Part shown: positions 1-64,000 of the stretch, in pieces
Layout of the letters: every line of letters starts with the position of its first letter
Position numbering within the stretch: position 1 is the first letter of the stretch
Assembly: GCA_977017575.1 (NCBI GenBank)
Contig: CDRNVI010000015.1
Span: 62,001-126,000, forward strand
DNA length: 64,000 nucleotides
Direction: 5' to 3'
DNA from: Paramoeba atlantica
Taxonomy: Eukaryota; Protista; Discosea
Position numbers and translations under genes: made by a program
Notes under the pieces: model-generated
What the model was told of the DNA's origin: nothing
Seen by the model: only the letters and a program-made list of their open reading frames with translations
The model's database searches: none

Positions 1-254
1 CACGGTAAATATGTCAGCAAACGTATGACTCTAACAAAAGCTCTTTGTATGTGTAGGGTAGGTAGATAAAAAAAGTTCCTTGTATGCATAGGACAGGAGC
101 CTAAATAGAGAAATTATGGTGGAAAAAAAAGACGAGCATATTTATTGAACTTGCACCTCTTTGGATGACCCGCCGCTTTTTTTTAACGCGTTATCTTGCC
201 AATTTCTTTTTTTATATTGCATTACAGGACACTTTTGAAATACATCTGGTTTCT

Positions 255-305
255 TTTTTTCTAAAACAGTCAATTCCAAACTGTTTTTTCTAAAACAGTC
301 AATTC
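255..305. repeat. 22-bp direct repeat (TTTTTTCTAAAACAGTCAATTC x2, period 29)
   Basis: Exact copies at 255-276 and 284-305. Confidence 0.85.
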
Positions 306-460
306 GTTTGCAAACCTTTATTCCTCCTATTTACCTTTGCTTGATAATTTTTATTGAACAGGGTCCAACAGAATAGAGCGACACAAGACACATTACTTTG
401 GCATTGCTATACAGTATCGTACATTGCAAACTTTGAAGTCGCTGAAAGAATTGGTTTCAC

Positions 461-521
461 AAACTACTTAATGTAATTCACAAACTACTTAGTAATATAT
501 AGTTTTTACTTAAACTACTTA
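461..521 (+). repeat. Three AAACTACTTA copies (four TACTTA) immediately upstream of the SF1 ATG
   Basis: 10-mers at 461, 482 and 512; extra TACTTA at 507; last copy ends 2 nt before ATG 523. Confidence 0.75.
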
Positions 522-522
522 C

Positions 523-1350
523 ATGACAGCGGAAGGCAAAACCTCACGTTGGAGCAAAGAAAAATATCCCACACATGGTATTCCGACTTATTTGCCACAA
601 GAGATGTTACTGGAACATGATGGAAAGGCCACGCGAGCGGTGGTATTGCGAGCGCAACTGCAGGATATGGAACGGCTTCGCGAAGCGCAAAATATTGATA
701 TCTACTATGCGCGACGTCGGGAATATTCTCCTAATGATAAATGGGACGCCAAAGGACATCGAGTAAATGTGAAAGAGAAAATGTTCCTTGAACGAATGAA
801 CCAAATCCGCGCTGAGATAACAAACTTAAATGCGGAGGCACATGGTCGAATTCCTGATGCCCAGACGAAGGAGATTGTCCATAAAATATATTTCACTCGT
901 AGGCAGATGGAGGAAAGGCTTCATGGAGCGTTGATCGGCGTTCGTGGCAAGACACAACAAGAACTGGAACGGGAGACCAATTGTCGCATTTTACTTGCTG
1001 GAAAAGGAATCTCTAACAATGCCCGACACCACGCATCGCCGGAAGATGCGGGCGATAAGCCACACTGTAAAATTCTTGCACCAGATGAGGAAACGCTGCA
1101 GCGTGCCATTGCAAAGATACAATTTTTGTTGAGCGATGATCCGGAGGCTGAGGCCTTGCGAGATGAAAATCGTCGCCGTCTGGCTATTGCGAACGGGACC
1201 TATCGAGAGGATTTATGGCGTGCGCGAACTGTGAAGTCTAGCATAACGTCGTTGGATGGAAATTCTGCGAGAGACACGCACCCAGATGTCGGAAAGAAAG
1301 GAGAGGAAACAATGGACCAAGATGTTAGGGAATTTCTTAAACAAGTGTAA
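523..1350 (+). CDS. SF1: Splicing factor 1 / branch-point binding protein (KH domain)
   Basis: N-terminal KTSRWS (ULM-like SRW); YSPNDKWDAKGHRVNVKE resembles the SF1 SPSP/helix-hairpin region; KH motif LIGVRGKTQQELERETNCRILLAGKG. Confidence 0.85.
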   Translation: MTAEGKTSRWSKEKYPTHGIPTYLPQEMLLEHDGKATRAVVLRAQLQDMERLREAQNIDIYYARRREYSPNDKWDAKGHRVNVKEKMFLERMNQIRAEITNLNAEAHGRIPDAQTKEIVHKIYFTRRQMEERLHGALIGVRGKTQQELERETNCRILLAGKGISNNARHHASPEDAGDKPHCKILAPDEETLQRAIAKIQFLLSDDPEAEALRDENRRRLAIANGTYREDLWRARTVKSSITSLDGNSARDTHPDVGKKGEETMDQDVREFLKQV

Positions 1351-1472
1351 TGGGTGGAATGAAATAGACTGTAGAGTGAATTTTGGGAAGATGTCTACAT
1401 GAATCCTATGCATAAACAAAGATAGGGTTTCTTGCCTTGTTGGTACTTAGCCTTCGCTCATCCTTTCTTTCC

Positions 1473-1519
1473 CCGGCAACGGGCATACTCTTACTCTAAA
1501 TTTTTATACCCGTTGCCGG
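1473..1519. repeat. 11-bp perfect inverted repeat CCGGCAACGGG / CCCGTTGCCGG
   Basis: Arms at 1473-1483 and 1509-1519; ends 1 nt from the repeat element at 1521. Confidence 0.8.
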
Positions 1520-1520
1520 C

Positions 1521-1759
1521 ACGCGCTCCTCTACTTTGCTCCACCTCTATTTTGCTGAAGCAGGGGCCGTGTGATATAGGGATTGCGCTTCCGGTTTTCT
1601 GCACCTACACATGACGACTGAGCTCTGTGCGCCTGGGACCTCAGCTCTGCGCGCCCGCAAATCATCAGCGAGGGCAATCGCTCACGTTGTCCACCCGTGC
1701 TGTTGGGACAAAGACATTGTGGGTAAAGCTCTGTACTATAACTGATTGATAATATATAC
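1521..1759 (-). mobile_element. Shorter, diverged copy of the element inserted in ASCC3
   Basis: Reverse complement aligns with 18371-18560 (about 83% over a 90-nt core, lower at the 5' end), begins GTA and ends AGCGCGT like the ASCC3 insert. Confidence 0.85.
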
Positions 1760-1918
1760 TTTCATATACAGAATTTTTTGTAGGTGCATTACTGTATCCA
1801 ATACACGGTGTAGTGCGGACAATTACGGATAAAAGATTAGAATAATTTTTCATTTAGCAAAAGTGGTACGATTCTGTACAATGTACACACCGACGGAACC
1901 CTTGGAGAGTAATTCTTG

Positions 1919-3880
1919 ATGGCAAGGAAAAAGAAGAAAGTTGCTTCACCACAAGCATCCATATATCATCATCTGGCTCGCGATGTTGAGAATCCCGGCG
2001 ATGTACATACAAAGTCTAGATCCGTCCACGTCGACAAACAGAATTCCCCGACTCAAAGTGAACGCAAAAAAATGCTTCAACGCATTTATGGCCGCAAAGC
2101 GGCTCCAATTTTGACATTCAATTTACAAAGACGAACTTCTTTGTCCATACCTGATATTTCACGAACTCTGTTGTGTTTGCTCTGCGATGATGCAATCATG
2201 CCGAACTGGTTTATTGTCCGAAATCGCCCGTTCATTCATACCGTCTGTCTAATTGCAGTAGAAGGCTTTACAATTGAGGACAAATCGCACGTCTGTGAAC
2301 TAATCTCGATGACTAGTCCGCAACCTGATACCGCAACTCTTGATGGCCACCAGCACTCTCCAGGCACAGCCGAAATACTTCAATCTGTGCCAGTTTATTG
2401 CGACGGTAAGGATTGCAGAAGCCAAGACGACGTTTATCGCAAATTCTTTCTACAAAAAATTAACCGACAAAACCGAGCTACCGCAACTCTCAATAACGAA
2501 ATTGTCACTGCTACACGACCGGATCTCGTACACCACAGCAGCGTGTCTAGCGCCATGCAGTTCCTTGAGGCGGACGCTCAAACCTCTCCGGCAATTGAAG
2601 AAGTAAAACGGCATCTCTGCACCCCACCTACAAACTGGAAATGCCAACCCATTGACCTTTTGCTTCCCCACAGTGAACTCATCGTACACGGCTATCCCCT
2701 GAACGCAACTTCACACTCTCTACCCACCACGAATGCAACCAATCCCGTCCCCACCGACACTCTCCCCCCTACTACTTCTCTCTCTCTCCCCTGCTTCTCC
2801 CCCTTCCGCACCGCTCCCCTACGCCCTGACTCCACCCCCTCCCCTCCCTCCATCGTCGCCATCGACTGCGAGATGTGTCTCACCCCCTCCGGTTTCGAAC
2901 TCACCCGGGTCTCACTGATTGACTTCTTCACCCACTCCGTACTCTACGACACCCTTGTCCGGCCCCGTGGTACAATCACCGACTACCTTACCCAATACAG
3001 CGGCATCACCCCCGCACGGCTATCGAACTGTGATGTCACCTTAGAAGGGGATGTCCATCCCACCCTGTTTTCAAAATTCTTGTTTGAGGACACCATTGTG
3101 ATTGGCCACTCGTTGGAAAATGATTTAGCTGCGCTCAAGATTTCGCACGCAAACGTCATCGACACCGCTGTGGTCTACCCCCACCCCGCGGGGTTACCTC
3201 GGAAGAACTCCCTACGCTATCTGACCTATCGACACTTAAAACGGTATATTCAAAACGGCGATACGGGCCACGACAGTGTGGAAGACGCCATGGCGTGTGT
3301 GGAGTTGGTGAAGCTCAAGCTGGTCCATGGGGAGCGGTATGGGATGGAGGCGGGCATGCAGCCCACGGAGAGTATTCTGCGGCAGCTGGTAAAGAATGGG
3401 GTACGCTGTGCTGTGGTGGATTCGACCGAACGGGTCGCGTGGTTTATTCCGATTCCGTGTGCCGCGGGCGAACGGAAACGGGGGGTGGGTGCAGGGGAGG
3501 TGGGCGGTACGAGCGCAACAGGGAGTGTGGATGTGGTGGCGGCGTCAAATGATGAAAGGCTGGTGAAGCGACTGGTCACATTGTTACAACGGAAATATGA
3601 TGTGCAGAGCGATGAGGAGGAGGGCGATGAGAATTCAGGGAAGGATCGCCCATCTGACAGGTATTTCATTTGGGGTGGGTTATCCGGAATCTGTCCAAGC
3701 GACCTACCGAAAACACTTCATCCTGTAATGGAAGCTGCGTCGAAACATACTGTTTTTATGTTTTTTGGGTATCCTGACAATGCAAGTGCGCGTGAACAGG
3801 ATTCGGACGCTATGAGTGAAGTTGACTTTAAATCAGTCACAAAACCTTTAGGAGTCTTGGCACTCTGGGTTAAGCCCTAA
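1919..3880 (+). CDS. DEDDh 3'-5' RNA exonuclease, REX1/REXO1-like (copy A)
   Basis: AIDCEM, GHSLENDL, IDTA and GHDSVEDA motifs. First ATG is 1919; the ORF track starts at TTG 1916. Confidence 0.9.
   Translation: MARKKKKVASPQASIYHHLARDVENPGDVHTKSRSVHVDKQNSPTQSERKKMLQRIYGRKAAPILTFNLQRRTSLSIPDISRTLLCLLCDDAIMPNWFIVRNRPFIHTVCLIAVEGFTIEDKSHVCELISMTSPQPDTATLDGHQHSPGTAEILQSVPVYCDGKDCRSQDDVYRKFFLQKINRQNRATATLNNEIVTATRPDLVHHSSVSSAMQFLEADAQTSPAIEEVKRHLCTPPTNWKCQPIDLLLPHSELIVHGYPLNATSHSLPTTNATNPVPTDTLPPTTSLSLPCFSPFRTAPLRPDSTPSPPSIVAIDCEMCLTPSGFELTRVSLIDFFTHSVLYDTLVRPRGTITDYLTQYSGITPARLSNCDVTLEGDVHPTLFSKFLFEDTIVIGHSLENDLAALKISHANVIDTAVVYPHPAGLPRKNSLRYLTYRHLKRYIQNGDTGHDSVEDAMACVELVKLKLVHGERYGMEAGMQPTESILRQLVKNGVRCAVVDSTERVAWFIPIPCAAGERKRGVGAGEVGGTSATGSVDVVAASNDERLVKRLVTLLQRKYDVQSDEEEGDENSGKDRPSDRYFIWGGLSGICPSDLPKTLHPVMEAASKHTVFMFFGYPDNASAREQDSDAMSEVDFKSVTKPLGVLALWVKP
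2690..3560. other. GC-rich island, C-rich to G-rich switch (inside exonuclease A)
   Basis: C-runs about 2690-3060, G-runs about 3290-3560; boundaries approximate. Confidence 0.7.
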
Positions 3881-3971
3881 CCTTGTCTCCAATTTTTGGC
3901 CGTTTTCTCTTTGAGAAAGCACGGAAAGACCTCTCACACAACTCTGCTAGAGCTTTTCAATGTACTACATA

Positions 3972-4020
3972 TACATGTAATGTTACATTACATGTAATGG
4001 ACATACATTATGTATGTCCA
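3972..4020. repeat. Two adjacent palindromes (12-bp and 11-bp arms, 1-nt centres)
   Basis: TACATGTAATGT-T-ACATTACATGTA (3972-3996) and TGGACATACAT-T-ATGTATGTCCA (3998-4020). Confidence 0.85.
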
Positions 4021-4150
4021 AATTTGGGATATTTCCATGTGCTTCGCCCGATGTAAATATTTTATAAAGGCAAAAAATACTTTACATCCTTTGATTCCTA
4101 GCGCGTAGTTTTTTCAAAGAACTTGTAAAATTATTATCATTCCGATTTTG

Positions 4151-6094
4151 ATGACACGCGAAAAAAACAAAGTAGTACCACCCAAGGCATCCGCCACACA
4201 TCATCTGATGCGCGCTATTGAGAATCCAGAGGATGAGAATGTACAGTCTACATCATCTACAGATAATAGCGAACGTAATTCTCGGACGAAGAGGGAACGT
4301 ACGAAAGTATTCCATGAGCTCATTTTTAATAACACTATTTTGGCAATATCTGATATCTCGCGAGCACCTTTGAGCTTGCTTTGCGATGCTACAATCGCGC
4401 AGAACTGGCTTGCTGATCGAAACCTCCCGTTCATACAAACCGTCTGCCTAATTGTAATGGAGGGCTTCATAACTGATGAAAAATCTTATCTCAGTGACCT
4501 AGTTTCAATGATCAGGCCGTCAGTGAATAGCGATGCTACTATTGGCGATGCCGAACACTCGTCCTCCAATATTGACGACTTACTGATTTATGAATCTGTG
4601 CACTTTGACAGTAATGCTTGCAAAAGTCCTGATGACATTTATCGTAACTTCTTCTTTCACAAGTTTGCCAAAATTCAAACTAAAGTACTTCCAAGAATTG
4701 CCATTGTTAAATATTTATCTGCCCAGTATTGCCCAATAATTGGGCAGCCCCGTCCTGCGTTTTTGTTTCAATCGCTTGAAGTAGAAACTAACACCTCACC
4801 GACAACTACAAAAAGTGCAGGAAAGATATCTAGGTTACCAACGCTCTGGCAGTGCCATCCTTTCGATCTTTTGCTTCCCTACAGTGAATTAATAAATCAC
4901 GGGTACCCCCTTGTATCCACTTCCTCGTCCCAGCTTCTCGCCTCACAGGTGGAAAATCTTTCTCTATCAAACAGTTCGCTCCTTCCTATGTTCTCGCGAT
5001 CCTTTTCTCCATCTGTTCTCCATACCGCTTCCCCACGCCCTGAATCCGCACACTCTCATTCCTGCATCGTCGCCATTGACTGTGAAATGTGTGAGACTGA
5101 ATTTGGTAAGGAACTCAGCCGAATCTCAGTCGTCGATTTTTTCACCCACTCCGTACTCTACGACACACTCGTCCGGCCCCGTGGTACAATCACCGACTAC
5201 CTTACCCAATACAGTGGTATCACTCAGCGTCAACTTGCGAACTGTGATGTCACCTTAGAAGGGGATGTCCATCCCACCCTGTTTTCAAAATTCTTGTTTG
5301 AAGACACCATTGTGATTGGCCACTCGCTGGAGTATGATCTCATCGCGCTAAAGATAGCGCATGAAAAGGTGATTGACACCGCAGTGGTCTATCCCCACCC
5401 CGTTCGATCTACGCGAAAGCAATCCCTGCGGTCACTCACTGAAAAACACTTGAACCGGAAAATACAACAGAGCGCATCCGGCCATGACAGTGTGGAGGAC
5501 GCGATTGCATGTGTGGAGTTGGTGAAGCTGAAGCTCATCCATGGGGAACATTATGGGAACAGCTCCGTTCATCGGCACAAAGGAACCATTCTGCGACATT
5601 TGGTGCGAAATGGAGTACAGTGTAGTGTGGTAGATTCGCCAGAACGTGTGGCAAAGTTTATTCCATCCTGTTCACTAGGAGCGCGGAAGTCGGAAAATAG
5701 TGCGAGAGGAAGCGAAAATTCTACCACCGTGCGAGGCAGCGTGGATGGGATCGCCGCCCCTAACGATGCACAAGTGGTTCAGCAACTTGCTGCCTTGCTA
5801 CGAGGATGTTGCAGTAAGGATGTCAAAGATGCGGAAGGAGAAGACAATTCAGGGATTCAGCGTCCGGGAGACACACATTTCATCTGGGGTGGAATACACG
5901 GAACCAATCCAACTGATATACCTCAAACTTTATACCCTGCATTAGAGGCTGCACCAAAAGATACTGTCTTCATGTTCTTTGGATATCCTGACAATTCAAG
6001 TCTACGTGAACAGTCTTCTGTTTGCAGTACTAAAAGTGAAGGTGATTCACCGTCGAAGTCGTCAGGGTTCTTAGCGTTTTGGGCGAAGCCCTAA
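4151..6094 (+). CDS. DEDDh RNA exonuclease, REX1/REXO1-like (tandem paralog, copy B)
   Basis: Same motifs (AIDCEM, GHSLEYDL, GHDSVEDA); collinear with copy A from N-terminus to final W(A/V)KP. Confidence 0.9.
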   Translation: MTREKNKVVPPKASATHHLMRAIENPEDENVQSTSSTDNSERNSRTKRERTKVFHELIFNNTILAISDISRAPLSLLCDATIAQNWLADRNLPFIQTVCLIVMEGFITDEKSYLSDLVSMIRPSVNSDATIGDAEHSSSNIDDLLIYESVHFDSNACKSPDDIYRNFFFHKFAKIQTKVLPRIAIVKYLSAQYCPIIGQPRPAFLFQSLEVETNTSPTTTKSAGKISRLPTLWQCHPFDLLLPYSELINHGYPLVSTSSSQLLASQVENLSLSNSSLLPMFSRSFSPSVLHTASPRPESAHSHSCIVAIDCEMCETEFGKELSRISVVDFFTHSVLYDTLVRPRGTITDYLTQYSGITQRQLANCDVTLEGDVHPTLFSKFLFEDTIVIGHSLEYDLIALKIAHEKVIDTAVVYPHPVRSTRKQSLRSLTEKHLNRKIQQSASGHDSVEDAIACVELVKLKLIHGEHYGNSSVHRHKGTILRHLVRNGVQCSVVDSPERVAKFIPSCSLGARKSENSARGSENSTTVRGSVDGIAAPNDAQVVQQLAALLRGCCSKDVKDAEGEDNSGIQRPGDTHFIWGGIHGTNPTDIPQTLYPALEAAPKDTVFMFFGYPDNSSLREQSSVCSTKSEGDSPSKSSGFLAFWAKP

Positions 6095-6929
6095 AAATTG
6101 TCTCCGGTTACGAGGTTAGCTGGGCGGGGGGTTAGAGGGAAAAATCTCAGGTTTCTTTATATTTTATTCGTACTCTTCCGACACTACGTAATCTCCGTTC
6201 ATACTGCTGATGTGACACAAAGTTTATCTCAGTATGTTCATAGGTTTTGAGGAAGTCAAGGGTGCTTTTTTCTAAGGGTAGATACATTGTACGTCACACA
6301 TTTCTATATGTTATATTGGAAACGTGCCAAGATAGCTCAAATTAAATGGGCCAGTGTCGTATGATGTACTTGGTCAAAGATTATTAAACATTCTTGCTGA
6401 ATTGGAATAGTTGCTTAACGAATCATTTACGATTTCTTTATGAAACATATTTTTCTTATTTTTCCGAATTCGGAGATTTGGTCTTGCTGTTTGTTTTTCT
6501 GTCTTGCTCTTTGTCAGTAAAACGTTTTTTGATTCATTTTGTTAGGAAATATTTTTCCAGAACCTTGTTTTACCAAATTTTCATCTGATTAATACCAAAG
6601 CAGAAAAAACTGGATCCAGGAACTGAAATCTGAAGGTGATCAAATACTTTATTTACTTTCGTGTACCATTGTAAACTTTTTTTCTATTAAAAACTCTGAA
6701 ATGATTTTAAGTTCCAACATTCACTCTCCTGAGTTTTAGAAGATGATTTTGAGAGAAAAAAACTTTTATTTCTCAGAAAGTGAGCTTGCGTTGTGCATCT
6801 GTAAAGTAGTAAAACAAGGGAAAAATAAATTCATGACTATCTGAGAAAAACAAGTACTTGCTCTGTGACTGGTATTCCTAGACTTCCTTCTAGACTCATT
6901 GATTAAAACAATAGCATTCCTTACAGTAA

Positions 6930-8648
6930 ATGAGTCCACCACCGAGAGAAATTTTAACTTGCAGTTTAGGGGTCCTGGGTTCGTTGAGCTCTGTGCCTTA
7001 CTGGAATGCACTCACCACGAGAGATCAAGAAAACTCAACGCTTTATCGATGCGACGGGAAAGCATGTCGCCCAAGATTTATGGCGCTTTATCCCAGGCAT
7101 ATGCCATTGGAGAATTCTCCGGGCACCCAAAAGGTTTCATCTAATGAATGCGCCGATTGTGATCCTGAGCGTGATGCATGTAAAATTAGTAAGCCCCACG
7201 ACAGTACTTGTTTTTCTACACTTCGTTCAAATTTTCATAATCATGTCCATTTTGAACTTGATCTCCAGGAGAACTCAGATCAATTTGGCGGTCATTCAGC
7301 TACAGTCCAACAATTATGCCGTACAACTTGTGGTTCAGAATCATCCGAAAATGCGCGCAAGGGAAAGGAGCTCTCAAGATGGCATGAATGTATTACTTCA
7401 CAATACGGAGACCACTGTGGTGCACCACATGGTCTTCATTCTCGAACTTTGTTACCTGTTACGCTACCTGCTACGGCCGAACTAAGCTCAATGCCTAACC
7501 AGTTGGCCAGTCAGTCGCCTTTATCTATGTATGGTCTTGGAAAGGAGCTGTTTGCAAGTACCCGTGAGGTTGTACTAGACAATTTTCGATATTTTCTAGA
7601 AGAATGTGAACATCCTCAAGGCATACAGTTCTTTACAGAGGCAGACTCGATTTTTGGCGGTTTGCTCCCCGCCCTGACTGAAGCGGTTCAGGATGAAATC
7701 GGTCCCCTTGCCTTTATCGTGCGCGGTTCGATTAGGCCTTCTGTCACAGAGGTGTCTTCACATAATATTGTCTCGGAGATTAACGAGACAAGTCTCATGC
7801 AGACTGAAATCGCGCGGTGGATGAGTGCTGTTGAAATGAATAACTGCTCCACTCTGTATATGCCGATAGATCTCACAGCTTATGATGGGAAGATAGATGT
7901 GCTTCCCGGGTATACAAATCACATGATTGACACTACCCTGTCCAATGAATGGTTCTTACCATCGCTACTTGCTATTCCCTATCAAGTTGCGATGGATTGT
8001 AATTTAGGCCGGGAGCGTGCGACCGTACTGACACCTGGCTTGCCGAGCCGCCGTGTTTCATGCTTTCACGAGGTCGCTCATCAGTTGCAGTATTCTTCCA
8101 GCACTCGTATTCTACATTTGGACATGGCTTTTCCTCATCCTCGTGATTTATCTCACATTCGCCATGGTTCGAGAAAGGCAGAAGACTTTTTTCATTATTC
8201 ATCTTTCAACTGTAGACCTAAAACAGAGCAGACATACTCTCAATTGTGGTCAAGTCGGGGAATTGAAACATCTGTCATGGAAATAGAACATGTCCTGCGA
8301 TCGCGGCAATATGCACAGACTTATAGTCCGAAACGAGCAATATACATTTCTGCACAACCCTATCCTTTGCATCCACTAACCCCTTCGAAGTTTTTGGGTC
8401 TCGAATCAAATGCAGATCTCTCGTCCCTGAAGTTCAGTGAAGTTCCAGTTGCAGTCTGTGGCACAATGGGTTCCCAAACTGCTACATGGGTGAAAGAGTT
8501 GGCCGATGCTATCAATGGTTTGAGAAAAAACTCTTCTTTGCGGCGTAGCATCACTGGTCGAACGTACCCATATATGGAGCACGATGATTGGGTGGGATTG
8601 TTTGAGCACAGTGATGCGCTTATTGATGACTACAGTTCTACACATTGA
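6930..8648 (+). CDS. MSTO1: Misato/DML1 family (tubulin/FtsZ-related) protein
   Basis: REILTCSLGVLGSLSSVPYWN matches Misato segment II; DNFRYFLEECEHPQGIQFFTEADSIFGG matches the tubulin-like core. Confidence 0.8.
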   Translation: MSPPPREILTCSLGVLGSLSSVPYWNALTTRDQENSTLYRCDGKACRPRFMALYPRHMPLENSPGTQKVSSNECADCDPERDACKISKPHDSTCFSTLRSNFHNHVHFELDLQENSDQFGGHSATVQQLCRTTCGSESSENARKGKELSRWHECITSQYGDHCGAPHGLHSRTLLPVTLPATAELSSMPNQLASQSPLSMYGLGKELFASTREVVLDNFRYFLEECEHPQGIQFFTEADSIFGGLLPALTEAVQDEIGPLAFIVRGSIRPSVTEVSSHNIVSEINETSLMQTEIARWMSAVEMNNCSTLYMPIDLTAYDGKIDVLPGYTNHMIDTTLSNEWFLPSLLAIPYQVAMDCNLGRERATVLTPGLPSRRVSCFHEVAHQLQYSSSTRILHLDMAFPHPRDLSHIRHGSRKAEDFFHYSSFNCRPKTEQTYSQLWSSRGIETSVMEIEHVLRSRQYAQTYSPKRAIYISAQPYPLHPLTPSKFLGLESNADLSSLKFSEVPVAVCGTMGSQTATWVKELADAINGLRKNSSLRRSITGRTYPYMEHDDWVGLFEHSDALIDDYSSTH

Positions 8649-8901
8649 TAGATTTCACGTCATACGAATGTATCAAACTTGTACAAGCATAAAAAAATTA
8701 CTGTTTTGCATAATACAACGTTATCTTATTCACTAATGCACAAGCATGCGATCTAGGCAGCATAGAAATAGTACATTTAGACGTGCATCATAGAGTAAAA
8801 GACTATGATAAAATGATGAATCTTTTTGTGTGTTTTATACTCAAATTCGTAGATTTTAGAATAGTTGAGGGTTTTCAAGCTTACGTTATTTTGGGTATGG
8901 A

Positions 8902-11900
8902 ATGAGTCGGAGCATTGCCCTGAACCTTGGGACACTAGGTGTCTGCTTGATTAGTCATCTGTTATCATGTGGTGTGTCTTGCGCGGAAAATTATAAAAAT
9001 ATCTTTGAAACACTAGAGGGCTTCCATACGACGCACGAAACTTTGGATTCCACGCACGAATTCTTACATTCCGATGCAGCAACGGGTCGTCATACTTCAT
9101 TGCGATACAATGTCACGAAATGCGATTCGCAGCGTTATCATACCCTTGTTGACGTTGAACGACTCTATTGTCATCATTCAGGACACGCAGAAATTCAATT
9201 TAAAAGCCAGTCAAGTCTTTCAAATTTTCTAGAGCAAGTATCTCCGGGCACAGTTTTGATGTCTCATCACAGTCTGAAATGTCAATCAAGTGGTGATCAT
9301 GTCTTATTCCGTGTACAGAGTATCGAGCTTCATCCAGAAAAGGAATGTCAAGTAGAGGTAATCGGGAACGAACTGCAGCCATTTGAGATCTTTCGGCACG
9401 CTGAAGTTGAGTTCGCCACCAATATGGCACATGCGCCCCCAAGTTCACAGCGTAAAGTCGAAAGCAAGTGTGGAAATCGTGCAAATTGGTACATGCCTGA
9501 GTTCCTAAGCGCCAATCCAATCCACCCTAACAATGACGCGGGTTCTTTTGGACCCTCTCAAGTTATGCAGCACATGAGTCATCCCGTGAATGCAATGCAG
9601 AGTATTCTTCGTCGTAGCCACTCAGTTGGTATGAGTAAGCTGACTGAATCTAACCTTACCGACAGTGTGTTAGGCAATCTCACCAACGGTGAAGCAGATA
9701 TCGATCAGCTGAGCTTTGCTGGATCTTGGAAAGTACCTTTTCCCTCTGATGTACTCTATATTTTTGCGAGTACGCCTCGTATGTTGTGTAAGGAGTGCTC
9801 CATACAACTATCCCCTACGATTAGATTTCGACTGCACATAAGAGACTATCAACTCGTGGAGTTTACACTCATCATGGAGTCGGTTGTGTATTTTAGTGTG
9901 GTTCCGTACATTGACTTTGATGCTATGCAAAAGTCATTTGCAAAAGATCTTGCTAAAATAACGCTACCCAGTGTACTGTTCACGGTAGGTGGGGTTCCCG
10001 TTGAATTGCAACCAAACATTAACTTGAGCACTTTTCTTGGGGTGCGTGCTAACGTAAAAGCTCGGGTAGGCTTCACGGTGGGTGTCTTTGGACATTTGAG
10101 AGGTGGGATTGCGTACGATCAGGTTAGCGGATTTCGATCTCCCTCCGCGGCCAAATTTGAAGCCGTACCACATGACTATGACTTTCGCATCGGGTCTCGC
10201 TGCCGGAGGTACGATGGTGCACTCCTGCACGATATAGCTAATGTAGAAGAATGCGCTGCGTCGTGCGAACAGGATGCAAATTGTAAACACTTTCAGTTTG
10301 ACCACACCGAACGGACTTGTGCGCTCAGTCGTGAGTGTGAGCTATTGTCCTCCCCTGATAGTGTGTTGTCGACGTTTTCATACTCACCTTGGGTTCGTCC
10401 CGATCCGCATCCAACGCTCTCTGCCATACTTTACCCAGCGATTATGCCTGAACTGAGCCTGGTCATTAATCGAATCGGTGGTCCCAACTTAGCACTTTGC
10501 GCTGGAACCAGTGTAACGGTATTTGCCCTGAATACTACAACCTTGTGCTCAGTTACATCTGTAAACACCGAAATTGACTTTCTGATAGGAGGTAGTTTAT
10601 ACTTGCGCATCGGCGGACATACGCTGATTAATCGAGAGGAGTATCTTAATCCAATATACACGGTGACCGTTCCGATACAAGGAGCTGTGAAGTATTGCTA
10701 CGATGATATACGACGCTCTTTTCTGCCACCAAAGGCCTCACCTCCGGAAGTGCCGGAGCCCCCACCCATTTTCAAGGTCACGCAAACAAAGTTTCCATCC
10801 TCGGATAGCACTTGGAACAAAATAATCGCATCTACTAAATTTTTTGGTAACGCTCTCATGTCGTTATTCTCAGTATTTGACCCTACTCAGAGGGCGGCAG
10901 AACAGCAGTCATTGAACTCTACAGCGATTCAACCATATCTTATGAACTTTTGGAATCCGCAACTTGGTAGTTATCCAAAAGTTCTACAAAGTGAGTCAGT
11001 TAACCTCATGTCAAGTAGCAGCTTGTTGCCCGATCAATCACCAAAAAATGTTTATTCCGATCAAGCGTTTTTCAGCGAATTGAAGAGTTCTTTTCTGGTT
11101 GAAAAGGTCGAAGATGAATTTGAAATTATTACATCTGAACAGTGCGAACATCAGCTTCCTCGCATGTCTCAAGCTCTATCTTTAGGAGATTCGTGGATGG
11201 GTTTATGTGAGAGCTTTCCATACCGTGTGGAAGTTCGTCTCATCTACATCGGTGGTAGTTCGAATCAATTTTCTTTTGTTGTTTCAGTGTTCGATGGGAC
11301 AACAACGCAAACATCTAGATCTCGATATTCTTTCAAGGAACAAAAAGCTTCTGAGACCACCAAAGTCATCCTACGACGCCTATCCGACACAGAATCTCAC
11401 AGCAATAGTTCTTACATTTTCTTTGGTAGTGAACTCTCGCTGCGAGTTGTCGAGAATGATATGTTGATTCTGGATCAGGCCCCGATAGTCTTGTCTGCCT
11501 GTTCGGATGTACTCATGCGGAAAAAGGAAAGTTTGGACTACATGGAACAAGGGAGCGTCCTTCATTTAGGACAAACTTTAGATTCTGGTCTCACACGCCT
11601 TACATTGAGCAGCCGGGGACTTGCAATTGAAACAAACTACGACAAAAATGATCCACACCATTTGCAATACTGGGAACAGAACGAAGGAGGGATCCCATTA
11701 AACGACAACTCGTCCAATGCGCTTTGGTTTTACCCGAAAAATGTAACTACCCCTGACATAAATCGCCTATATTTTGACACTGAAGGTAAGGTGCGGCTCT
11801 TAAATTCGAAAGGGAAAACGCGATATATTTTAAACCCTCCTTATGCATTGGGCGGACGATACTTGGTCTTGAATAATTGTTCTCTAGCGATTTATCGGGA

Positions 11901-13422
11901 TTTGCCTTTCTTGAAACCATTATGGGAGATTCGCGTAGCAGGGTGTCAGGAAAGTGGTCTAGTCAATGGCCATCGCGCATCTTTACGCCGATTGCCTCGT
12001 CAGAACACTAACATGCTGCACTTAGGTCAATGTGCATTTTCGAATTTGGATATCGAATCTCGGTCGCAGAATTCAGAGCAAGAGCCTTTAGATCTCAAAG
12101 ATCTCGTTGCGCGCCCTTCTACCGATCACATGGCTTTGTGCCTTCACCATGATGGCAATGTAGTTCTTACATCAAGAATGACCGGCGACATCCTATGGCA
12201 ATCCAACACCAGTGGCGCTGGTGGAAATGTGCTCATGCGAAAAGAAAATTATATCGAGATTCATCACATCGACGAAGCTCCAGAGCGCAAATCAGGTCGC
12301 ATTTGGTTATCTCATCATGTTTCTTGGATGTCTCATTTCCCTGGTTTAAGCATAAACACCGGTAACATCGCTTCAACCACAATGGCAAAGCCTATGATGC
12401 CCTTAATGTACACGCGATATCCTTTTCGTGATCGGTTTTGGATGTCAGTTGGCGATGCGCTCTACCCCGGGCAAACCATAATATCGTCTAGGACAATGTT
12501 AATCCATCAGTTGGATGGCAATGTTGTACTTTACGAGAAAAAGACTCGTCGAAAACTATGGAGTACGAACAATGTTGCGGAAAATACTACTGCTTTCGCA
12601 TTGCAAAACGACGGTACACTGGCTCTTTATGCAAGTACTGAGCAGAACTCTTCACGTGTGAGAAAACTTTTTGATGCTTTTCCTGTAGCAAATCGCAGAA
12701 CTGGATTTCGGGTGAAGTGGTTAGTCCTAGAGGACGATTGCCGACTTTTGGCACGCGGACTGGATGCTGAAGGAAAAATTTCATCCCAGTATTTGAGCAA
12801 TGAAACGTGTTCCAGTACCGAAGGCTTAACTCACAACAGTGCGGAAGCCTTTTTTCATCCGAATTTCGCAGCCAATCTTGATACCTCCGGTATTCTTGAA
12901 TCCGACGAGTACCTGCATTACGGTGAGACCATGTTTTCCACAAAGACTTGTACTGCTCTTCAATTGCTTCCTAGTGGCACGGTGTACTACAGCTCTCTTG
13001 GTTTGAAGCGTAAAATACTGCTCAATTTCACATTTACTCTGCCAGGGGGGGTGCCTCCCATTGCCATTCAAGCGAATGAAAACTTAAAGAATCCTACGGA
13101 TATTTTTGCAAAGAATAATGTAAAGCAATACGCCGGATCGGTAGAAACTAAGAACTCCACAACTAGGCGTTTGAATAGTATCAAATTAGGTAAAAGCTGT
13201 GTGTGGCTAATAGAGCAGCAGGACCGCACACAAAGAGAATTGCCGCTTTGGCAAAATGCGAAGACATGCCCATCGTTCTCGGTAGATATTTTTAGCCCTC
13301 CTAAAAAACAAAGTGTGCCTTCACAGAATCTTCTACCTCTTCCCATACAATGTGCACTTAAATCCTATAGAGTGGGTATCTTCCATGCAAATTCCACCTC
13401 TGTTACACCCGCGGGAACCTGA
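8902..13422 (+). CDS. Large secreted-type protein with a PAN/apple domain and bulb-type (B-lectin) repeats
   Basis: Hydrophobic N-terminal signal-like peptide; EECAASCEQDANCKHFQF...TCAL (PAN); HHDGNVVL...LWQSNT, QLDGNVVLY...LWSTN and LQNDGTLALY (B-lectin-like). Confidence 0.7.
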   Translation: MSRSIALNLGTLGVCLISHLLSCGVSCAENYKNIFETLEGFHTTHETLDSTHEFLHSDAATGRHTSLRYNVTKCDSQRYHTLVDVERLYCHHSGHAEIQFKSQSSLSNFLEQVSPGTVLMSHHSLKCQSSGDHVLFRVQSIELHPEKECQVEVIGNELQPFEIFRHAEVEFATNMAHAPPSSQRKVESKCGNRANWYMPEFLSANPIHPNNDAGSFGPSQVMQHMSHPVNAMQSILRRSHSVGMSKLTESNLTDSVLGNLTNGEADIDQLSFAGSWKVPFPSDVLYIFASTPRMLCKECSIQLSPTIRFRLHIRDYQLVEFTLIMESVVYFSVVPYIDFDAMQKSFAKDLAKITLPSVLFTVGGVPVELQPNINLSTFLGVRANVKARVGFTVGVFGHLRGGIAYDQVSGFRSPSAAKFEAVPHDYDFRIGSRCRRYDGALLHDIANVEECAASCEQDANCKHFQFDHTERTCALSRECELLSSPDSVLSTFSYSPWVRPDPHPTLSAILYPAIMPELSLVINRIGGPNLALCAGTSVTVFALNTTTLCSVTSVNTEIDFLIGGSLYLRIGGHTLINREEYLNPIYTVTVPIQGAVKYCYDDIRRSFLPPKASPPEVPEPPPIFKVTQTKFPSSDSTWNKIIASTKFFGNALMSLFSVFDPTQRAAEQQSLNSTAIQPYLMNFWNPQLGSYPKVLQSESVNLMSSSSLLPDQSPKNVYSDQAFFSELKSSFLVEKVEDEFEIITSEQCEHQLPRMSQALSLGDSWMGLCESFPYRVEVRLIYIGGSSNQFSFVVSVFDGTTTQTSRSRYSFKEQKASETTKVILRRLSDTESHSNSSYIFFGSELSLRVVENDMLILDQAPIVLSACSDVLMRKKESLDYMEQGSVLHLGQTLDSGLTRLTLSSRGLAIETNYDKNDPHHLQYWEQNEGGIPLNDNSSNALWFYPKNVTTPDINRLYFDTEGKVRLLNSKGKTRYILNPPYALGGRYLVLNNCSLAIYRDLPFLKPLWEIRVAGCQESGLVNGHRASLRRLPRQNTNMLHLGQCAFSNLDIESRSQNSEQEPLDLKDLVARPSTDHMALCLHHDGNVVLTSRMTGDILWQSNTSGAGGNVLMRKENYIEIHHIDEAPERKSGRIWLSHHVSWMSHFPGLSINTGNIASTTMAKPMMPLMYTRYPFRDRFWMSVGDALYPGQTIISSRTMLIHQLDGNVVLYEKKTRRKLWSTNNVAENTTAFALQNDGTLALYASTEQNSSRVRKLFDAFPVANRRTGFRVKWLVLEDDCRLLARGLDAEGKISSQYLSNETCSSTEGLTHNSAEAFFHPNFAANLDTSGILESDEYLHYGETMFSTKTCTALQLLPSGTVYYSSLGLKRKILLNFTFTLPGGVPPIAIQANENLKNPTDIFAKNNVKQYAGSVETKNSTTRRLNSIKLGKSCVWLIEQQDRTQRELPLWQNAKTCPSFSVDIFSPPKKQSVPSQNLLPLPIQCALKSYRVGIFHANSTSVTPAGT

Positions 13423-13885
13423 TATAGAAATGTCCTTATGCATCAAGTTTTAGCTTACTAGATTTCATTCACTTTCGCGTCATATTGTCTTTCAGTTCCA
13501 TCTTTCAGTTATTTACCCTTAGGTTATCTGGGCGTACTTTGACGTATAAAGTCTAAACATTCTACAGACGTATTTTATAAGTAACCCTTTAAGCGTGAAA
13601 ATAATTTTTGGCTCGCAAACTATTTTCCGCGAGATTCTTATTGGTTAAAGGGATTTCTAAATGATTGACGTTTTCTAATTGACCATTCGTTCAAGACTAT
13701 ATACATCATTATTACCTTTGCTGGCGATCTTTCATGATGTTTATTGTGTCGTAAATTTGTGTTATAAACAGAACGATTCATGTTAATTGCTGTTTACCCT
13801 TTCAAAGCCCTTTTCATGCTGCATTCTCGTGTGGCCGTGATGTCCTGTGTAATTAGGCGGGGTGGTTTACCCTTATCTCATTAGA

Positions 13886-15010
13886 ATGCGCACCGAAGAT
13901 CTGGATGACGATGCGTGGGCTACAACAAGTGATGAGAATTCTAGAGAATCGATTTTAGATGACGAACACTGCTTTTATCACTATAAAGACATATCAATTA
14001 CTCAATGGGCAGAAAAATATCCAAATTTGACAGACGCATCAAGGAGTACACATCGTCGGGTGGGGGACATTCTGCTTAAAAGTGATAACGAATTAGCAAA
14101 GAATATATTTCAGAACATCGTTCGAGTAGCATCCTTTAAATTCGAAGATTCCGTTCTCATTCTTAATACCCTTTGGGCGATTTTACGTCTTTTCTCGACA
14201 GATTATACTATTTGGGCCTACAGGCGCTGTGTACTGAAAAGGTACATAAAGCATTTATCGAATGCTAACTCGCCAGGCTTCATCCGCACATTGCTTTGTG
14301 ATGAGCTCGAAATGTCTAAACGAAGTGCGGAAAGAACGCCTAAAAACTTTCAGATATGGAACGATCGCAAGGAACTTATTCAGCTTTTTGAGCTCAAAGC
14401 ATTAGTTAGCTGCAGCATGGACATAGAGTCGCTCATCCATGCAGAAAAAGTTTTGTGCACACAACTGCTCGAAATGGATCCGAAAAACTACCATGTATGG
14501 TCATACCGAAAATGGTGCGTACAACAGTACGATTCGACTGCCGGTGAACTGGATTACACCACACGGCTCATACAGCAAGATGTGTTCAATAATTCAGCCT
14601 GGACGTATCGATATTTTTTGATAACCTCTAATTTTAATATTTTATGTACCAACTTCAATAAAGAAATAGCAAGAGTAATCAGGAGTCTATGCGTTGCACC
14701 TGGGAATGAATCTTCTCTGTCATACGCTTTGGGACTGTGCATGGATAGATCTCAAAGCACCTACAATATTGTAAAGTGTCGACATTTCTATGAATGCTTA
14801 AAAAATTTCTGGAAAGGTGAGAAAATCTGTCACATTCATGAAGAGTTCTTGAATATCGAAGTCAAAACTGAGACAGATCGTTCTAATGAAGCAATCCTTT
14901 GGATGCTTCATGATTTGGCAAAAATACTGAATCTTTCAGACAGCACTTCATATTACGCTCAGATGCTTTGCGTAGAAAACAGTTTACATGCATCATTTTG
15001 GTTACCCTAA
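13886..15010 (+). CDS. FNTA: Protein farnesyltransferase/GGTase-I alpha subunit
   Basis: PFTA repeats PKNFQIWNDR, DPKNYHVWSYRKW, DVFNNSAWTYRYF and PGNESS. First ATG is 13886; the ORF track starts at GTG 13862. Confidence 0.85.
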   Translation: MRTEDLDDDAWATTSDENSRESILDDEHCFYHYKDISITQWAEKYPNLTDASRSTHRRVGDILLKSDNELAKNIFQNIVRVASFKFEDSVLILNTLWAILRLFSTDYTIWAYRRCVLKRYIKHLSNANSPGFIRTLLCDELEMSKRSAERTPKNFQIWNDRKELIQLFELKALVSCSMDIESLIHAEKVLCTQLLEMDPKNYHVWSYRKWCVQQYDSTAGELDYTTRLIQQDVFNNSAWTYRYFLITSNFNILCTNFNKEIARVIRSLCVAPGNESSLSYALGLCMDRSQSTYNIVKCRHFYECLKNFWKGEKICHIHEEFLNIEVKTETDRSNEAILWMLHDLAKILNLSDSTSYYAQMLCVENSLHASFWLP

Positions 15011-15039
15011 GAAAAACCGAATGAAATAGTATGAAGAAC

Positions 15040-15960
15040 CCTCTTCCTTTCCACCACTCCCCTATTTTCTTGCTCTCTCTACACCCCCACAAAAACAAAA
15101 CATCACCCTCCCCCTACCCCATATACATGCCCCCTCCCCCCCATGTCTGACACCCCCCACCCCACCCTCCACCTCCTCTCCGGTACCGCCAACCCCGACC
15201 ACGCGGTCTCCATCGCCCACGCCCTCTCCCTTCCCCCCCACCCCTGCCGCGTCTCCCGTTTCCCCAACGGTGAAATCGACATTGAGATTCTCACCGACCT
15301 CCACGGGGGGGACACCTTTGTGGTCCAAAGCACCTGCGGCCCCGACCTCAATGCCGCGCTGATGGAGCTGCTGCTGCTGCTGCACACCGCGAGGCTCTCC
15401 GGGGCGCGCCGGGTCACCGCGGTGGTCCCGTTTCTCGCCTACGCCCGACAGGACCGGCAGACGCGGCCCGGGGTGCCGATCTCCGCGAGTGCGGTCGCGC
15501 AGCTGATCCAGGCCATCGGGGTGGATCGCCTCGTAACGGTGGATCTGCACTGCGGGCAAATCCAGGGGTTCTTTCGAAACCTCCCGGTGGATAACCTCTG
15601 TGTGGATGGACCGTTTGTGCGGTACCTTAAAGATCGGGGGTTCGACCCCGAGACCGCGGTGGTGGTGTCCCCGGATGCGGGAGGGGTGGAACGGGCGACC
15701 CGGGTCGCGAACCTGTTGTATGCCCGTCACGTGGTGACGATTTTAAAAAGGCGCACGGAGGCGAGTAAGGTGCACTCGATGCAGATGGTGGGGGAGGTGA
15801 GGGGGTACACGTGTTATGTGATTGATGATATGGTGGATACGGGGTGTACGCTGGTGGGGGCGTCGAATTTGTTGCGCGCGAGGGGGGCGTGTGATGTCGT
15901 TGCGTGTGTGACGCATGGGATTTTCTCGGGGGATTGCTGTGAAACGCTGGAGAGGTGTGA
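15040..15960. other. GC-rich island, C-rich to G-rich switch (PRS 5' flank and CDS)
   Basis: C-runs begin in the non-coding flank at about 15040; G-rich from about 15600; boundaries approximate. Confidence 0.75.
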
Positions 15961-16141
15961 ACCCTTGCGTGAGGTCGTTGCAACCGATAGCATACCCCAG
16001 CAGGAGCACCAAAAACGGTGTTCGAAATTAAAAGTTTTACCGTTGGGTCCATTACTCGCTGAAACTGTGCGCAGAATTAATTCAGAACTGTCAGTCTCAG
16101 ATAGAACGGCGGTATTTAATCAACGGAATTCGCAATTGTAG
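15143..16141 (+). CDS. PRS: Ribose-phosphate pyrophosphokinase (PRPP synthetase)
   Basis: RFPNGEI, PFLAYARQDR, VDLHCGQIQGFF, VSPDAGGVERA and IDDMVDTGCTL motifs. Confidence 0.97.
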   Translation: MSDTPHPTLHLLSGTANPDHAVSIAHALSLPPHPCRVSRFPNGEIDIEILTDLHGGDTFVVQSTCGPDLNAALMELLLLLHTARLSGARRVTAVVPFLAYARQDRQTRPGVPISASAVAQLIQAIGVDRLVTVDLHCGQIQGFFRNLPVDNLCVDGPFVRYLKDRGFDPETAVVVSPDAGGVERATRVANLLYARHVVTILKRRTEASKVHSMQMVGEVRGYTCYVIDDMVDTGCTLVGASNLLRARGACDVVACVTHGIFSGDCCETLERCEPLREVVATDSIPQQEHQKRCSKLKVLPLGPLLAETVRRINSELSVSDRTAVFNQRNSQL

Positions 16142-16877
16142 TTCTACTATGATTGTGTATGTAGGCCTTTTTCTTTCTGGTATCCTTGGGCCATTATCCA
16201 TGGTTGCATTTCACAGGTTTTGTAATGGGTACACACTCTTGTAAAAACAAGTTGGATCACGAATCTTTACTGGGCGTTGACGAAGCAGAATGGGGCATCA
16301 GAAAGTAACGTATTAGGTGTTGTACCGGGTTAATCTCTAATCAGTGATCGGTTTTCGCAATATTAGGGATATTAACCCACAACGAAAAATAGGAGCCTTT
16401 ACGCAGTTTTTCAGATTCATGTACTCATGTATCTATTTCAGATTCAATACCTAAGAGACGGGCCATATTATGGATGAAACTTAAAATACGGCAATCTATC
16501 GAAAAAAAATCCAAAAATCTCAAAGCATCCCGAAATCAAAGTTTTAGAGTTTAACGCGCATCTTGGTCGCACGTCATGTTTATACGAAGAAAATGAAAAA
16601 TCTGGAATCCCGAACGTCGGAAAAACGCGAATTATAACGGAATTATAGAAATATTTAGCATAACACTTCGTCCATTCTTTAATAATTTGGGTGACGTTTT
16701 ATGGATGTACAGTATTCATTTTATTAATGTTCCTTGTCTCCACATTTTTTACTTTTTTATTCGCACTACATTTCCCTCAATGAGAGTCAGAAATCTATGA
16801 GTCCGAATATAATTGAACCACATGCTGTTTATCTACAGAACGCCGAGAATTAGGTGTTCCCACGAATCTCATTTTTG

Positions 16878-18370
16878 ATGACCTTGGAAAGGACAGGTTG
16901 GGATATTCCAGACACTTTAGATGACTGGCTCCCGAGAATTTTAGAAAATGGGTGCAGCCAAGAGAAATGTGGAGACATAGTAGGAGATTTCGGCGAAGAA
17001 GTGGTCTCTTTACTTCCAAAATTTTTACCGGCGCCAATTAGCATACCTTCGTGGAATTTGTCAAGTGACAAAGACAAAGAAACACGTGAGCACATGTTTC
17101 GCGAAACTGCTGAAAGTGTACTGCTTGACTTGTATAAAAACACTGATGAGGAGCTTTTGCACATCCTTATTAGAATACTTGATAACTACACAAATATTAA
17201 GGAGGACACCGAAAAGCGTCATCTCTTGCCAGTTTATATCGCAGAATGCACAGAAGCCTTGGGGATTGAGCGGTGCGAACTTGTTGACGCAATTTTCAGA
17301 TTCCCTGGTGAGATTCTTCTATCTCTTTTGGTAGATTTTATGAAGCTGGATGTGTACAGTGATAATACAGAACCAAGCCCTTCACGAGGTCCCACAGCAC
17401 ATTTCAAGAGAGGAAAGGAATTGGGCTTTCATACTGAAAAGGCTTTACATCGCCGATTAACCTTGAAGGCCAAGGCCTTGCAAGCACTAGAGCAACCGGA
17501 AAAATTTTTAATTCATGACACCTCTAACTCGGCATCCATAGGTCAAAAGAAAGTCTTGACAAAAGGAAAAGATCATGTTCGATTTGATTTGCCTGCTCCA
17601 ACCTCTGCAAATCTTGGAAGAAACCAGTGTTTACCTGTTGCTGAATTACCTGAGTGGACGCGCGATGCCTTCGGGTCTATTACTTATCTGAATACCATTC
17701 AAAGTAAAGTATTTTGCACAGCATACGAAACTGACGAGAATATGCTTGTATGTGCTCCGACAGGTGCCGGCAAAACACTGATCGCACTTCTTGTTATTCT
17801 CCGGCAAATGAAACATAGTCGAAAAATGGATGAAAAATTTCTCAATGATTTCAAAGTGGTTTATCTAGCTCCCATGAAGGCTCTCGTATCAGAAATGGTT
17901 GACAACTTCTCCTCCCGTCTCAAAAGGTATGGGATTGTAGTTAAAGAACTCACTGGAGATATGCAGCTTACAAAGAAACAAATTGAGGAGACGCAAATAA
18001 TCGTTTCCACCCCCGAGAAGTGGGATGTCATAACAAGGAAAACGTCGGATAATCCTTTTTTATCCACTTTGCGCGTTCTAATTTTGGACGAAGTACATCT
18101 CCTAAATGATGAGCGTGGTCCCGTACTGGAATCGATTGTTGCGCGCACATTGCGTCTCGGGGATATTGGGGATGCTGAAGTCCGCATCGCTGCTTTAAGT
18201 GCAACATTGCCGAACTACGAAGACGTTGCACGATTCCTGCGCGTTGATTCCTCGATGCATTTACACGTGTTTGGTCCTGAATACCGTCCTGTACCGTTGA
18301 GTACATCGTATATCGGAATTCATTCCTCTCTTCCCGAACAGGAAAAAAGGCGCGTAATGGAGCGCATCAC
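16878..18370 (+). CDS. ASCC3: ASCC3/Slh1 Ski2-like helicase, 5' part (interrupted by insertion)
   Basis: CAPTGAGKT, ILDEVHLL, ALSATLPN and RPVPL motifs of the first RecA domain; the frame stops at TAG 18372-74 at the insertion junction. First ATG is 16878. Confidence 0.85.
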
Positions 18371-18805
18371 GTAGTGTTTTATCATGCACTTATAGTGCAG
18401 AGATTAGCTCACCATGTCCTTATCCCGCATAAGACGGGTGGATCATGTGAGGTTTCGTCCTCGCCGGAGGTGTGCGGGTGCGGAGAGCTGGCGTCCCAGG
18501 TGCAGAGAGCTCGGTTGTCATGTGCAGGTGCAGAGAGCCGGATGCGTAATCCCCATATTACAGTTTCGGGGGCAATCCGGGTGCAGAGAGCTGCGACAGA
18601 GCCGAGGTGCGGAGAGCTGGGCGACCGCCAGGTGCAGAGAACCGAGTCTCGTCGGCGGAGGACACGTCTAGTGGTCCTCAAGGGAGGCCACCGTGACGCA
18701 TGGCCCTCTCGGAGAGGAAAAAGACAAGTCGAAAAAAGCCGAGAGGGGGAAGCACACTCACTCCAGGGGAGTGAGTCGGGGAGGGGTGAAGTGGTGAAAG
18801 CGCGT
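18371..18805 (+). mobile_element. ~430-bp interspersed element in ASCC3, possible GT-AG intron (18371-18800)
   Basis: Non-helicase sequence between ERIT and HISEALYKGKQVLVFVHAR; six GGTGCRGAGARC motifs; 3' hairpins; CGT at both junctions; homologous copy at 1521-1759. Confidence 0.85.
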
Positions 18806-21800
18806 CCCATATTTCAGAAGCTCTGTATAAAGGGAAGCAAGTTCTCGTGTTTGTACACGCCAGACGTCACACAGTACTGTTAGCCAGTCATATTCGCGAA
18901 ACCTTGCTTGAGAAAAAACAAGAAGGCTTATTTCAAGATGAGACCTTTCTGGATCAAATTGGTAAATGCGTGAAACGACTATCTTCTAAAGAGCTACAAG
19001 AACTCGCCCTTTATGGCATTGCTTTTCATCATGCTGGAATGCTTCGCACAGATCGCAACGCCGTTGAAGGCTTGTTTCGATCAAAAGCACTACGGGTACT
19101 GGTCTGTACTGCAACATTGGCTTGGGGTGTTAATCTACCTGCGCATACCGTAATTATCCATGGAACTGAAATTTATGATGCGCGACGAGGGGGATACGTA
19201 CATCTTTCTGCTCTTGACGTTACTCAAATATTCGGTCGGGCGGGGCGTCCACAATACGATACAACAGGGCATGGTATAATCATTACAAGTGAACGGGAAA
19301 TACATCAATACCTACGGCTGCTGGCGCATTCGCTCCCGATCGAATCAAGACTACATCGATCCCTTCCCGATCATCTCAATGCTGAAATTCATGCTGGCAC
19401 GGTTGGTAACATTCCAGAAGCTGTTCAATGGCTGGAATATACATATTTCTGGCAACGTCTTCAGAAAAATCCTTTAAGGTACGGTGTGAACATTTCTGAT
19501 CTTCGTCGGGACCGCGACTTGACAAAATATAGATATGAATTGATGTCAGGAGCGGCCAAACAACTTGCAAAGTCTCGTATGATCCGATACAGTGAAGATA
19601 CTGGCAAGGTGGACTGTACTGAAGTTGGGCGTATAGCCTCCTATCTCTACTTGAGCTATTCAAGTATAGATATTTTTAATAATCTTCTCTCTCAATTTGA
19701 ACTCGAGAACAAAGCATTTGTGGAAGAGGGAGATGTGTTCAATGTAATTGCTTGTTCAATTGAGTTTTCACAGATACGCGTACGAATTGAAGAGGAAGTT
19801 GATCTACAAAAAATGTACTCGCAGTTGCCAGCGTCTGTCCGACGAATTAGTGTACGACGTGAGAGTGCGGACGATAGCACTTCTCAGTGGAAAGTTGTGC
19901 TTCTCATGAAATGCTATATATCCAGACTAGTGCCGTCGGAGCACTCAATTGCAAGTGATATGACCTATATCACCCAAAATGCGGGACGCGTAGCTCGTGG
20001 TCTCTACGAAATAGAGGCTCACAAGGGGCATCCGCATACAGCATTACTTTTTTTCAACATTGTCAAATCATTAGAACGAAAGTGCTGGGAAGACATTGAC
20101 CATCCATTGCGGCAGTATGAAAAGGTGCCTCTGACTCAATCAGTAATTCGGTATCTCGACCAGAGGAGACCGAGCATAGAGGATTTAATCGCAATGGGTT
20201 CGAACGACATTGGAGATTTGATTCACAATCGTCGGTTAGGAGCGGTGGTAAAGCAAATGGCGTTGCACTTCCCTGCAGTTGCAGCTTCGGTTGAAGTCTT
20301 TCCTATTACGCGTACAGTTTTGCGCTTAAAGATTACTATCACGCCAAATTTTGTCTGGTCTACTCAATATCACGACGCCACAGACAACTGGTGGCTAACG
20401 GTTAGTGACGATCAATGCGAAACAATACTGCATCAAGAAACAGTTCGTTTCAATATTCATGATGTCATAAAAGCGAAATCAATGTATGTGAACTGTACTA
20501 TTCCTGTTCATCCTGAAAATGAACGTTTTCTTGTGAGCATGCATAATGAGAGATGGGTCGGTGCCTCGGAAGTTGTTCCTTTTACTTTATCCCGGCTTGT
20601 TTTACCCGACGATAAAACGATTCGCACTAAACTCTTGAAGCTTCGTCCCATTGGAGTATACGTGCTTTCATCCAGGTTACAGAAGCTCTACGATTTTGCT
20701 TTCTTTAATTCAATCCAAACTCAGTGCTTTCATGCGTTCTATCACCAAAATGACAATATCTTTCTGGGAGCTCCAACAGGTAGTGGGAAAACCGTGTGTG
20801 CTGAACTGGCTATGATACAGCTACTTCAAAGTCCTAAACTTCATCGTGGAAAAATAGTTTACATTGCCCCACTCAAGGCTCTAGTTCGAGAGCGTTTGAA
20901 AGACTGGTCAGCTCGATTCGAGAAGAAGTGTCGGTTTTCGGTCATTGAATTAACCGGTGACAAAACGCCGGACCTTGCCGCGATCCATTCAGCAGATATT
21001 ATTTGCACCACGCCTGAAAAATGGGATGGAATTACGCGGAGCTGGAAAAGTCGACAGTACACTACGGCAGTCCGACTAGTTATCTTTGACGAAATTCATA
21101 TGTTAGGAGGTGATCGAGGGCCTATTCTCGAGGTGCTTGTATCACGTCTTCGGTACATATCTTGGCATCAAAAGAGTAACATTCGACTCATTGGGTTGTC
21201 GACTGCAGTTGCTAATCCAACAGATATGGCGTTATGGTTAGGCATAGCGCGGCCGAACCAGATCTTTAATTTTGATCCGAGTGTCCGCCCGGCTCCAATG
21301 CGTTGTCACGTTGCTGGTTTCCCAGGAGTTCATTACTGTCCTAGAATGTCTAGGATGAATAAGCCGACGTATGAAGCAATAGTGGAGAAGAGCCCGACGA
21401 AGCCAGTACTTGTATTCGTTTCTTCACGAAGACAAACACGACTTACCTCAATGGCATTAATAAACCACATGTTACAAGAAGGAAAGAATACATTGTTTTT
21501 ACGCATGAATTCGAATGAGCTTCGCGCTGCAGTAGGCCGCGCACAGGACTCATACCTTCAACATGGTTTACAATTTGGCGTTGGCATGCATCACGCGGGG
21601 CTGCTTGAATCAGATCGGATTCTGGTTGAAATGCTTTTCCGAAGTGGGAAACTTCAAATTCTTGTGTGCACATCTACGTTAGCATGGGGCGTCAACTTTC
21701 CTGCATATCTAGTAGTAATTAAGGGAACCGAGTATTATGATGCAAAGACGAAATCGTATATTGACTTTCCTATCACTGATATTCTGCAAATGATGGGTCG

Positions 21801-23211
21801 TGCAGGCAGACCACAGTTTGACAAAGAAGGGATAGCGCAGATCTTTGTAGCCGAATCTAAAAAAACGTTTTACAAACGCTTCCTTTATGAACCTTTTCCT
21901 GTCGAATCATCGCTCCATGAATGCCTGTCCGTTCATTTTAATGCCGAAATAGTAGCAGGAATAATATGCACATCAGAAGACGCGGTGGATTATCTGACTT
22001 GGACCTACCTTTTCCGTAGATTACTGAGAAATCCTAGATATTATGGACTGCAGGAATCTAATCCGGAGAACGTAACGAATTACTTGGCTGACCTGGTTAG
22101 ATCAATATTCAATGAGCTGGAAAACTCTTTTTGTATCTGCATGGCAGATTCCACCGAACAGGCTCCGTCTCGGTATACTCTTGCGCATGTGTCGCCTACA
22201 TTGCTAGGCAAGCTGTGCAGTTATTATTATTTGCATTATCGAACGGGTTCATTATTTGAAACAAATTGCCAGGCTGACACATCCCGAATGTCAATAATAG
22301 AAATCGTTTCAAAGTCTGAAGAATTTAAGGATTTTCCTTTGCGCCACAATGAAGATGCACGCAACGCTGAACTAGCGGAAGCAATGAATCTTACTAAAGA
22401 AAACTGCGCCTATGATTCTCCTCACATGAAAGTATACTTACTTTTATTAGCTCATATTCAACGAATAACGTTACCAATTGCCGACTATTATACGGATACC
22501 CGAACTATGTTGGAGAATTTGGTGCGCATCATGCAGGCTATGGTAGATATTTGTGCGAAAAATGGTCTTTTATTCACAGCAATACGCGTGATGAACATAA
22601 TGCAAAGCGTCGTACAAGCACAGACATGGAAAAGTAGCAGCCTATTACAAGTTCCACATATTAAAAAGGAAATTTTATCGAATTTAAAGGTAGAAGGCAT
22701 TACAGAAATATGTCAGCTTGCCAACGGTACTTCAGCTGAAAAACGGATCGTTCGCTCCATTTTGTCAAAAAGAACCTACAAACTATCATCTGAACAAATA
22801 GATGAAAGTATGGAAGTCATAAACCGTCTCCCTCTGCTGGAGGTGTTTCTTAAGAGTGATACTCAAGTGGACGATGGAGTATGCACCGTTACCTTAGACG
22901 TTACCCTTTTTCGTTTAACTCCTACACATCCCCACGTACATGCTCCGCACTATCCTCGAAAGAAGGATGAACAATTTTGGGCTATTGTTGGGTGTGATCA
23001 AACGGGCGAACTTATTGCTCTGAAGCATGTTCATCGAATACGGCGGCGGCGTCACTTTCAACTTGTCTTTGATTGGGATGAGAGTTGGGATCAAACTTTT
23101 GTTATTGGGGATGAGCTAATTCACAAATATAGACTGTATTTCTATCTTATTTCAGACTCCTACATTGGACTGGACTTGCAATACGGTTTCGAAGTGACAC
23201 GTCTTTCGTAG
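18801..23211 (+). CDS. ASCC3: ASCC3 helicase, 3' part (rest of cassette 1, Sec63, full cassette 2, Sec63)
   Basis: QVLVFVHAR, HHAGML, TLAWGVNLPA, GAPTGSGKT, FDEIHML and HYCPRMSRMNKP...KPVLVFVSSRRQTRLT (ASCC3-type rather than Brr2); no stops over 4.4 kb. Confidence 0.9.
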
Positions 23212-23429
23212 TTACTTAAGTATCCGCTGAGATCATCTCAAAAGTTTCACTATACCCTCCACTTACTTGTATTTATCAGTTTTTTGAGTCGGCAGCCGCC
23301 ACACGACGGTCTTCTCGGAATTCAATTTCCCCCTGTCCATGTGTGGCAAAGTAGTGCGAAGTGCTTTTTTAACTCATAGATTAAAATCTTAAACATTAAA
23401 TGTCATAACAAATATCAAGTGCGCAGTGT

Positions 23430-24308
23430 ATGTCCTTAAAAATATGGAACCTTGGTCAAATTGACTACGTACGCACTTACAGGTTACAAAAAATTCTAAC
23501 TCGTTATCGCAAGCGACCCTACAATGAATTAGGCGACGAATTGAAGCAACTCAGTGTAGTATCTTCATCTTTTAGCCTTCCCCCACCTGATACCGATATT
23601 CTGCTTTTATGCGAGCACAACCCCGGTGTCTACACTACAGGAAAACGAGATCGTTCTTCGGATCTAGAAAAGGCGGGGTGCTTCATACCTACACGTGAAC
23701 TAAATCAAATCCATCACGCATCTGAATACGATGACCTGTCATGCATTGGACACATCTCACTTCATAAAAATGCACCGACTCCCGTGCTTCGCACTGCCAG
23801 AGGGGGTGGGGCATGTTATCACGGTTCAGGACAGCTTATGGCGTACCACATAGCGAATATACAAAGTCTACATTCCAAGTGTAGGGAAAGGCATACCCAG
23901 GCGAGCCCACTGCGATGGTACATAAATAGTCTTGAGGACGTTATCATTGAAGTCGGAAAGAGGTATGAAGTTGATCATTTTCTGTCTCGCCGCAAGGAGA
24001 CAGCTGGGCTATGGAGCCCCTGGGGCAAAGTTGCGTTTATGGGACTTCAACTCTCGCAGTGGGTCTCAATGCATGGACTTAGTCTGAATGTTACGGTGGA
24101 GTGCGAACGACCGCTGTCTTTGATTACGTTTTGTGAGCAGCAGGATAATGTTCCGTGCTCCATCGAGTCCTTGTTAAGGCATAAAGATGGTGTAGCGCAC
24201 TGTCCTCCCACTGTATCACACTCAATGTCAGTTTTTTGCAAGGCGTTTGTAAGAAATTTCGGCTACCAAGTAGAAATGTGGAATTTAGAGTCAACGCATT
24301 TGTGGTGA
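23430..24308 (+). CDS. lipB: Octanoyltransferase (lipoate-protein ligase B)
   Basis: LLLCEHNPGVYTTGKR, RGGGACYHGSGQL and KVAFMGLQLSQWVSMHGLSLNV motifs. Confidence 0.9.
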   Translation: MSLKIWNLGQIDYVRTYRLQKILTRYRKRPYNELGDELKQLSVVSSSFSLPPPDTDILLLCEHNPGVYTTGKRDRSSDLEKAGCFIPTRELNQIHHASEYDDLSCIGHISLHKNAPTPVLRTARGGGACYHGSGQLMAYHIANIQSLHSKCRERHTQASPLRWYINSLEDVIIEVGKRYEVDHFLSRRKETAGLWSPWGKVAFMGLQLSQWVSMHGLSLNVTVECERPLSLITFCEQQDNVPCSIESLLRHKDGVAHCPPTVSHSMSVFCKAFVRNFGYQVEMWNLESTHLW

Positions 24309-24696
24309 TTGACCTTTAAATGAAGAACTTTCAGGGATATTGTGAGAAATTACACGTAGACCCGTGCGTATTACTCCACTTTCCACTGTATACCCATGGA
24401 TAGACGAATATTGCGTTGAAGTGAGACAGTGCTGGTTTTTTTCATTGGGCGGACAAAACTTCATGCCCTATGACGTCGCATATGAAACACTTGAGAGTGG
24501 GGTACTTCGACATAGACTTGAGAATCCGATAGTATCCTCAAGAATAGTTCCTTTCTGCCTGGAATTGTGACCGACGAAATCATATTTCTTTCTCCTTCGT
24601 TTTCTTGTCTGTTCATAGTCTTTAAATGGTGAGATAAACTAAAAGTTTAAAAGATAAACTAAAAGATGGAAATTTTATTTGTTATTATTTGTTTAT

Positions 24697-24877
24697 TACT
24701 ATCCCCCGTATTACTATCCTAGCGTTGCCTGGTTTTGGGAAAAAGCAACGCTAGGAGGGGGGGTCCAAAAACAAATCGCCGCTTCGCGGCAAGAGAGTCT
24801 TGAAGAGACAGTCTAAAAAGCAACGCTAATGAGGGGGGGGGGGTACTGAGGCAACGCTAGGATAGGGGGGGATAGTA
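24697..24877. mobile_element. MITE-like TIR element, family B copy 1, TA-flanked
   Basis: Outer arms TACTATCCCCC / GGGGGATAGTA; inner perfect 16-bp arms CTATCCTAGCGTTGCC (24714-29) / GGCAACGCTAGGATAG (24850-65); second copy at 63720. Confidence 0.8.
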
Positions 24878-25169
24878 TCTGGTTCGACGAGCGAGTAATG
24901 CATTCATTCGAAGCAAAATGTAGTTTTTTGCGCACTCATGCTTGCATTTTTGAAGCGACCCCCTCACTTACGCTTCCAAACAACTCAATTTCTTCAAATT
25001 TTCGGAGTTTAGATCTAACTATATTCAATATTTGAAATAACTCCCACTTATATTTTTGTTTGGCCGAAACCCAGGGCACCGCTAAACACGCTATAGGCGT
25101 TTCTTATTTTTTTCTTCGTTTATTTTTTATTTTGCTCATCACAAAAAGTATGGTAAACGATATACTATC

Positions 25170-25865
25170 ATGGCATACCTAAACACATGTAGTTCTCACT
25201 CTGTGAGGGGTTCCGATGAACCGCAAGCGGTGCGACGTGGACGGGTTGAACGCAACATTCTCCCCCAAGAGTACGAACTTGCAAGCTTGATTCGCGATGT
25301 GCAGAACCCGGATCCTAGCTGGACGACGCACACCAAGGCGTGTGACTGGCGAGGGATTACGTGTGAGGAAGCTTCTCCTGCAAATCTTCAAGTCACTGGG
25401 GTGAAGTGGCGTGGATACGGTCTGAAAGGGACGATTCATTGGCCTAGCATACCCATCACTACGCGGTCATTTGATCTTAGCTCCAGTTTCGTAACGTTTC
25501 AATTTAATCGACTCGAGGGGGAGGTGGACTTGACGGTACTACCGCACGAACTGCAAGTGCTTGAGCTTTATTACTGTCAGTTTAGTGGGACAGTAAATCT
25601 TACCGATTTACCCTTAGAGCTTATCGATCTGGATCTGCGCGGAAACAAATTTATCGGGGAAGTTGACTTCACGCGACTGCCACCTAAATTAAAAGTTCTT
25701 CGTTTGTGCTACAATAAGTTCAAGGGTGAGGCCGATTTTCGCGATCTCCCGCCGACCATTGATGTGCTCTCGATCTTTCAAACCGAGCTGGAACCACTAA
25801 AGGGATTCGTCCCGGACTGTGTTCAAAGGACCATCTCATACCGTAGTACCGTAGTACCGCAGTAA
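25170..25865 (+). CDS. Leucine-rich repeat protein
   Basis: CDWRGITC cap followed by repeats of the form LxLxxNxFxGxVDLTxLP. Confidence 0.85.
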   Translation: MAYLNTCSSHSVRGSDEPQAVRRGRVERNILPQEYELASLIRDVQNPDPSWTTHTKACDWRGITCEEASPANLQVTGVKWRGYGLKGTIHWPSIPITTRSFDLSSSFVTFQFNRLEGEVDLTVLPHELQVLELYYCQFSGTVNLTDLPLELIDLDLRGNKFIGEVDFTRLPPKLKVLRLCYNKFKGEADFRDLPPTIDVLSIFQTELEPLKGFVPDCVQRTISYRSTVVPQ

Positions 25866-26112
25866 AGTACATTTCACTGAGTTGGGTAAATGCTCTAACT
25901 CCTATTACATTGTGGCATAATTTTACAGATCATATTTTTAAATCACGCGAAAGTAAGGAAGATTAGCTGGTTTTTTGAAATCGTCTCAATCGCTTTTTGT
26001 ATTATCTCTTTGCATAGAAAGCATTTAAGTTTGTCACGTTACGAAAATTTGGCGAAGCCTCCAACTTTTGTGCTTATTTTATTGCTTATTATACATTTCG
26101 CTTTTTAGAGGA

Positions 26113-27813
26113 ATGGATGGGGCTCCAAATCCTTTTCGGGAAAACCGTCTTCCACCACCCCCAAATGGTACAATAACATTAGGAGAAGTTGGAGGCGTAT
26201 TATATCAAACATCAGCTACGGACTCCAGAGATTCACAACTCATCACTTTTAAGCAAAATCGAGGACGATACTTTCCCTTGTTGCACTGCTCTTTCGATCT
26301 GTTGAGCACAGTTCACAAACTTTCGAAAACGACTTCCTGCACAGTAAATGACAATAGAAGCTTACCCAACATTTTTGATGGTACCAGTATTTTTGACTTC
26401 AATAAAGCGCTTTGTAGGAATATGCAAGCGATAACGAACAGTGCGCTACTGAAGCTACGCCATGCGGCAGATACTTCCCTGCTGTTCTCACCCCTTCATT
26501 TCTTTCTCAGGCCTGTGCTTCCCCCTGACGTCGAGCGTGGCATCTATCAATCTAATAAGACGAAGCAACTTCGATCTGGTCCGACACGAGTGGTGAAGTC
26601 AATTGCGTGGCACTCCTCCGGTATTTTGGCAGTATTGGTAAATTCGTTGCCTGATACGGACACAGATAATGGAGCCGTCTCGAATCGAAGCTCTAGTACA
26701 CCATGTACCGTGTTACTTGTGTCTCTGGATGACTTATCCGCGGAAGCCAGAGGTATTTCTGCAATCTCGATGGGGGATGACAAAATTTCGACGGGCGATC
26801 TTTCTTCTCGCGAACTCGTGCATGAATTTCAAACCGGGTGCCACGCTCTGGCTTGGGTTCCGGACAGCACCCCCGTACTTGCGGTAAGTTGCCGCGGCGG
26901 TATATTACTGTGGTCCACAGAGCTCAACTTATCCCACCTCGTCCCCGGGGCTATGCCCGCTCCCCGTACCTCATCCCACGCTTCACATTTCACCGCGAGT
27001 GGGGTTGCCGTATTCTACGCGTTCCCCGACACCCACGCTGAGATTTCAGTTCTGAGCTTTACACCCCAGGGTGGGCGGTACCTCGCTGCGGCCAGTGCGT
27101 CGAGCTGCACAACCGTTATTTACGACATCTCCCATGCCCCGTGTAGTGCTGGGGCGATGGTGCGTAGTCTCCGTACCTTACGTGGGGCCCCGCACAGTTT
27201 GTCATGGTCCCCCGAGGGTACGCTATTCGCGATGGGATTTACCCACCGAGCGGAGCTCCTGGTGTATCAAACCAACAAGTGGTGCTCCACTTCGTACGCT
27301 TTTCCCGGGGCAGTTCGTAAACTGCAGTGGGCGGTGTTCGACGATGGTCGGACAACATTACTCGTGTCCTGTACCAGCAGCAGCGCCTTGTATTTTCTAA
27401 GTTTTCCGAAACCAGTGTCCAATGCCGGGGTGATTACTAAAGTGATTTCCTGTGATCCGTACATTGCGCGAGATCGGATCTCCGGAAAGCCATGTTACGT
27501 TGGAGCGGATCTGTCTTCGACAGTTCCCGAAAGATCGCACCAAGCGTGCCTTTTGGCGTGGTCACTGTCGAGGTCGCTGCAGAGACTGTGTGTGGGGTTA
27601 GAGGATGGTCATATTGAGGCATTTCGGCACGATGGAGCACGAGGGTTTTCTCCGATTGGTGTGATTCGGGCTCACCCCGATGTACCGGGGGGAGTTCGTA
27701 TTCAACAAATGGAATTTGTAAGCACAGACTGGGGAGAAGTGCTCTCTGTATTGTGGGATGACAGTTCCATCACATTTACGTCCTTCATGATGCGTCACGG
27801 CAGTGGTTATTAG
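26113..27813 (+). CDS. AAAS: ALADIN-like WD40 nucleoporin
   Basis: SIAWH and LVHEFQTGCHALAWVP...LAVSCRGGILLWS resemble ALADIN; several WD-like repeats. First ATG is 26113. Confidence 0.7.
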   Translation: MDGAPNPFRENRLPPPPNGTITLGEVGGVLYQTSATDSRDSQLITFKQNRGRYFPLLHCSFDLLSTVHKLSKTTSCTVNDNRSLPNIFDGTSIFDFNKALCRNMQAITNSALLKLRHAADTSLLFSPLHFFLRPVLPPDVERGIYQSNKTKQLRSGPTRVVKSIAWHSSGILAVLVNSLPDTDTDNGAVSNRSSSTPCTVLLVSLDDLSAEARGISAISMGDDKISTGDLSSRELVHEFQTGCHALAWVPDSTPVLAVSCRGGILLWSTELNLSHLVPGAMPAPRTSSHASHFTASGVAVFYAFPDTHAEISVLSFTPQGGRYLAAASASSCTTVIYDISHAPCSAGAMVRSLRTLRGAPHSLSWSPEGTLFAMGFTHRAELLVYQTNKWCSTSYAFPGAVRKLQWAVFDDGRTTLLVSCTSSSALYFLSFPKPVSNAGVITKVISCDPYIARDRISGKPCYVGADLSSTVPERSHQACLLAWSLSRSLQRLCVGLEDGHIEAFRHDGARGFSPIGVIRAHPDVPGGVRIQQMEFVSTDWGEVLSVLWDDSSITFTSFMMRHGSGY

Positions 27814-28068
27814 GATTGTAGTTTCAGGTCTGCGCTTGAAGTAGCGTAGTAGGTTTTGACAACATTGTCATTCTTTAGATGGTCCACCCTTTATTTAGAA
27901 AAACGTGGAGTCCGTTTATGTCAACCGATAAATTATATTTCGAGGTCGTTTAGCGCACATATGTTCTTGGATATAACTATACGACTTCAAAGTTTGACTA
28001 TCAATTTCAGCAGCTAGATATTTTGCAAGTGAAACGCTCAGTAGGATATTAAAAGGAAACTACACTTC

Positions 28069-29619
28069 ATGTTCAAGAGGAATTTCGTTCCCCAATTTTT
28101 CGACCGATTTCTAAATATTCCCCGGCGAGCATATTGTTCAAAGACATCGTGCAGTACCCAGCCTCTAGCTAATGCAGAAGCAAGTACTGTCTTGTCTAAG
28201 GGTGGTGGCAGCTCCAAGGCAATGCATACGTGTATACCAACGTGGCTTACGGAAATGATTGAAGCATCGAAAAAGCTAAAGCGAGACATGAGAAGTCAAG
28301 ACTTGCACTTTTACGATACATCTGAATGGCAAAGAAGGGCTCACTCGTTTGACAATGAAGTGTGGGATCCCAATAACATGACAATGGTTGCCAAACAGCG
28401 ACTATGTTTGGGACAGCCCCATAAAGAATACACGCTGATTGGAGAGATTTTTAGTTTTCCCGATCAGGAGGATAATCCTGTAGTCAACAATCCTGGTAGA
28501 CCTGCAAAGCTTTGGTGGGACCACTCCAGTCCGACCCAAAAAGTTCTAGTTCAATTATCGGATCATTTTCCACCTTTGTTGTGGCCCGGAGTGATTCCCC
28601 AGTGCGAGTCACTTCTAAATTTATTCACAGAGTTTCTTGACATTGACGCTAAGCACATGAAGCTTAACATCGATGAATATGAATCCAAACAAAAGTCCTA
28701 TGAAGAGCAGCTTGGTACCTCGATTAGTTTTGAGACTAGCAACAAGCATCAGCTACGAGATCTTTTTATGAGAGACCTACGAAACAAGGACCCCGCTGAC
28801 TTTCGTCTGGATTGGGAGAAGGACTTCAGCATGTATTTAGGCACAGCAGATAATTTTCGAGTTATAGAAGAAAGGTGGAAAAGAAATCCCTTCTGTTTTG
28901 GATGGCCGCTCATGCTCTCCGATGGAAATCATTATATGGAAAATCAGCCCCTGCATTGTTGTGCGTTTCGCACGATAATGAGCAAATCTATTCTATCCTT
29001 CCAATCGCGAGTAGATTTACAACTGGAATCTCTTGCCACTTTGCGATCGACGCAAAACAACGATGAAGAAAATCCGTCAGATATTCTTCTAGAGGTCCCA
29101 GTTTTAGCTCACATTAACTACCAACAAAATAGGAGGCTGTGTGGGGGTCCGAAGTTTGTTCAACGATACAACAAGATTATGGGAACTGATTTTCCAGAGG
29201 ACACTCCCGTTGATGTGCTAGCTGCTCTTTGTCGGGAGGTTATCTGTAAATCTCCACGAGACGTATACAAAGAAGTAGAGTTTCTTGCGAAGTTGCTGGA
29301 GAAGGGAGTGCAGCCAGATCGAACTCCGCGACTCCCTACCGTCCTTCACAGTACCACGAAACTTGTTGGTCAAATAAGCTACAACGTGGTTTATCTCGCA
29401 TGTATGGAGTACGATAGATGGGTAGAGGACATTTACAAGAAGTTTTCTTCGCATCCTGAGCCAGTGCTACGAATAGCCCTCGCAAAAGGTGCATCCATAG
29501 TTATGAGACCCGACCTTGTAGAAGAAATGATACAGCTCGAGAAAGATGACGAAGTACAAGCATCTATGAAAAAGTTGATAGACATGGGTAAAAGTAATAC
29601 GGAAGCCAACAGGAAATGA
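28069..29619 (+). CDS. Hypothetical protein, possibly mitochondrial
   Basis: 516-aa ORF; N-terminus MFKRNF...IPRRAYCS resembles a presequence; no family recognised. Confidence 0.65.
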   Translation: MFKRNFVPQFFDRFLNIPRRAYCSKTSCSTQPLANAEASTVLSKGGGSSKAMHTCIPTWLTEMIEASKKLKRDMRSQDLHFYDTSEWQRRAHSFDNEVWDPNNMTMVAKQRLCLGQPHKEYTLIGEIFSFPDQEDNPVVNNPGRPAKLWWDHSSPTQKVLVQLSDHFPPLLWPGVIPQCESLLNLFTEFLDIDAKHMKLNIDEYESKQKSYEEQLGTSISFETSNKHQLRDLFMRDLRNKDPADFRLDWEKDFSMYLGTADNFRVIEERWKRNPFCFGWPLMLSDGNHYMENQPLHCCAFRTIMSKSILSFQSRVDLQLESLATLRSTQNNDEENPSDILLEVPVLAHINYQQNRRLCGGPKFVQRYNKIMGTDFPEDTPVDVLAALCREVICKSPRDVYKEVEFLAKLLEKGVQPDRTPRLPTVLHSTTKLVGQISYNVVYLACMEYDRWVEDIYKKFSSHPEPVLRIALAKGASIVMRPDLVEEMIQLEKDDEVQASMKKLIDMGKSNTEANRK

Positions 29620-30009
29620 CACTATTTTTAGAAAATTACTTTTGCAACTAACTAAAGTAATCGTTCTCTAGTTTTATATGGGCAGTAATCTCACATTCCC
29701 TGGTTTGCAGTGGTGTTTTTTTTCACTGAACCTTTCACATTTCTTTAAGTAATTATAAGTTATGTATTTTGAGAGAGCATGATCGATTGTTAGAATATCC
29801 GATGATTACATCCTTTCACTGTAGATCAACCATGCTTTACACAAGTGCCCATAAAGTATCTGTGAGTGCATTGCAGTATGTAAATAAGCGAGATCTGAGG
29901 TAGCTCCTTTATCTATTGTACTACAATTACTTCCATCAGATCACAATATCGACCGCTCGATCACCTGTGTTACATAATCGTCGTATCGTAGGTAGTTGTA
30001 GTCATTCTT

Positions 30010-30954
30010 ATGGGAGCGGCACATTCGCATGAAATATCGCCCCTTTCCTTGGCTGCGATCCGTGCCACGACTCTTGCTCTGCCCTGTAGTCACGATGAAG
30101 CTAAACGACCGTGGCAGCCGGAGGACTCACAATCTTCGTTTTGCCGTCTTCGCCAGGCGTATCTGGGGCTTGACTTTCGTTCTCTTTACAGCCACACACG
30201 GTCCTGGGTAGTAAAGTCGTGCGCCAGGGGACACCAACAAGACGCGTCGAGAGCTGATACAGTTTGTTCCCTGCTAGCGAATTGCATACCCACACATTCC
30301 CGGACATGTAGAAAAATTCTACAATCTCAAGAATATTTGGGTTTGTCGGCGTTCGTAAAATTCCCTTGTCAACTCACCATCGAAAGGGAGGCAAGACGAT
30401 TATCAATTGATTCCTTAGTTGCAACTCATCGCATGAACCGTGAAATAAATAAAAAACAAAAGAGAACGGACCTTGCCTCCTGTCGTAGCACAGGGTCCAG
30501 CCCCACTGAGCCTGTTTCCTCTATGACATCATTGCTTCCACCGACTCAACATTCATATTTTGATATTCATGACACACGTAACCCGCCCACCTTGTTGGGA
30601 GCACAGGAATTGTTTCATCATGGAAATCCACTTATTAAAGGGGTTCGCGCCACGTCTTCGTGTCGGGAACGTGGTTCCTGTGGTTCGACTAATAAGGCGC
30701 TCGGAGGTATCAAGAAAGCCAATAAGCTCGACTCCTACTTTACACAAGGATTTGGTACAAGGGAAAGCCATCAAATTCAAACCAGCTTGACTGCATCAGA
30801 ACAATTAAGGACGAATCTGGTCGTCCAGAAATTAACAGCGAGCAGATTGGCTATGGTTGGTTCATCCAGTAAAACATTGAGAATTCAAACCTGGATCACA
30901 GAAGTCAGTAAAAGTTGCCCTACCACCGCGGTAACAGATGTTCCGCCTTTATAA
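30010..30954 (+). CDS. Hypothetical protein with N-myristoylation-like start
   Basis: 314-aa ORF starting MGAAHS (MGxxxS). Confidence 0.55.
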   Translation: MGAAHSHEISPLSLAAIRATTLALPCSHDEAKRPWQPEDSQSSFCRLRQAYLGLDFRSLYSHTRSWVVKSCARGHQQDASRADTVCSLLANCIPTHSRTCRKILQSQEYLGLSAFVKFPCQLTIEREARRLSIDSLVATHRMNREINKKQKRTDLASCRSTGSSPTEPVSSMTSLLPPTQHSYFDIHDTRNPPTLLGAQELFHHGNPLIKGVRATSSCRERGSCGSTNKALGGIKKANKLDSYFTQGFGTRESHQIQTSLTASEQLRTNLVVQKLTASRLAMVGSSSKTLRIQTWITEVSKSCPTTAVTDVPPL

Positions 30955-31604
30955 AAGAGTTGTTTTAAGCTTTAGTTATAATCCTTTTTTAGCATCTCTA
31001 AAAACTTGTATTGTTGAATGCAGATCGATTTAGGTGTGTATAGGGGGGATAAATGCCGATGAACATGGATTTATTTATACCAGCCTCCTATTTTGTCTTT
31101 TATATGAAACAAACATCGTTGTTTCCCCTTTCCTAATGATATTTCTTGACCTTCATTATTTCTCTTTGTACTTTATCTTCGTACGCTTTTTTATCACATT
31201 CACTAATTTATTATGCATCGAGTTCCTAAAATACTAGGAACTGAAAATAGTTTTTAGTATACGTATTGAATATGCATGACGTAGGGACTAGCGAGTAAGT
31301 AACTTCATTTATCAGCATCGAGTTCACTCCTCTCGCTTATTCCTCCCTATACAAAGGATTGTTCTCACGATAATTTCATTTAGTCTTATACGGTAATGGA
31401 TGTTGACGCCAAAAAATCTTTTTGTGCTGTGTTACAAAACGCTTTACAACTGTTGTCGCAAATTTTTCTTTAGTAACCACCTGCATTTAGAATTATCTCC
31501 CTTACTTTATTCTCTTATTAATAATTATATAATAATGATTATTCTATTATATAATAATCTATTCATTATAAATATGACTTTAGAATAATGACTTAAAGAA
31601 CGCC

Positions 31605-32501
31605 ATGATGTATCGCGATTCTTCTCGGCCTAAAGTAAGCGTGTTTCCTTTGGAGTCGTACAGTTTTCTTGAGAAAACGGTGCACCGACCAGAGCGTGAC
31701 CTTTCGACCGAGGCCCACCTTACTCGACTGCAAAAACGCTACGATCGCAAGGGTTGCGTTCGCACAGTAGAGTCCGTGCTTCTGGTGCACTGCCATTCGC
31801 ACCCTCATGTACTTCTCCTGCAGGAGGACAACGGCAAGGGGGCTTTTCGTCTACCTGGGGGAAAATGTCGTGAGTTGGAAACTGATTTAGATTGCCTGCG
31901 CCGTAAGTTAAAGTCTTTGTTGGGTAGGGATGATAGAACCCCTCCTGCAGGATTTCCGCATCACAGTATTTTTGGTCAGATGAGTGTATTTTCCGTCCGG
32001 TCCGCTCCATCGGTGATCAGCAACCCGGCTTCACGAGACCCTTCTGTCGCAGGTAAAGTTGGTATCCCTGAAGCAGTAGAAGAGAAGAACACCCCTCTCT
32101 CTAAGGACGCGACCCTTGATAGCACCTACGAAAATGCTCAAAATACGGAAACGGATTCCAAAGAGGAAACGACTAGTGCTTCGATTGCTCAGCCACCTGA
32201 AAACCAACATCCTCCGCCTCGAACGTTTCATGTGGCCGAGCTGCTCGCCGAGTGGACACGACCGAACTTTGAGTCGCTGGTCTATCCTTACTGTCCTCCC
32301 CACGTTACCAGCCCCAAAGAGATACGGAGAATTTATCTCGTTCACATGCCTCAAAACCACACGTTTCTCGTACCTAAAAATATGAAATTGTTTGCTGTGC
32401 CATTGTTCGAGTTGTATGACAATACCACCCGATTTGGGAGTGTAGTTTTTAGTAACCTTCCCCAATCTCTGTCTCGATTTGATTTAGCTGCAATGTCGTA
32501 G
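31605..32501 (+). CDS. NUDT21: Cleavage factor Im 25 kDa subunit (CPSF5)
   Basis: RTVESVLLVHCHSHPHVLLLQ, LPGG, WTRPNFE...YPYCPPHVT.PKE and VPKNMKLFAVPLFELYDN motifs. Confidence 0.92.
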   Translation: MMYRDSSRPKVSVFPLESYSFLEKTVHRPERDLSTEAHLTRLQKRYDRKGCVRTVESVLLVHCHSHPHVLLLQEDNGKGAFRLPGGKCRELETDLDCLRRKLKSLLGRDDRTPPAGFPHHSIFGQMSVFSVRSAPSVISNPASRDPSVAGKVGIPEAVEEKNTPLSKDATLDSTYENAQNTETDSKEETTSASIAQPPENQHPPPRTFHVAELLAEWTRPNFESLVYPYCPPHVTSPKEIRRIYLVHMPQNHTFLVPKNMKLFAVPLFELYDNTTRFGSVVFSNLPQSLSRFDLAAMS

Positions 32502-32744
32502 CATTCTCCTACACTGTACTTGACTTGCGATTATCGCGGAGCAAAATTTTTGGAAAATCGTACATATTACACCGCAATCGTATATTACACCGCAAGGTTA
32601 GGCCAGATAGATTTTTCATTATTATGAGAGGTCCCAACCCAAAAGTTCTTGTATTAAAAAATTAGATTTAATTTGAAAGGTCTAATTTTGCAGTACACAT
32701 GAAATTTGCAAACTGGATGGCAGTCCAATTCCCAATCGTTTCTC

Positions 32745-34469
32745 ATGCGTCGCATTCACTGTCTAGACGCTAACCATATATTATCGCGGTGTTTTCATAC
32801 TAGTTCTTGGCTATATCTCAACAGAGTTTATAAAACATTGTCTACCATGACTGAATCAGCACTTTCTGAGGGAGTCGATCAACTTTTGAAAGTGAAGAAA
32901 TCTGATACGGATATGTCTACCAATGAAAGCGGTTACTATCAACAAAGGCTGCGCACCGTAGAAGGTCTTGGCGTAGAAGGCAAGGCCTATCCCCATAAAT
33001 TCCAAATTTCAATGACGCTAGACAAGTATCGAGAAACCTTTGACGACAAACTAGAAAACGGTGAACGATTAGAAGAGAAAAGGGTTTCTATCGCGGGGCG
33101 AATTATGAATATCCGAAGTAGCAGCTCCAAGCTAAGTTTCCTTGACTTACAAGGAGAAGGGGTGAAGATTCAAATCTTTGCGCAGGTGAATTCTTATGAA
33201 GGAGGAAAAGAGGCGTACGATGCGATTCTTAAAATCGTACACCGAGGTGATATCGTAGGAGTGCGCGGAATTCCGTGCAAGAGCCGAACGGGGGAGCTCT
33301 CCATTGTCCCAACCGAGATGACTTTGCTCTCTACATGTTTTCACATGCTTCCCAAGGATTACTATGGTTTCGAGAACCAGGAACAGCGATACCGCCAACG
33401 ATACCTGGATCTTGTCGTGAACGGAAACACACGTCGTATCTTCCAAACCCGAGCAAAAATTATTACCTTTCTCCGTCGTTTCTTCGACGAGAGAGATTTT
33501 CTAGAGGTGGAAACACCGATGATGAATCAGATCGCTGGTGGCGCCGCGGCCCGTCCCTTTAAAACCCACCACAATGATCTCAACCTCGACATGTACCTCC
33601 GCATCGCCCCCGAGCTCTACCTCAAAATGCTCATCGTCGGTGGCCTCGACCGTGTCTACGAAATCGGTCGCCAGTTCCGCAACGAAGGCATCGATCTCAC
33701 CCACAACCCCGAATTCACCAGCATGGAGTTCTACTGGGCCTACGCCGACTACCACGACCTCATGCGTCTCACCGAGGACCTCCTCAGCTCCCTCACCCTC
33801 TCCCTCCTCGGCTCCACCACCGTCCCCTACGACGCCACCGGCGAGCCCCTCACCTTCAACTTCGCCCCCCCGTTCCGTCGGGTCCACTTCATCCCGGAAC
33901 TCGAGCGCTGCACCGGTCGCCCCTTCCCCCCCGATTTCAACGCCCCCTCCTTCCAACCCTTCCTGTTGGATCTGATCCAAAACGTGGCGAAGATCGAAGT
34001 CCCGCTGCCCCATACCGTCCCCCGGCTCCTGGATGCCTTAGCCGGGCACTACATTGAACCCACCTGTGTTCACCCCACCTTTGTCTTAGACCATCCACGG
34101 ATTATGTCCCCGTTAGCCAAATGGCACCGGAGTGATCCACGACTCTCGGAGCGGTTCGAGCTGTTTGTGAACCGCAAGGAGCTGTGCAACGCGTACACGG
34201 AGCTGAACAGCCCACTCGCGCAGAAGGCGTGCTTCGTGCAGCAAATGGAGGACCGTGCCAAGGGGGATGAGGAGGGGATGGAGATGGATGCGGGGTACGT
34301 GAGCGCGCTGGAGTACGGGCTCCCGCCGACCGGGGGGTGGGGGTTGGGGATCGACCGGTTGACCATGTTTTTAAGCAACCAGAGTAATATTAAGGAGGTG
34401 TTGCTGTTCCCGGCGATGAGGCCGGAAGGGGGTGGGGAGGAGGGGAAGGGGAGGGAGGGGAAGAAATGA
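32745..34469 (+). CDS. KARS: Lysyl-tRNA synthetase, class II
   Basis: OB-fold anticodon domain; [36 protein letters not shown] and GWGLGIDRL motifs. In-frame ATGs at 32745 and 32847. Confidence 0.97.
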
Positions 34470-34500
34470 AGGGGGGATTGTGGTGAAAGTTGAGGGGATG
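33540..34500. other. GC-rich island, C-rich to G-rich switch (LysRS 3' half)
   Basis: C-ending codons about 33540-34080; G-ending codons about 34150-34469; G-runs continue past the stop codon. Confidence 0.8.
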
Positions 34501-34863
34501 TGATGGCTTACGTAGTGGGTTGTACAGGGGATTGAAGACGAGTTGAAATACGGATTTGAGCTAATTGTGTAGGTTTACAGAGTAGCAAAAACTTAATTTA
34601 TGTTGGGCTTTAGGTTTTTTTCTGAATTTACGTTTCCTTCTAATTTGTGTTAGATATACAACGTAAGGTTATTTTTAGTAAGACGCAGAAGCTTTACGAC
34701 TATGATTATCTGGACCTCTTTTTGCACAGAAAACATGGAACTGTTAAGCGGAATGAATATTCTAAACATTATTTAAATAGTGTATTTTAATGTAGGTATC
34801 GCTGCCGAGCAATGTTGAATTGTTCGGAAAAAAAAGGAATTGCTTAAATTAAAATGAGTGCTT

Positions 34864-35233
34864 TTAAATCACTGTTCGGGTTAATATTCCTATACCCTCG
34901 TATTATTCCTACCAGGAATATTAAGTGTTCCAATGGTGCTTAATATTCCTACCCCCTCTCTCCCCAACACCTACCTTGTCTTTGCTTGAGATCCACAATT
35001 TTCATCCTTCAATATTCTACTTTTTTATGATTTTTTCATCAAAATAGGAAGCCCAACGCGCGCACAGTCCCTAAAGAGGCAAAAACGAGCACAAGATCAA
35101 AGAGCGCGCCGCGAAGCGGCGCGAAATGTTTTTTGGTCCTTTTCTGCTAAGTTTTTAATATTCCTATACCTCGTAATATTCCTATACCCTCTTAATATTC
35201 CTACCAGGAATATTAACCCGGACAGTGGTTTAA
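34864..35233. mobile_element. 362-bp TIR element (family C) flanked by TTAA
   Basis: TTAA at 34864-67 and 35230-33; 24-bp TIRs at 34868-91 and 35206-29 match 22/24; repeated AATATTCCTA subterminal motifs. Confidence 0.8.
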
Positions 35234-35396
35234 TATGAGTATTTTTTTTGAAGTAGGTTACTCCACTGTTCAATTAAAAACAAACATGTGTTCAAGCGAT
35301 TCGCTGGACGCACGCGGCAATATTATCTTTACTATCAGACATGTTAGACTAACTACTTACTATGAGAAAAACTTAACATTTATTTCGGAAAATTTT

Positions 35397-35975
35397 ATGG
35401 ATGTCGTAACTCCTGATTTCTCACACATCTGGCTTCGAAAAACTGGAAGGAGCTGTATTCTTGCTGTCGCTGCATTGTCTGGTGTACTTTTATGGCTGCG
35501 TAAAAGTGGACTCTTCTCTACGCTTCGTCGCGTATTTTGTCGTCACCCACGGGAGCCTAATGAAACTACAGGATCTGATATCCGGAGTACTTTCGCAGAC
35601 GTTTCGTTGGGTGAAACCAAGGAGGCTCACTACCCTCCTCTCGCAACTCCGATCCGAGGGTTTACACCTGAAGAGCTACGTCGTTACGACGGTAGCGATC
35701 CATGCTTTTCCTCATCAATTTATATCTCTGTAATGAGACGAGTATTTGCCGTAGGTCCCGACCTATATGGCCCCAACGCACCTTACCATTGCTTTGCGGG
35801 AAGAGAGTGTAGCCGACATTTAGGATTGAGTACCATCGGGGATACCGAGTGTGACAAAGATTATTCTACACTCAACTTTTCACAAAAAGAAACGCTTTTA
35901 AAGTGGTATCAAAAATTTCATACTAAATATGAAACGGTCGGTTGGTATGTGCCCCTTGCGGAATATTTTCAATAA
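35397..35975 (+). CDS. Cytochrome b5-like heme/steroid-binding protein (MAPR family)
   Basis: N-terminal TM segment; FTPEELRRYDG...IYISVMRRVFAV...YGPNAPYHCFAGRECSRHL. Start uncertain (in-frame ATGs at 35235, 35287 region and 35397). Confidence 0.8.
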   Translation: MDVVTPDFSHIWLRKTGRSCILAVAALSGVLLWLRKSGLFSTLRRVFCRHPREPNETTGSDIRSTFADVSLGETKEAHYPPLATPIRGFTPEELRRYDGSDPCFSSSIYISVMRRVFAVGPDLYGPNAPYHCFAGRECSRHLGLSTIGDTECDKDYSTLNFSQKETLLKWYQKFHTKYETVGWYVPLAEYFQ

Positions 35976-36135
35976 TACTACAAATGCCACTCTATTTCGA
36001 TGAAAAGTGCTTATTTACATTTATTCTTGTTCGGTATCTCAGAAGCTTGTTGCTGTTTGTCGAACTTTTTGAAGTAATAGTATCGAAAATTTGCATTGCA
36101 CATCTCTTTTCTCGGAATATAACATTTTTTCGTAG

Positions 36136-36438
36136 ATGAATGCACCCGCTCGAGTCGCTCCAAAATCGTTGCATCAGCTGAGATTGTTCTGTCAGCTTGC
36201 CGTGTTTTGGACTGGATGGGAAATCGGCGCTAGGCAAAAAATTGCTATTCGTGACCGTTGGCACGAGGCACGAGAAAAGAAATGGCTCGAGCGAGCCAAA
36301 GCGCAGCAAATGAAAAGCGATGAAATGGAAAGACTGGCTCCGAAGACCGAACACCCTAGCTTTTCGAAGGATCCTCCTGCCGCGATTAAGTCTCACCTGC
36401 AAAGCTTAGCAAAAGGCAATCTGGATGTTTTCCTTTAA
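36136..36438 (+). CDS. Probable mitochondrial ATP synthase subunit e (kinetoplastid type)
   Basis: 100 aa; APKSLHQLR followed by a TM segment and a charged coiled coil, resembling the trypanosomatid subunit e N-terminus as recalled (not searched). Confidence 0.65.
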   Translation: MNAPARVAPKSLHQLRLFCQLAVFWTGWEIGARQKIAIRDRWHEAREKKWLERAKAQQMKSDEMERLAPKTEHPSFSKDPPAAIKSHLQSLAKGNLDVFL

Positions 36439-36755
36439 AATTCCTAGAACACCATTCTATCTTGTCGAAAATTTATTCAATGTTGAGCGCTATATGCCAT
36501 GAAATCACGCTACATTAGAAAAGTGCAGAATTCGAAAGCAAAGACTGAAGCTCGTTACGTCATTTAGTAGCATGCGTGAGTACTTTCTTGTGTGAATATT
36601 TTGTATAACGTTATTAACGCAATGAACAGTGAACACGACTAGTTGAATAGCTGTTTCTGATAAGTATCACGATACAAAAAAATGCTAATCACAGCCCAGA
36701 GTTTCTATTTGAGACTCTGAATCACTTACTACTGTGTGTACTCATTAAAATCGCA

Positions 36756-36806
36756 AAATTACGGTCCTCAAACTTATTATGGTCCTAAATTACGGTCCTC
36801 AACTTA
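36756..36806. repeat. Short tandem duplication AAATTACGGTCCTCAA x2 plus a partial copy
   Basis: Copies at 36756-71 and 36787-802; partial TTATGGTCCT between them. Confidence 0.75.
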
Positions 36807-36860
36807 CCATACACGTGTAGTATTTCTGTTTTCAAATTTGATATATCAATACGCCATAGC

Positions 36861-38306
36861 ATGCCGAAACAAGAAACTCAAACTAATAATTGTGCATCTT
36901 CTATTGATGCTATAACGCCACAAAAAACGTTCAACGTGGCGTGCGCAATACCTTTGACAGCGAGGTCGGAATCATCAGTCATATCCTTGCGAGAAAAGAC
37001 CTCTCTTGGCTATTGGACTTTACGTGGGAATGAACTACGTCGCTCCTCAAGTTTGCCCAGCAATTTCAGTTCATATTCTCGAACGGGTTGCAGTTTTACA
37101 GAGTCTGAGTGCTCTCCTTCTGTTGTTGCAATAGATGAGTTATATTTGGATGACATAATTATAGCCAGTACAAACGCAGGGCCGCACCAATTGCAATTTT
37201 TACACGATGGCCTATGTGTATTTGCGACACAGGCGCCTCCCTTAATTGAAGAGATTGTCTACTCACCCATGTATTTCGTAGTAGCACTACATTATGAGGA
37301 AATTTATAAAGTGCTAATCCGTGAAACGCGTTTATGTATGCTGTTACATCGTGAAGTAGCAAAGGAGGTAATTCTGCAAATGTGTGCCCAGCTCGTAGAG
37401 TTCCCAGTGACCAAGTGTTCTATAGGTGATTCTGTTTTCTCATCACAAATACAGAGGTATATTGAACATATTCCTGTCGTAGTTCGCTATAACTTGTCTA
37501 CCCCATTGTGTGAATGGGTTAGTGTTGTCCTTCGTGAGCGATCAGCAGGTCTTTCGGAATCCTCAACAACAAACTCACAATATAAAACCAAGGTCATGAT
37601 GTGTATGAAAGAATGCGACGCCCAAATTCGTGACTCACTGGATGAGTTTTCAAAATTCGTAATTCGATTTGCCACTAGCGATGATTTTGTAACCTTTTGC
37701 GCTTTAGCTTCGGAGACCGCACTTGATATTCTAGACATCACATCTCGAGCAGAGGAGCCGAATGTCGTCAAAACCATTCCATTATCACCTGATAAAAATG
37801 GACCACGTTCTTCGAGTATTCGCACGAACTTTCTAAACTCGATTACGCAATGCGAAACTGACTCCATGGACTGTACATCCGAATCTAACCCTCCCAGTTT
37901 TCATGTGAGTCCTACTGTATTTGTTTCCTGTAAAGAAGAAATTGATCCTTGTTCTTCCGAAGGAACGCGACCTTCGAAAAATACTTGTTCAAACGAAGCC
38001 GGTACTTCCTTTTTAGATTCACCTGACGCACTGCAGACCCTTCCCCTCTCGCAGGAATCCGTGTCAAGCATAGAGAAGAATGACAGACCTCGAGACCTTG
38101 CTTGCAGATTAGGAAATGGCAGAAACCTAAACGTCGAAGCATTCGTTATAGATGACACAATGTACAAAACGTCAGATTCGATCAAACAAATTGAAAATGG
38201 TCAGTTTGAAAGTATATTTGCTAAAAGTAGCCAAAAGCGGTCGAGTGAGGATCTGAGTAGTCCCACTCCCTATTTTTCTAACGAGGAAAAACGGATTCGT
38301 ACTTAG
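36861..38306 (+). CDS. Hypothetical protein
   Basis: 481-aa ATG-initiated ORF with S-rich disordered ends; no family recognised. Confidence 0.6.
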   Translation: MPKQETQTNNCASSIDAITPQKTFNVACAIPLTARSESSVISLREKTSLGYWTLRGNELRRSSSLPSNFSSYSRTGCSFTESECSPSVVAIDELYLDDIIIASTNAGPHQLQFLHDGLCVFATQAPPLIEEIVYSPMYFVVALHYEEIYKVLIRETRLCMLLHREVAKEVILQMCAQLVEFPVTKCSIGDSVFSSQIQRYIEHIPVVVRYNLSTPLCEWVSVVLRERSAGLSESSTTNSQYKTKVMMCMKECDAQIRDSLDEFSKFVIRFATSDDFVTFCALASETALDILDITSRAEEPNVVKTIPLSPDKNGPRSSSIRTNFLNSITQCETDSMDCTSESNPPSFHVSPTVFVSCKEEIDPCSSEGTRPSKNTCSNEAGTSFLDSPDALQTLPLSQESVSSIEKNDRPRDLACRLGNGRNLNVEAFVIDDTMYKTSDSIKQIENGQFESIFAKSSQKRSSEDLSSPTPYFSNEEKRIRT

Positions 38307-38332
38307 CAAAGGGAAAACTTAGACAAAAAGAA

Positions 38333-38890
38333 ATGCCTTTGAAAAAAGGAAACAGAAAGCGTTGTCGGTCACAGATTGACAAAACGTCCATTTGTAAAAA
38401 TAGCAAATATGGTACTCAGAATAAGGCAATGAAAGTGTCCTCAACAAATTACCAAAAAATGACTAGGAAGAAAGAGGTGAATTTGAAGGAAACGAAACAT
38501 GTTTTTAGTGTTTCACGCAAATGCGAAGTACATGACATGTTCGATCTTCGCATTCCATTGGAAAAAACATTTTTTTCACAAAAGAAAAAAATTAAAGGTA
38601 AATCCAGAAAAAGTAGAAACAGACCTGTTGATGCAACATTGGGATACGGGTTGACTTCTACAGTTCTAAGGACAAGAGGACATTCTGCAACGACTCAAAC
38701 CCCTCTAAAGCGCTCTCCAATGAATCGCACGGGTCTCATTTCTCTAAAGTCGGATCGAATTGTACGTGCGTTAAATAAACCAAGTGCCACGAATCGCGAT
38801 AAAATGAATTGCGCATTATTCTCCCTGCGGTGCACCATGAACAAGCTGTCAAAAGGTATAAGTGAACTTTATAACCTCATAAACGCATAA
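38333..38890 (+). CDS. Hypothetical basic (K/R-rich) protein
   Basis: 185-aa ORF; starts only 26 nt after the previous stop, so its status is doubtful. Confidence 0.4.
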   Translation: MPLKKGNRKRCRSQIDKTSICKNSKYGTQNKAMKVSSTNYQKMTRKKEVNLKETKHVFSVSRKCEVHDMFDLRIPLEKTFFSQKKKIKGKSRKSRNRPVDATLGYGLTSTVLRTRGHSATTQTPLKRSPMNRTGLISLKSDRIVRALNKPSATNRDKMNCALFSLRCTMNKLSKGISELYNLINA

Positions 38891-39439
38891 GCGTGTTAAA
38901 AGTGGTATATTTCACTACTTAGGCTATTACTTTCGATCATATTTGCCACAGGATACTTGCCACAGGTATTATGCTTGGTGTGTTAGGGGCCCTAACTTAG
39001 GGCCATTATATGTCTCTCTTCAGGTTGCCATAATGAAATTAAACTCTAGACGAAGATCTTGCCATTAAGTTCTTAGTATTGTATGACAGCGATAGGCTAT
39101 CAGAATTCAAGCGACATAAAGATGTTTACTTTTTCTTTATGTGGAACTACGTTTGTTGACATAATCTTGCTCGATTTCCGCAATCCACTCAGATTAACAT
39201 TGGACAGACAATTATCCCCCTGAAACCCCCTATAATCTTGCACGAGAGAGAGATAATTTACTGTGTTTCTTGCATCCAACGTGTTTATTCCCTATAAATT
39301 TGTTGTAAACGAACTGAATCTTTAAACGGACATGAATCTACGTGCATACCGCACGTGAAACATAAACATTTTTTTAACACAGCTTTTGGGCGCCTTTGAA
39401 TAGCCCAAATATTTTTCTACACATCCTACATAAATTCTT

Positions 39440-40480
39440 ATTCTCATTTCCTCTGTATCACGTCATATCTTTCTTCTGTTTCCTCCTTTCTCTCCCTCCT
39501 TATGCAACCTTCCTCCTCCTCCTGCGCCGGATGCGGCTCCCCCCACCCCACCCTCGCCTGCCCCACCTGCAAGGAACTCCGTCTCCCCCCCACCCTCTTC
39601 TGCACCCAAGCCTGTTTCCGCAAAAACTGGAAAGCCCACAAATCCACCGCCCACAACCCCGACGCCTGTACCCTACGCACCATGCCTGACACCAGCCTGC
39701 TCTCCTTCCCCTTCACCGGTGCCCTTCGCCCCGGGCGTGTCACCCCGAAGCGCCCCGTCCCTTCCCATATCCGAACCCCCGACTACGCCTCCCACCCCGA
39801 CGGTCGCAGTCTTCTTGAAGAGAACGATCTCCGAGGCGCCATCCCGGTCCACGCGGACCCCAACGTGGTTGCGAAAATACGAACCGTGTGTGCGCTCGCA
39901 CGGGAGGTGATCAACCTGGCCATGACCCACGTCGCGCCCGGGGTCACCACGGAGGCCCTGGACCGGGTCGTGCATGCGGCCACGATTGCCCGCGGGATGT
40001 ACCCCTCCCCCCTGGGGTACTACGGGTTCCCCAAGTCCGTGTGTACCTCCGTGAATGAGGTGATCTGTCATGGCATCCCCGATGCCTATGTGCTGTGTGA
40101 GGGGGATATTGTAAACCTCGATGTGAGTTGTTACCTCGAGGGGGTCCATGCGGATTTGAATGAGACGGTGTTTGTGGGGAAACCGTCCAAGGCGACAGTG
40201 AGGTTGGTACACTGTGCGTATGAGTGTTTAGCCGAGGCGATCGCGTTGTGTCGTCCAGGGTGTTTTTACCGCAACCTGGGGGAGGTGATCACGCGTCGGG
40301 CGGAGAAAGAGGGGTGTAGTGTGGTGCGTACGTACTGTGGTCATGGTGTAGGGGAGCAGTTTCATTGCGCCCCGAATGTGCCTCACTACGCTAATAACAA
40401 GGCGGTAGGGGTGATGACTCCGGGACATGTGTTTACGATTGAGCCGATGATTAACCAAGGGGTGTGGGGGGATGTTACAT
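39440..40480. other. GC-rich island, C-rich to G-rich switch (MetAP1)
   Basis: C-rich about 39460-39860, starting upstream of the ATG; G-rich about 39900-40480. Confidence 0.75.
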
Positions 40481-40638
40481 GGCCGGATAATTGGACGTCA
40501 ACCACGAAGGACGGGAAGTGGTCGGCTCAGTTCGAGCATACACTGCTGATAACAGAGAACAGCGTGGAGATTTTAACGGAAACCGAGGAGCCGTATTATC
40601 GTAAGCAGCTTCGTGAAATGGGAATCGAGCTTCCGTAA
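39502..40638 (+). CDS. METAP1: Methionine aminopeptidase 1
   Basis: N-terminal Cys/His zinc finger; FPKSVCTSVNEVICHGIPD, DIVNLDVS, HADLNET, GHGVG, FTIEPMIN and SAQFEHT motifs. Confidence 0.97.
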   Translation: MQPSSSSCAGCGSPHPTLACPTCKELRLPPTLFCTQACFRKNWKAHKSTAHNPDACTLRTMPDTSLLSFPFTGALRPGRVTPKRPVPSHIRTPDYASHPDGRSLLEENDLRGAIPVHADPNVVAKIRTVCALAREVINLAMTHVAPGVTTEALDRVVHAATIARGMYPSPLGYYGFPKSVCTSVNEVICHGIPDAYVLCEGDIVNLDVSCYLEGVHADLNETVFVGKPSKATVRLVHCAYECLAEAIALCRPGCFYRNLGEVITRRAEKEGCSVVRTYCGHGVGEQFHCAPNVPHYANNKAVGVMTPGHVFTIEPMINQGVWGDVTWPDNWTSTTKDGKWSAQFEHTLLITENSVEILTETEEPYYRKQLREMGIELP

Positions 40639-40838
40639 TGCAAGGTGATAACACCCGCATCCTCGTTGAGCATCTGGAAGCATAGACGAAAAAAGTGATT
40701 AGGTTTCGTATAGTAGCAAAAAAGATATGCATTGTTCAAAAACTTGTTCTTATTCTTGATACGATTCTGCTTACTTCATACACCCTCCTGGGATGAAAAA
40801 AGTCTATTTTAAATGTACTTCCGTTTTTTAACTCCCTG

Positions 40839-42272
40839 ATGAGAAAAGTACAATCCTTCGGCCTTTATCAATATTCGCGGAGAAGTATAGCTTACTTTGA
40901 TTGTCACCCGGGACTCAATACTCCGTTCTACAGCACACGAGACCGCCCACGTGGAATCGGGAAGCAGCTTGTAGAAACCCAACGTCAATCTTCTCGTCTG
41001 GAAAATGGGACACGTGTGGTTACCGAGGAGAGACAAGGCGCATTCTCTGGCATAGGAGTATACGTACAAGCCGGGGCGCGGTACGATCCTATCCAACTTC
41101 CAGGGCTCAACCATGTCATGCGTTGGAGTTTCCTCACATCAAACTTGGACTCATCCATGTTTCAAATTGACCGCGAATTTCGTGCTGTAGGGGCCAGTTA
41201 CGAGCATCACGAGCTTTGTAAAGAGCTATTGGGTTTCAAAATGGAATGCAGACGAGATTTGTACAGTGTGCCTCTGCAAAAGATGTTTTCATGTGTCTCC
41301 ATACCGCGTTTTATGGAGACAGAAGTCGTACGCTACCGCGATGCCATGGATGCGATTACAGAAGAACTTCGTTGGAAGACACCACGGCAGTGGTGTATTG
41401 AAGAGGTTCTTCAGCTAGCGTTCTATCGAGAGCCGTTAGGAATGCCTCGCTATGTTCCCCCTCACATCAACGATGATATTGGAAAGGAAGCCTTACTTCA
41501 GCAGTGGCGAAAGTGTTTCCACCCCAATCGAATTACTCTTACTGGAATCAATGTAAGTCACCAGGAACTAATAGCGACATTCCAAAATCACGAGTTCGCA
41601 CTTTCCAGCTCCGCCCCACACTTTCGTGAATTCAAAAATGGATATCAAGTAGGGCCCTCCTGTTTCCAAGGAGGCAAAGATCATGAGTTACATGAGAAAC
41701 GTCAGAAGGTGATGACAAGTATGCCTTACATGGAAAATGAAGTTATTGGGGTATTGGCCTGGCGCACTTATGGGATGCAGTCATTGAGGAATTACGCAAT
41801 CGCATGTGTGACCGTGCAACTTTTAAGCATTGAGCTGCAGGAAACCATTGAAAACGCCTCCGAGTCTACAGTTGAGGGATTGCGCTCCTTTCATTCTCCT
41901 TTCCTTGAAGTCGGAGTTTGGGGTTTTACCTATCGTTCGCGCTCCGAGGACGCACGGTTAATGGTTGAACAAGGTATCAAATTTATGCGTGGGCTCAAAC
42001 CGACCGAAGAGGGTCTCGGTACGGCAAAGCATCGCGCAGTTTGTCGGTTATTTCATGATCATTTTGAGTGTGCCCGTGACTATATGGACTCTCTCGCACT
42101 GTCTACATTGACCGACAGTTCTAAATTCACTGATGTACTGGAGCAGGTAGATCAAGTGACAGCTGGTGACATTAAAGGCTGCCTAGAGTTTGCCTTAGAC
42201 GAGAAGCCCTGCATGTACTCCACAGGCGAAGTCCTCCTTATTCCGAGTCTCCGTCAACTAGGGTTTAAATAG
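40839..42272 (+). CDS. Non-catalytic M16 peptidase subunit (MPP-alpha or complex III core-like)
   Basis: SRLENGTRVVTE...GVYVQAGARYD...GLNHVM; lacks HxxEH; no obvious MPP-alpha glycine-rich loop. Confidence 0.75.
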   Translation: MRKVQSFGLYQYSRRSIAYFDCHPGLNTPFYSTRDRPRGIGKQLVETQRQSSRLENGTRVVTEERQGAFSGIGVYVQAGARYDPIQLPGLNHVMRWSFLTSNLDSSMFQIDREFRAVGASYEHHELCKELLGFKMECRRDLYSVPLQKMFSCVSIPRFMETEVVRYRDAMDAITEELRWKTPRQWCIEEVLQLAFYREPLGMPRYVPPHINDDIGKEALLQQWRKCFHPNRITLTGINVSHQELIATFQNHEFALSSSAPHFREFKNGYQVGPSCFQGGKDHELHEKRQKVMTSMPYMENEVIGVLAWRTYGMQSLRNYAIACVTVQLLSIELQETIENASESTVEGLRSFHSPFLEVGVWGFTYRSRSEDARLMVEQGIKFMRGLKPTEEGLGTAKHRAVCRLFHDHFECARDYMDSLALSTLTDSSKFTDVLEQVDQVTAGDIKGCLEFALDEKPCMYSTGEVLLIPSLRQLGFK

Positions 42273-42539
42273 TTAAATAGTTAGGGTTTAAAATAGTTAT
42301 TTGCGTCCAACAATAGCGTTCTTCGAAAAAAATGGCATACTGCAATTTTAAGAGTATTTAACGAAACAAATTAACGATACTGGCTCATAGTTTGTTTACT
42401 TCAGTGTAGAATTTTATTATGAAAGCATTGACTGTTCAATAAAATACATTGAAATCGAACGCGACCCAAGAATTGACTACATGCGTCCCCTTTTTTTAAC
42501 ACACTTTTACCTACACTTTTATCTTTTTTTTGCTATTAT

Positions 42540-43350
42540 TGATCCTCACTGACCACCACTTTATTTTTCCCTGTCCCCTATCCCACCACACTGTAATTCC
42601 ACAACACCCTCTGTTTACTTTCTTTCCACCCTAAAACCCCTTTTCCTACCCTATCCACCTCCCCTCCCCATGCTCCGCCGCCCCTCCCCCCTCCTCCTCC
42701 TCCTTCCCTTCACCCCCTCCCGCCGCTCCCCCACCCTCGTCCTCGACAACGGCATCCGGCACGTCCAAATCACCCGCCTCACCCACCCCTCCCGCCACCA
42801 GGCCCTCTCCCTGATCCCCATCCCGCGGTTCGCCTCCCGGTCCTTCCTCGACGCCTGGTGCTACCAGCCCTACATGCGGGACCACCACATGGTGGTGAGC
42901 GACGACATCCACGCCCCGCTGCAAGTCGCCCCGGTGCGCTGGATCCTCCACCGCTTCCCCGCGCTGGCCTACTTCCACCCGGGGAACCTGCCCGCCGCGC
43001 TGGAGCTCGGGATCACCCGGGCGCAGTTCGTGCAGCGGCAGCGCCTGATGCGACTCCCGTGGTGGTTTCTGGTGTTTCGGAGTGCCCGGGCGCGGGACCG
43101 GCTGTGCGGGCCGTACGTACGGCGACAGGTGGGGGAGCTCGTGGGGGAGTCCTATGGGGCGCACCCGATAGGGGGAGCAGGAGGAAAGGTGGGGGGAAAA
43201 CCCACCGTGGAGTCGTTTGTGTTGTTGCTGAATCCTGCGTGGGTGCCGCATGCGTTGGAGAGGTTGCGTGGATTGGGGTTTGAGATCGAGGAGACACGGT
43301 TGGTGGAGGTGGGGAATGATCGTGATCTGGCGGCGTTGGAGGCGGTGGGG
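42540..43350. other. GC-rich island, C-rich to G-rich switch
   Basis: C-runs about 42560-42880, including the non-coding flank; G-runs about 43080-43350. Confidence 0.8.
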
Positions 43351-43479
43351 GATCTTTTTAATGTCACGTTTTTATATTATTTGCTTTTTCTTGCGATGCT
43401 GAGTAGTGCCGGTGCCGTGCGCTCATTCTTTTTAAGAGGTAAGGAGTGGCGTGACAAAGAGAAAGAGTTAACTACGTAA
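42670..43479 (+). CDS. Hypothetical protein, possibly a degenerate TraB-like fold
   Basis: 269-aa ORF with presequence-like MLRR start; only weak recalled resemblance to TraB-type proteins. Confidence 0.55.
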   Translation: MLRRPSPLLLLLPFTPSRRSPTLVLDNGIRHVQITRLTHPSRHQALSLIPIPRFASRSFLDAWCYQPYMRDHHMVVSDDIHAPLQVAPVRWILHRFPALAYFHPGNLPAALELGITRAQFVQRQRLMRLPWWFLVFRSARARDRLCGPYVRRQVGELVGESYGAHPIGGAGGKVGGKPTVESFVLLLNPAWVPHALERLRGLGFEIEETRLVEVGNDRDLAALEAVGDLFNVTFLYYLLFLAMLSSAGAVRSFFLRGKEWRDKEKELTT

Positions 43480-43661
43480 CGAGTGTATTTGTACTATGTG
43501 GAAATTCACATTATGCCGCACATGTATTGACTTGTTTTCTAGTATCTGTAATTATGAATTACCCCCGCAATAGGCAAAGCATACGAGTGTTCAATTGTTA
43601 CTGATATTTGAACGCAGAAGAGTAGTAGAAATTCGATAGAAATATAGAACCTTTCATAACA

Positions 43662-46600
43662 ATGCCGAATTTGAACCGTGCAGTTCTGTACATTAGACGA
43701 CTTTCGAAAGGTAAAATAGCCAATCGCTGTGATTGGTTCCGCTGGGATCAGATATACGGTCATTCATGTTTGCCCGCTTGTGGCGCAGTGTCTCGGCACG
43801 CTGATATGCACTTGCGCCCGCATGGTACTACACAAAACCTAGTTCTGCGCTGCTGCAGTAGTGCTGCTGTGGATGAAACGGATGCCGACAACTTAGAAGC
43901 TATTGGTGAACCTGACGAAGACCTTTTAGAAGCCGCTTTGCCAGTAATGTCAACGGAAGAATGGGATCTCACAAACATCTCCCCCATTCATTCCCTAGAT
44001 TTTCTCGCGCTTGGACGGCTTCAAAATTTCATTAAGCGCCATCCAAGAGCAGTTTCAGGATCCGAACGGGACGACATGAAAACTACTAGTTTGGAGAAGC
44101 TCTGTGTCGTGTCGGGGAAATTTGATGACGATACTGAATTATTCAAGCTTTCTTCGAAACGACTTGACAATGCAGGCATTCTCTGCAGGGCTTGTGTCAC
44201 TTTTCCATTGCCCAAGGAAATTAGCGATGATACCCTACAGGGAATCGGATACGCTTTGCACGCCAGAGAAGCTATTCATGTTGCTTCAATGCATGCTGAG
44301 CGCCAACTAGATGCGCTTGGTATTCCTGTTTGTGGATTGCGCAGAACGCAAATAAAATATGCCGAAGCGAAGCGAGCATCAGGTCTTGCCGCCCCATTTC
44401 CGAATGACCCAATAAAATCCTTAAAGGATACCACACTGCCCAGTCCACTCCGCTTAATACGAGAACACAGATTGCATGAGATTCAGAAGTTGTACATTCC
44501 AGTACGATATAACAGTTTTTACGGAAATCCACATGCTCTGGTGAGTCCTGTCAATGTTGATGAATTTTCCGTTGATCGCATTACTGCGTACTGTGCACAT
44601 CATCGACCACAGGTAAAATTTTCCGAGCTTTGTATAAAAGAAGTCATCAATTCTGTAGAAGCTAAAGCAACGAGGGATAAAGGTTTTTTAGGTACCGCAG
44701 AAAAGGGTGATTCTACAGAATCTGTAACTGCCTGGATACACATTACTATCAGATTGCCTGTTCCGGAGAAATACGGAACACGGGATGTGAAAGGTTTTGC
44801 ACCCCATAAAAAAACTGCTCTTATTCTGGCGTGTATGCATGGGGAGCTGTTGCTAGATACACTCGGTATCCCCATTTTCTCGAACACTGAACAGCAAGAA
44901 AAACATGCCAAAGTCTGTGAAATGTATGGTCGAGGCGCTCCGCGTCCTGGTGATGAACCCGCAGCATCTTCTACAATAGGTCCGCCGGCCCTGAGAACCT
45001 TGTTTCCTGGCGAAAGTATTCCTGTCGGGGACCCGAAATGTGTTGACTCTCATTTGTCGAAGTACCGCGTTTCGCACATAACATTTCTTCCTGAGATACA
45101 AGACGTGTCATCAATCGATAGCAGTGCAATGAAAAAAATACAAGATTACTTTATTACACACGGTAAAGTGGATATGGAGCAATTTTACATAGAAAAAATT
45201 GATGGAACAGACTGTAGTGGAGTATTTAAGGCAGTCCTAGCATTGCCCATCGCAGACAACCGGCATGAACTCGCAGTAGGAATAGCCAACACTGCGGCAC
45301 GAGCAAGAGAAGTGTGTGCCATGCATGCGCTTACGATTATTGATCACATTACGAAAGAATCTCACATCAAAGTCGAAGATGATGCACGTTCCAAAGGACT
45401 AATTCGGCCCCCTTTACGGTTCTCGTACGGCATGGATCGCATTCCATCTTTGCTGAATTTCATGAGAAAAGAACTTGAAAGCACACCTGTATCTTCCCGC
45501 ACTGCAGTGGGGTCACGAAAGCAAAGGTCTAGAAAACTCTCATCTGAACTACAGGCTGATTCTGAAGAGTATATTCTTGTTCCTCCGGAAGAAACTATCG
45601 GAAGAGAGGCCAGTGAAATAGTGGCACTTACATCGCCGCGAAAATTCGATGCTTTTTCAGTTGAACGGATTAACGACTATCTACGAAGGCATGGAACTAG
45701 CCCTGAATTCGCGACAAAAGTAGAAAATATTGGAGACTTAAGTTCGAGCCAGTTCTATCGAGTGAAAATATTTCTTCCCACGCCACCAGGATACGGACCT
45801 CGAGTAGGGATAGGTGAGGCCCCTAAGAAGCAAGAGGCAAATATACTCGCTCACATGCATTGTGAACTTATACTGGATCATTTGGGCATTCCATTATTTG
45901 ACCATGAAGTACTTCAAAGGAAACATGCAATGGCGGCTCGAAAGCACAAGAGGTTTGCTCCTACCCCTGACGATGTAGGTTCTTCATTTTCTACACCGTC
46001 TCCACCTCCACTTAGAAAAGAAAGAAATGATTCTATGAAATGGTTGCGCTTCTTGCGAGAAAAATTTGAATCTCGCAGTATAGATATCTCAGCGTCTCAT
46101 GTCCAGACTGCACAGGCTTCCACATGGGACTATGTCGGTCCAAAAGAACTTGACTACGACGCAAAGCTTAAATTATATCACCACATTGTCACGCACCCCA
46201 AAAATCGCAATGTAACGACGCTCGATAATCGTTTTGAAGTATCACGTAACGGTGAAAGTGGCGCTTCTTATTACTATTGCAAAATGAAAATCGATGTTCC
46301 CGAACACCGCGGGAAGATTGCGGAAGCAAGAGGTTCCGCCGTAACTCAGAGGGATGCAGAAATGCTATGTTGCATGCACGCGCTTCGGATTTTGGATGCG
46401 TACGGAATGCGAGTATTCTTTATTAAAGGTATGCAAGACAGACACGCGAAGCAGGTAAGAAAAGCCGGTCGGTGGGCTAGATTTTCTACAGAACCTCCAC
46501 CCCCAGCGTCGGACAACATATCCTTTCCGAAGGCTTTACGCATTGATGCCGCAGGACCAAAGCCGAAGCCACCGCCAACACCCTCCATCTGTGATGATGG

Positions 46601-49600
46601 AGTCTGGAATGCTTTTGTTGATGAAGTTGCGACATACCTACATGAACAAGAAGAGTGGGATCTTTGCCGCTGCTTGCTTCGAAATAAGATACCAGAGGTA
46701 GGTGACAAGCTTATTGATGAAACATTACTTGCAGTTGAAAATAGAGCACTAGATATGCATGCTCGGACGAAAATAAATAACTATTGTATAGTTCGTGGCT
46801 ATGAAGCTCCGGCATTTGACTATAAAGACGTTGGAAAGCGAGAGTCTCAGTTTTATTTCGCTAGTACTAATATTCCAGGATTTTCAGGTCTGCAGGCATT
46901 CGGTATTGGCTCTTCAAAGGATGAATCTACGCGTCGCTGCGCTATGCATTGTTTAGAAGTCCTATCGAAATTAGATCCCAGTATTACTGGGCTTGATCTT
47001 TTGCGTACTGCAAATTGGGATTCGCGAAACAATGTGGATCGTAACGTGCAAGTTATGCAAGAGGAAGGCAGACACCGAGTTGTCGAACTCTACTGTCTAT
47101 CTCGAGGACTCGAACTACCTTCTTTTGAAATCAGTGCGAGGAATGTAGCTACGGGGCGAATGTACTCTGTCTCTTCTACATTAGGGGAATTTACAGCACG
47201 AGCAGAAAACCCTATGCATCAACCAGCGCTGAACCAATGCTTAAGCATAATGATGAATAAGATGGTAAAGTATGATCCAGCATTTCGTGAATTGCAGACA
47301 TTTCTTCGAAGTCATCCTTTTCTCGACACATACACTGTCTTGGACTTAAAGCTTTCCCAGGATCTGCTTCGTCGAATGAATGCGCTTTCTGAGGCTGTGT
47401 TTACTTCAGTTGAATTATCTAAATCCGCAAATGACTCAAGGAAGTCCGACGCTAGTGGAACTGATTTTTCAAAGCACCGTGAAATATGGCATGTCGATGC
47501 TGAAACTCGCGCACGTCGAAATGAAAAATTGCTGAATGAGAAAAGAGAAAGAGAAAGCGATGAACAATATCAGGAACATTTTGGACGAAAGCGCTGTTCT
47601 CTTCCAATATTCAAATTTCGAGATGAAATTATAAAACTTTTGTACGAGCAGGGGCACAATGTGGTTGTTTTATGTGGGACAACGGGATGCGGGAAAACCA
47701 CGCAAGTCCCTCAATATATTTTAGACTATCATATTGAGAAGGGTGAGGGAGCCTTCTGCACTATGCTTGTGACACAGCCAAGGCGCATCAGTGCTGTATC
47801 CATTCCAAGAAGGATAGCGAGCGAACGAACAGAGATTTGTGGTGACAACATTGGTTTCATTGTTCGCCTGGATGCCCTACCTGGGAAGCATGTAACGTTT
47901 GTGACATCAGGTGTTCTTCTCAGAATCTTGAAAGATAATCCTATGCTAGAGGGATTTTCACATGTCATTGTCGATGAAATACACGAGCGAGACATTAACT
48001 CCGACTTTCTTTTGATCCTCTTACGTGATTTGCTAGGAAAAAGAACAGACCTTAAGGTAGTGTTGATGAGCGCGACGCTACAAGCCAAATTATTTTCCGA
48101 TTATTTTGGGGGTGCACCCGTACTCGAGGCGGAGGGCGGGGTATTCCCTGTCGAAATGCATTATCTGGAGGATATTGCAAAGGTGGCAAAGCAGTACGGA
48201 TTTTCCAGTCCATTTATTCAAGCCAACGATACCGGTGAAGATATTTTTACAGCGAATCTTGACTACAGTGTTATTGCCTTTGTTGTCTCTCACTTGATGG
48301 AAACAAAAAAAGATGAAATGCTTGGCTACTCTATTTTAATTTTCTTGCCTGGGTGGGAAGAAATTGTTCAGGCGAAAACTATTTTGTCTAGTGGCGCAGG
48401 AGGTGACCCTTCGCAGTTTACCTTCGTAACTCTGCATAGTGCTGTTTCAGCAGCCGATCAAGCACTATGTTTTCGGGCTGCCGATTCTACAAAGACAAAG
48501 ATAATTCTCTCCACAAATATAGCAGAGAGCGGTGTCACGATTGACGATATCAAAGTGGTGATTGACGCTGGCCGCATGAAAGAGAAATCGTTCATACATA
48601 CGGAAGGGCGCTCACAAATCGCCAAGGAGACTGGCGAAATGGGAGCCTACGCTCAGCTAGTAACTGTTCCTGCGAGCCGTGCGAACTGTGTTCAGCGTCG
48701 CGGTCGTGCTGGTCGTACAAGAGGTGGTATTTGCTACCGAATATACAGTAAAGCGCATTTCGAAGCACTTGACGATTTCCAAACTCCGGAATTGCTACGG
48801 CAGCCGCTTGATTCTCTGTGTCTTTCAATTCTACACTTAAAACTAGGAGATCCCAATACAGTTCTTAGCAAGGCGCTCGAATGCCCCACAATAGAGAGCG
48901 TTGATTTCGCTCTTCAGCGTCTGGAGCAGCTCGGCGCGATCAAGAAGAATATTGCAGAGGATACTGTTCTAACTCCCTTAGGAGAAGTAATGGCCGTACT
49001 TCCCGTATCACCGCATATGGCCAAAGCTCTAGTCTATGGAACGATGTTTCGTTGCTTGGATTCGATCTTAACAATCGCAGCTGCAAGCCAGCAAAACCTT
49101 TTTATGGGCAGTAAAGATAAACGACAGGATGTCAAACGTTCCAAGCTTCAATTTGAGCTCGGCACTCATAGCGACCATCTAACTGCGCTTAATGCCTTCA
49201 ATGCGTGGGTTGCTAGGCGTAGGGCATCCGTTGAAATCAACGACAAAAACAAACTTATTGCCCTCTCACAGTTTGAAGATAACCTTGAACTGAATTCTAT
49301 TGCCTTGCTACAAGTTGCAAAATACAAGAAACAGTTTGCAGAACTGATTTTTCGCGTTGTGTTACAGTGCGCACCTCCTGAAGAAGGATGCAGGCGCGGG
49401 GATTGTTTTGTGGAGGATACTACGTTGTCCGAACATGCCGGCAACATAAGCTTAGTCAAAGCTGTGTTAGGCACTGCGTTGTATCCCAATTTTGCTGTTC
49501 ACAGAGAAAAACGTAAAACCTTTCGAGGCAAGCACGATAATATGATGGTACTTGCGAGCAATTCAGTTCTGTGTCAAGCTAAGGAATTCGGTTCTAGATC

Positions 49601-50918
49601 CCGTACCCCATATGTGATTTTTGATGAGAAGCAAAGACTACAATATTCAGAAACTAAATCTCTCATTTCATTTAGAAATGCAACGGCCCTCAACATGCTT
49701 AGTGTGGTAATTCTCGGTGCGCCGGCTGAGGAATTAGAATACAGGGAAGATATTAAACTCGGCTTGTTAGGTGATTGGATGCCTTTTAGATGCGAGGAGA
49801 ATAGCGACATGCTTGAGGTTATTAAACGCTTCAAGAAAGCTTTGGATACAGCAGTAAATCTTGGAATTCAGTTTCCTCGCAATACGCAATATCAAAACTT
49901 TATTAAGGAGTTTCGCCAATTGATTATTGAAGCCATACAGGATGAGGTGGTAGTCAATTCCTTAATTTCTGAGAATTGGGCAGAAAAAGGAAAAATTCTG
50001 TGCCCAACCGACCAAACGGATTTCGAAATTAGAGAAATCGCAGATTCGGAACTTGAAGAACCTCAAATACAAGAAAAAGATTCGCGAGCTCCGATTTTCC
50101 GAAATACGGTGTTGAAGTATGATGATGGCTCAGTGCGCAGCATAACAGAAACTACTTTTGAAGGGGAAAGCGTGAACGGTAGAGCACAGGCACCTCGAAA
50201 TCCTTTTCATTCTCCATCCGAAGAAGAGACTTCTAAGAGCGATCTTGTCGAGTTGATTCTTCATTATTATCCCGAAGCTAAACAACCTGAAAAGATCATA
50301 ACGTATAAAACGACGCAAAGCCAGGAATACGAGTGGAATGAGCGGCCATTGTACGAATCTACTGCCACTCTTAACGCAAAGATTGTTTTAACCAAAACAG
50401 GACATTTACGAGCGAATCGAGGTGCAGCAGAAAAAAGTGCAGCTTTCGCTGTGCTTCGCGCGGCTCGAAATGATAAAAAATATTACTTTGGTCACACAGA
50501 GATTCAAAGAGAAAAACGAGTCCGTCGACGCGCAAACATGCTGCCCGACCTTGAGGTTTGCAAATCGGCGAAAAGTGCATTAATGGAATTTATAACTCGA
50601 AACCCTCCTAAGGATATGGACCTTCGGTCTGCCTTGTTCTTTCAAACAAAACAGAAAGAAGATTTGAAGTTTGAATCATTTTGCTACCTGTTGGGTCACA
50701 AACACGTTTCCCAACGTTTAGATCAAAGAAGAAAAGCGGAAGCGGATGCAGCATTGATTGCCTACAATTCGCTAAAGGCAGATCCTCGTAAATATCTTGG
50801 CGAAGACTTCGCTGAGGAAACGGGCGATAACGTGAAGAGGTACGACCAAGATGGCTTTGAAATCCAAGAGGAATATGCTAGCCATGGAGCGGAAAATTCA
50901 CCTAATGAATGGTGCTAG
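43662..50918 (+). CDS. KREH2: DExH helicase with multiple dsRBD-like repeats, kinetoplastid RNA editing helicase 2-like
   Basis: GTTGCGKTTQ, DEIHER, MSAT, STNIAESGVT and QRRGRAGR motifs; six N-terminal repeats ending in MH...(L)D.LG. Start codon uncertain. Confidence 0.75.
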   Translation: MPNLNRAVLYIRRLSKGKIANRCDWFRWDQIYGHSCLPACGAVSRHADMHLRPHGTTQNLVLRCCSSAAVDETDADNLEAIGEPDEDLLEAALPVMSTEEWDLTNISPIHSLDFLALGRLQNFIKRHPRAVSGSERDDMKTTSLEKLCVVSGKFDDDTELFKLSSKRLDNAGILCRACVTFPLPKEISDDTLQGIGYALHAREAIHVASMHAERQLDALGIPVCGLRRTQIKYAEAKRASGLAAPFPNDPIKSLKDTTLPSPLRLIREHRLHEIQKLYIPVRYNSFYGNPHALVSPVNVDEFSVDRITAYCAHHRPQVKFSELCIKEVINSVEAKATRDKGFLGTAEKGDSTESVTAWIHITIRLPVPEKYGTRDVKGFAPHKKTALILACMHGELLLDTLGIPIFSNTEQQEKHAKVCEMYGRGAPRPGDEPAASSTIGPPALRTLFPGESIPVGDPKCVDSHLSKYRVSHITFLPEIQDVSSIDSSAMKKIQDYFITHGKVDMEQFYIEKIDGTDCSGVFKAVLALPIADNRHELAVGIANTAARAREVCAMHALTIIDHITKESHIKVEDDARSKGLIRPPLRFSYGMDRIPSLLNFMRKELESTPVSSRTAVGSRKQRSRKLSSELQADSEEYILVPPEETIGREASEIVALTSPRKFDAFSVERINDYLRRHGTSPEFATKVENIGDLSSSQFYRVKIFLPTPPGYGPRVGIGEAPKKQEANILAHMHCELILDHLGIPLFDHEVLQRKHAMAARKHKRFAPTPDDVGSSFSTPSPPPLRKERNDSMKWLRFLREKFESRSIDISASHVQTAQASTWDYVGPKELDYDAKLKLYHHIVTHPKNRNVTTLDNRFEVSRNGESGASYYYCKMKIDVPEHRGKIAEARGSAVTQRDAEMLCCMHALRILDAYGMRVFFIKGMQDRHAKQVRKAGRWARFSTEPPPPASDNISFPKALRIDAAGPKPKPPPTPSICDDGVWNAFVDEVATYLHEQEEWDLCRCLLRNKIPEVGDKLIDETLLAVENRALDMHARTKINNYCIVRGYEAPAFDYKDVGKRESQFYFASTNIPGFSGLQAFGIGSSKDESTRRCAMHCLEVLSKLDPSITGLDLLRTANWDSRNNVDRNVQVMQEEGRHRVVELYCLSRGLELPSFEISARNVATGRMYSVSSTLGEFTARAENPMHQPALNQCLSIMMNKMVKYDPAFRELQTFLRSHPFLDTYTVLDLKLSQDLLRRMNALSEAVFTSVELSKSANDSRKSDASGTDFSKHREIWHVDAETRARRNEKLLNEKRERESDEQYQEHFGRKRCSLPIFKFRDEIIKLLYEQGHNVVVLCGTTGCGKTTQVPQYILDYHIEKGEGAFCTMLVTQPRRISAVSIPRRIASERTEICGDNIGFIVRLDALPGKHVTFVTSGVLLRILKDNPMLEGFSHVIVDEIHERDINSDFLLILLRDLLGKRTDLKVVLMSATLQAKLFSDYFGGAPVLEAEGGVFPVEMHYLEDIAKVAKQYGFSSPFIQANDTGEDIFTANLDYSVIAFVVSHLMETKKDEMLGYSILIFLPGWEEIVQAKTILSSGAGGDPSQFTFVTLHSAVSAADQALCFRAADSTKTKIILSTNIAESGVTIDDIKVVIDAGRMKEKSFIHTEGRSQIAKETGEMGAYAQLVTVPASRANCVQRRGRAGRTRGGICYRIYSKAHFEALDDFQTPELLRQPLDSLCLSILHLKLGDPNTVLSKALECPTIESVDFALQRLEQLGAIKKNIAEDTVLTPLGEVMAVLPVSPHMAKALVYGTMFRCLDSILTIAAASQQNLFMGSKDKRQDVKRSKLQFELGTHSDHLTALNAFNAWVARRRASVEINDKNKLIALSQFEDNLELNSIALLQVAKYKKQFAELIFRVVLQCAPPEEGCRRGDCFVEDTTLSEHAGNISLVKAVLGTALYPNFAVHREKRKTFRGKHDNMMVLASNSVLCQAKEFGSRSRTPYVIFDEKQRLQYSETKSLISFRNATALNMLSVVILGAPAEELEYREDIKLGLLGDWMPFRCEENSDMLEVIKRFKKALDTAVNLGIQFPRNTQYQNFIKEFRQLIIEAIQDEVVVNSLISENWAEKGKILCPTDQTDFEIREIADSELEEPQIQEKDSRAPIFRNTVLKYDDGSVRSITETTFEGESVNGRAQAPRNPFHSPSEEETSKSDLVELILHYYPEAKQPEKIITYKTTQSQEYEWNERPLYESTATLNAKIVLTKTGHLRANRGAAEKSAAFAVLRAARNDKKYYFGHTEIQREKRVRRRANMLPDLEVCKSAKSALMEFITRNPPKDMDLRSALFFQTKQKEDLKFESFCYLLGHKHVSQRLDQRRKAEADAALIAYNSLKADPRKYLGEDFAEETGDNVKRYDQDGFEIQEEYASHGAENSPNEWC

Positions 50919-51249
50919 TAAAGAGGAATCAGGCAGTTTTTCGTATTTTCATGAGACATACAACCTCATGAAGCATATTTCATCTATGTCTTGTGAACTA
51001 CGTCTTGCTTTAAAACATTTGATGTCCTTGGAAAATAACCCTATTCACTGACTAATCTTTCTGACCATTAGCTCTCTTTGAGTTTTAATATTATGCATGA
51101 TTTTGCTTTTGCGAAATTTATCTTCGATCGCTTTTTTATAATGGATTTTGTAGTGAAAACATGAATCATGTTCTCTACTAATTGGTTCCATTCGTTTCAT
51201 TTATACCAGAGTACAGCAGCATACACATTGATTTTCCTTTCATATTTTC

Positions 51250-51852
51250 ATGAATTTCGCTTCCTTCCGACTAGAAAAATTAAGGTGTAGCGTATCGACT
51301 GGGTTTCACGTCCACTTTTCTGCACGATATTCCCGTTCTGTTACATTTTCCAACTTGCATCTAGTATTTAAGGGTGACCAAAAATATATTCTACGAGGAT
51401 TGTATCGTGCCTTGCTCCGATACGGAGAAGACAGGCTAATGCTGCGACGCATCTTGCTGTTAGAGAATCCAAAGTACCTCAAGTACGGATTAGAAGCCCT
51501 TCAGTATCACAGAAACGTAAGTGAGAGTCAAAAGTCGTACGGTAAAATACGTGGCATAAGGTTATGGAAAAATATGCCGTTTCTCGCAATGCTTAAATTG
51601 CGCATTCTAAGCTTTCAGATAGGTTTATTTTACATCAGATTGCGTTGCCAGAGTACAATAGCCATAATAAATGTTTTTTTGATCTCGGCCTTTATTTGCC
51701 TACTTGTGGCATTGTTTCAGTTATACAGAGCTCTCGGGACTCTTCTGCAGGATAACCGGTACAGACACCGAACTGACGTGCAAAGGTTAATCACAACAGT
51801 GGAGACTATGGCAAAAGCCAAGAATGCGGCGTTGTTAAATACTACCGAATGA
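51250..51852 (+). CDS. Hypothetical membrane protein
   Basis: 200-aa ORF with a hydrophobic stretch near the C-terminus and an LYRALLR motif. Confidence 0.45.
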   Translation: MNFASFRLEKLRCSVSTGFHVHFSARYSRSVTFSNLHLVFKGDQKYILRGLYRALLRYGEDRLMLRRILLLENPKYLKYGLEALQYHRNVSESQKSYGKIRGIRLWKNMPFLAMLKLRILSFQIGLFYIRLRCQSTIAIINVFLISAFICLLVALFQLYRALGTLLQDNRYRHRTDVQRLITTVETMAKAKNAALLNTTE

Positions 51853-52098
51853 CTGACTGCACACGTATTAGGTGGCCGAACACTATTGCATCGCCTTTCA
51901 AAGATTCGGTTAAATAGGCTCTATCCCACATGAACACTAGCTCAGGCACGGAAGCTGTACGAATTTTGGTAATTGTATGAACATTAATAGAAATCGTAAA
52001 TTGACTATATGATATACACGTTTCGAACAAAGTTCGGCATAATTTCTCAATTATTTTACAAATATTAACTGGACTTGCAAGGTTTGTATGCTTAGAAA

Positions 52099-53196
52099 AT
52101 GTCAGAAATTGAAACTGGGGATAAACGCGGCAACAAAAAGCGTGCGAAAGCAGTTGAACGGGGTAGTGATGAAACATCTGTGAATACTTCTAGTTCAATT
52201 GCTGACGACAGAAAAGAAAGTCCCACAGGGAGTTTTGAACCTTGTGAAGTTCAGGTGTCTTTTGATATCCGTGGCTTCACGGAGGACTCCGCTATCGAAG
52301 ACGTGTCGTTCTATCTTCGAGGAATTCTTCCTGATCGAAAAAACGTTATATCTTGGGATGTACTTGTGAAAAGTCTTCGAAATGAAGAGCTCACCTCGTT
52401 GATTTATCTTTCCGAAACCGTTGACGATGCGTCATCTTGTTCAGAAGTATCTCCACAGTGTTCTGCTTCAACAGTCTCAGTGGATTCCTCATCTGAAGCC
52501 AGTGGGTTAGTGGCTCTGCTACCAGTGTGCTTTACGCATAGGAATAAAGAGTGTATATCTACAACTTCATGCTTCGAGGAGCGTGAAATCTCTCGGTATC
52601 TTGCAGCATATGGCTGTAACAAAGTGTGCGAGAAATTGAAAGCCATTTCCACTCAGAGTTCTGAAAACACTTGCTTATATTTCATGTTAAACCATCGAGC
52701 GGCTTTCATGCCCAATCAAGTTGCATACCAAACTCTTCTTCAACTTTTTGACACGATAATTAAGAAGTCGTGGATAAAGTATAAAGATATTTATATTTTT
52801 ACTTTATTAAAGGCACGTCGTCTTTCTCAGGGGGGAAAAGATATTATGGCTTCGAAACGCAGAAGGAAGAGTACATCTTGGTCAACGGGCGAGCAGAACT
52901 CTCAGGCAACAACTAGCTTGGATTTCGAGTTCGTGCGACCTGAAGATGAAATCTTTTACAAATATGGTAATTCGCTCACTGAGGTTCGGCCTAATGATAG
53001 TTCGGTTGAATTCGCGGAAGAATACCCTGGACAGCCGACTATTGAAGTTCCTTTTGCAATTCCAGTTTTAATCCCTCTGGTTAGAATTAAAACAAATGGG
53101 GCTCGCAAAAGTAAAGATTCCAAATCTGGGTGTTCCAACCCGCTTTTAAGCCTAATGGGGGAAATACAGAAATTAGTAGATCAAGAGTCCTGTTGA
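52099..53196 (+). CDS. BCCIP: BCCIP/Bcp1 family protein
   Basis: EVQVSFD, FMLNHRAAFMPNQVAYQTLLQL and FVRPEDEIFYK resemble BCCIP conserved blocks. Confidence 0.7.
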   Translation: MSEIETGDKRGNKKRAKAVERGSDETSVNTSSSIADDRKESPTGSFEPCEVQVSFDIRGFTEDSAIEDVSFYLRGILPDRKNVISWDVLVKSLRNEELTSLIYLSETVDDASSCSEVSPQCSASTVSVDSSSEASGLVALLPVCFTHRNKECISTTSCFEEREISRYLAAYGCNKVCEKLKAISTQSSENTCLYFMLNHRAAFMPNQVAYQTLLQLFDTIIKKSWIKYKDIYIFTLLKARRLSQGGKDIMASKRRRKSTSWSTGEQNSQATTSLDFEFVRPEDEIFYKYGNSLTEVRPNDSSVEFAEEYPGQPTIEVPFAIPVLIPLVRIKTNGARKSKDSKSGCSNPLLSLMGEIQKLVDQESC

Positions 53197-53776
53197 TACC
53201 TATACAATGTGTATCGAGATTCGTCGTGATGTATTGAATGGATTGCGTACGACACCTGCCGATGATTTTTATACCACAAATCTAGTACGAGTATTTCTAG
53301 ATAAGGAATTCTAGATAAATGCCCAGAAAGAGTACAAAACATAAGGAATAGATACATTTCCATTGGAGAATGTCTATTTTATGTTTTTTATTCTAATAGA
53401 TAATTTATCTGCGTTTTCTATGTACGGTATTGATGGTTATTAAGTAAAGTACACTCGAAGGACCGTAATAGGAATCTGAAACTGAAATCTTACGTGTAGG
53501 TTTTTGAAAGTCTTCACACGCAGCCCCTCATCATGCAACTTACTTATTTTACCCATTTAAATCCAATAATATGTGTTATGCATGGAAGAATGTTAAACCT
53601 GATGAACAGTCTCATGTATGATAAATGGAACTATTATACACTGTATGCAGCTTATAGTGTTTTGATAATGCCCTCTTTCGCAGCCACTTTTCGCTTCGTG
53701 TATTATATACCATATCATATGACAAATTGCGTTTCATTATGATGCATCATTTCGTTTAAAGAAGCCCTTATAAACG

Positions 53777-56509
53777 ATGAGCTCAGATAATATTTCATCT
53801 AAACTCCGCGTAATAGAAAGGGTAGTAGGACGTGTCGACAAGTGCATCGCTCGTGAGCTTAAGACGTTGGCCTGTAATTTTCAGGCTGAATCGAGTGCAC
53901 TGATGCGCGCAATGCATCTTTTGCGAATAGCTTTAAAATTTTCTGATCAGATAGCTATACTCTGCATTGAAACTTTCAAAGACATTGTTGCCACGAACAT
54001 TTTAGAGGGTGATTCGATACTTGTTGAACAGGTTCCACTAACGTCTCCTATTTTTGGCTCTACCGTAAGTTCAATGATTGTTTCCTTGTGTGCGGAACTG
54101 GTAGAAGGACGCAATCCACTTGCTGTTCAATGTAAGTCATTGGACCTTCTTGCCTGCGTTGTACAAAATTCTAAACTGAATGTTACGGGTTCATTGCTCA
54201 TATGTTCGATTCAGGTCGCTTTCAATACGCAGCATCGAACTGCGAACGATGACTTTCGACTGTATGCAATGGATGTGCTGAGTGCCCTTTTGATTCATGT
54301 GCCGAATATGTTAGAAGTACAGGTAGGGCAAGAATGCATAGAAAAATCTGCAATCTGGACTGAGCTTCTCGAAAAACGTGACCCAATCTGCCGACTTGGA
54401 GGAAACGTTCTTTTTCTACAATCATATCATGCACCGTGCGAAACTGATTTTGAAGGGGCTTTGAGTGTTCTTTCACGGAAAGAACGAGATGCTTTTGCTG
54501 TTATAGCTGGACTATGTTCCATTGTGAAAGGCTCTTCATGTTGTGAGCTTTTAAGAACTGCTGCAGGCCGGAATGATCAGGAAAAAGCTAAGGCAGTAGC
54601 CTTATACGGGCTCCGCGTCGTATTGCATCATGGTCGTTATAGCATACCGAAGCTGAGCACTCTTCTTGTTCGTTGTCTGCCATTCATTTTTGACGTTGTT
54701 TATAAGTCCTTTGCCGCGTCACGTCGAACTAAACTATTCGACGATGCCGTTAGTATCGTAGAAATCCTAGTAACAAATTACATGTGCCACGCCAGAAGAG
54801 AGATTAGCGAACTTCTTCTGCTATTGCGCCTGATTCTCCTTTCTCCTCTTACGTTATATCATCAAAGAACAAGAATCCTACAGAGCCTTGCACGTATTAT
54901 GAGTGACTCAAACCTCTGGCTAACTATGTATATGAGCTATGACTGCCAATTGAATCATGATGACATTTGCATCTTACTACTTGATAGTATCGCTCAAGTA
55001 GCTCAACATCGTTGGACAACGATAATTGGGATATCAAATGCACAACAGCACATACAGGTTGAGCTTGCATTGAAGTGCTATGAAAATGGGTTTGCCGGGC
55101 TGAAAAGCTACTTAATGAACAAGGATGAGGCCATGAAGCAGAGTTTTATAAAAGGGCCAAGTTGGCTTGCTCTTGGGGAGAAACGATTTAGACATGAACG
55201 AAGTAGAAGCGAGCATAATTGCAGCTCGAATAGCTGGAATGTACATTCGGAGTTTCACTTTGTTGAAGAGAATCTAGTCACATTACCTGCAACTAGCGCG
55301 GCTGGTAATAGTAATTTATGCCCTGTTATGGAGGAAGGAATGGACCAGCTTTTAATATCAACCGAAGACACTCTTGGAAAATGGATTCAGCATAAGTTAC
55401 TCCTGTCACGTGCGGTGCGTCTTTTGAATACGGAGCTCACACGTGGATTACGAGCGCTTCGAAAATGTGGAATTATACAATCTGAATCTGATAGTAGCGG
55501 TTTTTGCCTCGCTTTGCGTCATCTACGTAATGTGAGCCCTTCCGTACTTCGTACAGTACTCTCCAAAGTAAAAAAGTCTTCACTTTACGCGAATGTCGCA
55601 CGTCTATATATGCACTCACTTCGATTAAAAGACGTTGCTCCGGATGAGGCAGTTCGACAGTTTACGGAACTGTTTCCTATGACCGCCCATACAACACAAT
55701 TTGAAGGGCCTGTTTGGTTTGAATTGATGGGCTTCCTGGCCGAGGCCTATACTACACAAAATCCAGGACTACAATTAGATCGCGAGAGTGGGCAAATATT
55801 GTGTTCTACGCTTCTCACTCTGCATACGACTCACCACAACCCCAATATTCATGAAAGCGAGAGGTTTACCGCAGAGAGGTTTTCCAGTGCTACATTAGAA
55901 TGTTTGGGCGCTAACACTCGAATAGGGAAGGAACAACTCATGGAGTCGTTTCGCCGCGTGACGAGATCAAAATGGAAGCCCAAAACTATGCCTGCCAACA
56001 TGACGGATTATGAGTGGGAGTGCTTTGGATACATGGATAGGGAGGCGCAATTTCGAAATTCCCTGCATCGACGGCACGGTGATCCGTACACCACTTCGGT
56101 AGAAATTGCTGAAAAGAGGTACACTTCTATGATAGAGAAATCTTGGCATCATGCAAGTGAAAGATTGCAGCGGGATAAGGAGTTCATTCTTTGTCCATTT
56201 TTGCGTCCAACCAAGCCTGGAGAAGCAATACATTTATTCAGCGAAATGTTGAATCGGTATTGGTTTACGCTCTCCCAACTTCGTGACTCAGAGTTCTTCT
56301 TCAAGTATCCCAGAGTTGTCCAACGTGCGTCACATTTATTAGGAACTTGTACGGATATCGTTGCGATACTAGGACTTGATCTTGAGGATTTATTACAAGG
56401 GTCATCTGTTGCGCCCGTGGAATCTTTTCATGATGATCCTATACGATACACATCAGCATTAGGAGTTCTTCCTTGGAGCGGAGTTCACTTTCAATGCCCT
56501 CTCATTTAA
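53777..56509 (+). CDS. Large ARF-GEF family protein (DCB-HUS plus divergent Sec7)
   Basis: HUS-box-like MYMSYDC; Sec7-like EAVRQFTELF and LLTLHTTHHNPNI...TAERF. Confidence 0.7.
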   Translation: MSSDNISSKLRVIERVVGRVDKCIARELKTLACNFQAESSALMRAMHLLRIALKFSDQIAILCIETFKDIVATNILEGDSILVEQVPLTSPIFGSTVSSMIVSLCAELVEGRNPLAVQCKSLDLLACVVQNSKLNVTGSLLICSIQVAFNTQHRTANDDFRLYAMDVLSALLIHVPNMLEVQVGQECIEKSAIWTELLEKRDPICRLGGNVLFLQSYHAPCETDFEGALSVLSRKERDAFAVIAGLCSIVKGSSCCELLRTAAGRNDQEKAKAVALYGLRVVLHHGRYSIPKLSTLLVRCLPFIFDVVYKSFAASRRTKLFDDAVSIVEILVTNYMCHARREISELLLLLRLILLSPLTLYHQRTRILQSLARIMSDSNLWLTMYMSYDCQLNHDDICILLLDSIAQVAQHRWTTIIGISNAQQHIQVELALKCYENGFAGLKSYLMNKDEAMKQSFIKGPSWLALGEKRFRHERSRSEHNCSSNSWNVHSEFHFVEENLVTLPATSAAGNSNLCPVMEEGMDQLLISTEDTLGKWIQHKLLLSRAVRLLNTELTRGLRALRKCGIIQSESDSSGFCLALRHLRNVSPSVLRTVLSKVKKSSLYANVARLYMHSLRLKDVAPDEAVRQFTELFPMTAHTTQFEGPVWFELMGFLAEAYTTQNPGLQLDRESGQILCSTLLTLHTTHHNPNIHESERFTAERFSSATLECLGANTRIGKEQLMESFRRVTRSKWKPKTMPANMTDYEWECFGYMDREAQFRNSLHRRHGDPYTTSVEIAEKRYTSMIEKSWHHASERLQRDKEFILCPFLRPTKPGEAIHLFSEMLNRYWFTLSQLRDSEFFFKYPRVVQRASHLLGTCTDIVAILGLDLEDLLQGSSVAPVESFHDDPIRYTSALGVLPWSGVHFQCPLI

Positions 56510-56822
56510 TAAATATCCATCCAGATTGTTTTTCGTGTTACTGTGTATACTGTATCCGCCTAACTATTTCTTTTTCTCTCTTGAGGATTATTCTTTTTGG
56601 ACCTCAGAATATGTTTTTTCGTAAACTGGCCCCTTTATTCGAAGGGTCCCAAATGGGTGGACTCTTGAGTAGGGATGACAATAAGAATTTAGTATGACAT
56701 TTACTACGATGAAATAGTTTGTTGAACTTATTTCACCTCTAATTGCACTTCTTCATCTACTTTGCTGCTAGTTTTACCTTACCCGTTGATGTTTCAATGG
56801 AGTTCTAACCCCGTATTATACA

Positions 56823-59234
56823 ATGGTACGTGTACCCGCGAGGTACCTAAATCTCAACAGGAATCAAGAAGTCCCTGCTATAGAAGAAGGGACAGTATAC
56901 GTCTCCTGTGATGGATGTGACGCGGCGTGCAACGGTTATGTACAAGGGTTTTTCTTCCGATGCGCTTCATGTCGGCATGATTTGTGTCAAAACTGTTATG
57001 AGCTTTTAATTTTAAAGCCTGCCTATTTTCCAACGAAAGCATCGGATCAAAGATTACGTGCAAAACTGATAAAGAAACACCCCAATCATCAATTTTTCTT
57101 TATGGGGATGGCTCCAGACCCAGCAAAAATCTGTGTTACGGCCCCAGAAAAGAAAAGAAGAACTCCAGGCAAAGCAGAAGTGTGTATCGCACCCCCAGAA
57201 AAGCAACAGCGAACTACCCAGGAAAATAAGTTAATTTCCCTTCCGCCACAGACAATTGAGGAGTCATCAGTTACAAAAAATGCGAAACGGAAAAGAAAGA
57301 GTGTTCGAAGAAAATCTATTCCATCGTTGAGCCCGAGAAGCGCTTTCGTTGACACAAAGAACGCGAAACAGATTGATATGGCTGTGCGTTCGAGCAACAG
57401 TTCTAATATGAGAAAAGGACTGGTCCCCTCTCCTTGCCTACACACCCGTCGATCTTCTCCTAGCGAATCATCTCACAGCGATGCTGAGCTGATTTTACCA
57501 CACGGAATGTCTTCCGGAACTCCCGAAGAGGGAGGTTCTCGTAGGGAAAAACTCCCTTTAGTTCAGAAATACAGAGCAGCAAACGTTTTAACCGAGCCAG
57601 ACTACATAAACGTGAACTGTATTGAAACACCAAGTGAAAATGCTAACGAAACCCTGTCGTCCGTTTTGATTCAGGCGGAGAGTAATGATCGAGTGGCAAA
57701 TTTTGAGTATATGATGATGGCGCACGAAGTCGATCTAGACTATTCTAATGATATCGATAGTTTTGATGTTGTAGAGGTTGATCATGATCAACCTTTAGCA
57801 CGTCTGCGCCCGCATCTTGGTACTAAAATCAATACCACTCGCTCGCACTGGAAGGCAACGAAAATTTATCCCGTGTATAGAGAAACATCTTTTAAAACTG
57901 AGAAGAAAGCATTAGTAAGATTCTTCTCGTCTCATGTTGTAGAAAACATGGAGTTGTACATTTTTCTTGCCGAATATAGTGCTCATGAAACACCGGTTTC
58001 GGAGCTTCTCTTCGTGTGTAATGACAACACTGTAGTAAGGGTAACCCTGGGATCTCAGACCATCACAGCAATGGATACTTTAGTACATGACATTGATCGT
58101 AACATATTTACTGAAGAAGGTCATAGAAAAGTGCGTTACAGCGCTGTTCGCATCACCTACTGTAATCGACATGCTGTTTACGTTATTGAATTACCAATTG
58201 AGGAACTTCAATTATCTTTCTTGAAAGTACAAAACAAAGGTCCTCTAAGTCGCACAGAAAGGTCTTCTGTCCCGGGGGTCGAAGCAACACTGTGTGAAGC
58301 ACATGGAACTGTTGCACACTATTCCGACGTTATTTATCGTTGTAGGCTTGAGGCATCGCAGATGGTTTCGTGTCCAATAGCAAGAGGGGCCTTGTTATGG
58401 GCGATGCGAGGATCACTTTTAGCTATTGGCTTCGTATGCGGGGATGTACTCATATTTACGTTGGAGCAACGTACGCTAAGGCCTTGCGGACGGTGCAACC
58501 TTAGAATGCAAAGTCTTTGTCAGCCTGTGAGAGTCTGTGATAGTCACGACCTCTCTTATTCGGTTCAACATGCCTGGAAGCACTGTTGTCTCGAAGTTCG
58601 CGAGCAGGAATGCTCCACACCAGCCACCGCAACAATGACTACTTCAATTGTAATATTCGGCACTGTAAACTTACTAATAGTTTTGGAGGTTCGTCCTAAT
58701 TGTACACCCAAAGCACTTTACAGAGAAACGCTTGATTCCACTATTGCATGTGTTGAAGAATATTATACACCGGACAGCACTTCACGGTATAGTGCATCCT
58801 TCAACGTTATCTTAGGCGACGGTTCATGGATGCTTTTCGATGTCACGATTAATAAGCATCCCCGACCTGTAGTTCATAAGAGGTATGTTTCGGGTTCGTC
58901 CGACAAAATACCATGGTGGGTGGATTATGATACAGTATTTGTGGGCGATAGTGCCATAGGTATCCCCGAAGTAGGATCATGTGGAGATCGTACAGAAAGT
59001 AATATTACAAACGCAAAGCCCGTACAGTCGCAGAAAAGCATGCTTTTCGTGCGTTCGAGACAGAATAATTCCGCGGCATTCTCATACAACTGGTATCCTT
59101 GGGCTAATAGCGACCCCGAAGGTGGACGTACTGGTGTCAGCGTTCCATCCATACCTCCTCGATGCATTTCTTCCTCGACTACACTCGTACACTGCCCGGT
59201 TGAAGGTGCACTTTACCGTTTTGTACCCAAGTAG
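56823..59234 (+). CDS. ZZ-type zinc finger protein with a probable C-terminal beta-propeller
   Basis: CDGC...FRCASC.HDLCQNC...H..H; disordered linker; WD-like GSLLAIGFVCGDVLIF. Confidence 0.6.
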   Translation: MVRVPARYLNLNRNQEVPAIEEGTVYVSCDGCDAACNGYVQGFFFRCASCRHDLCQNCYELLILKPAYFPTKASDQRLRAKLIKKHPNHQFFFMGMAPDPAKICVTAPEKKRRTPGKAEVCIAPPEKQQRTTQENKLISLPPQTIEESSVTKNAKRKRKSVRRKSIPSLSPRSAFVDTKNAKQIDMAVRSSNSSNMRKGLVPSPCLHTRRSSPSESSHSDAELILPHGMSSGTPEEGGSRREKLPLVQKYRAANVLTEPDYINVNCIETPSENANETLSSVLIQAESNDRVANFEYMMMAHEVDLDYSNDIDSFDVVEVDHDQPLARLRPHLGTKINTTRSHWKATKIYPVYRETSFKTEKKALVRFFSSHVVENMELYIFLAEYSAHETPVSELLFVCNDNTVVRVTLGSQTITAMDTLVHDIDRNIFTEEGHRKVRYSAVRITYCNRHAVYVIELPIEELQLSFLKVQNKGPLSRTERSSVPGVEATLCEAHGTVAHYSDVIYRCRLEASQMVSCPIARGALLWAMRGSLLAIGFVCGDVLIFTLEQRTLRPCGRCNLRMQSLCQPVRVCDSHDLSYSVQHAWKHCCLEVREQECSTPATATMTTSIVIFGTVNLLIVLEVRPNCTPKALYRETLDSTIACVEEYYTPDSTSRYSASFNVILGDGSWMLFDVTINKHPRPVVHKRYVSGSSDKIPWWVDYDTVFVGDSAIGIPEVGSCGDRTESNITNAKPVQSQKSMLFVRSRQNNSAAFSYNWYPWANSDPEGGRTGVSVPSIPPRCISSSTTLVHCPVEGALYRFVPK

Positions 59235-59519
59235 CGGTAACTCCTCTCCAATGGGGTTTAATTTTATCATGCACACGTGATAGCAACTAATGGTCAAGAT
59301 TTCACTCATCTCCTTGACAAGTAGGTGCGCACATAAAGCGAAATGCATTGACTGCGTGAAGTATATAATGCGATTGTAATATTCCGTTATGATTTGTAGC
59401 AACCCTTTAAGACTGCAATTCATGTTCTAATTTATCCCACCTTATTTTTAATAAACCTATTAAATAAGTTTATAAAAATAACAAATCGAAAATATTATTT
59501 TCCATTTGCTATTTGTCAA

Positions 59520-60230
59520 AGTTTTATCCCTTTTCAATCCGACCTCCACCTTTCCGCTTCACCCCTCTTTCTTTCTTTCTTCTTTCTTCCCTACACCACA
59601 ACACCCCCTTCATCTCCCATGTTACGGCGCACGGTGTTTCACGCCTGCTCCTCTGTGTCTCACCCCCCACCCCCTCCGACTCCTGCGGAAGTCCCGGACG
59701 ACACCCTCACCGCTCCCACCCGCTCTTCTGCACGACTCGCCCCGGGCCCCTACCGCCGTGTGGGGAATCTCCTCGTGGTGGAGGTTAAGAAGCAGCTGTG
59801 GCAGCAGGGCTGGGAACTCGCCCGGGACCTGCGCTACCTGGGGTTCGAGTACGGCCGCCAGGTCACCGTTCACCCGGACGTGCCGGAGGTCCGGGAGCGG
59901 CTGTTCCACGTACGGCACCTGGTCACGATCGACATGATGGACCTGGATGAGGTGAAGGCGGCGCTGCATATCCCTCCCCATATTCACTTTTCGGATCTGC
60001 TCGCGCAGTACCCGGATAACTGGGGCGAGGTGCCGGTGGGGAGGGGGTGCTACGTTGCCGCACGGAAACGGTTTTGTCAGTACCGGAAGGAGCGGCTGCG
60101 GGATATTGTTCACCGCGATTCGATAGAGAAAAGGATGGTAAAATTACAGAAACAACTGGCCAGGGAGGAGAGTGAGAAAGGTCAGGCACAGCATGGGGGT
60201 TGAAGAGGTGTTGTATCCCCAAAGGGGGGT
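59520..60230. other. GC-rich island, C-rich to G-rich switch (uL30m)
   Basis: C/T-rich from the non-coding flank to about 59760; G-rich toward 60230. Confidence 0.7.
59619..60203 (+). CDS. MRPL30: Mitochondrial ribosomal protein uL30m
   Basis: LRYLGFEYGRQVTVHPDVPEVRERLFHVRHLV matches the L30 core; MLRR presequence-like start. Confidence 0.8.
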   Translation: MLRRTVFHACSSVSHPPPPPTPAEVPDDTLTAPTRSSARLAPGPYRRVGNLLVVEVKKQLWQQGWELARDLRYLGFEYGRQVTVHPDVPEVRERLFHVRHLVTIDMMDLDEVKAALHIPPHIHFSDLLAQYPDNWGEVPVGRGCYVAARKRFCQYRKERLRDIVHRDSIEKRMVKLQKQLAREESEKGQAQHGG

Positions 60231-60445
60231 TTCTTTCTCTACGCGATATGCTACGCCGTACTGTGAGAGTGGGGTTTCTGTGTATTATGGGTTCTTATGT
60301 AAATTGTGTGTCGACATTGTAATGTAGATGCAATGTATCTACATTGCATATTTCTAATTGAGTTGAATGGAGGTGATAAGAAAGCGCGTGCACTGAATGA
60401 TGCACAGATATATTTCGTACAGTTCTATTGCTATCTTGCTTACCT

Positions 60446-61120
60446 ATGTCTTTTGTATCGCCGGAGAGAAGCGTTATTTTTCTGGAGCGAGAGGAGGCCT
60501 CACCTCCTCGAAAAAACTATGACCTTCACGCGGTTGTGTCAAAAGTAGAGCTGAGGCCTTTCGGTGACTTTAATCGCCAAATTGCACTTAGCCCGTTACG
60601 AACGTCTGCGCGGTCTTCTACTATGAGTGAGAAACTCTTTGACGTAAATTTATTCGACACGCCGTATCATCAGGAAGACGAATCCCTGCTTTTCTTTAAA
60701 AAGCGAACTCCCAGGTCAAGCAGTTTCCATCTACAGGAATCTCCCCAGACTAGAGATGAAGTAACGTTTCCAACTGTACCGTGCGAGTCTTGCGATATTT
60801 CGTTGTCCTTCAAAGACCCAGTTGAGCCTCTTTCCGTGGGAGAACAGGTTTCTGATATTGTTTATCCACTAGAAACATCACACGTTTCTAATGAAGGAAA
60901 CAATAGCAAGAAAATTTACGATCCCATCTCACAGTCTAGCAATAAGTTTATTGAGCCAGTTAGTTCGGCAACGGACTTAGAACCCAGCAGGAGAAATTCA
61001 AAAAAGAACACATTTGCCGCCCCTCCGGTGAGTCCTCCTAAGCAATGGACTAAGGATGTCCAAAATTTCTTTCAATATATCGATTCAAGACCCTTGCAAA
61101 TGGAAACCGAGGTAGTGTAG
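60446..61120 (+). CDS. Disordered S/P-rich protein with a Sororin-like C-terminal motif
   Basis: Low-complexity ORF ending WTKDVQNFFQYIDSRPLQMETEVV. First ATG is 60446. Confidence 0.5.
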   Translation: MSFVSPERSVIFLEREEASPPRKNYDLHAVVSKVELRPFGDFNRQIALSPLRTSARSSTMSEKLFDVNLFDTPYHQEDESLLFFKKRTPRSSSFHLQESPQTRDEVTFPTVPCESCDISLSFKDPVEPLSVGEQVSDIVYPLETSHVSNEGNNSKKIYDPISQSSNKFIEPVSSATDLEPSRRNSKKNTFAAPPVSPPKQWTKDVQNFFQYIDSRPLQMETEVV

Positions 61121-61194
61121 CTCGTAGAATCGAAGTGTGAAATTGGATTATGAAGCATATTTAGGTATTACTTGTATAGCAATGCGCATGTAGG

Positions 61195-61248
61195 TATGTT
61201 GTATAATAATGCAACGTTCCATAATGCTGCTATGTTGTATAATAATGC
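61195..61248. repeat. 18-bp direct repeat TATGTTGTATAATAATGC (period 36)
   Basis: Exact copies at 61195-212 and 61231-248. Confidence 0.85.
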
Positions 61249-61543
61249 GTACATGTATGTGATAGTATTTTACACGTATTGGTACTCTCATAGTAGTGCA
61301 AAATATACCCGAGAAACGCATTGCATTGCCCTGGGAACTATGATATGCTAAAACAAAACAATCGAATGGAATTCTGGAGTATCATACAGGAATGTGTAAA
61401 TCGAAGATCCTACACAACCCCCTCGATGAATATGTCATGCTTTACTGCGTTAAATTGCAAAGAATTAATAAATTAGTTTAAATTAATAAATCATTAAGGT
61501 CGTGTGAATTTTCTTCTCGCCAAATTTATTGCCACTCTTTTTA

Positions 61544-62551
61544 ATGGGTCGTACAATACTTATCAGATTTCTGAATGCAGCCGATGGTCCGCCCATCAGA
61601 ACTCGTCCAAGCAAAGTAAGCGGAGTAACCATTTCTATGGAGATGCAAATGTCACACTTCATTGAGCATATAGAGAATCCTCATGTTACGTGGGTTGAGG
61701 CACGCCCTATTCAGAAGTGGTTTGGTATTCGTTTGGATGAGGCACGTGAAGTAACAAGCGTTCGTTGGATGACTTTAAAGCTTAAGGGAAATGTGTCGCT
61801 TGAATTCCTCCCATATTCAACTAAGGAGTGTAATCTAGCCGGAAATCTATTGACCTCGTGTGGAATACTTCAAGGACTTCCCAAAGAGCTGCAAGTACTT
61901 TCAATTTCGCGGAACCGAATAGATCAACCGTTAAACTTGGGATATCTTCCTGAAATGATGCTTTCGTTTTCCGCTCATACAAATAAGTTTAAAAGCGTAG
62001 TTGATCTGACCAGTCTTCCTTCTGGAATAACGATCGTTACCTTCCGTCACAACAGGCTCTATGGAAAGCTTGACCTCACTTCCCTTCCACGACAACTTAA
62101 TTCGCTTCTCGCCAATAATAATAAATTTGAAGGCGCACCGGATCTGGGGCACCTGCCGTCTTCACTTTCTAATCTCAACTTAAGTCACAACTATTTTATA
62201 GGCCAACTTTGCTTTCAGCATCTTCCACACAGTCTCAAGATTTTGTCTTTGTCTCACAACGGATTTGAAGGGTTTCTGGATCTGGAATTGCTTCCTCCGA
62301 AATTGAATTTTTTTGACGCTGGAAATAACCAATTCCAGGGCACCATTTCTCTAGCGAAGCTTCCTCCTGGCATCGAACATCTGGATTTTAGTGGAAATCA
62401 TCTGATCGGGGAGCTTCATTTAGAAAATCTGCCACCAACCTTGGCGAACTTATACTGCAATGAGAATAACTTTAACGGTACGTTGAACCTACAAAATATT
62501 CATTTTGAGATAGATTTCAACGGAAATTCGTTCCGTACCGTATTGGAATAG
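61544..62551 (+). CDS. Leucine-rich repeat protein
   Basis: About ten repeats of the form LxLSHNxFxGxLDLxxLP; same family style as 25170. Start uncertain. Confidence 0.85.
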   Translation: MGRTILIRFLNAADGPPIRTRPSKVSGVTISMEMQMSHFIEHIENPHVTWVEARPIQKWFGIRLDEAREVTSVRWMTLKLKGNVSLEFLPYSTKECNLAGNLLTSCGILQGLPKELQVLSISRNRIDQPLNLGYLPEMMLSFSAHTNKFKSVVDLTSLPSGITIVTFRHNRLYGKLDLTSLPRQLNSLLANNNKFEGAPDLGHLPSSLSNLNLSHNYFIGQLCFQHLPHSLKILSLSHNGFEGFLDLELLPPKLNFFDAGNNQFQGTISLAKLPPGIEHLDFSGNHLIGELHLENLPPTLANLYCNENNFNGTLNLQNIHFEIDFNGNSFRTVLE

Positions 62552-62909
62552 TTTTCTTTTTAATATAATTTTGTAGACACACATGACTGATTCCAAACGT
62601 ATAACATTGATGTAGCCCTCTTTTTGGTCATTTCTGGTCTTGGTTTCTTGGATAACGAAATTCTATTTATTTTTTTGAGTCCTTTTTCTCAGCGGTAACA
62701 GCAATATTTCAAACAAAACTTTGTTGGGAAGTGCACTGGAAGAGGCTTTACTGCCACCATAACTATCAAAACTTGGAGTTCCGATATACATGTATATTAT
62801 ATGCTGTAGATCAATCAGAAATCCTCATTAATCAAAGATTCACTTTTTTTATTCTCTGCTTGTCTATCCATTGGCCTGAATAATAAAGAAGGACAGGTAA
62901 CTTCGAAAA

Positions 62910-63581
62910 ATGTCTGGTGAAGCGAGGTACCCCATTTTGCCGTCACGCATGGGTCTAAGCGTGATGAAAACTCGACTCAAGGGTGCCCAGAATGGGCACC
63001 GCATGCTGAAAAAGAAAGCAGATGCCATTCAAGTGAGGTTTCGCTCGATTGTAAAAGAGCTATCCGAAACAAAAAACGAGTTGGTAAGTCACACAAAACA
63101 GGCACAGTTTTCTCTCTGCGAAGCTCGGTTTTTCGCTCCAGGCGGTACATTAGATTTCGCAATTCAAGAGTCGCTGAAGCTCCCGACACTTCAAGTCCAT
63201 CTTGCCACAGAAAGTATTGCTGGAGTGCCCACACCAAAATTTTCGCTTGCAACGGACTCACTTGAGTGGGAAAAGACAGTGAGCACTGATGTTGTTTCTT
63301 TGGGGCAAGGCGGTGCACACATTACCCGGGCCCGCCAAAGTTTGTATGAATTACTATCGGAATATGTGCGAATTGCATCTCTACAAACTGCATTCATTGC
63401 GCTGGATCAAGCTCTTCGCAAGACTAACCGTAGAGTCAATGCTTTGGAAAAGGTTGTGATTCCAAAGATGATTCGTACAGCGCATTACATTGAAAGTGAG
63501 TTGGAGGAAATGGGCAAGGAGGAATTCTTTCGACTCAAAATGGTGTGCAAGAAAAAGAAACAAGAGGGACATAGCCGGTAA
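62910..63581 (+). CDS. ATP6V1D: V-type ATPase subunit D
   Basis: RLKGAQNGHRMLKKKADA...RF and TNRRVNALEKVVIPK...YIESELEEMGKEEFFRLK motifs. Confidence 0.95.
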   Translation: MSGEARYPILPSRMGLSVMKTRLKGAQNGHRMLKKKADAIQVRFRSIVKELSETKNELVSHTKQAQFSLCEARFFAPGGTLDFAIQESLKLPTLQVHLATESIAGVPTPKFSLATDSLEWEKTVSTDVVSLGQGGAHITRARQSLYELLSEYVRIASLQTAFIALDQALRKTNRRVNALEKVVIPKMIRTAHYIESELEEMGKEEFFRLKMVCKKKKQEGHSR

Positions 63582-63719
63582 ATATTTTTATAGTTTCTCA
63601 TGAGGGAAGTGGGCTTTTCTATAAACTCATACAATATAAATACGGTACCTGCAATGTGTGATAGGTAAAAATGGGGTATAATAGCCATTTTCCTGGATTA
63701 AATGTCCAGGACTTGCCAC

Positions 63720-63868
63720 TACTGTCCCCTTACTATCCTAGCGTTGCTCGGTATCCGCCTCATTAGCGTTGCGTTTGGGGCTGTCTCTTGCCGCGAAGCG
63801 GCAAATCTTTTTACCTCCCCTCTTAGCGTTGCTTTCTACCAGAACCGGGCAACGCTAGGATCTATAGT
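63720..63868. mobile_element. MITE-like element, family B copy 2 (inverted relative to copy 1, right end degenerate)
   Basis: Collinear with the reverse complement of 24697-24877: TATCCTAGCGTTGC, CTCATTAGCGTTGC, GCCGCGAAGCGGC and GGCAACGCTAGGAT. Confidence 0.8.
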
Positions 63869-64000
63869 CTGTCTTATTTTCTACTGATTTTTTTAAATAC
63901 CTTTTAAATATTTTGGAGAAGAAAACGTTTTTCAAGTTGTTGACATCCTTTTGTAAATGTTGAATCCAGATTCTTCGAAACTCAAAATCTTTGTCCGTTT

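Follow-up and report, generated by a model that had tools for sequence, protein, structure and literature searches.

The interrupted ASCC3 gene

The 64,000-nucleotide stretch of DNA analysed here (the window) contains 29 non-overlapping open reading frames (ORFs) of at least 200 amino acids, all on the plus strand, and only two minus-strand ORFs, both of which overlap plus-strand ORFs. Two of the 29 are the halves of a single gene, ASCC3 (Table 1). The others are unsplit, so that nothing in this genome points to frequent introns. The plus strand thus carries a single cluster of genes that all run in one direction, and it opens with a gene (523-1347) for a homolog of splicing factor 1/branch-point-binding protein with SF1 helix-hairpin and KH domains; SF1 is a splicing component common to cis- and trans-splicing. 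Two tandem paralogs of 654 and 648 amino acids lie at 1916-3880 and 4148-6094; they share nucleotide blocks of 71-83% identity spaced 2214 nt apart, and the second of them has a weak RNase_T exonuclease match.

Table 1. Coordinates of the interrupted gene, the insert and the related copy in the window (L numbers denote the loci compared)
Feature	Position	Strand	Description	Basis
ASCC3	16854-23211	+	interrupted after ...ATC AC	
ASCC3 upstream coding part	16854-18370	+	N-terminal region and RecA1 of cassette 1	Pfam DEAD 2.9e-34; alignment of 13 homologs
Upstream ORF	16854-18374	+	closes with in-frame TAG at 18372-18374	
Candidate 5' splice site GT	18371-18372	+	host-derived; overlaps the in-frame TAG 18372-18374 if the insert is retained	
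Insert	~18373-18808	+	3'-truncated copy (reference ~1-448) of a ~580-nt interspersed repeat	98% identity to L002, L003 and L004
Candidate 3' splice site AG	18799-18800	+	5-8 nt inside the truncated end of the element	
Element-derived CGCGTCCC	18801-18808	+	same bases in all family copies	
ASCC3 downstream frame	18802-23211	+	no stops	
ASCC3 downstream coding part	18809-23211	+	RecA2 of cassette 1, Sec63, whole cassette 2	Pfam; homolog alignment
Second copy in the window	1417-1752	-	in an intergenic region, antisense to the cluster, with an internal deletion	5' module (1570-1752, 77%) fused to 3' module (1417-1520, 87%)

The host gene encodes a two-cassette Ski2-like helicase in which Pfam recognises DEAD, Helicase_C, two Sec63 and SNRNP200 wHTH domains. 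These domains, the best database matches (annotated ASCC3) and a tree position among kinetoplastid ASCC3 proteins identify it as a dual-cassette Ski2-like helicase of the ASCC3/Slh1 type. The upstream part, with its GKT, DEVH and SAT motifs intact, ends at ...ATC AC, and the original prediction was right that the gene is interrupted at this point and that a retained insert creates the TAG which closes the upstream ORF. The downstream frame is shifted by one base relative to the upstream ORF; it has every helicase motif intact and carries Helicase_C, the two Sec63 domains, a second DEAD/Helicase_C pair and the SNRNP200-type winged helix. Together the two coding halves (5.9 kb) are free of stops and frameshifts.

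Removal of 18371-18800 (430 nt, GT...AG) would join ATC AC|C GCG TCC CAT and restore the frame, giving ...MERI-T-ASHISEAL.... When the protein so obtained was aligned by MAFFT with kinetoplastid homologs and those of a diplonemid, an amoebozoan, an animal and a plant (13 in all), its two pieces were collinear with exactly one junction residue and no gap, as expected from the proposed frame restoration. All 13 homologs are continuous across the insertion point. Every other kinetoplastid sampled, the highly reduced Perkinsela included, retains ASCC3. No second ASCC3 from the host organism was found in the protein collection at the lengths searched, and among its proteins of 138-437 and 808-2570 residues there were no near-identical junction-spanning fragments or empty-site products.

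A maximum-likelihood tree built on the downstream 1469 residues places the ASCC3 protein, on a long branch of its own, in a 100/100 clade with the Prokinetoplastina strain PhM-4, Perkinsela sp. CCAP 1560/4 and a Perkinsela-like ENA sequence. The closest homolog is that of PhM-4 (56% identity), and identity to Perkinsela sp. CCAP 1560/4 is 45%. This placement and these identities indicate that the source of the sequence is a prokinetoplastid and not Perkinsela sp. CCAP 1560/4.

Boundaries of the insert

The copy in ASCC3 is without the last ~135 nt of the element, the 3' hairpin module included. Its homology to the family begins at A18373/G18374 and ends at 18805-18808, so that the boundaries are fixed to within 18373-18375 on the left and, because of a C run, 18805-18808 on the right. 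Past 18808 the other copies run on as CTGCTTCAGCGAC..., where the window has ATATTTCAGAAGC, which is ASCC3 coding sequence. Since the family copies share sequence only from A18373/G18374 onwards, the GT at 18371-18372 belongs to the ASCC3 flank. The ends of the insert were originally equated with the ends of the element; instead, the copy is truncated at its 3' end, the candidate GT comes from the host and the candidate AG is internal to the element. If 18371-18800 were spliced out, the element-derived CGCGTCCC would be exonised and would encode part of T-A-S-H.

The duplicated (C)GT that had been read as a target duplication has another origin, as the second CGT (18803-18805) falls within AAAGCGCGTCCCC, a sequence found in every family copy. 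Cutting out exactly the bases homologous to the element leaves a reconstructed empty site of ...CATCACGT(A)(C)CCATATT..., which is in frame in three forms, ATC ACG TCC CAT (ITSH), ATC ACG TAC CAT (ITYH) and ATC ACG TAT ATT (ITY-I). The ITSH sequence proposed as the likely ancestral allele is thus in frame as claimed, although it is one of three equally possible forms and does not follow from a duplication. The 430-nt excision gives the exact length of the homologs, from which the reconstructed empty sites fall 1-2 residues short. As many as 22 indel events separate the ASCC3 protein from its closest relative, which makes such a difference unremarkable; alternatively, a small deletion of the target during insertion could account for it. 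The RNA of the insert is predicted to be strongly folded, with its own ends brought together (z = -3.4).

The repeat family

The family was found by searching the protein collection with the translated stop-free frame through the insert, and ten of the places found were fetched and compared. The search returned twelve matching gene calls, all from the ENA assembly ERZ24900291, at protein identities up to 94%; counting these matches and their cluster members, the family is present on at least 17 contigs of this assembly, which is from the same organism. Within the window, BLAST finds a sole partial relative of the insert at 1570-1752 on the minus strand. This is the 5' module of the sister copy that had been noticed earlier.

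The family is a discrete repeat with copies of about 575-595 nt. Young copies at L002, L003, L004, L006, L007, L008 and L009 (16883-17461) are 97-99% identical, and older ones at L010 and L009 (9677-10114) are 87-91% identical. The 97-99% identical copies at other loci put the repeat nature of the insert, inferred at first from a single stretch of DNA, far beyond chance. The termini are A[T/G]TGTTTT...CTGTATCTTT. The constant end, A[T/G]TGTTTTATCATGCACTTATAGTGCAGAG, carries a small hairpin (GCACT-TAT-AGTGC). The other end reads ...AAGTACCAACAAGGTACAGAAACTGTATCTTT, and the module before it contains a perfect 12-bp hairpin (GGCAACGGGCAT...ATGCCCGTTGCC). The family has no inverted terminal repeats, and no target-site duplication flanks any copy compared.

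Several identities for the element were considered and set aside. Pfam recognises nothing in the long ORFs that run through the insert, and comparison of young with old copies gives Ka/Ks values of 0.7-1.2 in all three frames; these ORFs are therefore spurious and the family is non-coding. A self-splicing group I or group II intron or another Rfam RNA was rejected, as no match reached the gathering score in the insert, the window or nine related loci; matches in the insert itself were at chance level only (E above 3). No tRNA-like or tRNA-derived part was found in the insert. The TC...CTRR ends of a canonical Helitron are absent. A short subfamily defined by a truncation point in common with the L009a copy was also dismissed, since L009a runs on as diverged element sequence.

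The TGTTTT end is constant in all copies, and the opposite end has lost 135 nt in the ASCC3 copy, 9 nt in L006 and 4 nt in L008. Read on the complementary strand, the constant end is GATAAAACA, and neither a true poly(A) tail nor a duplication is seen. The GATAAAACA end together with the occasional shortening of the opposite end is what a retroposon might show. A rolling-circle element would also fit, given a hairpin ~10 nt from one end and the lack of inverted ends and duplication, but its canonical TC...CTRR ends are missing. The family is young and probably still active.

Genomic distribution and orientation

Other copies were looked for in coding sequences among the 11 loci (a sample of ~200 kb), and the ASCC3 copy is the only one of about 14 copies or fragments that lies in conserved coding sequence; recurrent insertion into genes was not found in this sample. 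No convincing long ORF runs across the reconstructed empty sites of other full-length copies. The sole exception, an ORF of 250 amino acids at L003, was measured over a nested insertion and not at the true end of the element. L011 is repeat debris, with only fragments among other repeats, and the L005 copy lies directly beside a fragment of a PIF1-like helicase, in a stretch rich in transposons.

Most intergenic copies are antisense to neighbouring conserved genes, namely those at L006, L007, L009 (two or more copies) and L010, the second copy in the window and probably those at L002 and L004. The ASCC3 copy, the single genic copy in the sample, lies in the sense orientation. The transcribed strand of the intergenic copies is almost always the pyrimidine-rich one, their purine-rich strand being antisense to the genes, which is opposite to the arrangement in ASCC3; the loci behind this bias are L006 10113-10673, L007 10125-10699, L009 9677-10745 and 16883-17461, L010 2601-3195 and window 1417-1752. 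The bias suggests either selection on orientation or an insertion bias linked to transcription.

Age and allelic state

Compared with the consensus of seven young copies, the ASCC3 copy differs at 3 of 435 positions, two of the differences being private, and it is as young as any member of the family. For so young a copy, intact coding halves are expected even in a dead gene. If the two private changes post-date the insertion, the neutral chance that 5.9 kb would stay intact is ~0.04-0.11, a rough estimate that assumes that 4-5% of substitutions make stops and that the indel-to-substitution ratio is 0.1. If they were instead inherited from an unsampled source copy, the age may be near zero and the argument from intactness collapses.

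The same locus is present in ENA contig ctg3992l (L001), with the insert in place and with junctions identical to those in the window. The two versions differ by 56 SNPs, all but 3 of which fall in 14151-18224 (L001 5305-9376), and by scattered single-base indels. The divergence of this 4-kb patch is ~1.4% (2.5% in its intergenic part), and SNP-free blocks of 5.3 kb and 10.9 kb lie on either side. The insert sits in a SNP-free block that starts 147 nt upstream of it. Its presence in two versions separated by 56 SNPs implies that the insertion is probably homozygous or fixed. That the patch ends so near the insert may be due to chance, or may mark a repair or loss-of-heterozygosity tract begun at the insertion site. 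The SNPs in the upstream exon (11 synonymous and 11 non-synonymous, 14 of the 22 at third positions) show past purifying selection; they lie outside the SNP-free block of the insert and predate it, and therefore say nothing about selection after the insertion.

The difference between 430 and 432 nt was considered as a sign of tolerance to indels and rejected, as the two extra bases are private to ctg3992l, a contig that also has ORF-breaking indels. Seventeen single-base indels are clustered at L001 19902-22593 (window 28747-31436) and one more lies in a C run (L001 3620, window 12465). They split ORFs that are intact in the window, of 1506 amino acids at 8902-13422 and 516 amino acids at 28069-29619. 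The contig appears to be locally unpolished, and the ORF-breaking indels look like consensus errors. Neither the junction pattern (with 0-15 bases between the flanks) nor the terminal 28-mer of the element occurs in JGI metagenomes, a result that is uninformative as the organism is absent there. A look-up of the haplotype seen in the window returned no record.

Splice signals

Cis-introns of kinetoplastids are confined to PAP1, DBP2B and RBP20; they have an almost invariant GTATG at the 5' end, A at -4 and usually T at -2, and they always have polypyrimidine tracts (PMC11613528). None is known in Prokinetoplastina (PMC11613528, PMC7859406): Perkinsela has no cis-introns and has lost cis-splicing (PMC11613528), and none was found in the free-living Papus and Apiculatamorpha (PMC7859406).

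The candidate donor in ASCC3, CATCAC|GTAGTG, has T at -4 and A at -2 and departs from the GTATG pattern. Pyrimidine runs in the insert do not exceed 7 nt and its best 30-nt window is 63% pyrimidine, whereas the best 30-nt windows of neighbouring true intergenic regions reach 70-90%. The last 100 nt are 28% pyrimidine, which bears out the earlier remark that the acceptor is purine-rich and has no polypyrimidine tract. The lack of such a tract in the insert argues also against spliced-leader addition for the downstream half. ASCC3 is not among the known intron-bearing genes, the homologs are continuous where conservation across species would be looked for, and the insert is recent, being 98% identical to dispersed repeats. 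What the insert does share with kinetoplastid cis-introns is GT...AG borders with the frame preserved, a match that chance would give about once in three.

This last figure comes from an enumeration of every GT in 18300-18440 against every AG in 18700-18900, which gives 18 stop-free, frame-restoring pairs. The nearest GTs (18371 and 18374) are 3 bases apart and the nearest AGs (18791 and 18800) are 9 bases apart, so that all four of their pairs share one phase and amount to a single coincidence with a probability of about 1 in 3. The frame restoration described originally is thus not beyond chance. The GT at 18374, which belongs to the element, would with AG 18800 leave a footprint of 6 nt that stays in frame at any site where this truncated copy inserted, a property that its truncation point had a one-in-three chance of conferring.

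Comparison with known systems

Introner elements are intron-generating transposons of Micromonas, Aureococcus, Symbiodinium, fungi and others. An Introner family is recognised by numerous introns of nearly the same sequence spread over unrelated genes, the splice sites lying at the ends of the element or next to them (Gozashti et al. 2022, PMC9860276). The insert resembles them in being a short non-autonomous repeat in coding sequence whose near-end GT...AG would give in-frame removal, and, as in some Introner families (PMC9860276), one candidate splice site comes from host sequence. Unlike Introners, only 1 of ~14 sampled copies of the ASCC3 repeat is genic, the canonical ends have no splice sites, the AG is internal and exposed by truncation, no target duplication is present, and splicing in ASCC3 is only putative. 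An Introner-like mechanism, as first proposed, is thus not supported for this family, whose full-length ends (A[T/G]TGTTTT...CTGTATCTTT) are not splice sites. The words Euglenozoa and kinetoplastid are absent from the text of the Introner survey (PMC9860276).

Kinetoplastid cis-introns (Kostygov et al. 2024, PMC11613528) share with the insert the GT...AG borders and a host gene for an RNA-interacting protein, and its 430 nt are close to the median of ~440 nt for the PAP1 intron (PMC11613528). Unlike them, the insert is in a different gene and in a different lineage, Prokinetoplastina, is very recent and not conserved, and is devoid of GTATG, A at -4 and a polypyrimidine tract.

RIME, NARTc and SIDER are short non-autonomous retroposons of trypanosomatids. 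The present family is like them an abundant short non-coding kinetoplastid repeat that is mostly intergenic, with a bias in orientation relative to transcription, one constant end and occasional truncation of the other; unlike in them, neither a poly(A) tail nor a target duplication nor the conserved 5' signature of 77-79 nt was seen. In its effect on the gene the insertion is like an ordinary disruption by a transposable element, in which a near-consensus young copy brings a premature stop and a frameshift into an intact conserved gene. There is no essential difference between the two, and the only oddity is the available GT-AG pair that restores frame and length.

Fate of the interrupted gene

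The locus is best explained as a young insertional null allele of ASCC3, present in both sampled sequence versions, and we put the probability of this reading at roughly 0.7. A 3'-truncated copy of the young, non-coding ~580-nt repeat has recently entered the linker between RecA1 and RecA2 of cassette 1, where it sets a TAG in frame right after the junction and shifts the downstream frame. We infer that the insert stays in the RNA, in which case the transcript would yield only a 506-residue N-terminal fragment and the allele would be null or severely hypomorphic. Both halves of the gene look intact, on this reading as there has been too little time for decay, and the frame-restoring GT...AG would be a coincidence of a host GT and an element-internal AG and not a property of the family. 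The recent knockout that had been offered as the alternative to an intron is accordingly the reading that the evidence favours. Against it stand the absence of stops and frameshifts from both coding halves with all helicase motifs intact, for which the neutral probability is low if the private substitutions post-date the insertion. The insert is moreover in both versions while no second ASCC3 was found and other sampled kinetoplastids keep the gene, and it is the 430-nt excision, not the slightly shorter empty sites, that matches the length of the homologs.

On a rival reading the insertion is on one allele only, and an intact empty-site ASCC3 allele, missing from the available assemblies, persists in the cell or the population and supplies the function. 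The assembly is built from long reads and is fragmented (contigs of 9-232 kb, with local single-base indel errors), the mosaic of SNP-dense and SNP-free blocks implies more than one haplotype or strain, and the repeat family is young and probably still active. However, the two versions behave as the arms of a heterozygous patch and both have the insert, and an empty-site or second ASCC3 product is missing from the protein collection at the lengths searched. We regard such a hidden intact allele as unlikely, though it fares slightly better than the other alternatives.

Slightly less likely again is a de novo spliceosomal intron, in which host GT 18371 or element GT 18374 would be used with AG 18800 and full-length ASCC3 would be made with I-T-A-S-H or I-T-Y-A-S-H at the junction. 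Such an intron would account for the restoration of the frame and of the exact homolog length, for the intactness of both gene halves, for the presence of the insert in both sequence versions and for the lack of another detected ASCC3 copy. The in-frame 6-nt footprint of GT 18374 with AG 18800 at any insertion site and the strong folding of the insert RNA, which would bring its ends together, are also in its favour. The signals themselves argue otherwise, as the donor reads GTAGT instead of GTATG, T takes the place of A at -4, a polypyrimidine tract is lacking and purines make up 70% of the acceptor region. The phase agreement is about a 1 in 3 event, a single copy in ~14 is genic, intactness weighs little in so young a copy, and the lineage, in which Perkinsela is without cis-splicing, has no known cis-introns. 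That a prokinetoplastid has just gained a functional ASCC3 intron from a truncated repeat, with neither a GTATG donor nor a polypyrimidine tract, is improbable, at about a tenth of our expectation.

It is much less probable still that the halves act as separate polypeptides, the downstream one arising by spliced-leader addition and an internal start, with either reassembly of the two or use of the C-terminal cassette alone. Trans-splicing cuts kinetoplastid genes out of polycistronic transcripts, and cassette 2 is complete in the downstream ORF. Against such a split gene, no polypyrimidine tract for spliced-leader addition lies in or after the insert, the first Met of the downstream frame is ~85 residues in, within RecA2 of cassette 1, and the break falls between the two RecA domains of one ATPase. 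An assembly artefact, whether a chimeric join or a misplaced repeat, is the least credible explanation of all, as the many single-base indel errors in the ENA contig are outweighed by clean junctions and by an insertion that is identical in two sequences 56 SNPs apart upstream.

As it stands, the insertion is an ordinary event in which a young repeat has entered a conserved gene. It provides a dated example of ASCC3 disruption in a group that otherwise keeps the gene in every sampled species. It also brings to light a repeat family not described before that has been active recently, in a prokinetoplastid whose genome is rich in transposons. If splicing were true, a repeat insertion would have created the first cis-spliced intron of a prokinetoplastid, and an intron gain would for the first time have been caught in the act in a eukaryotic lineage that is among the poorest in introns. 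The kinetoplastid spliceosome would then accept sites far from the GTATG/polypyrimidine pattern, which would bear directly on why cis-splicing has been retained.

Other mobile sequences

For a kinetoplastid, mobile-element genes are unusually abundant in this genome. At L005 and L008-L011 these include genes for Tc1/mariner-type DDE_3, IS1595-type and DDE_Tnp_4 transposases and for RVT_1 reverse transcriptases, an RNase H fragment and the PIF1-like helicase fragment, and several further repeat families recur from one locus to another. Two independent copies of the family, at L003 (3299/4240) and L005 (18366), are interrupted at one and the same internal position (reference 554, following CTAAGGAAAAAG), and at L003 a foreign segment of ~940 nt lies between the two broken parts; this position may be a preferred target of another mobile element. 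L003 is contig ctg3717c (23337 bp), in which the suffix c marks a circular contig. Its positions 1-1449 recur at 6723-8173 (99.9%), which implies a tandem unit of ~6.7 kb that contains a family copy and a gene for a 394-aa IS1595/Merlin-type DDE transposase (5861-7045).

Two further structures lie in the window. At 34851-35246, just upstream of an ORF at 35235-35975, inverted repeats of 41 nt (80% complementary) surround 314 nt, with direct repeats of 43 nt just inside, a structure that resembles a miniature inverted-repeat element. A palindromic 54-nt sequence (CCTAGCGTTGC...GCAACGCTAGG), a further dispersed short repeat, occurs at 24716-24769 and 63808-63861, in opposite orientations and 39 kb apart.
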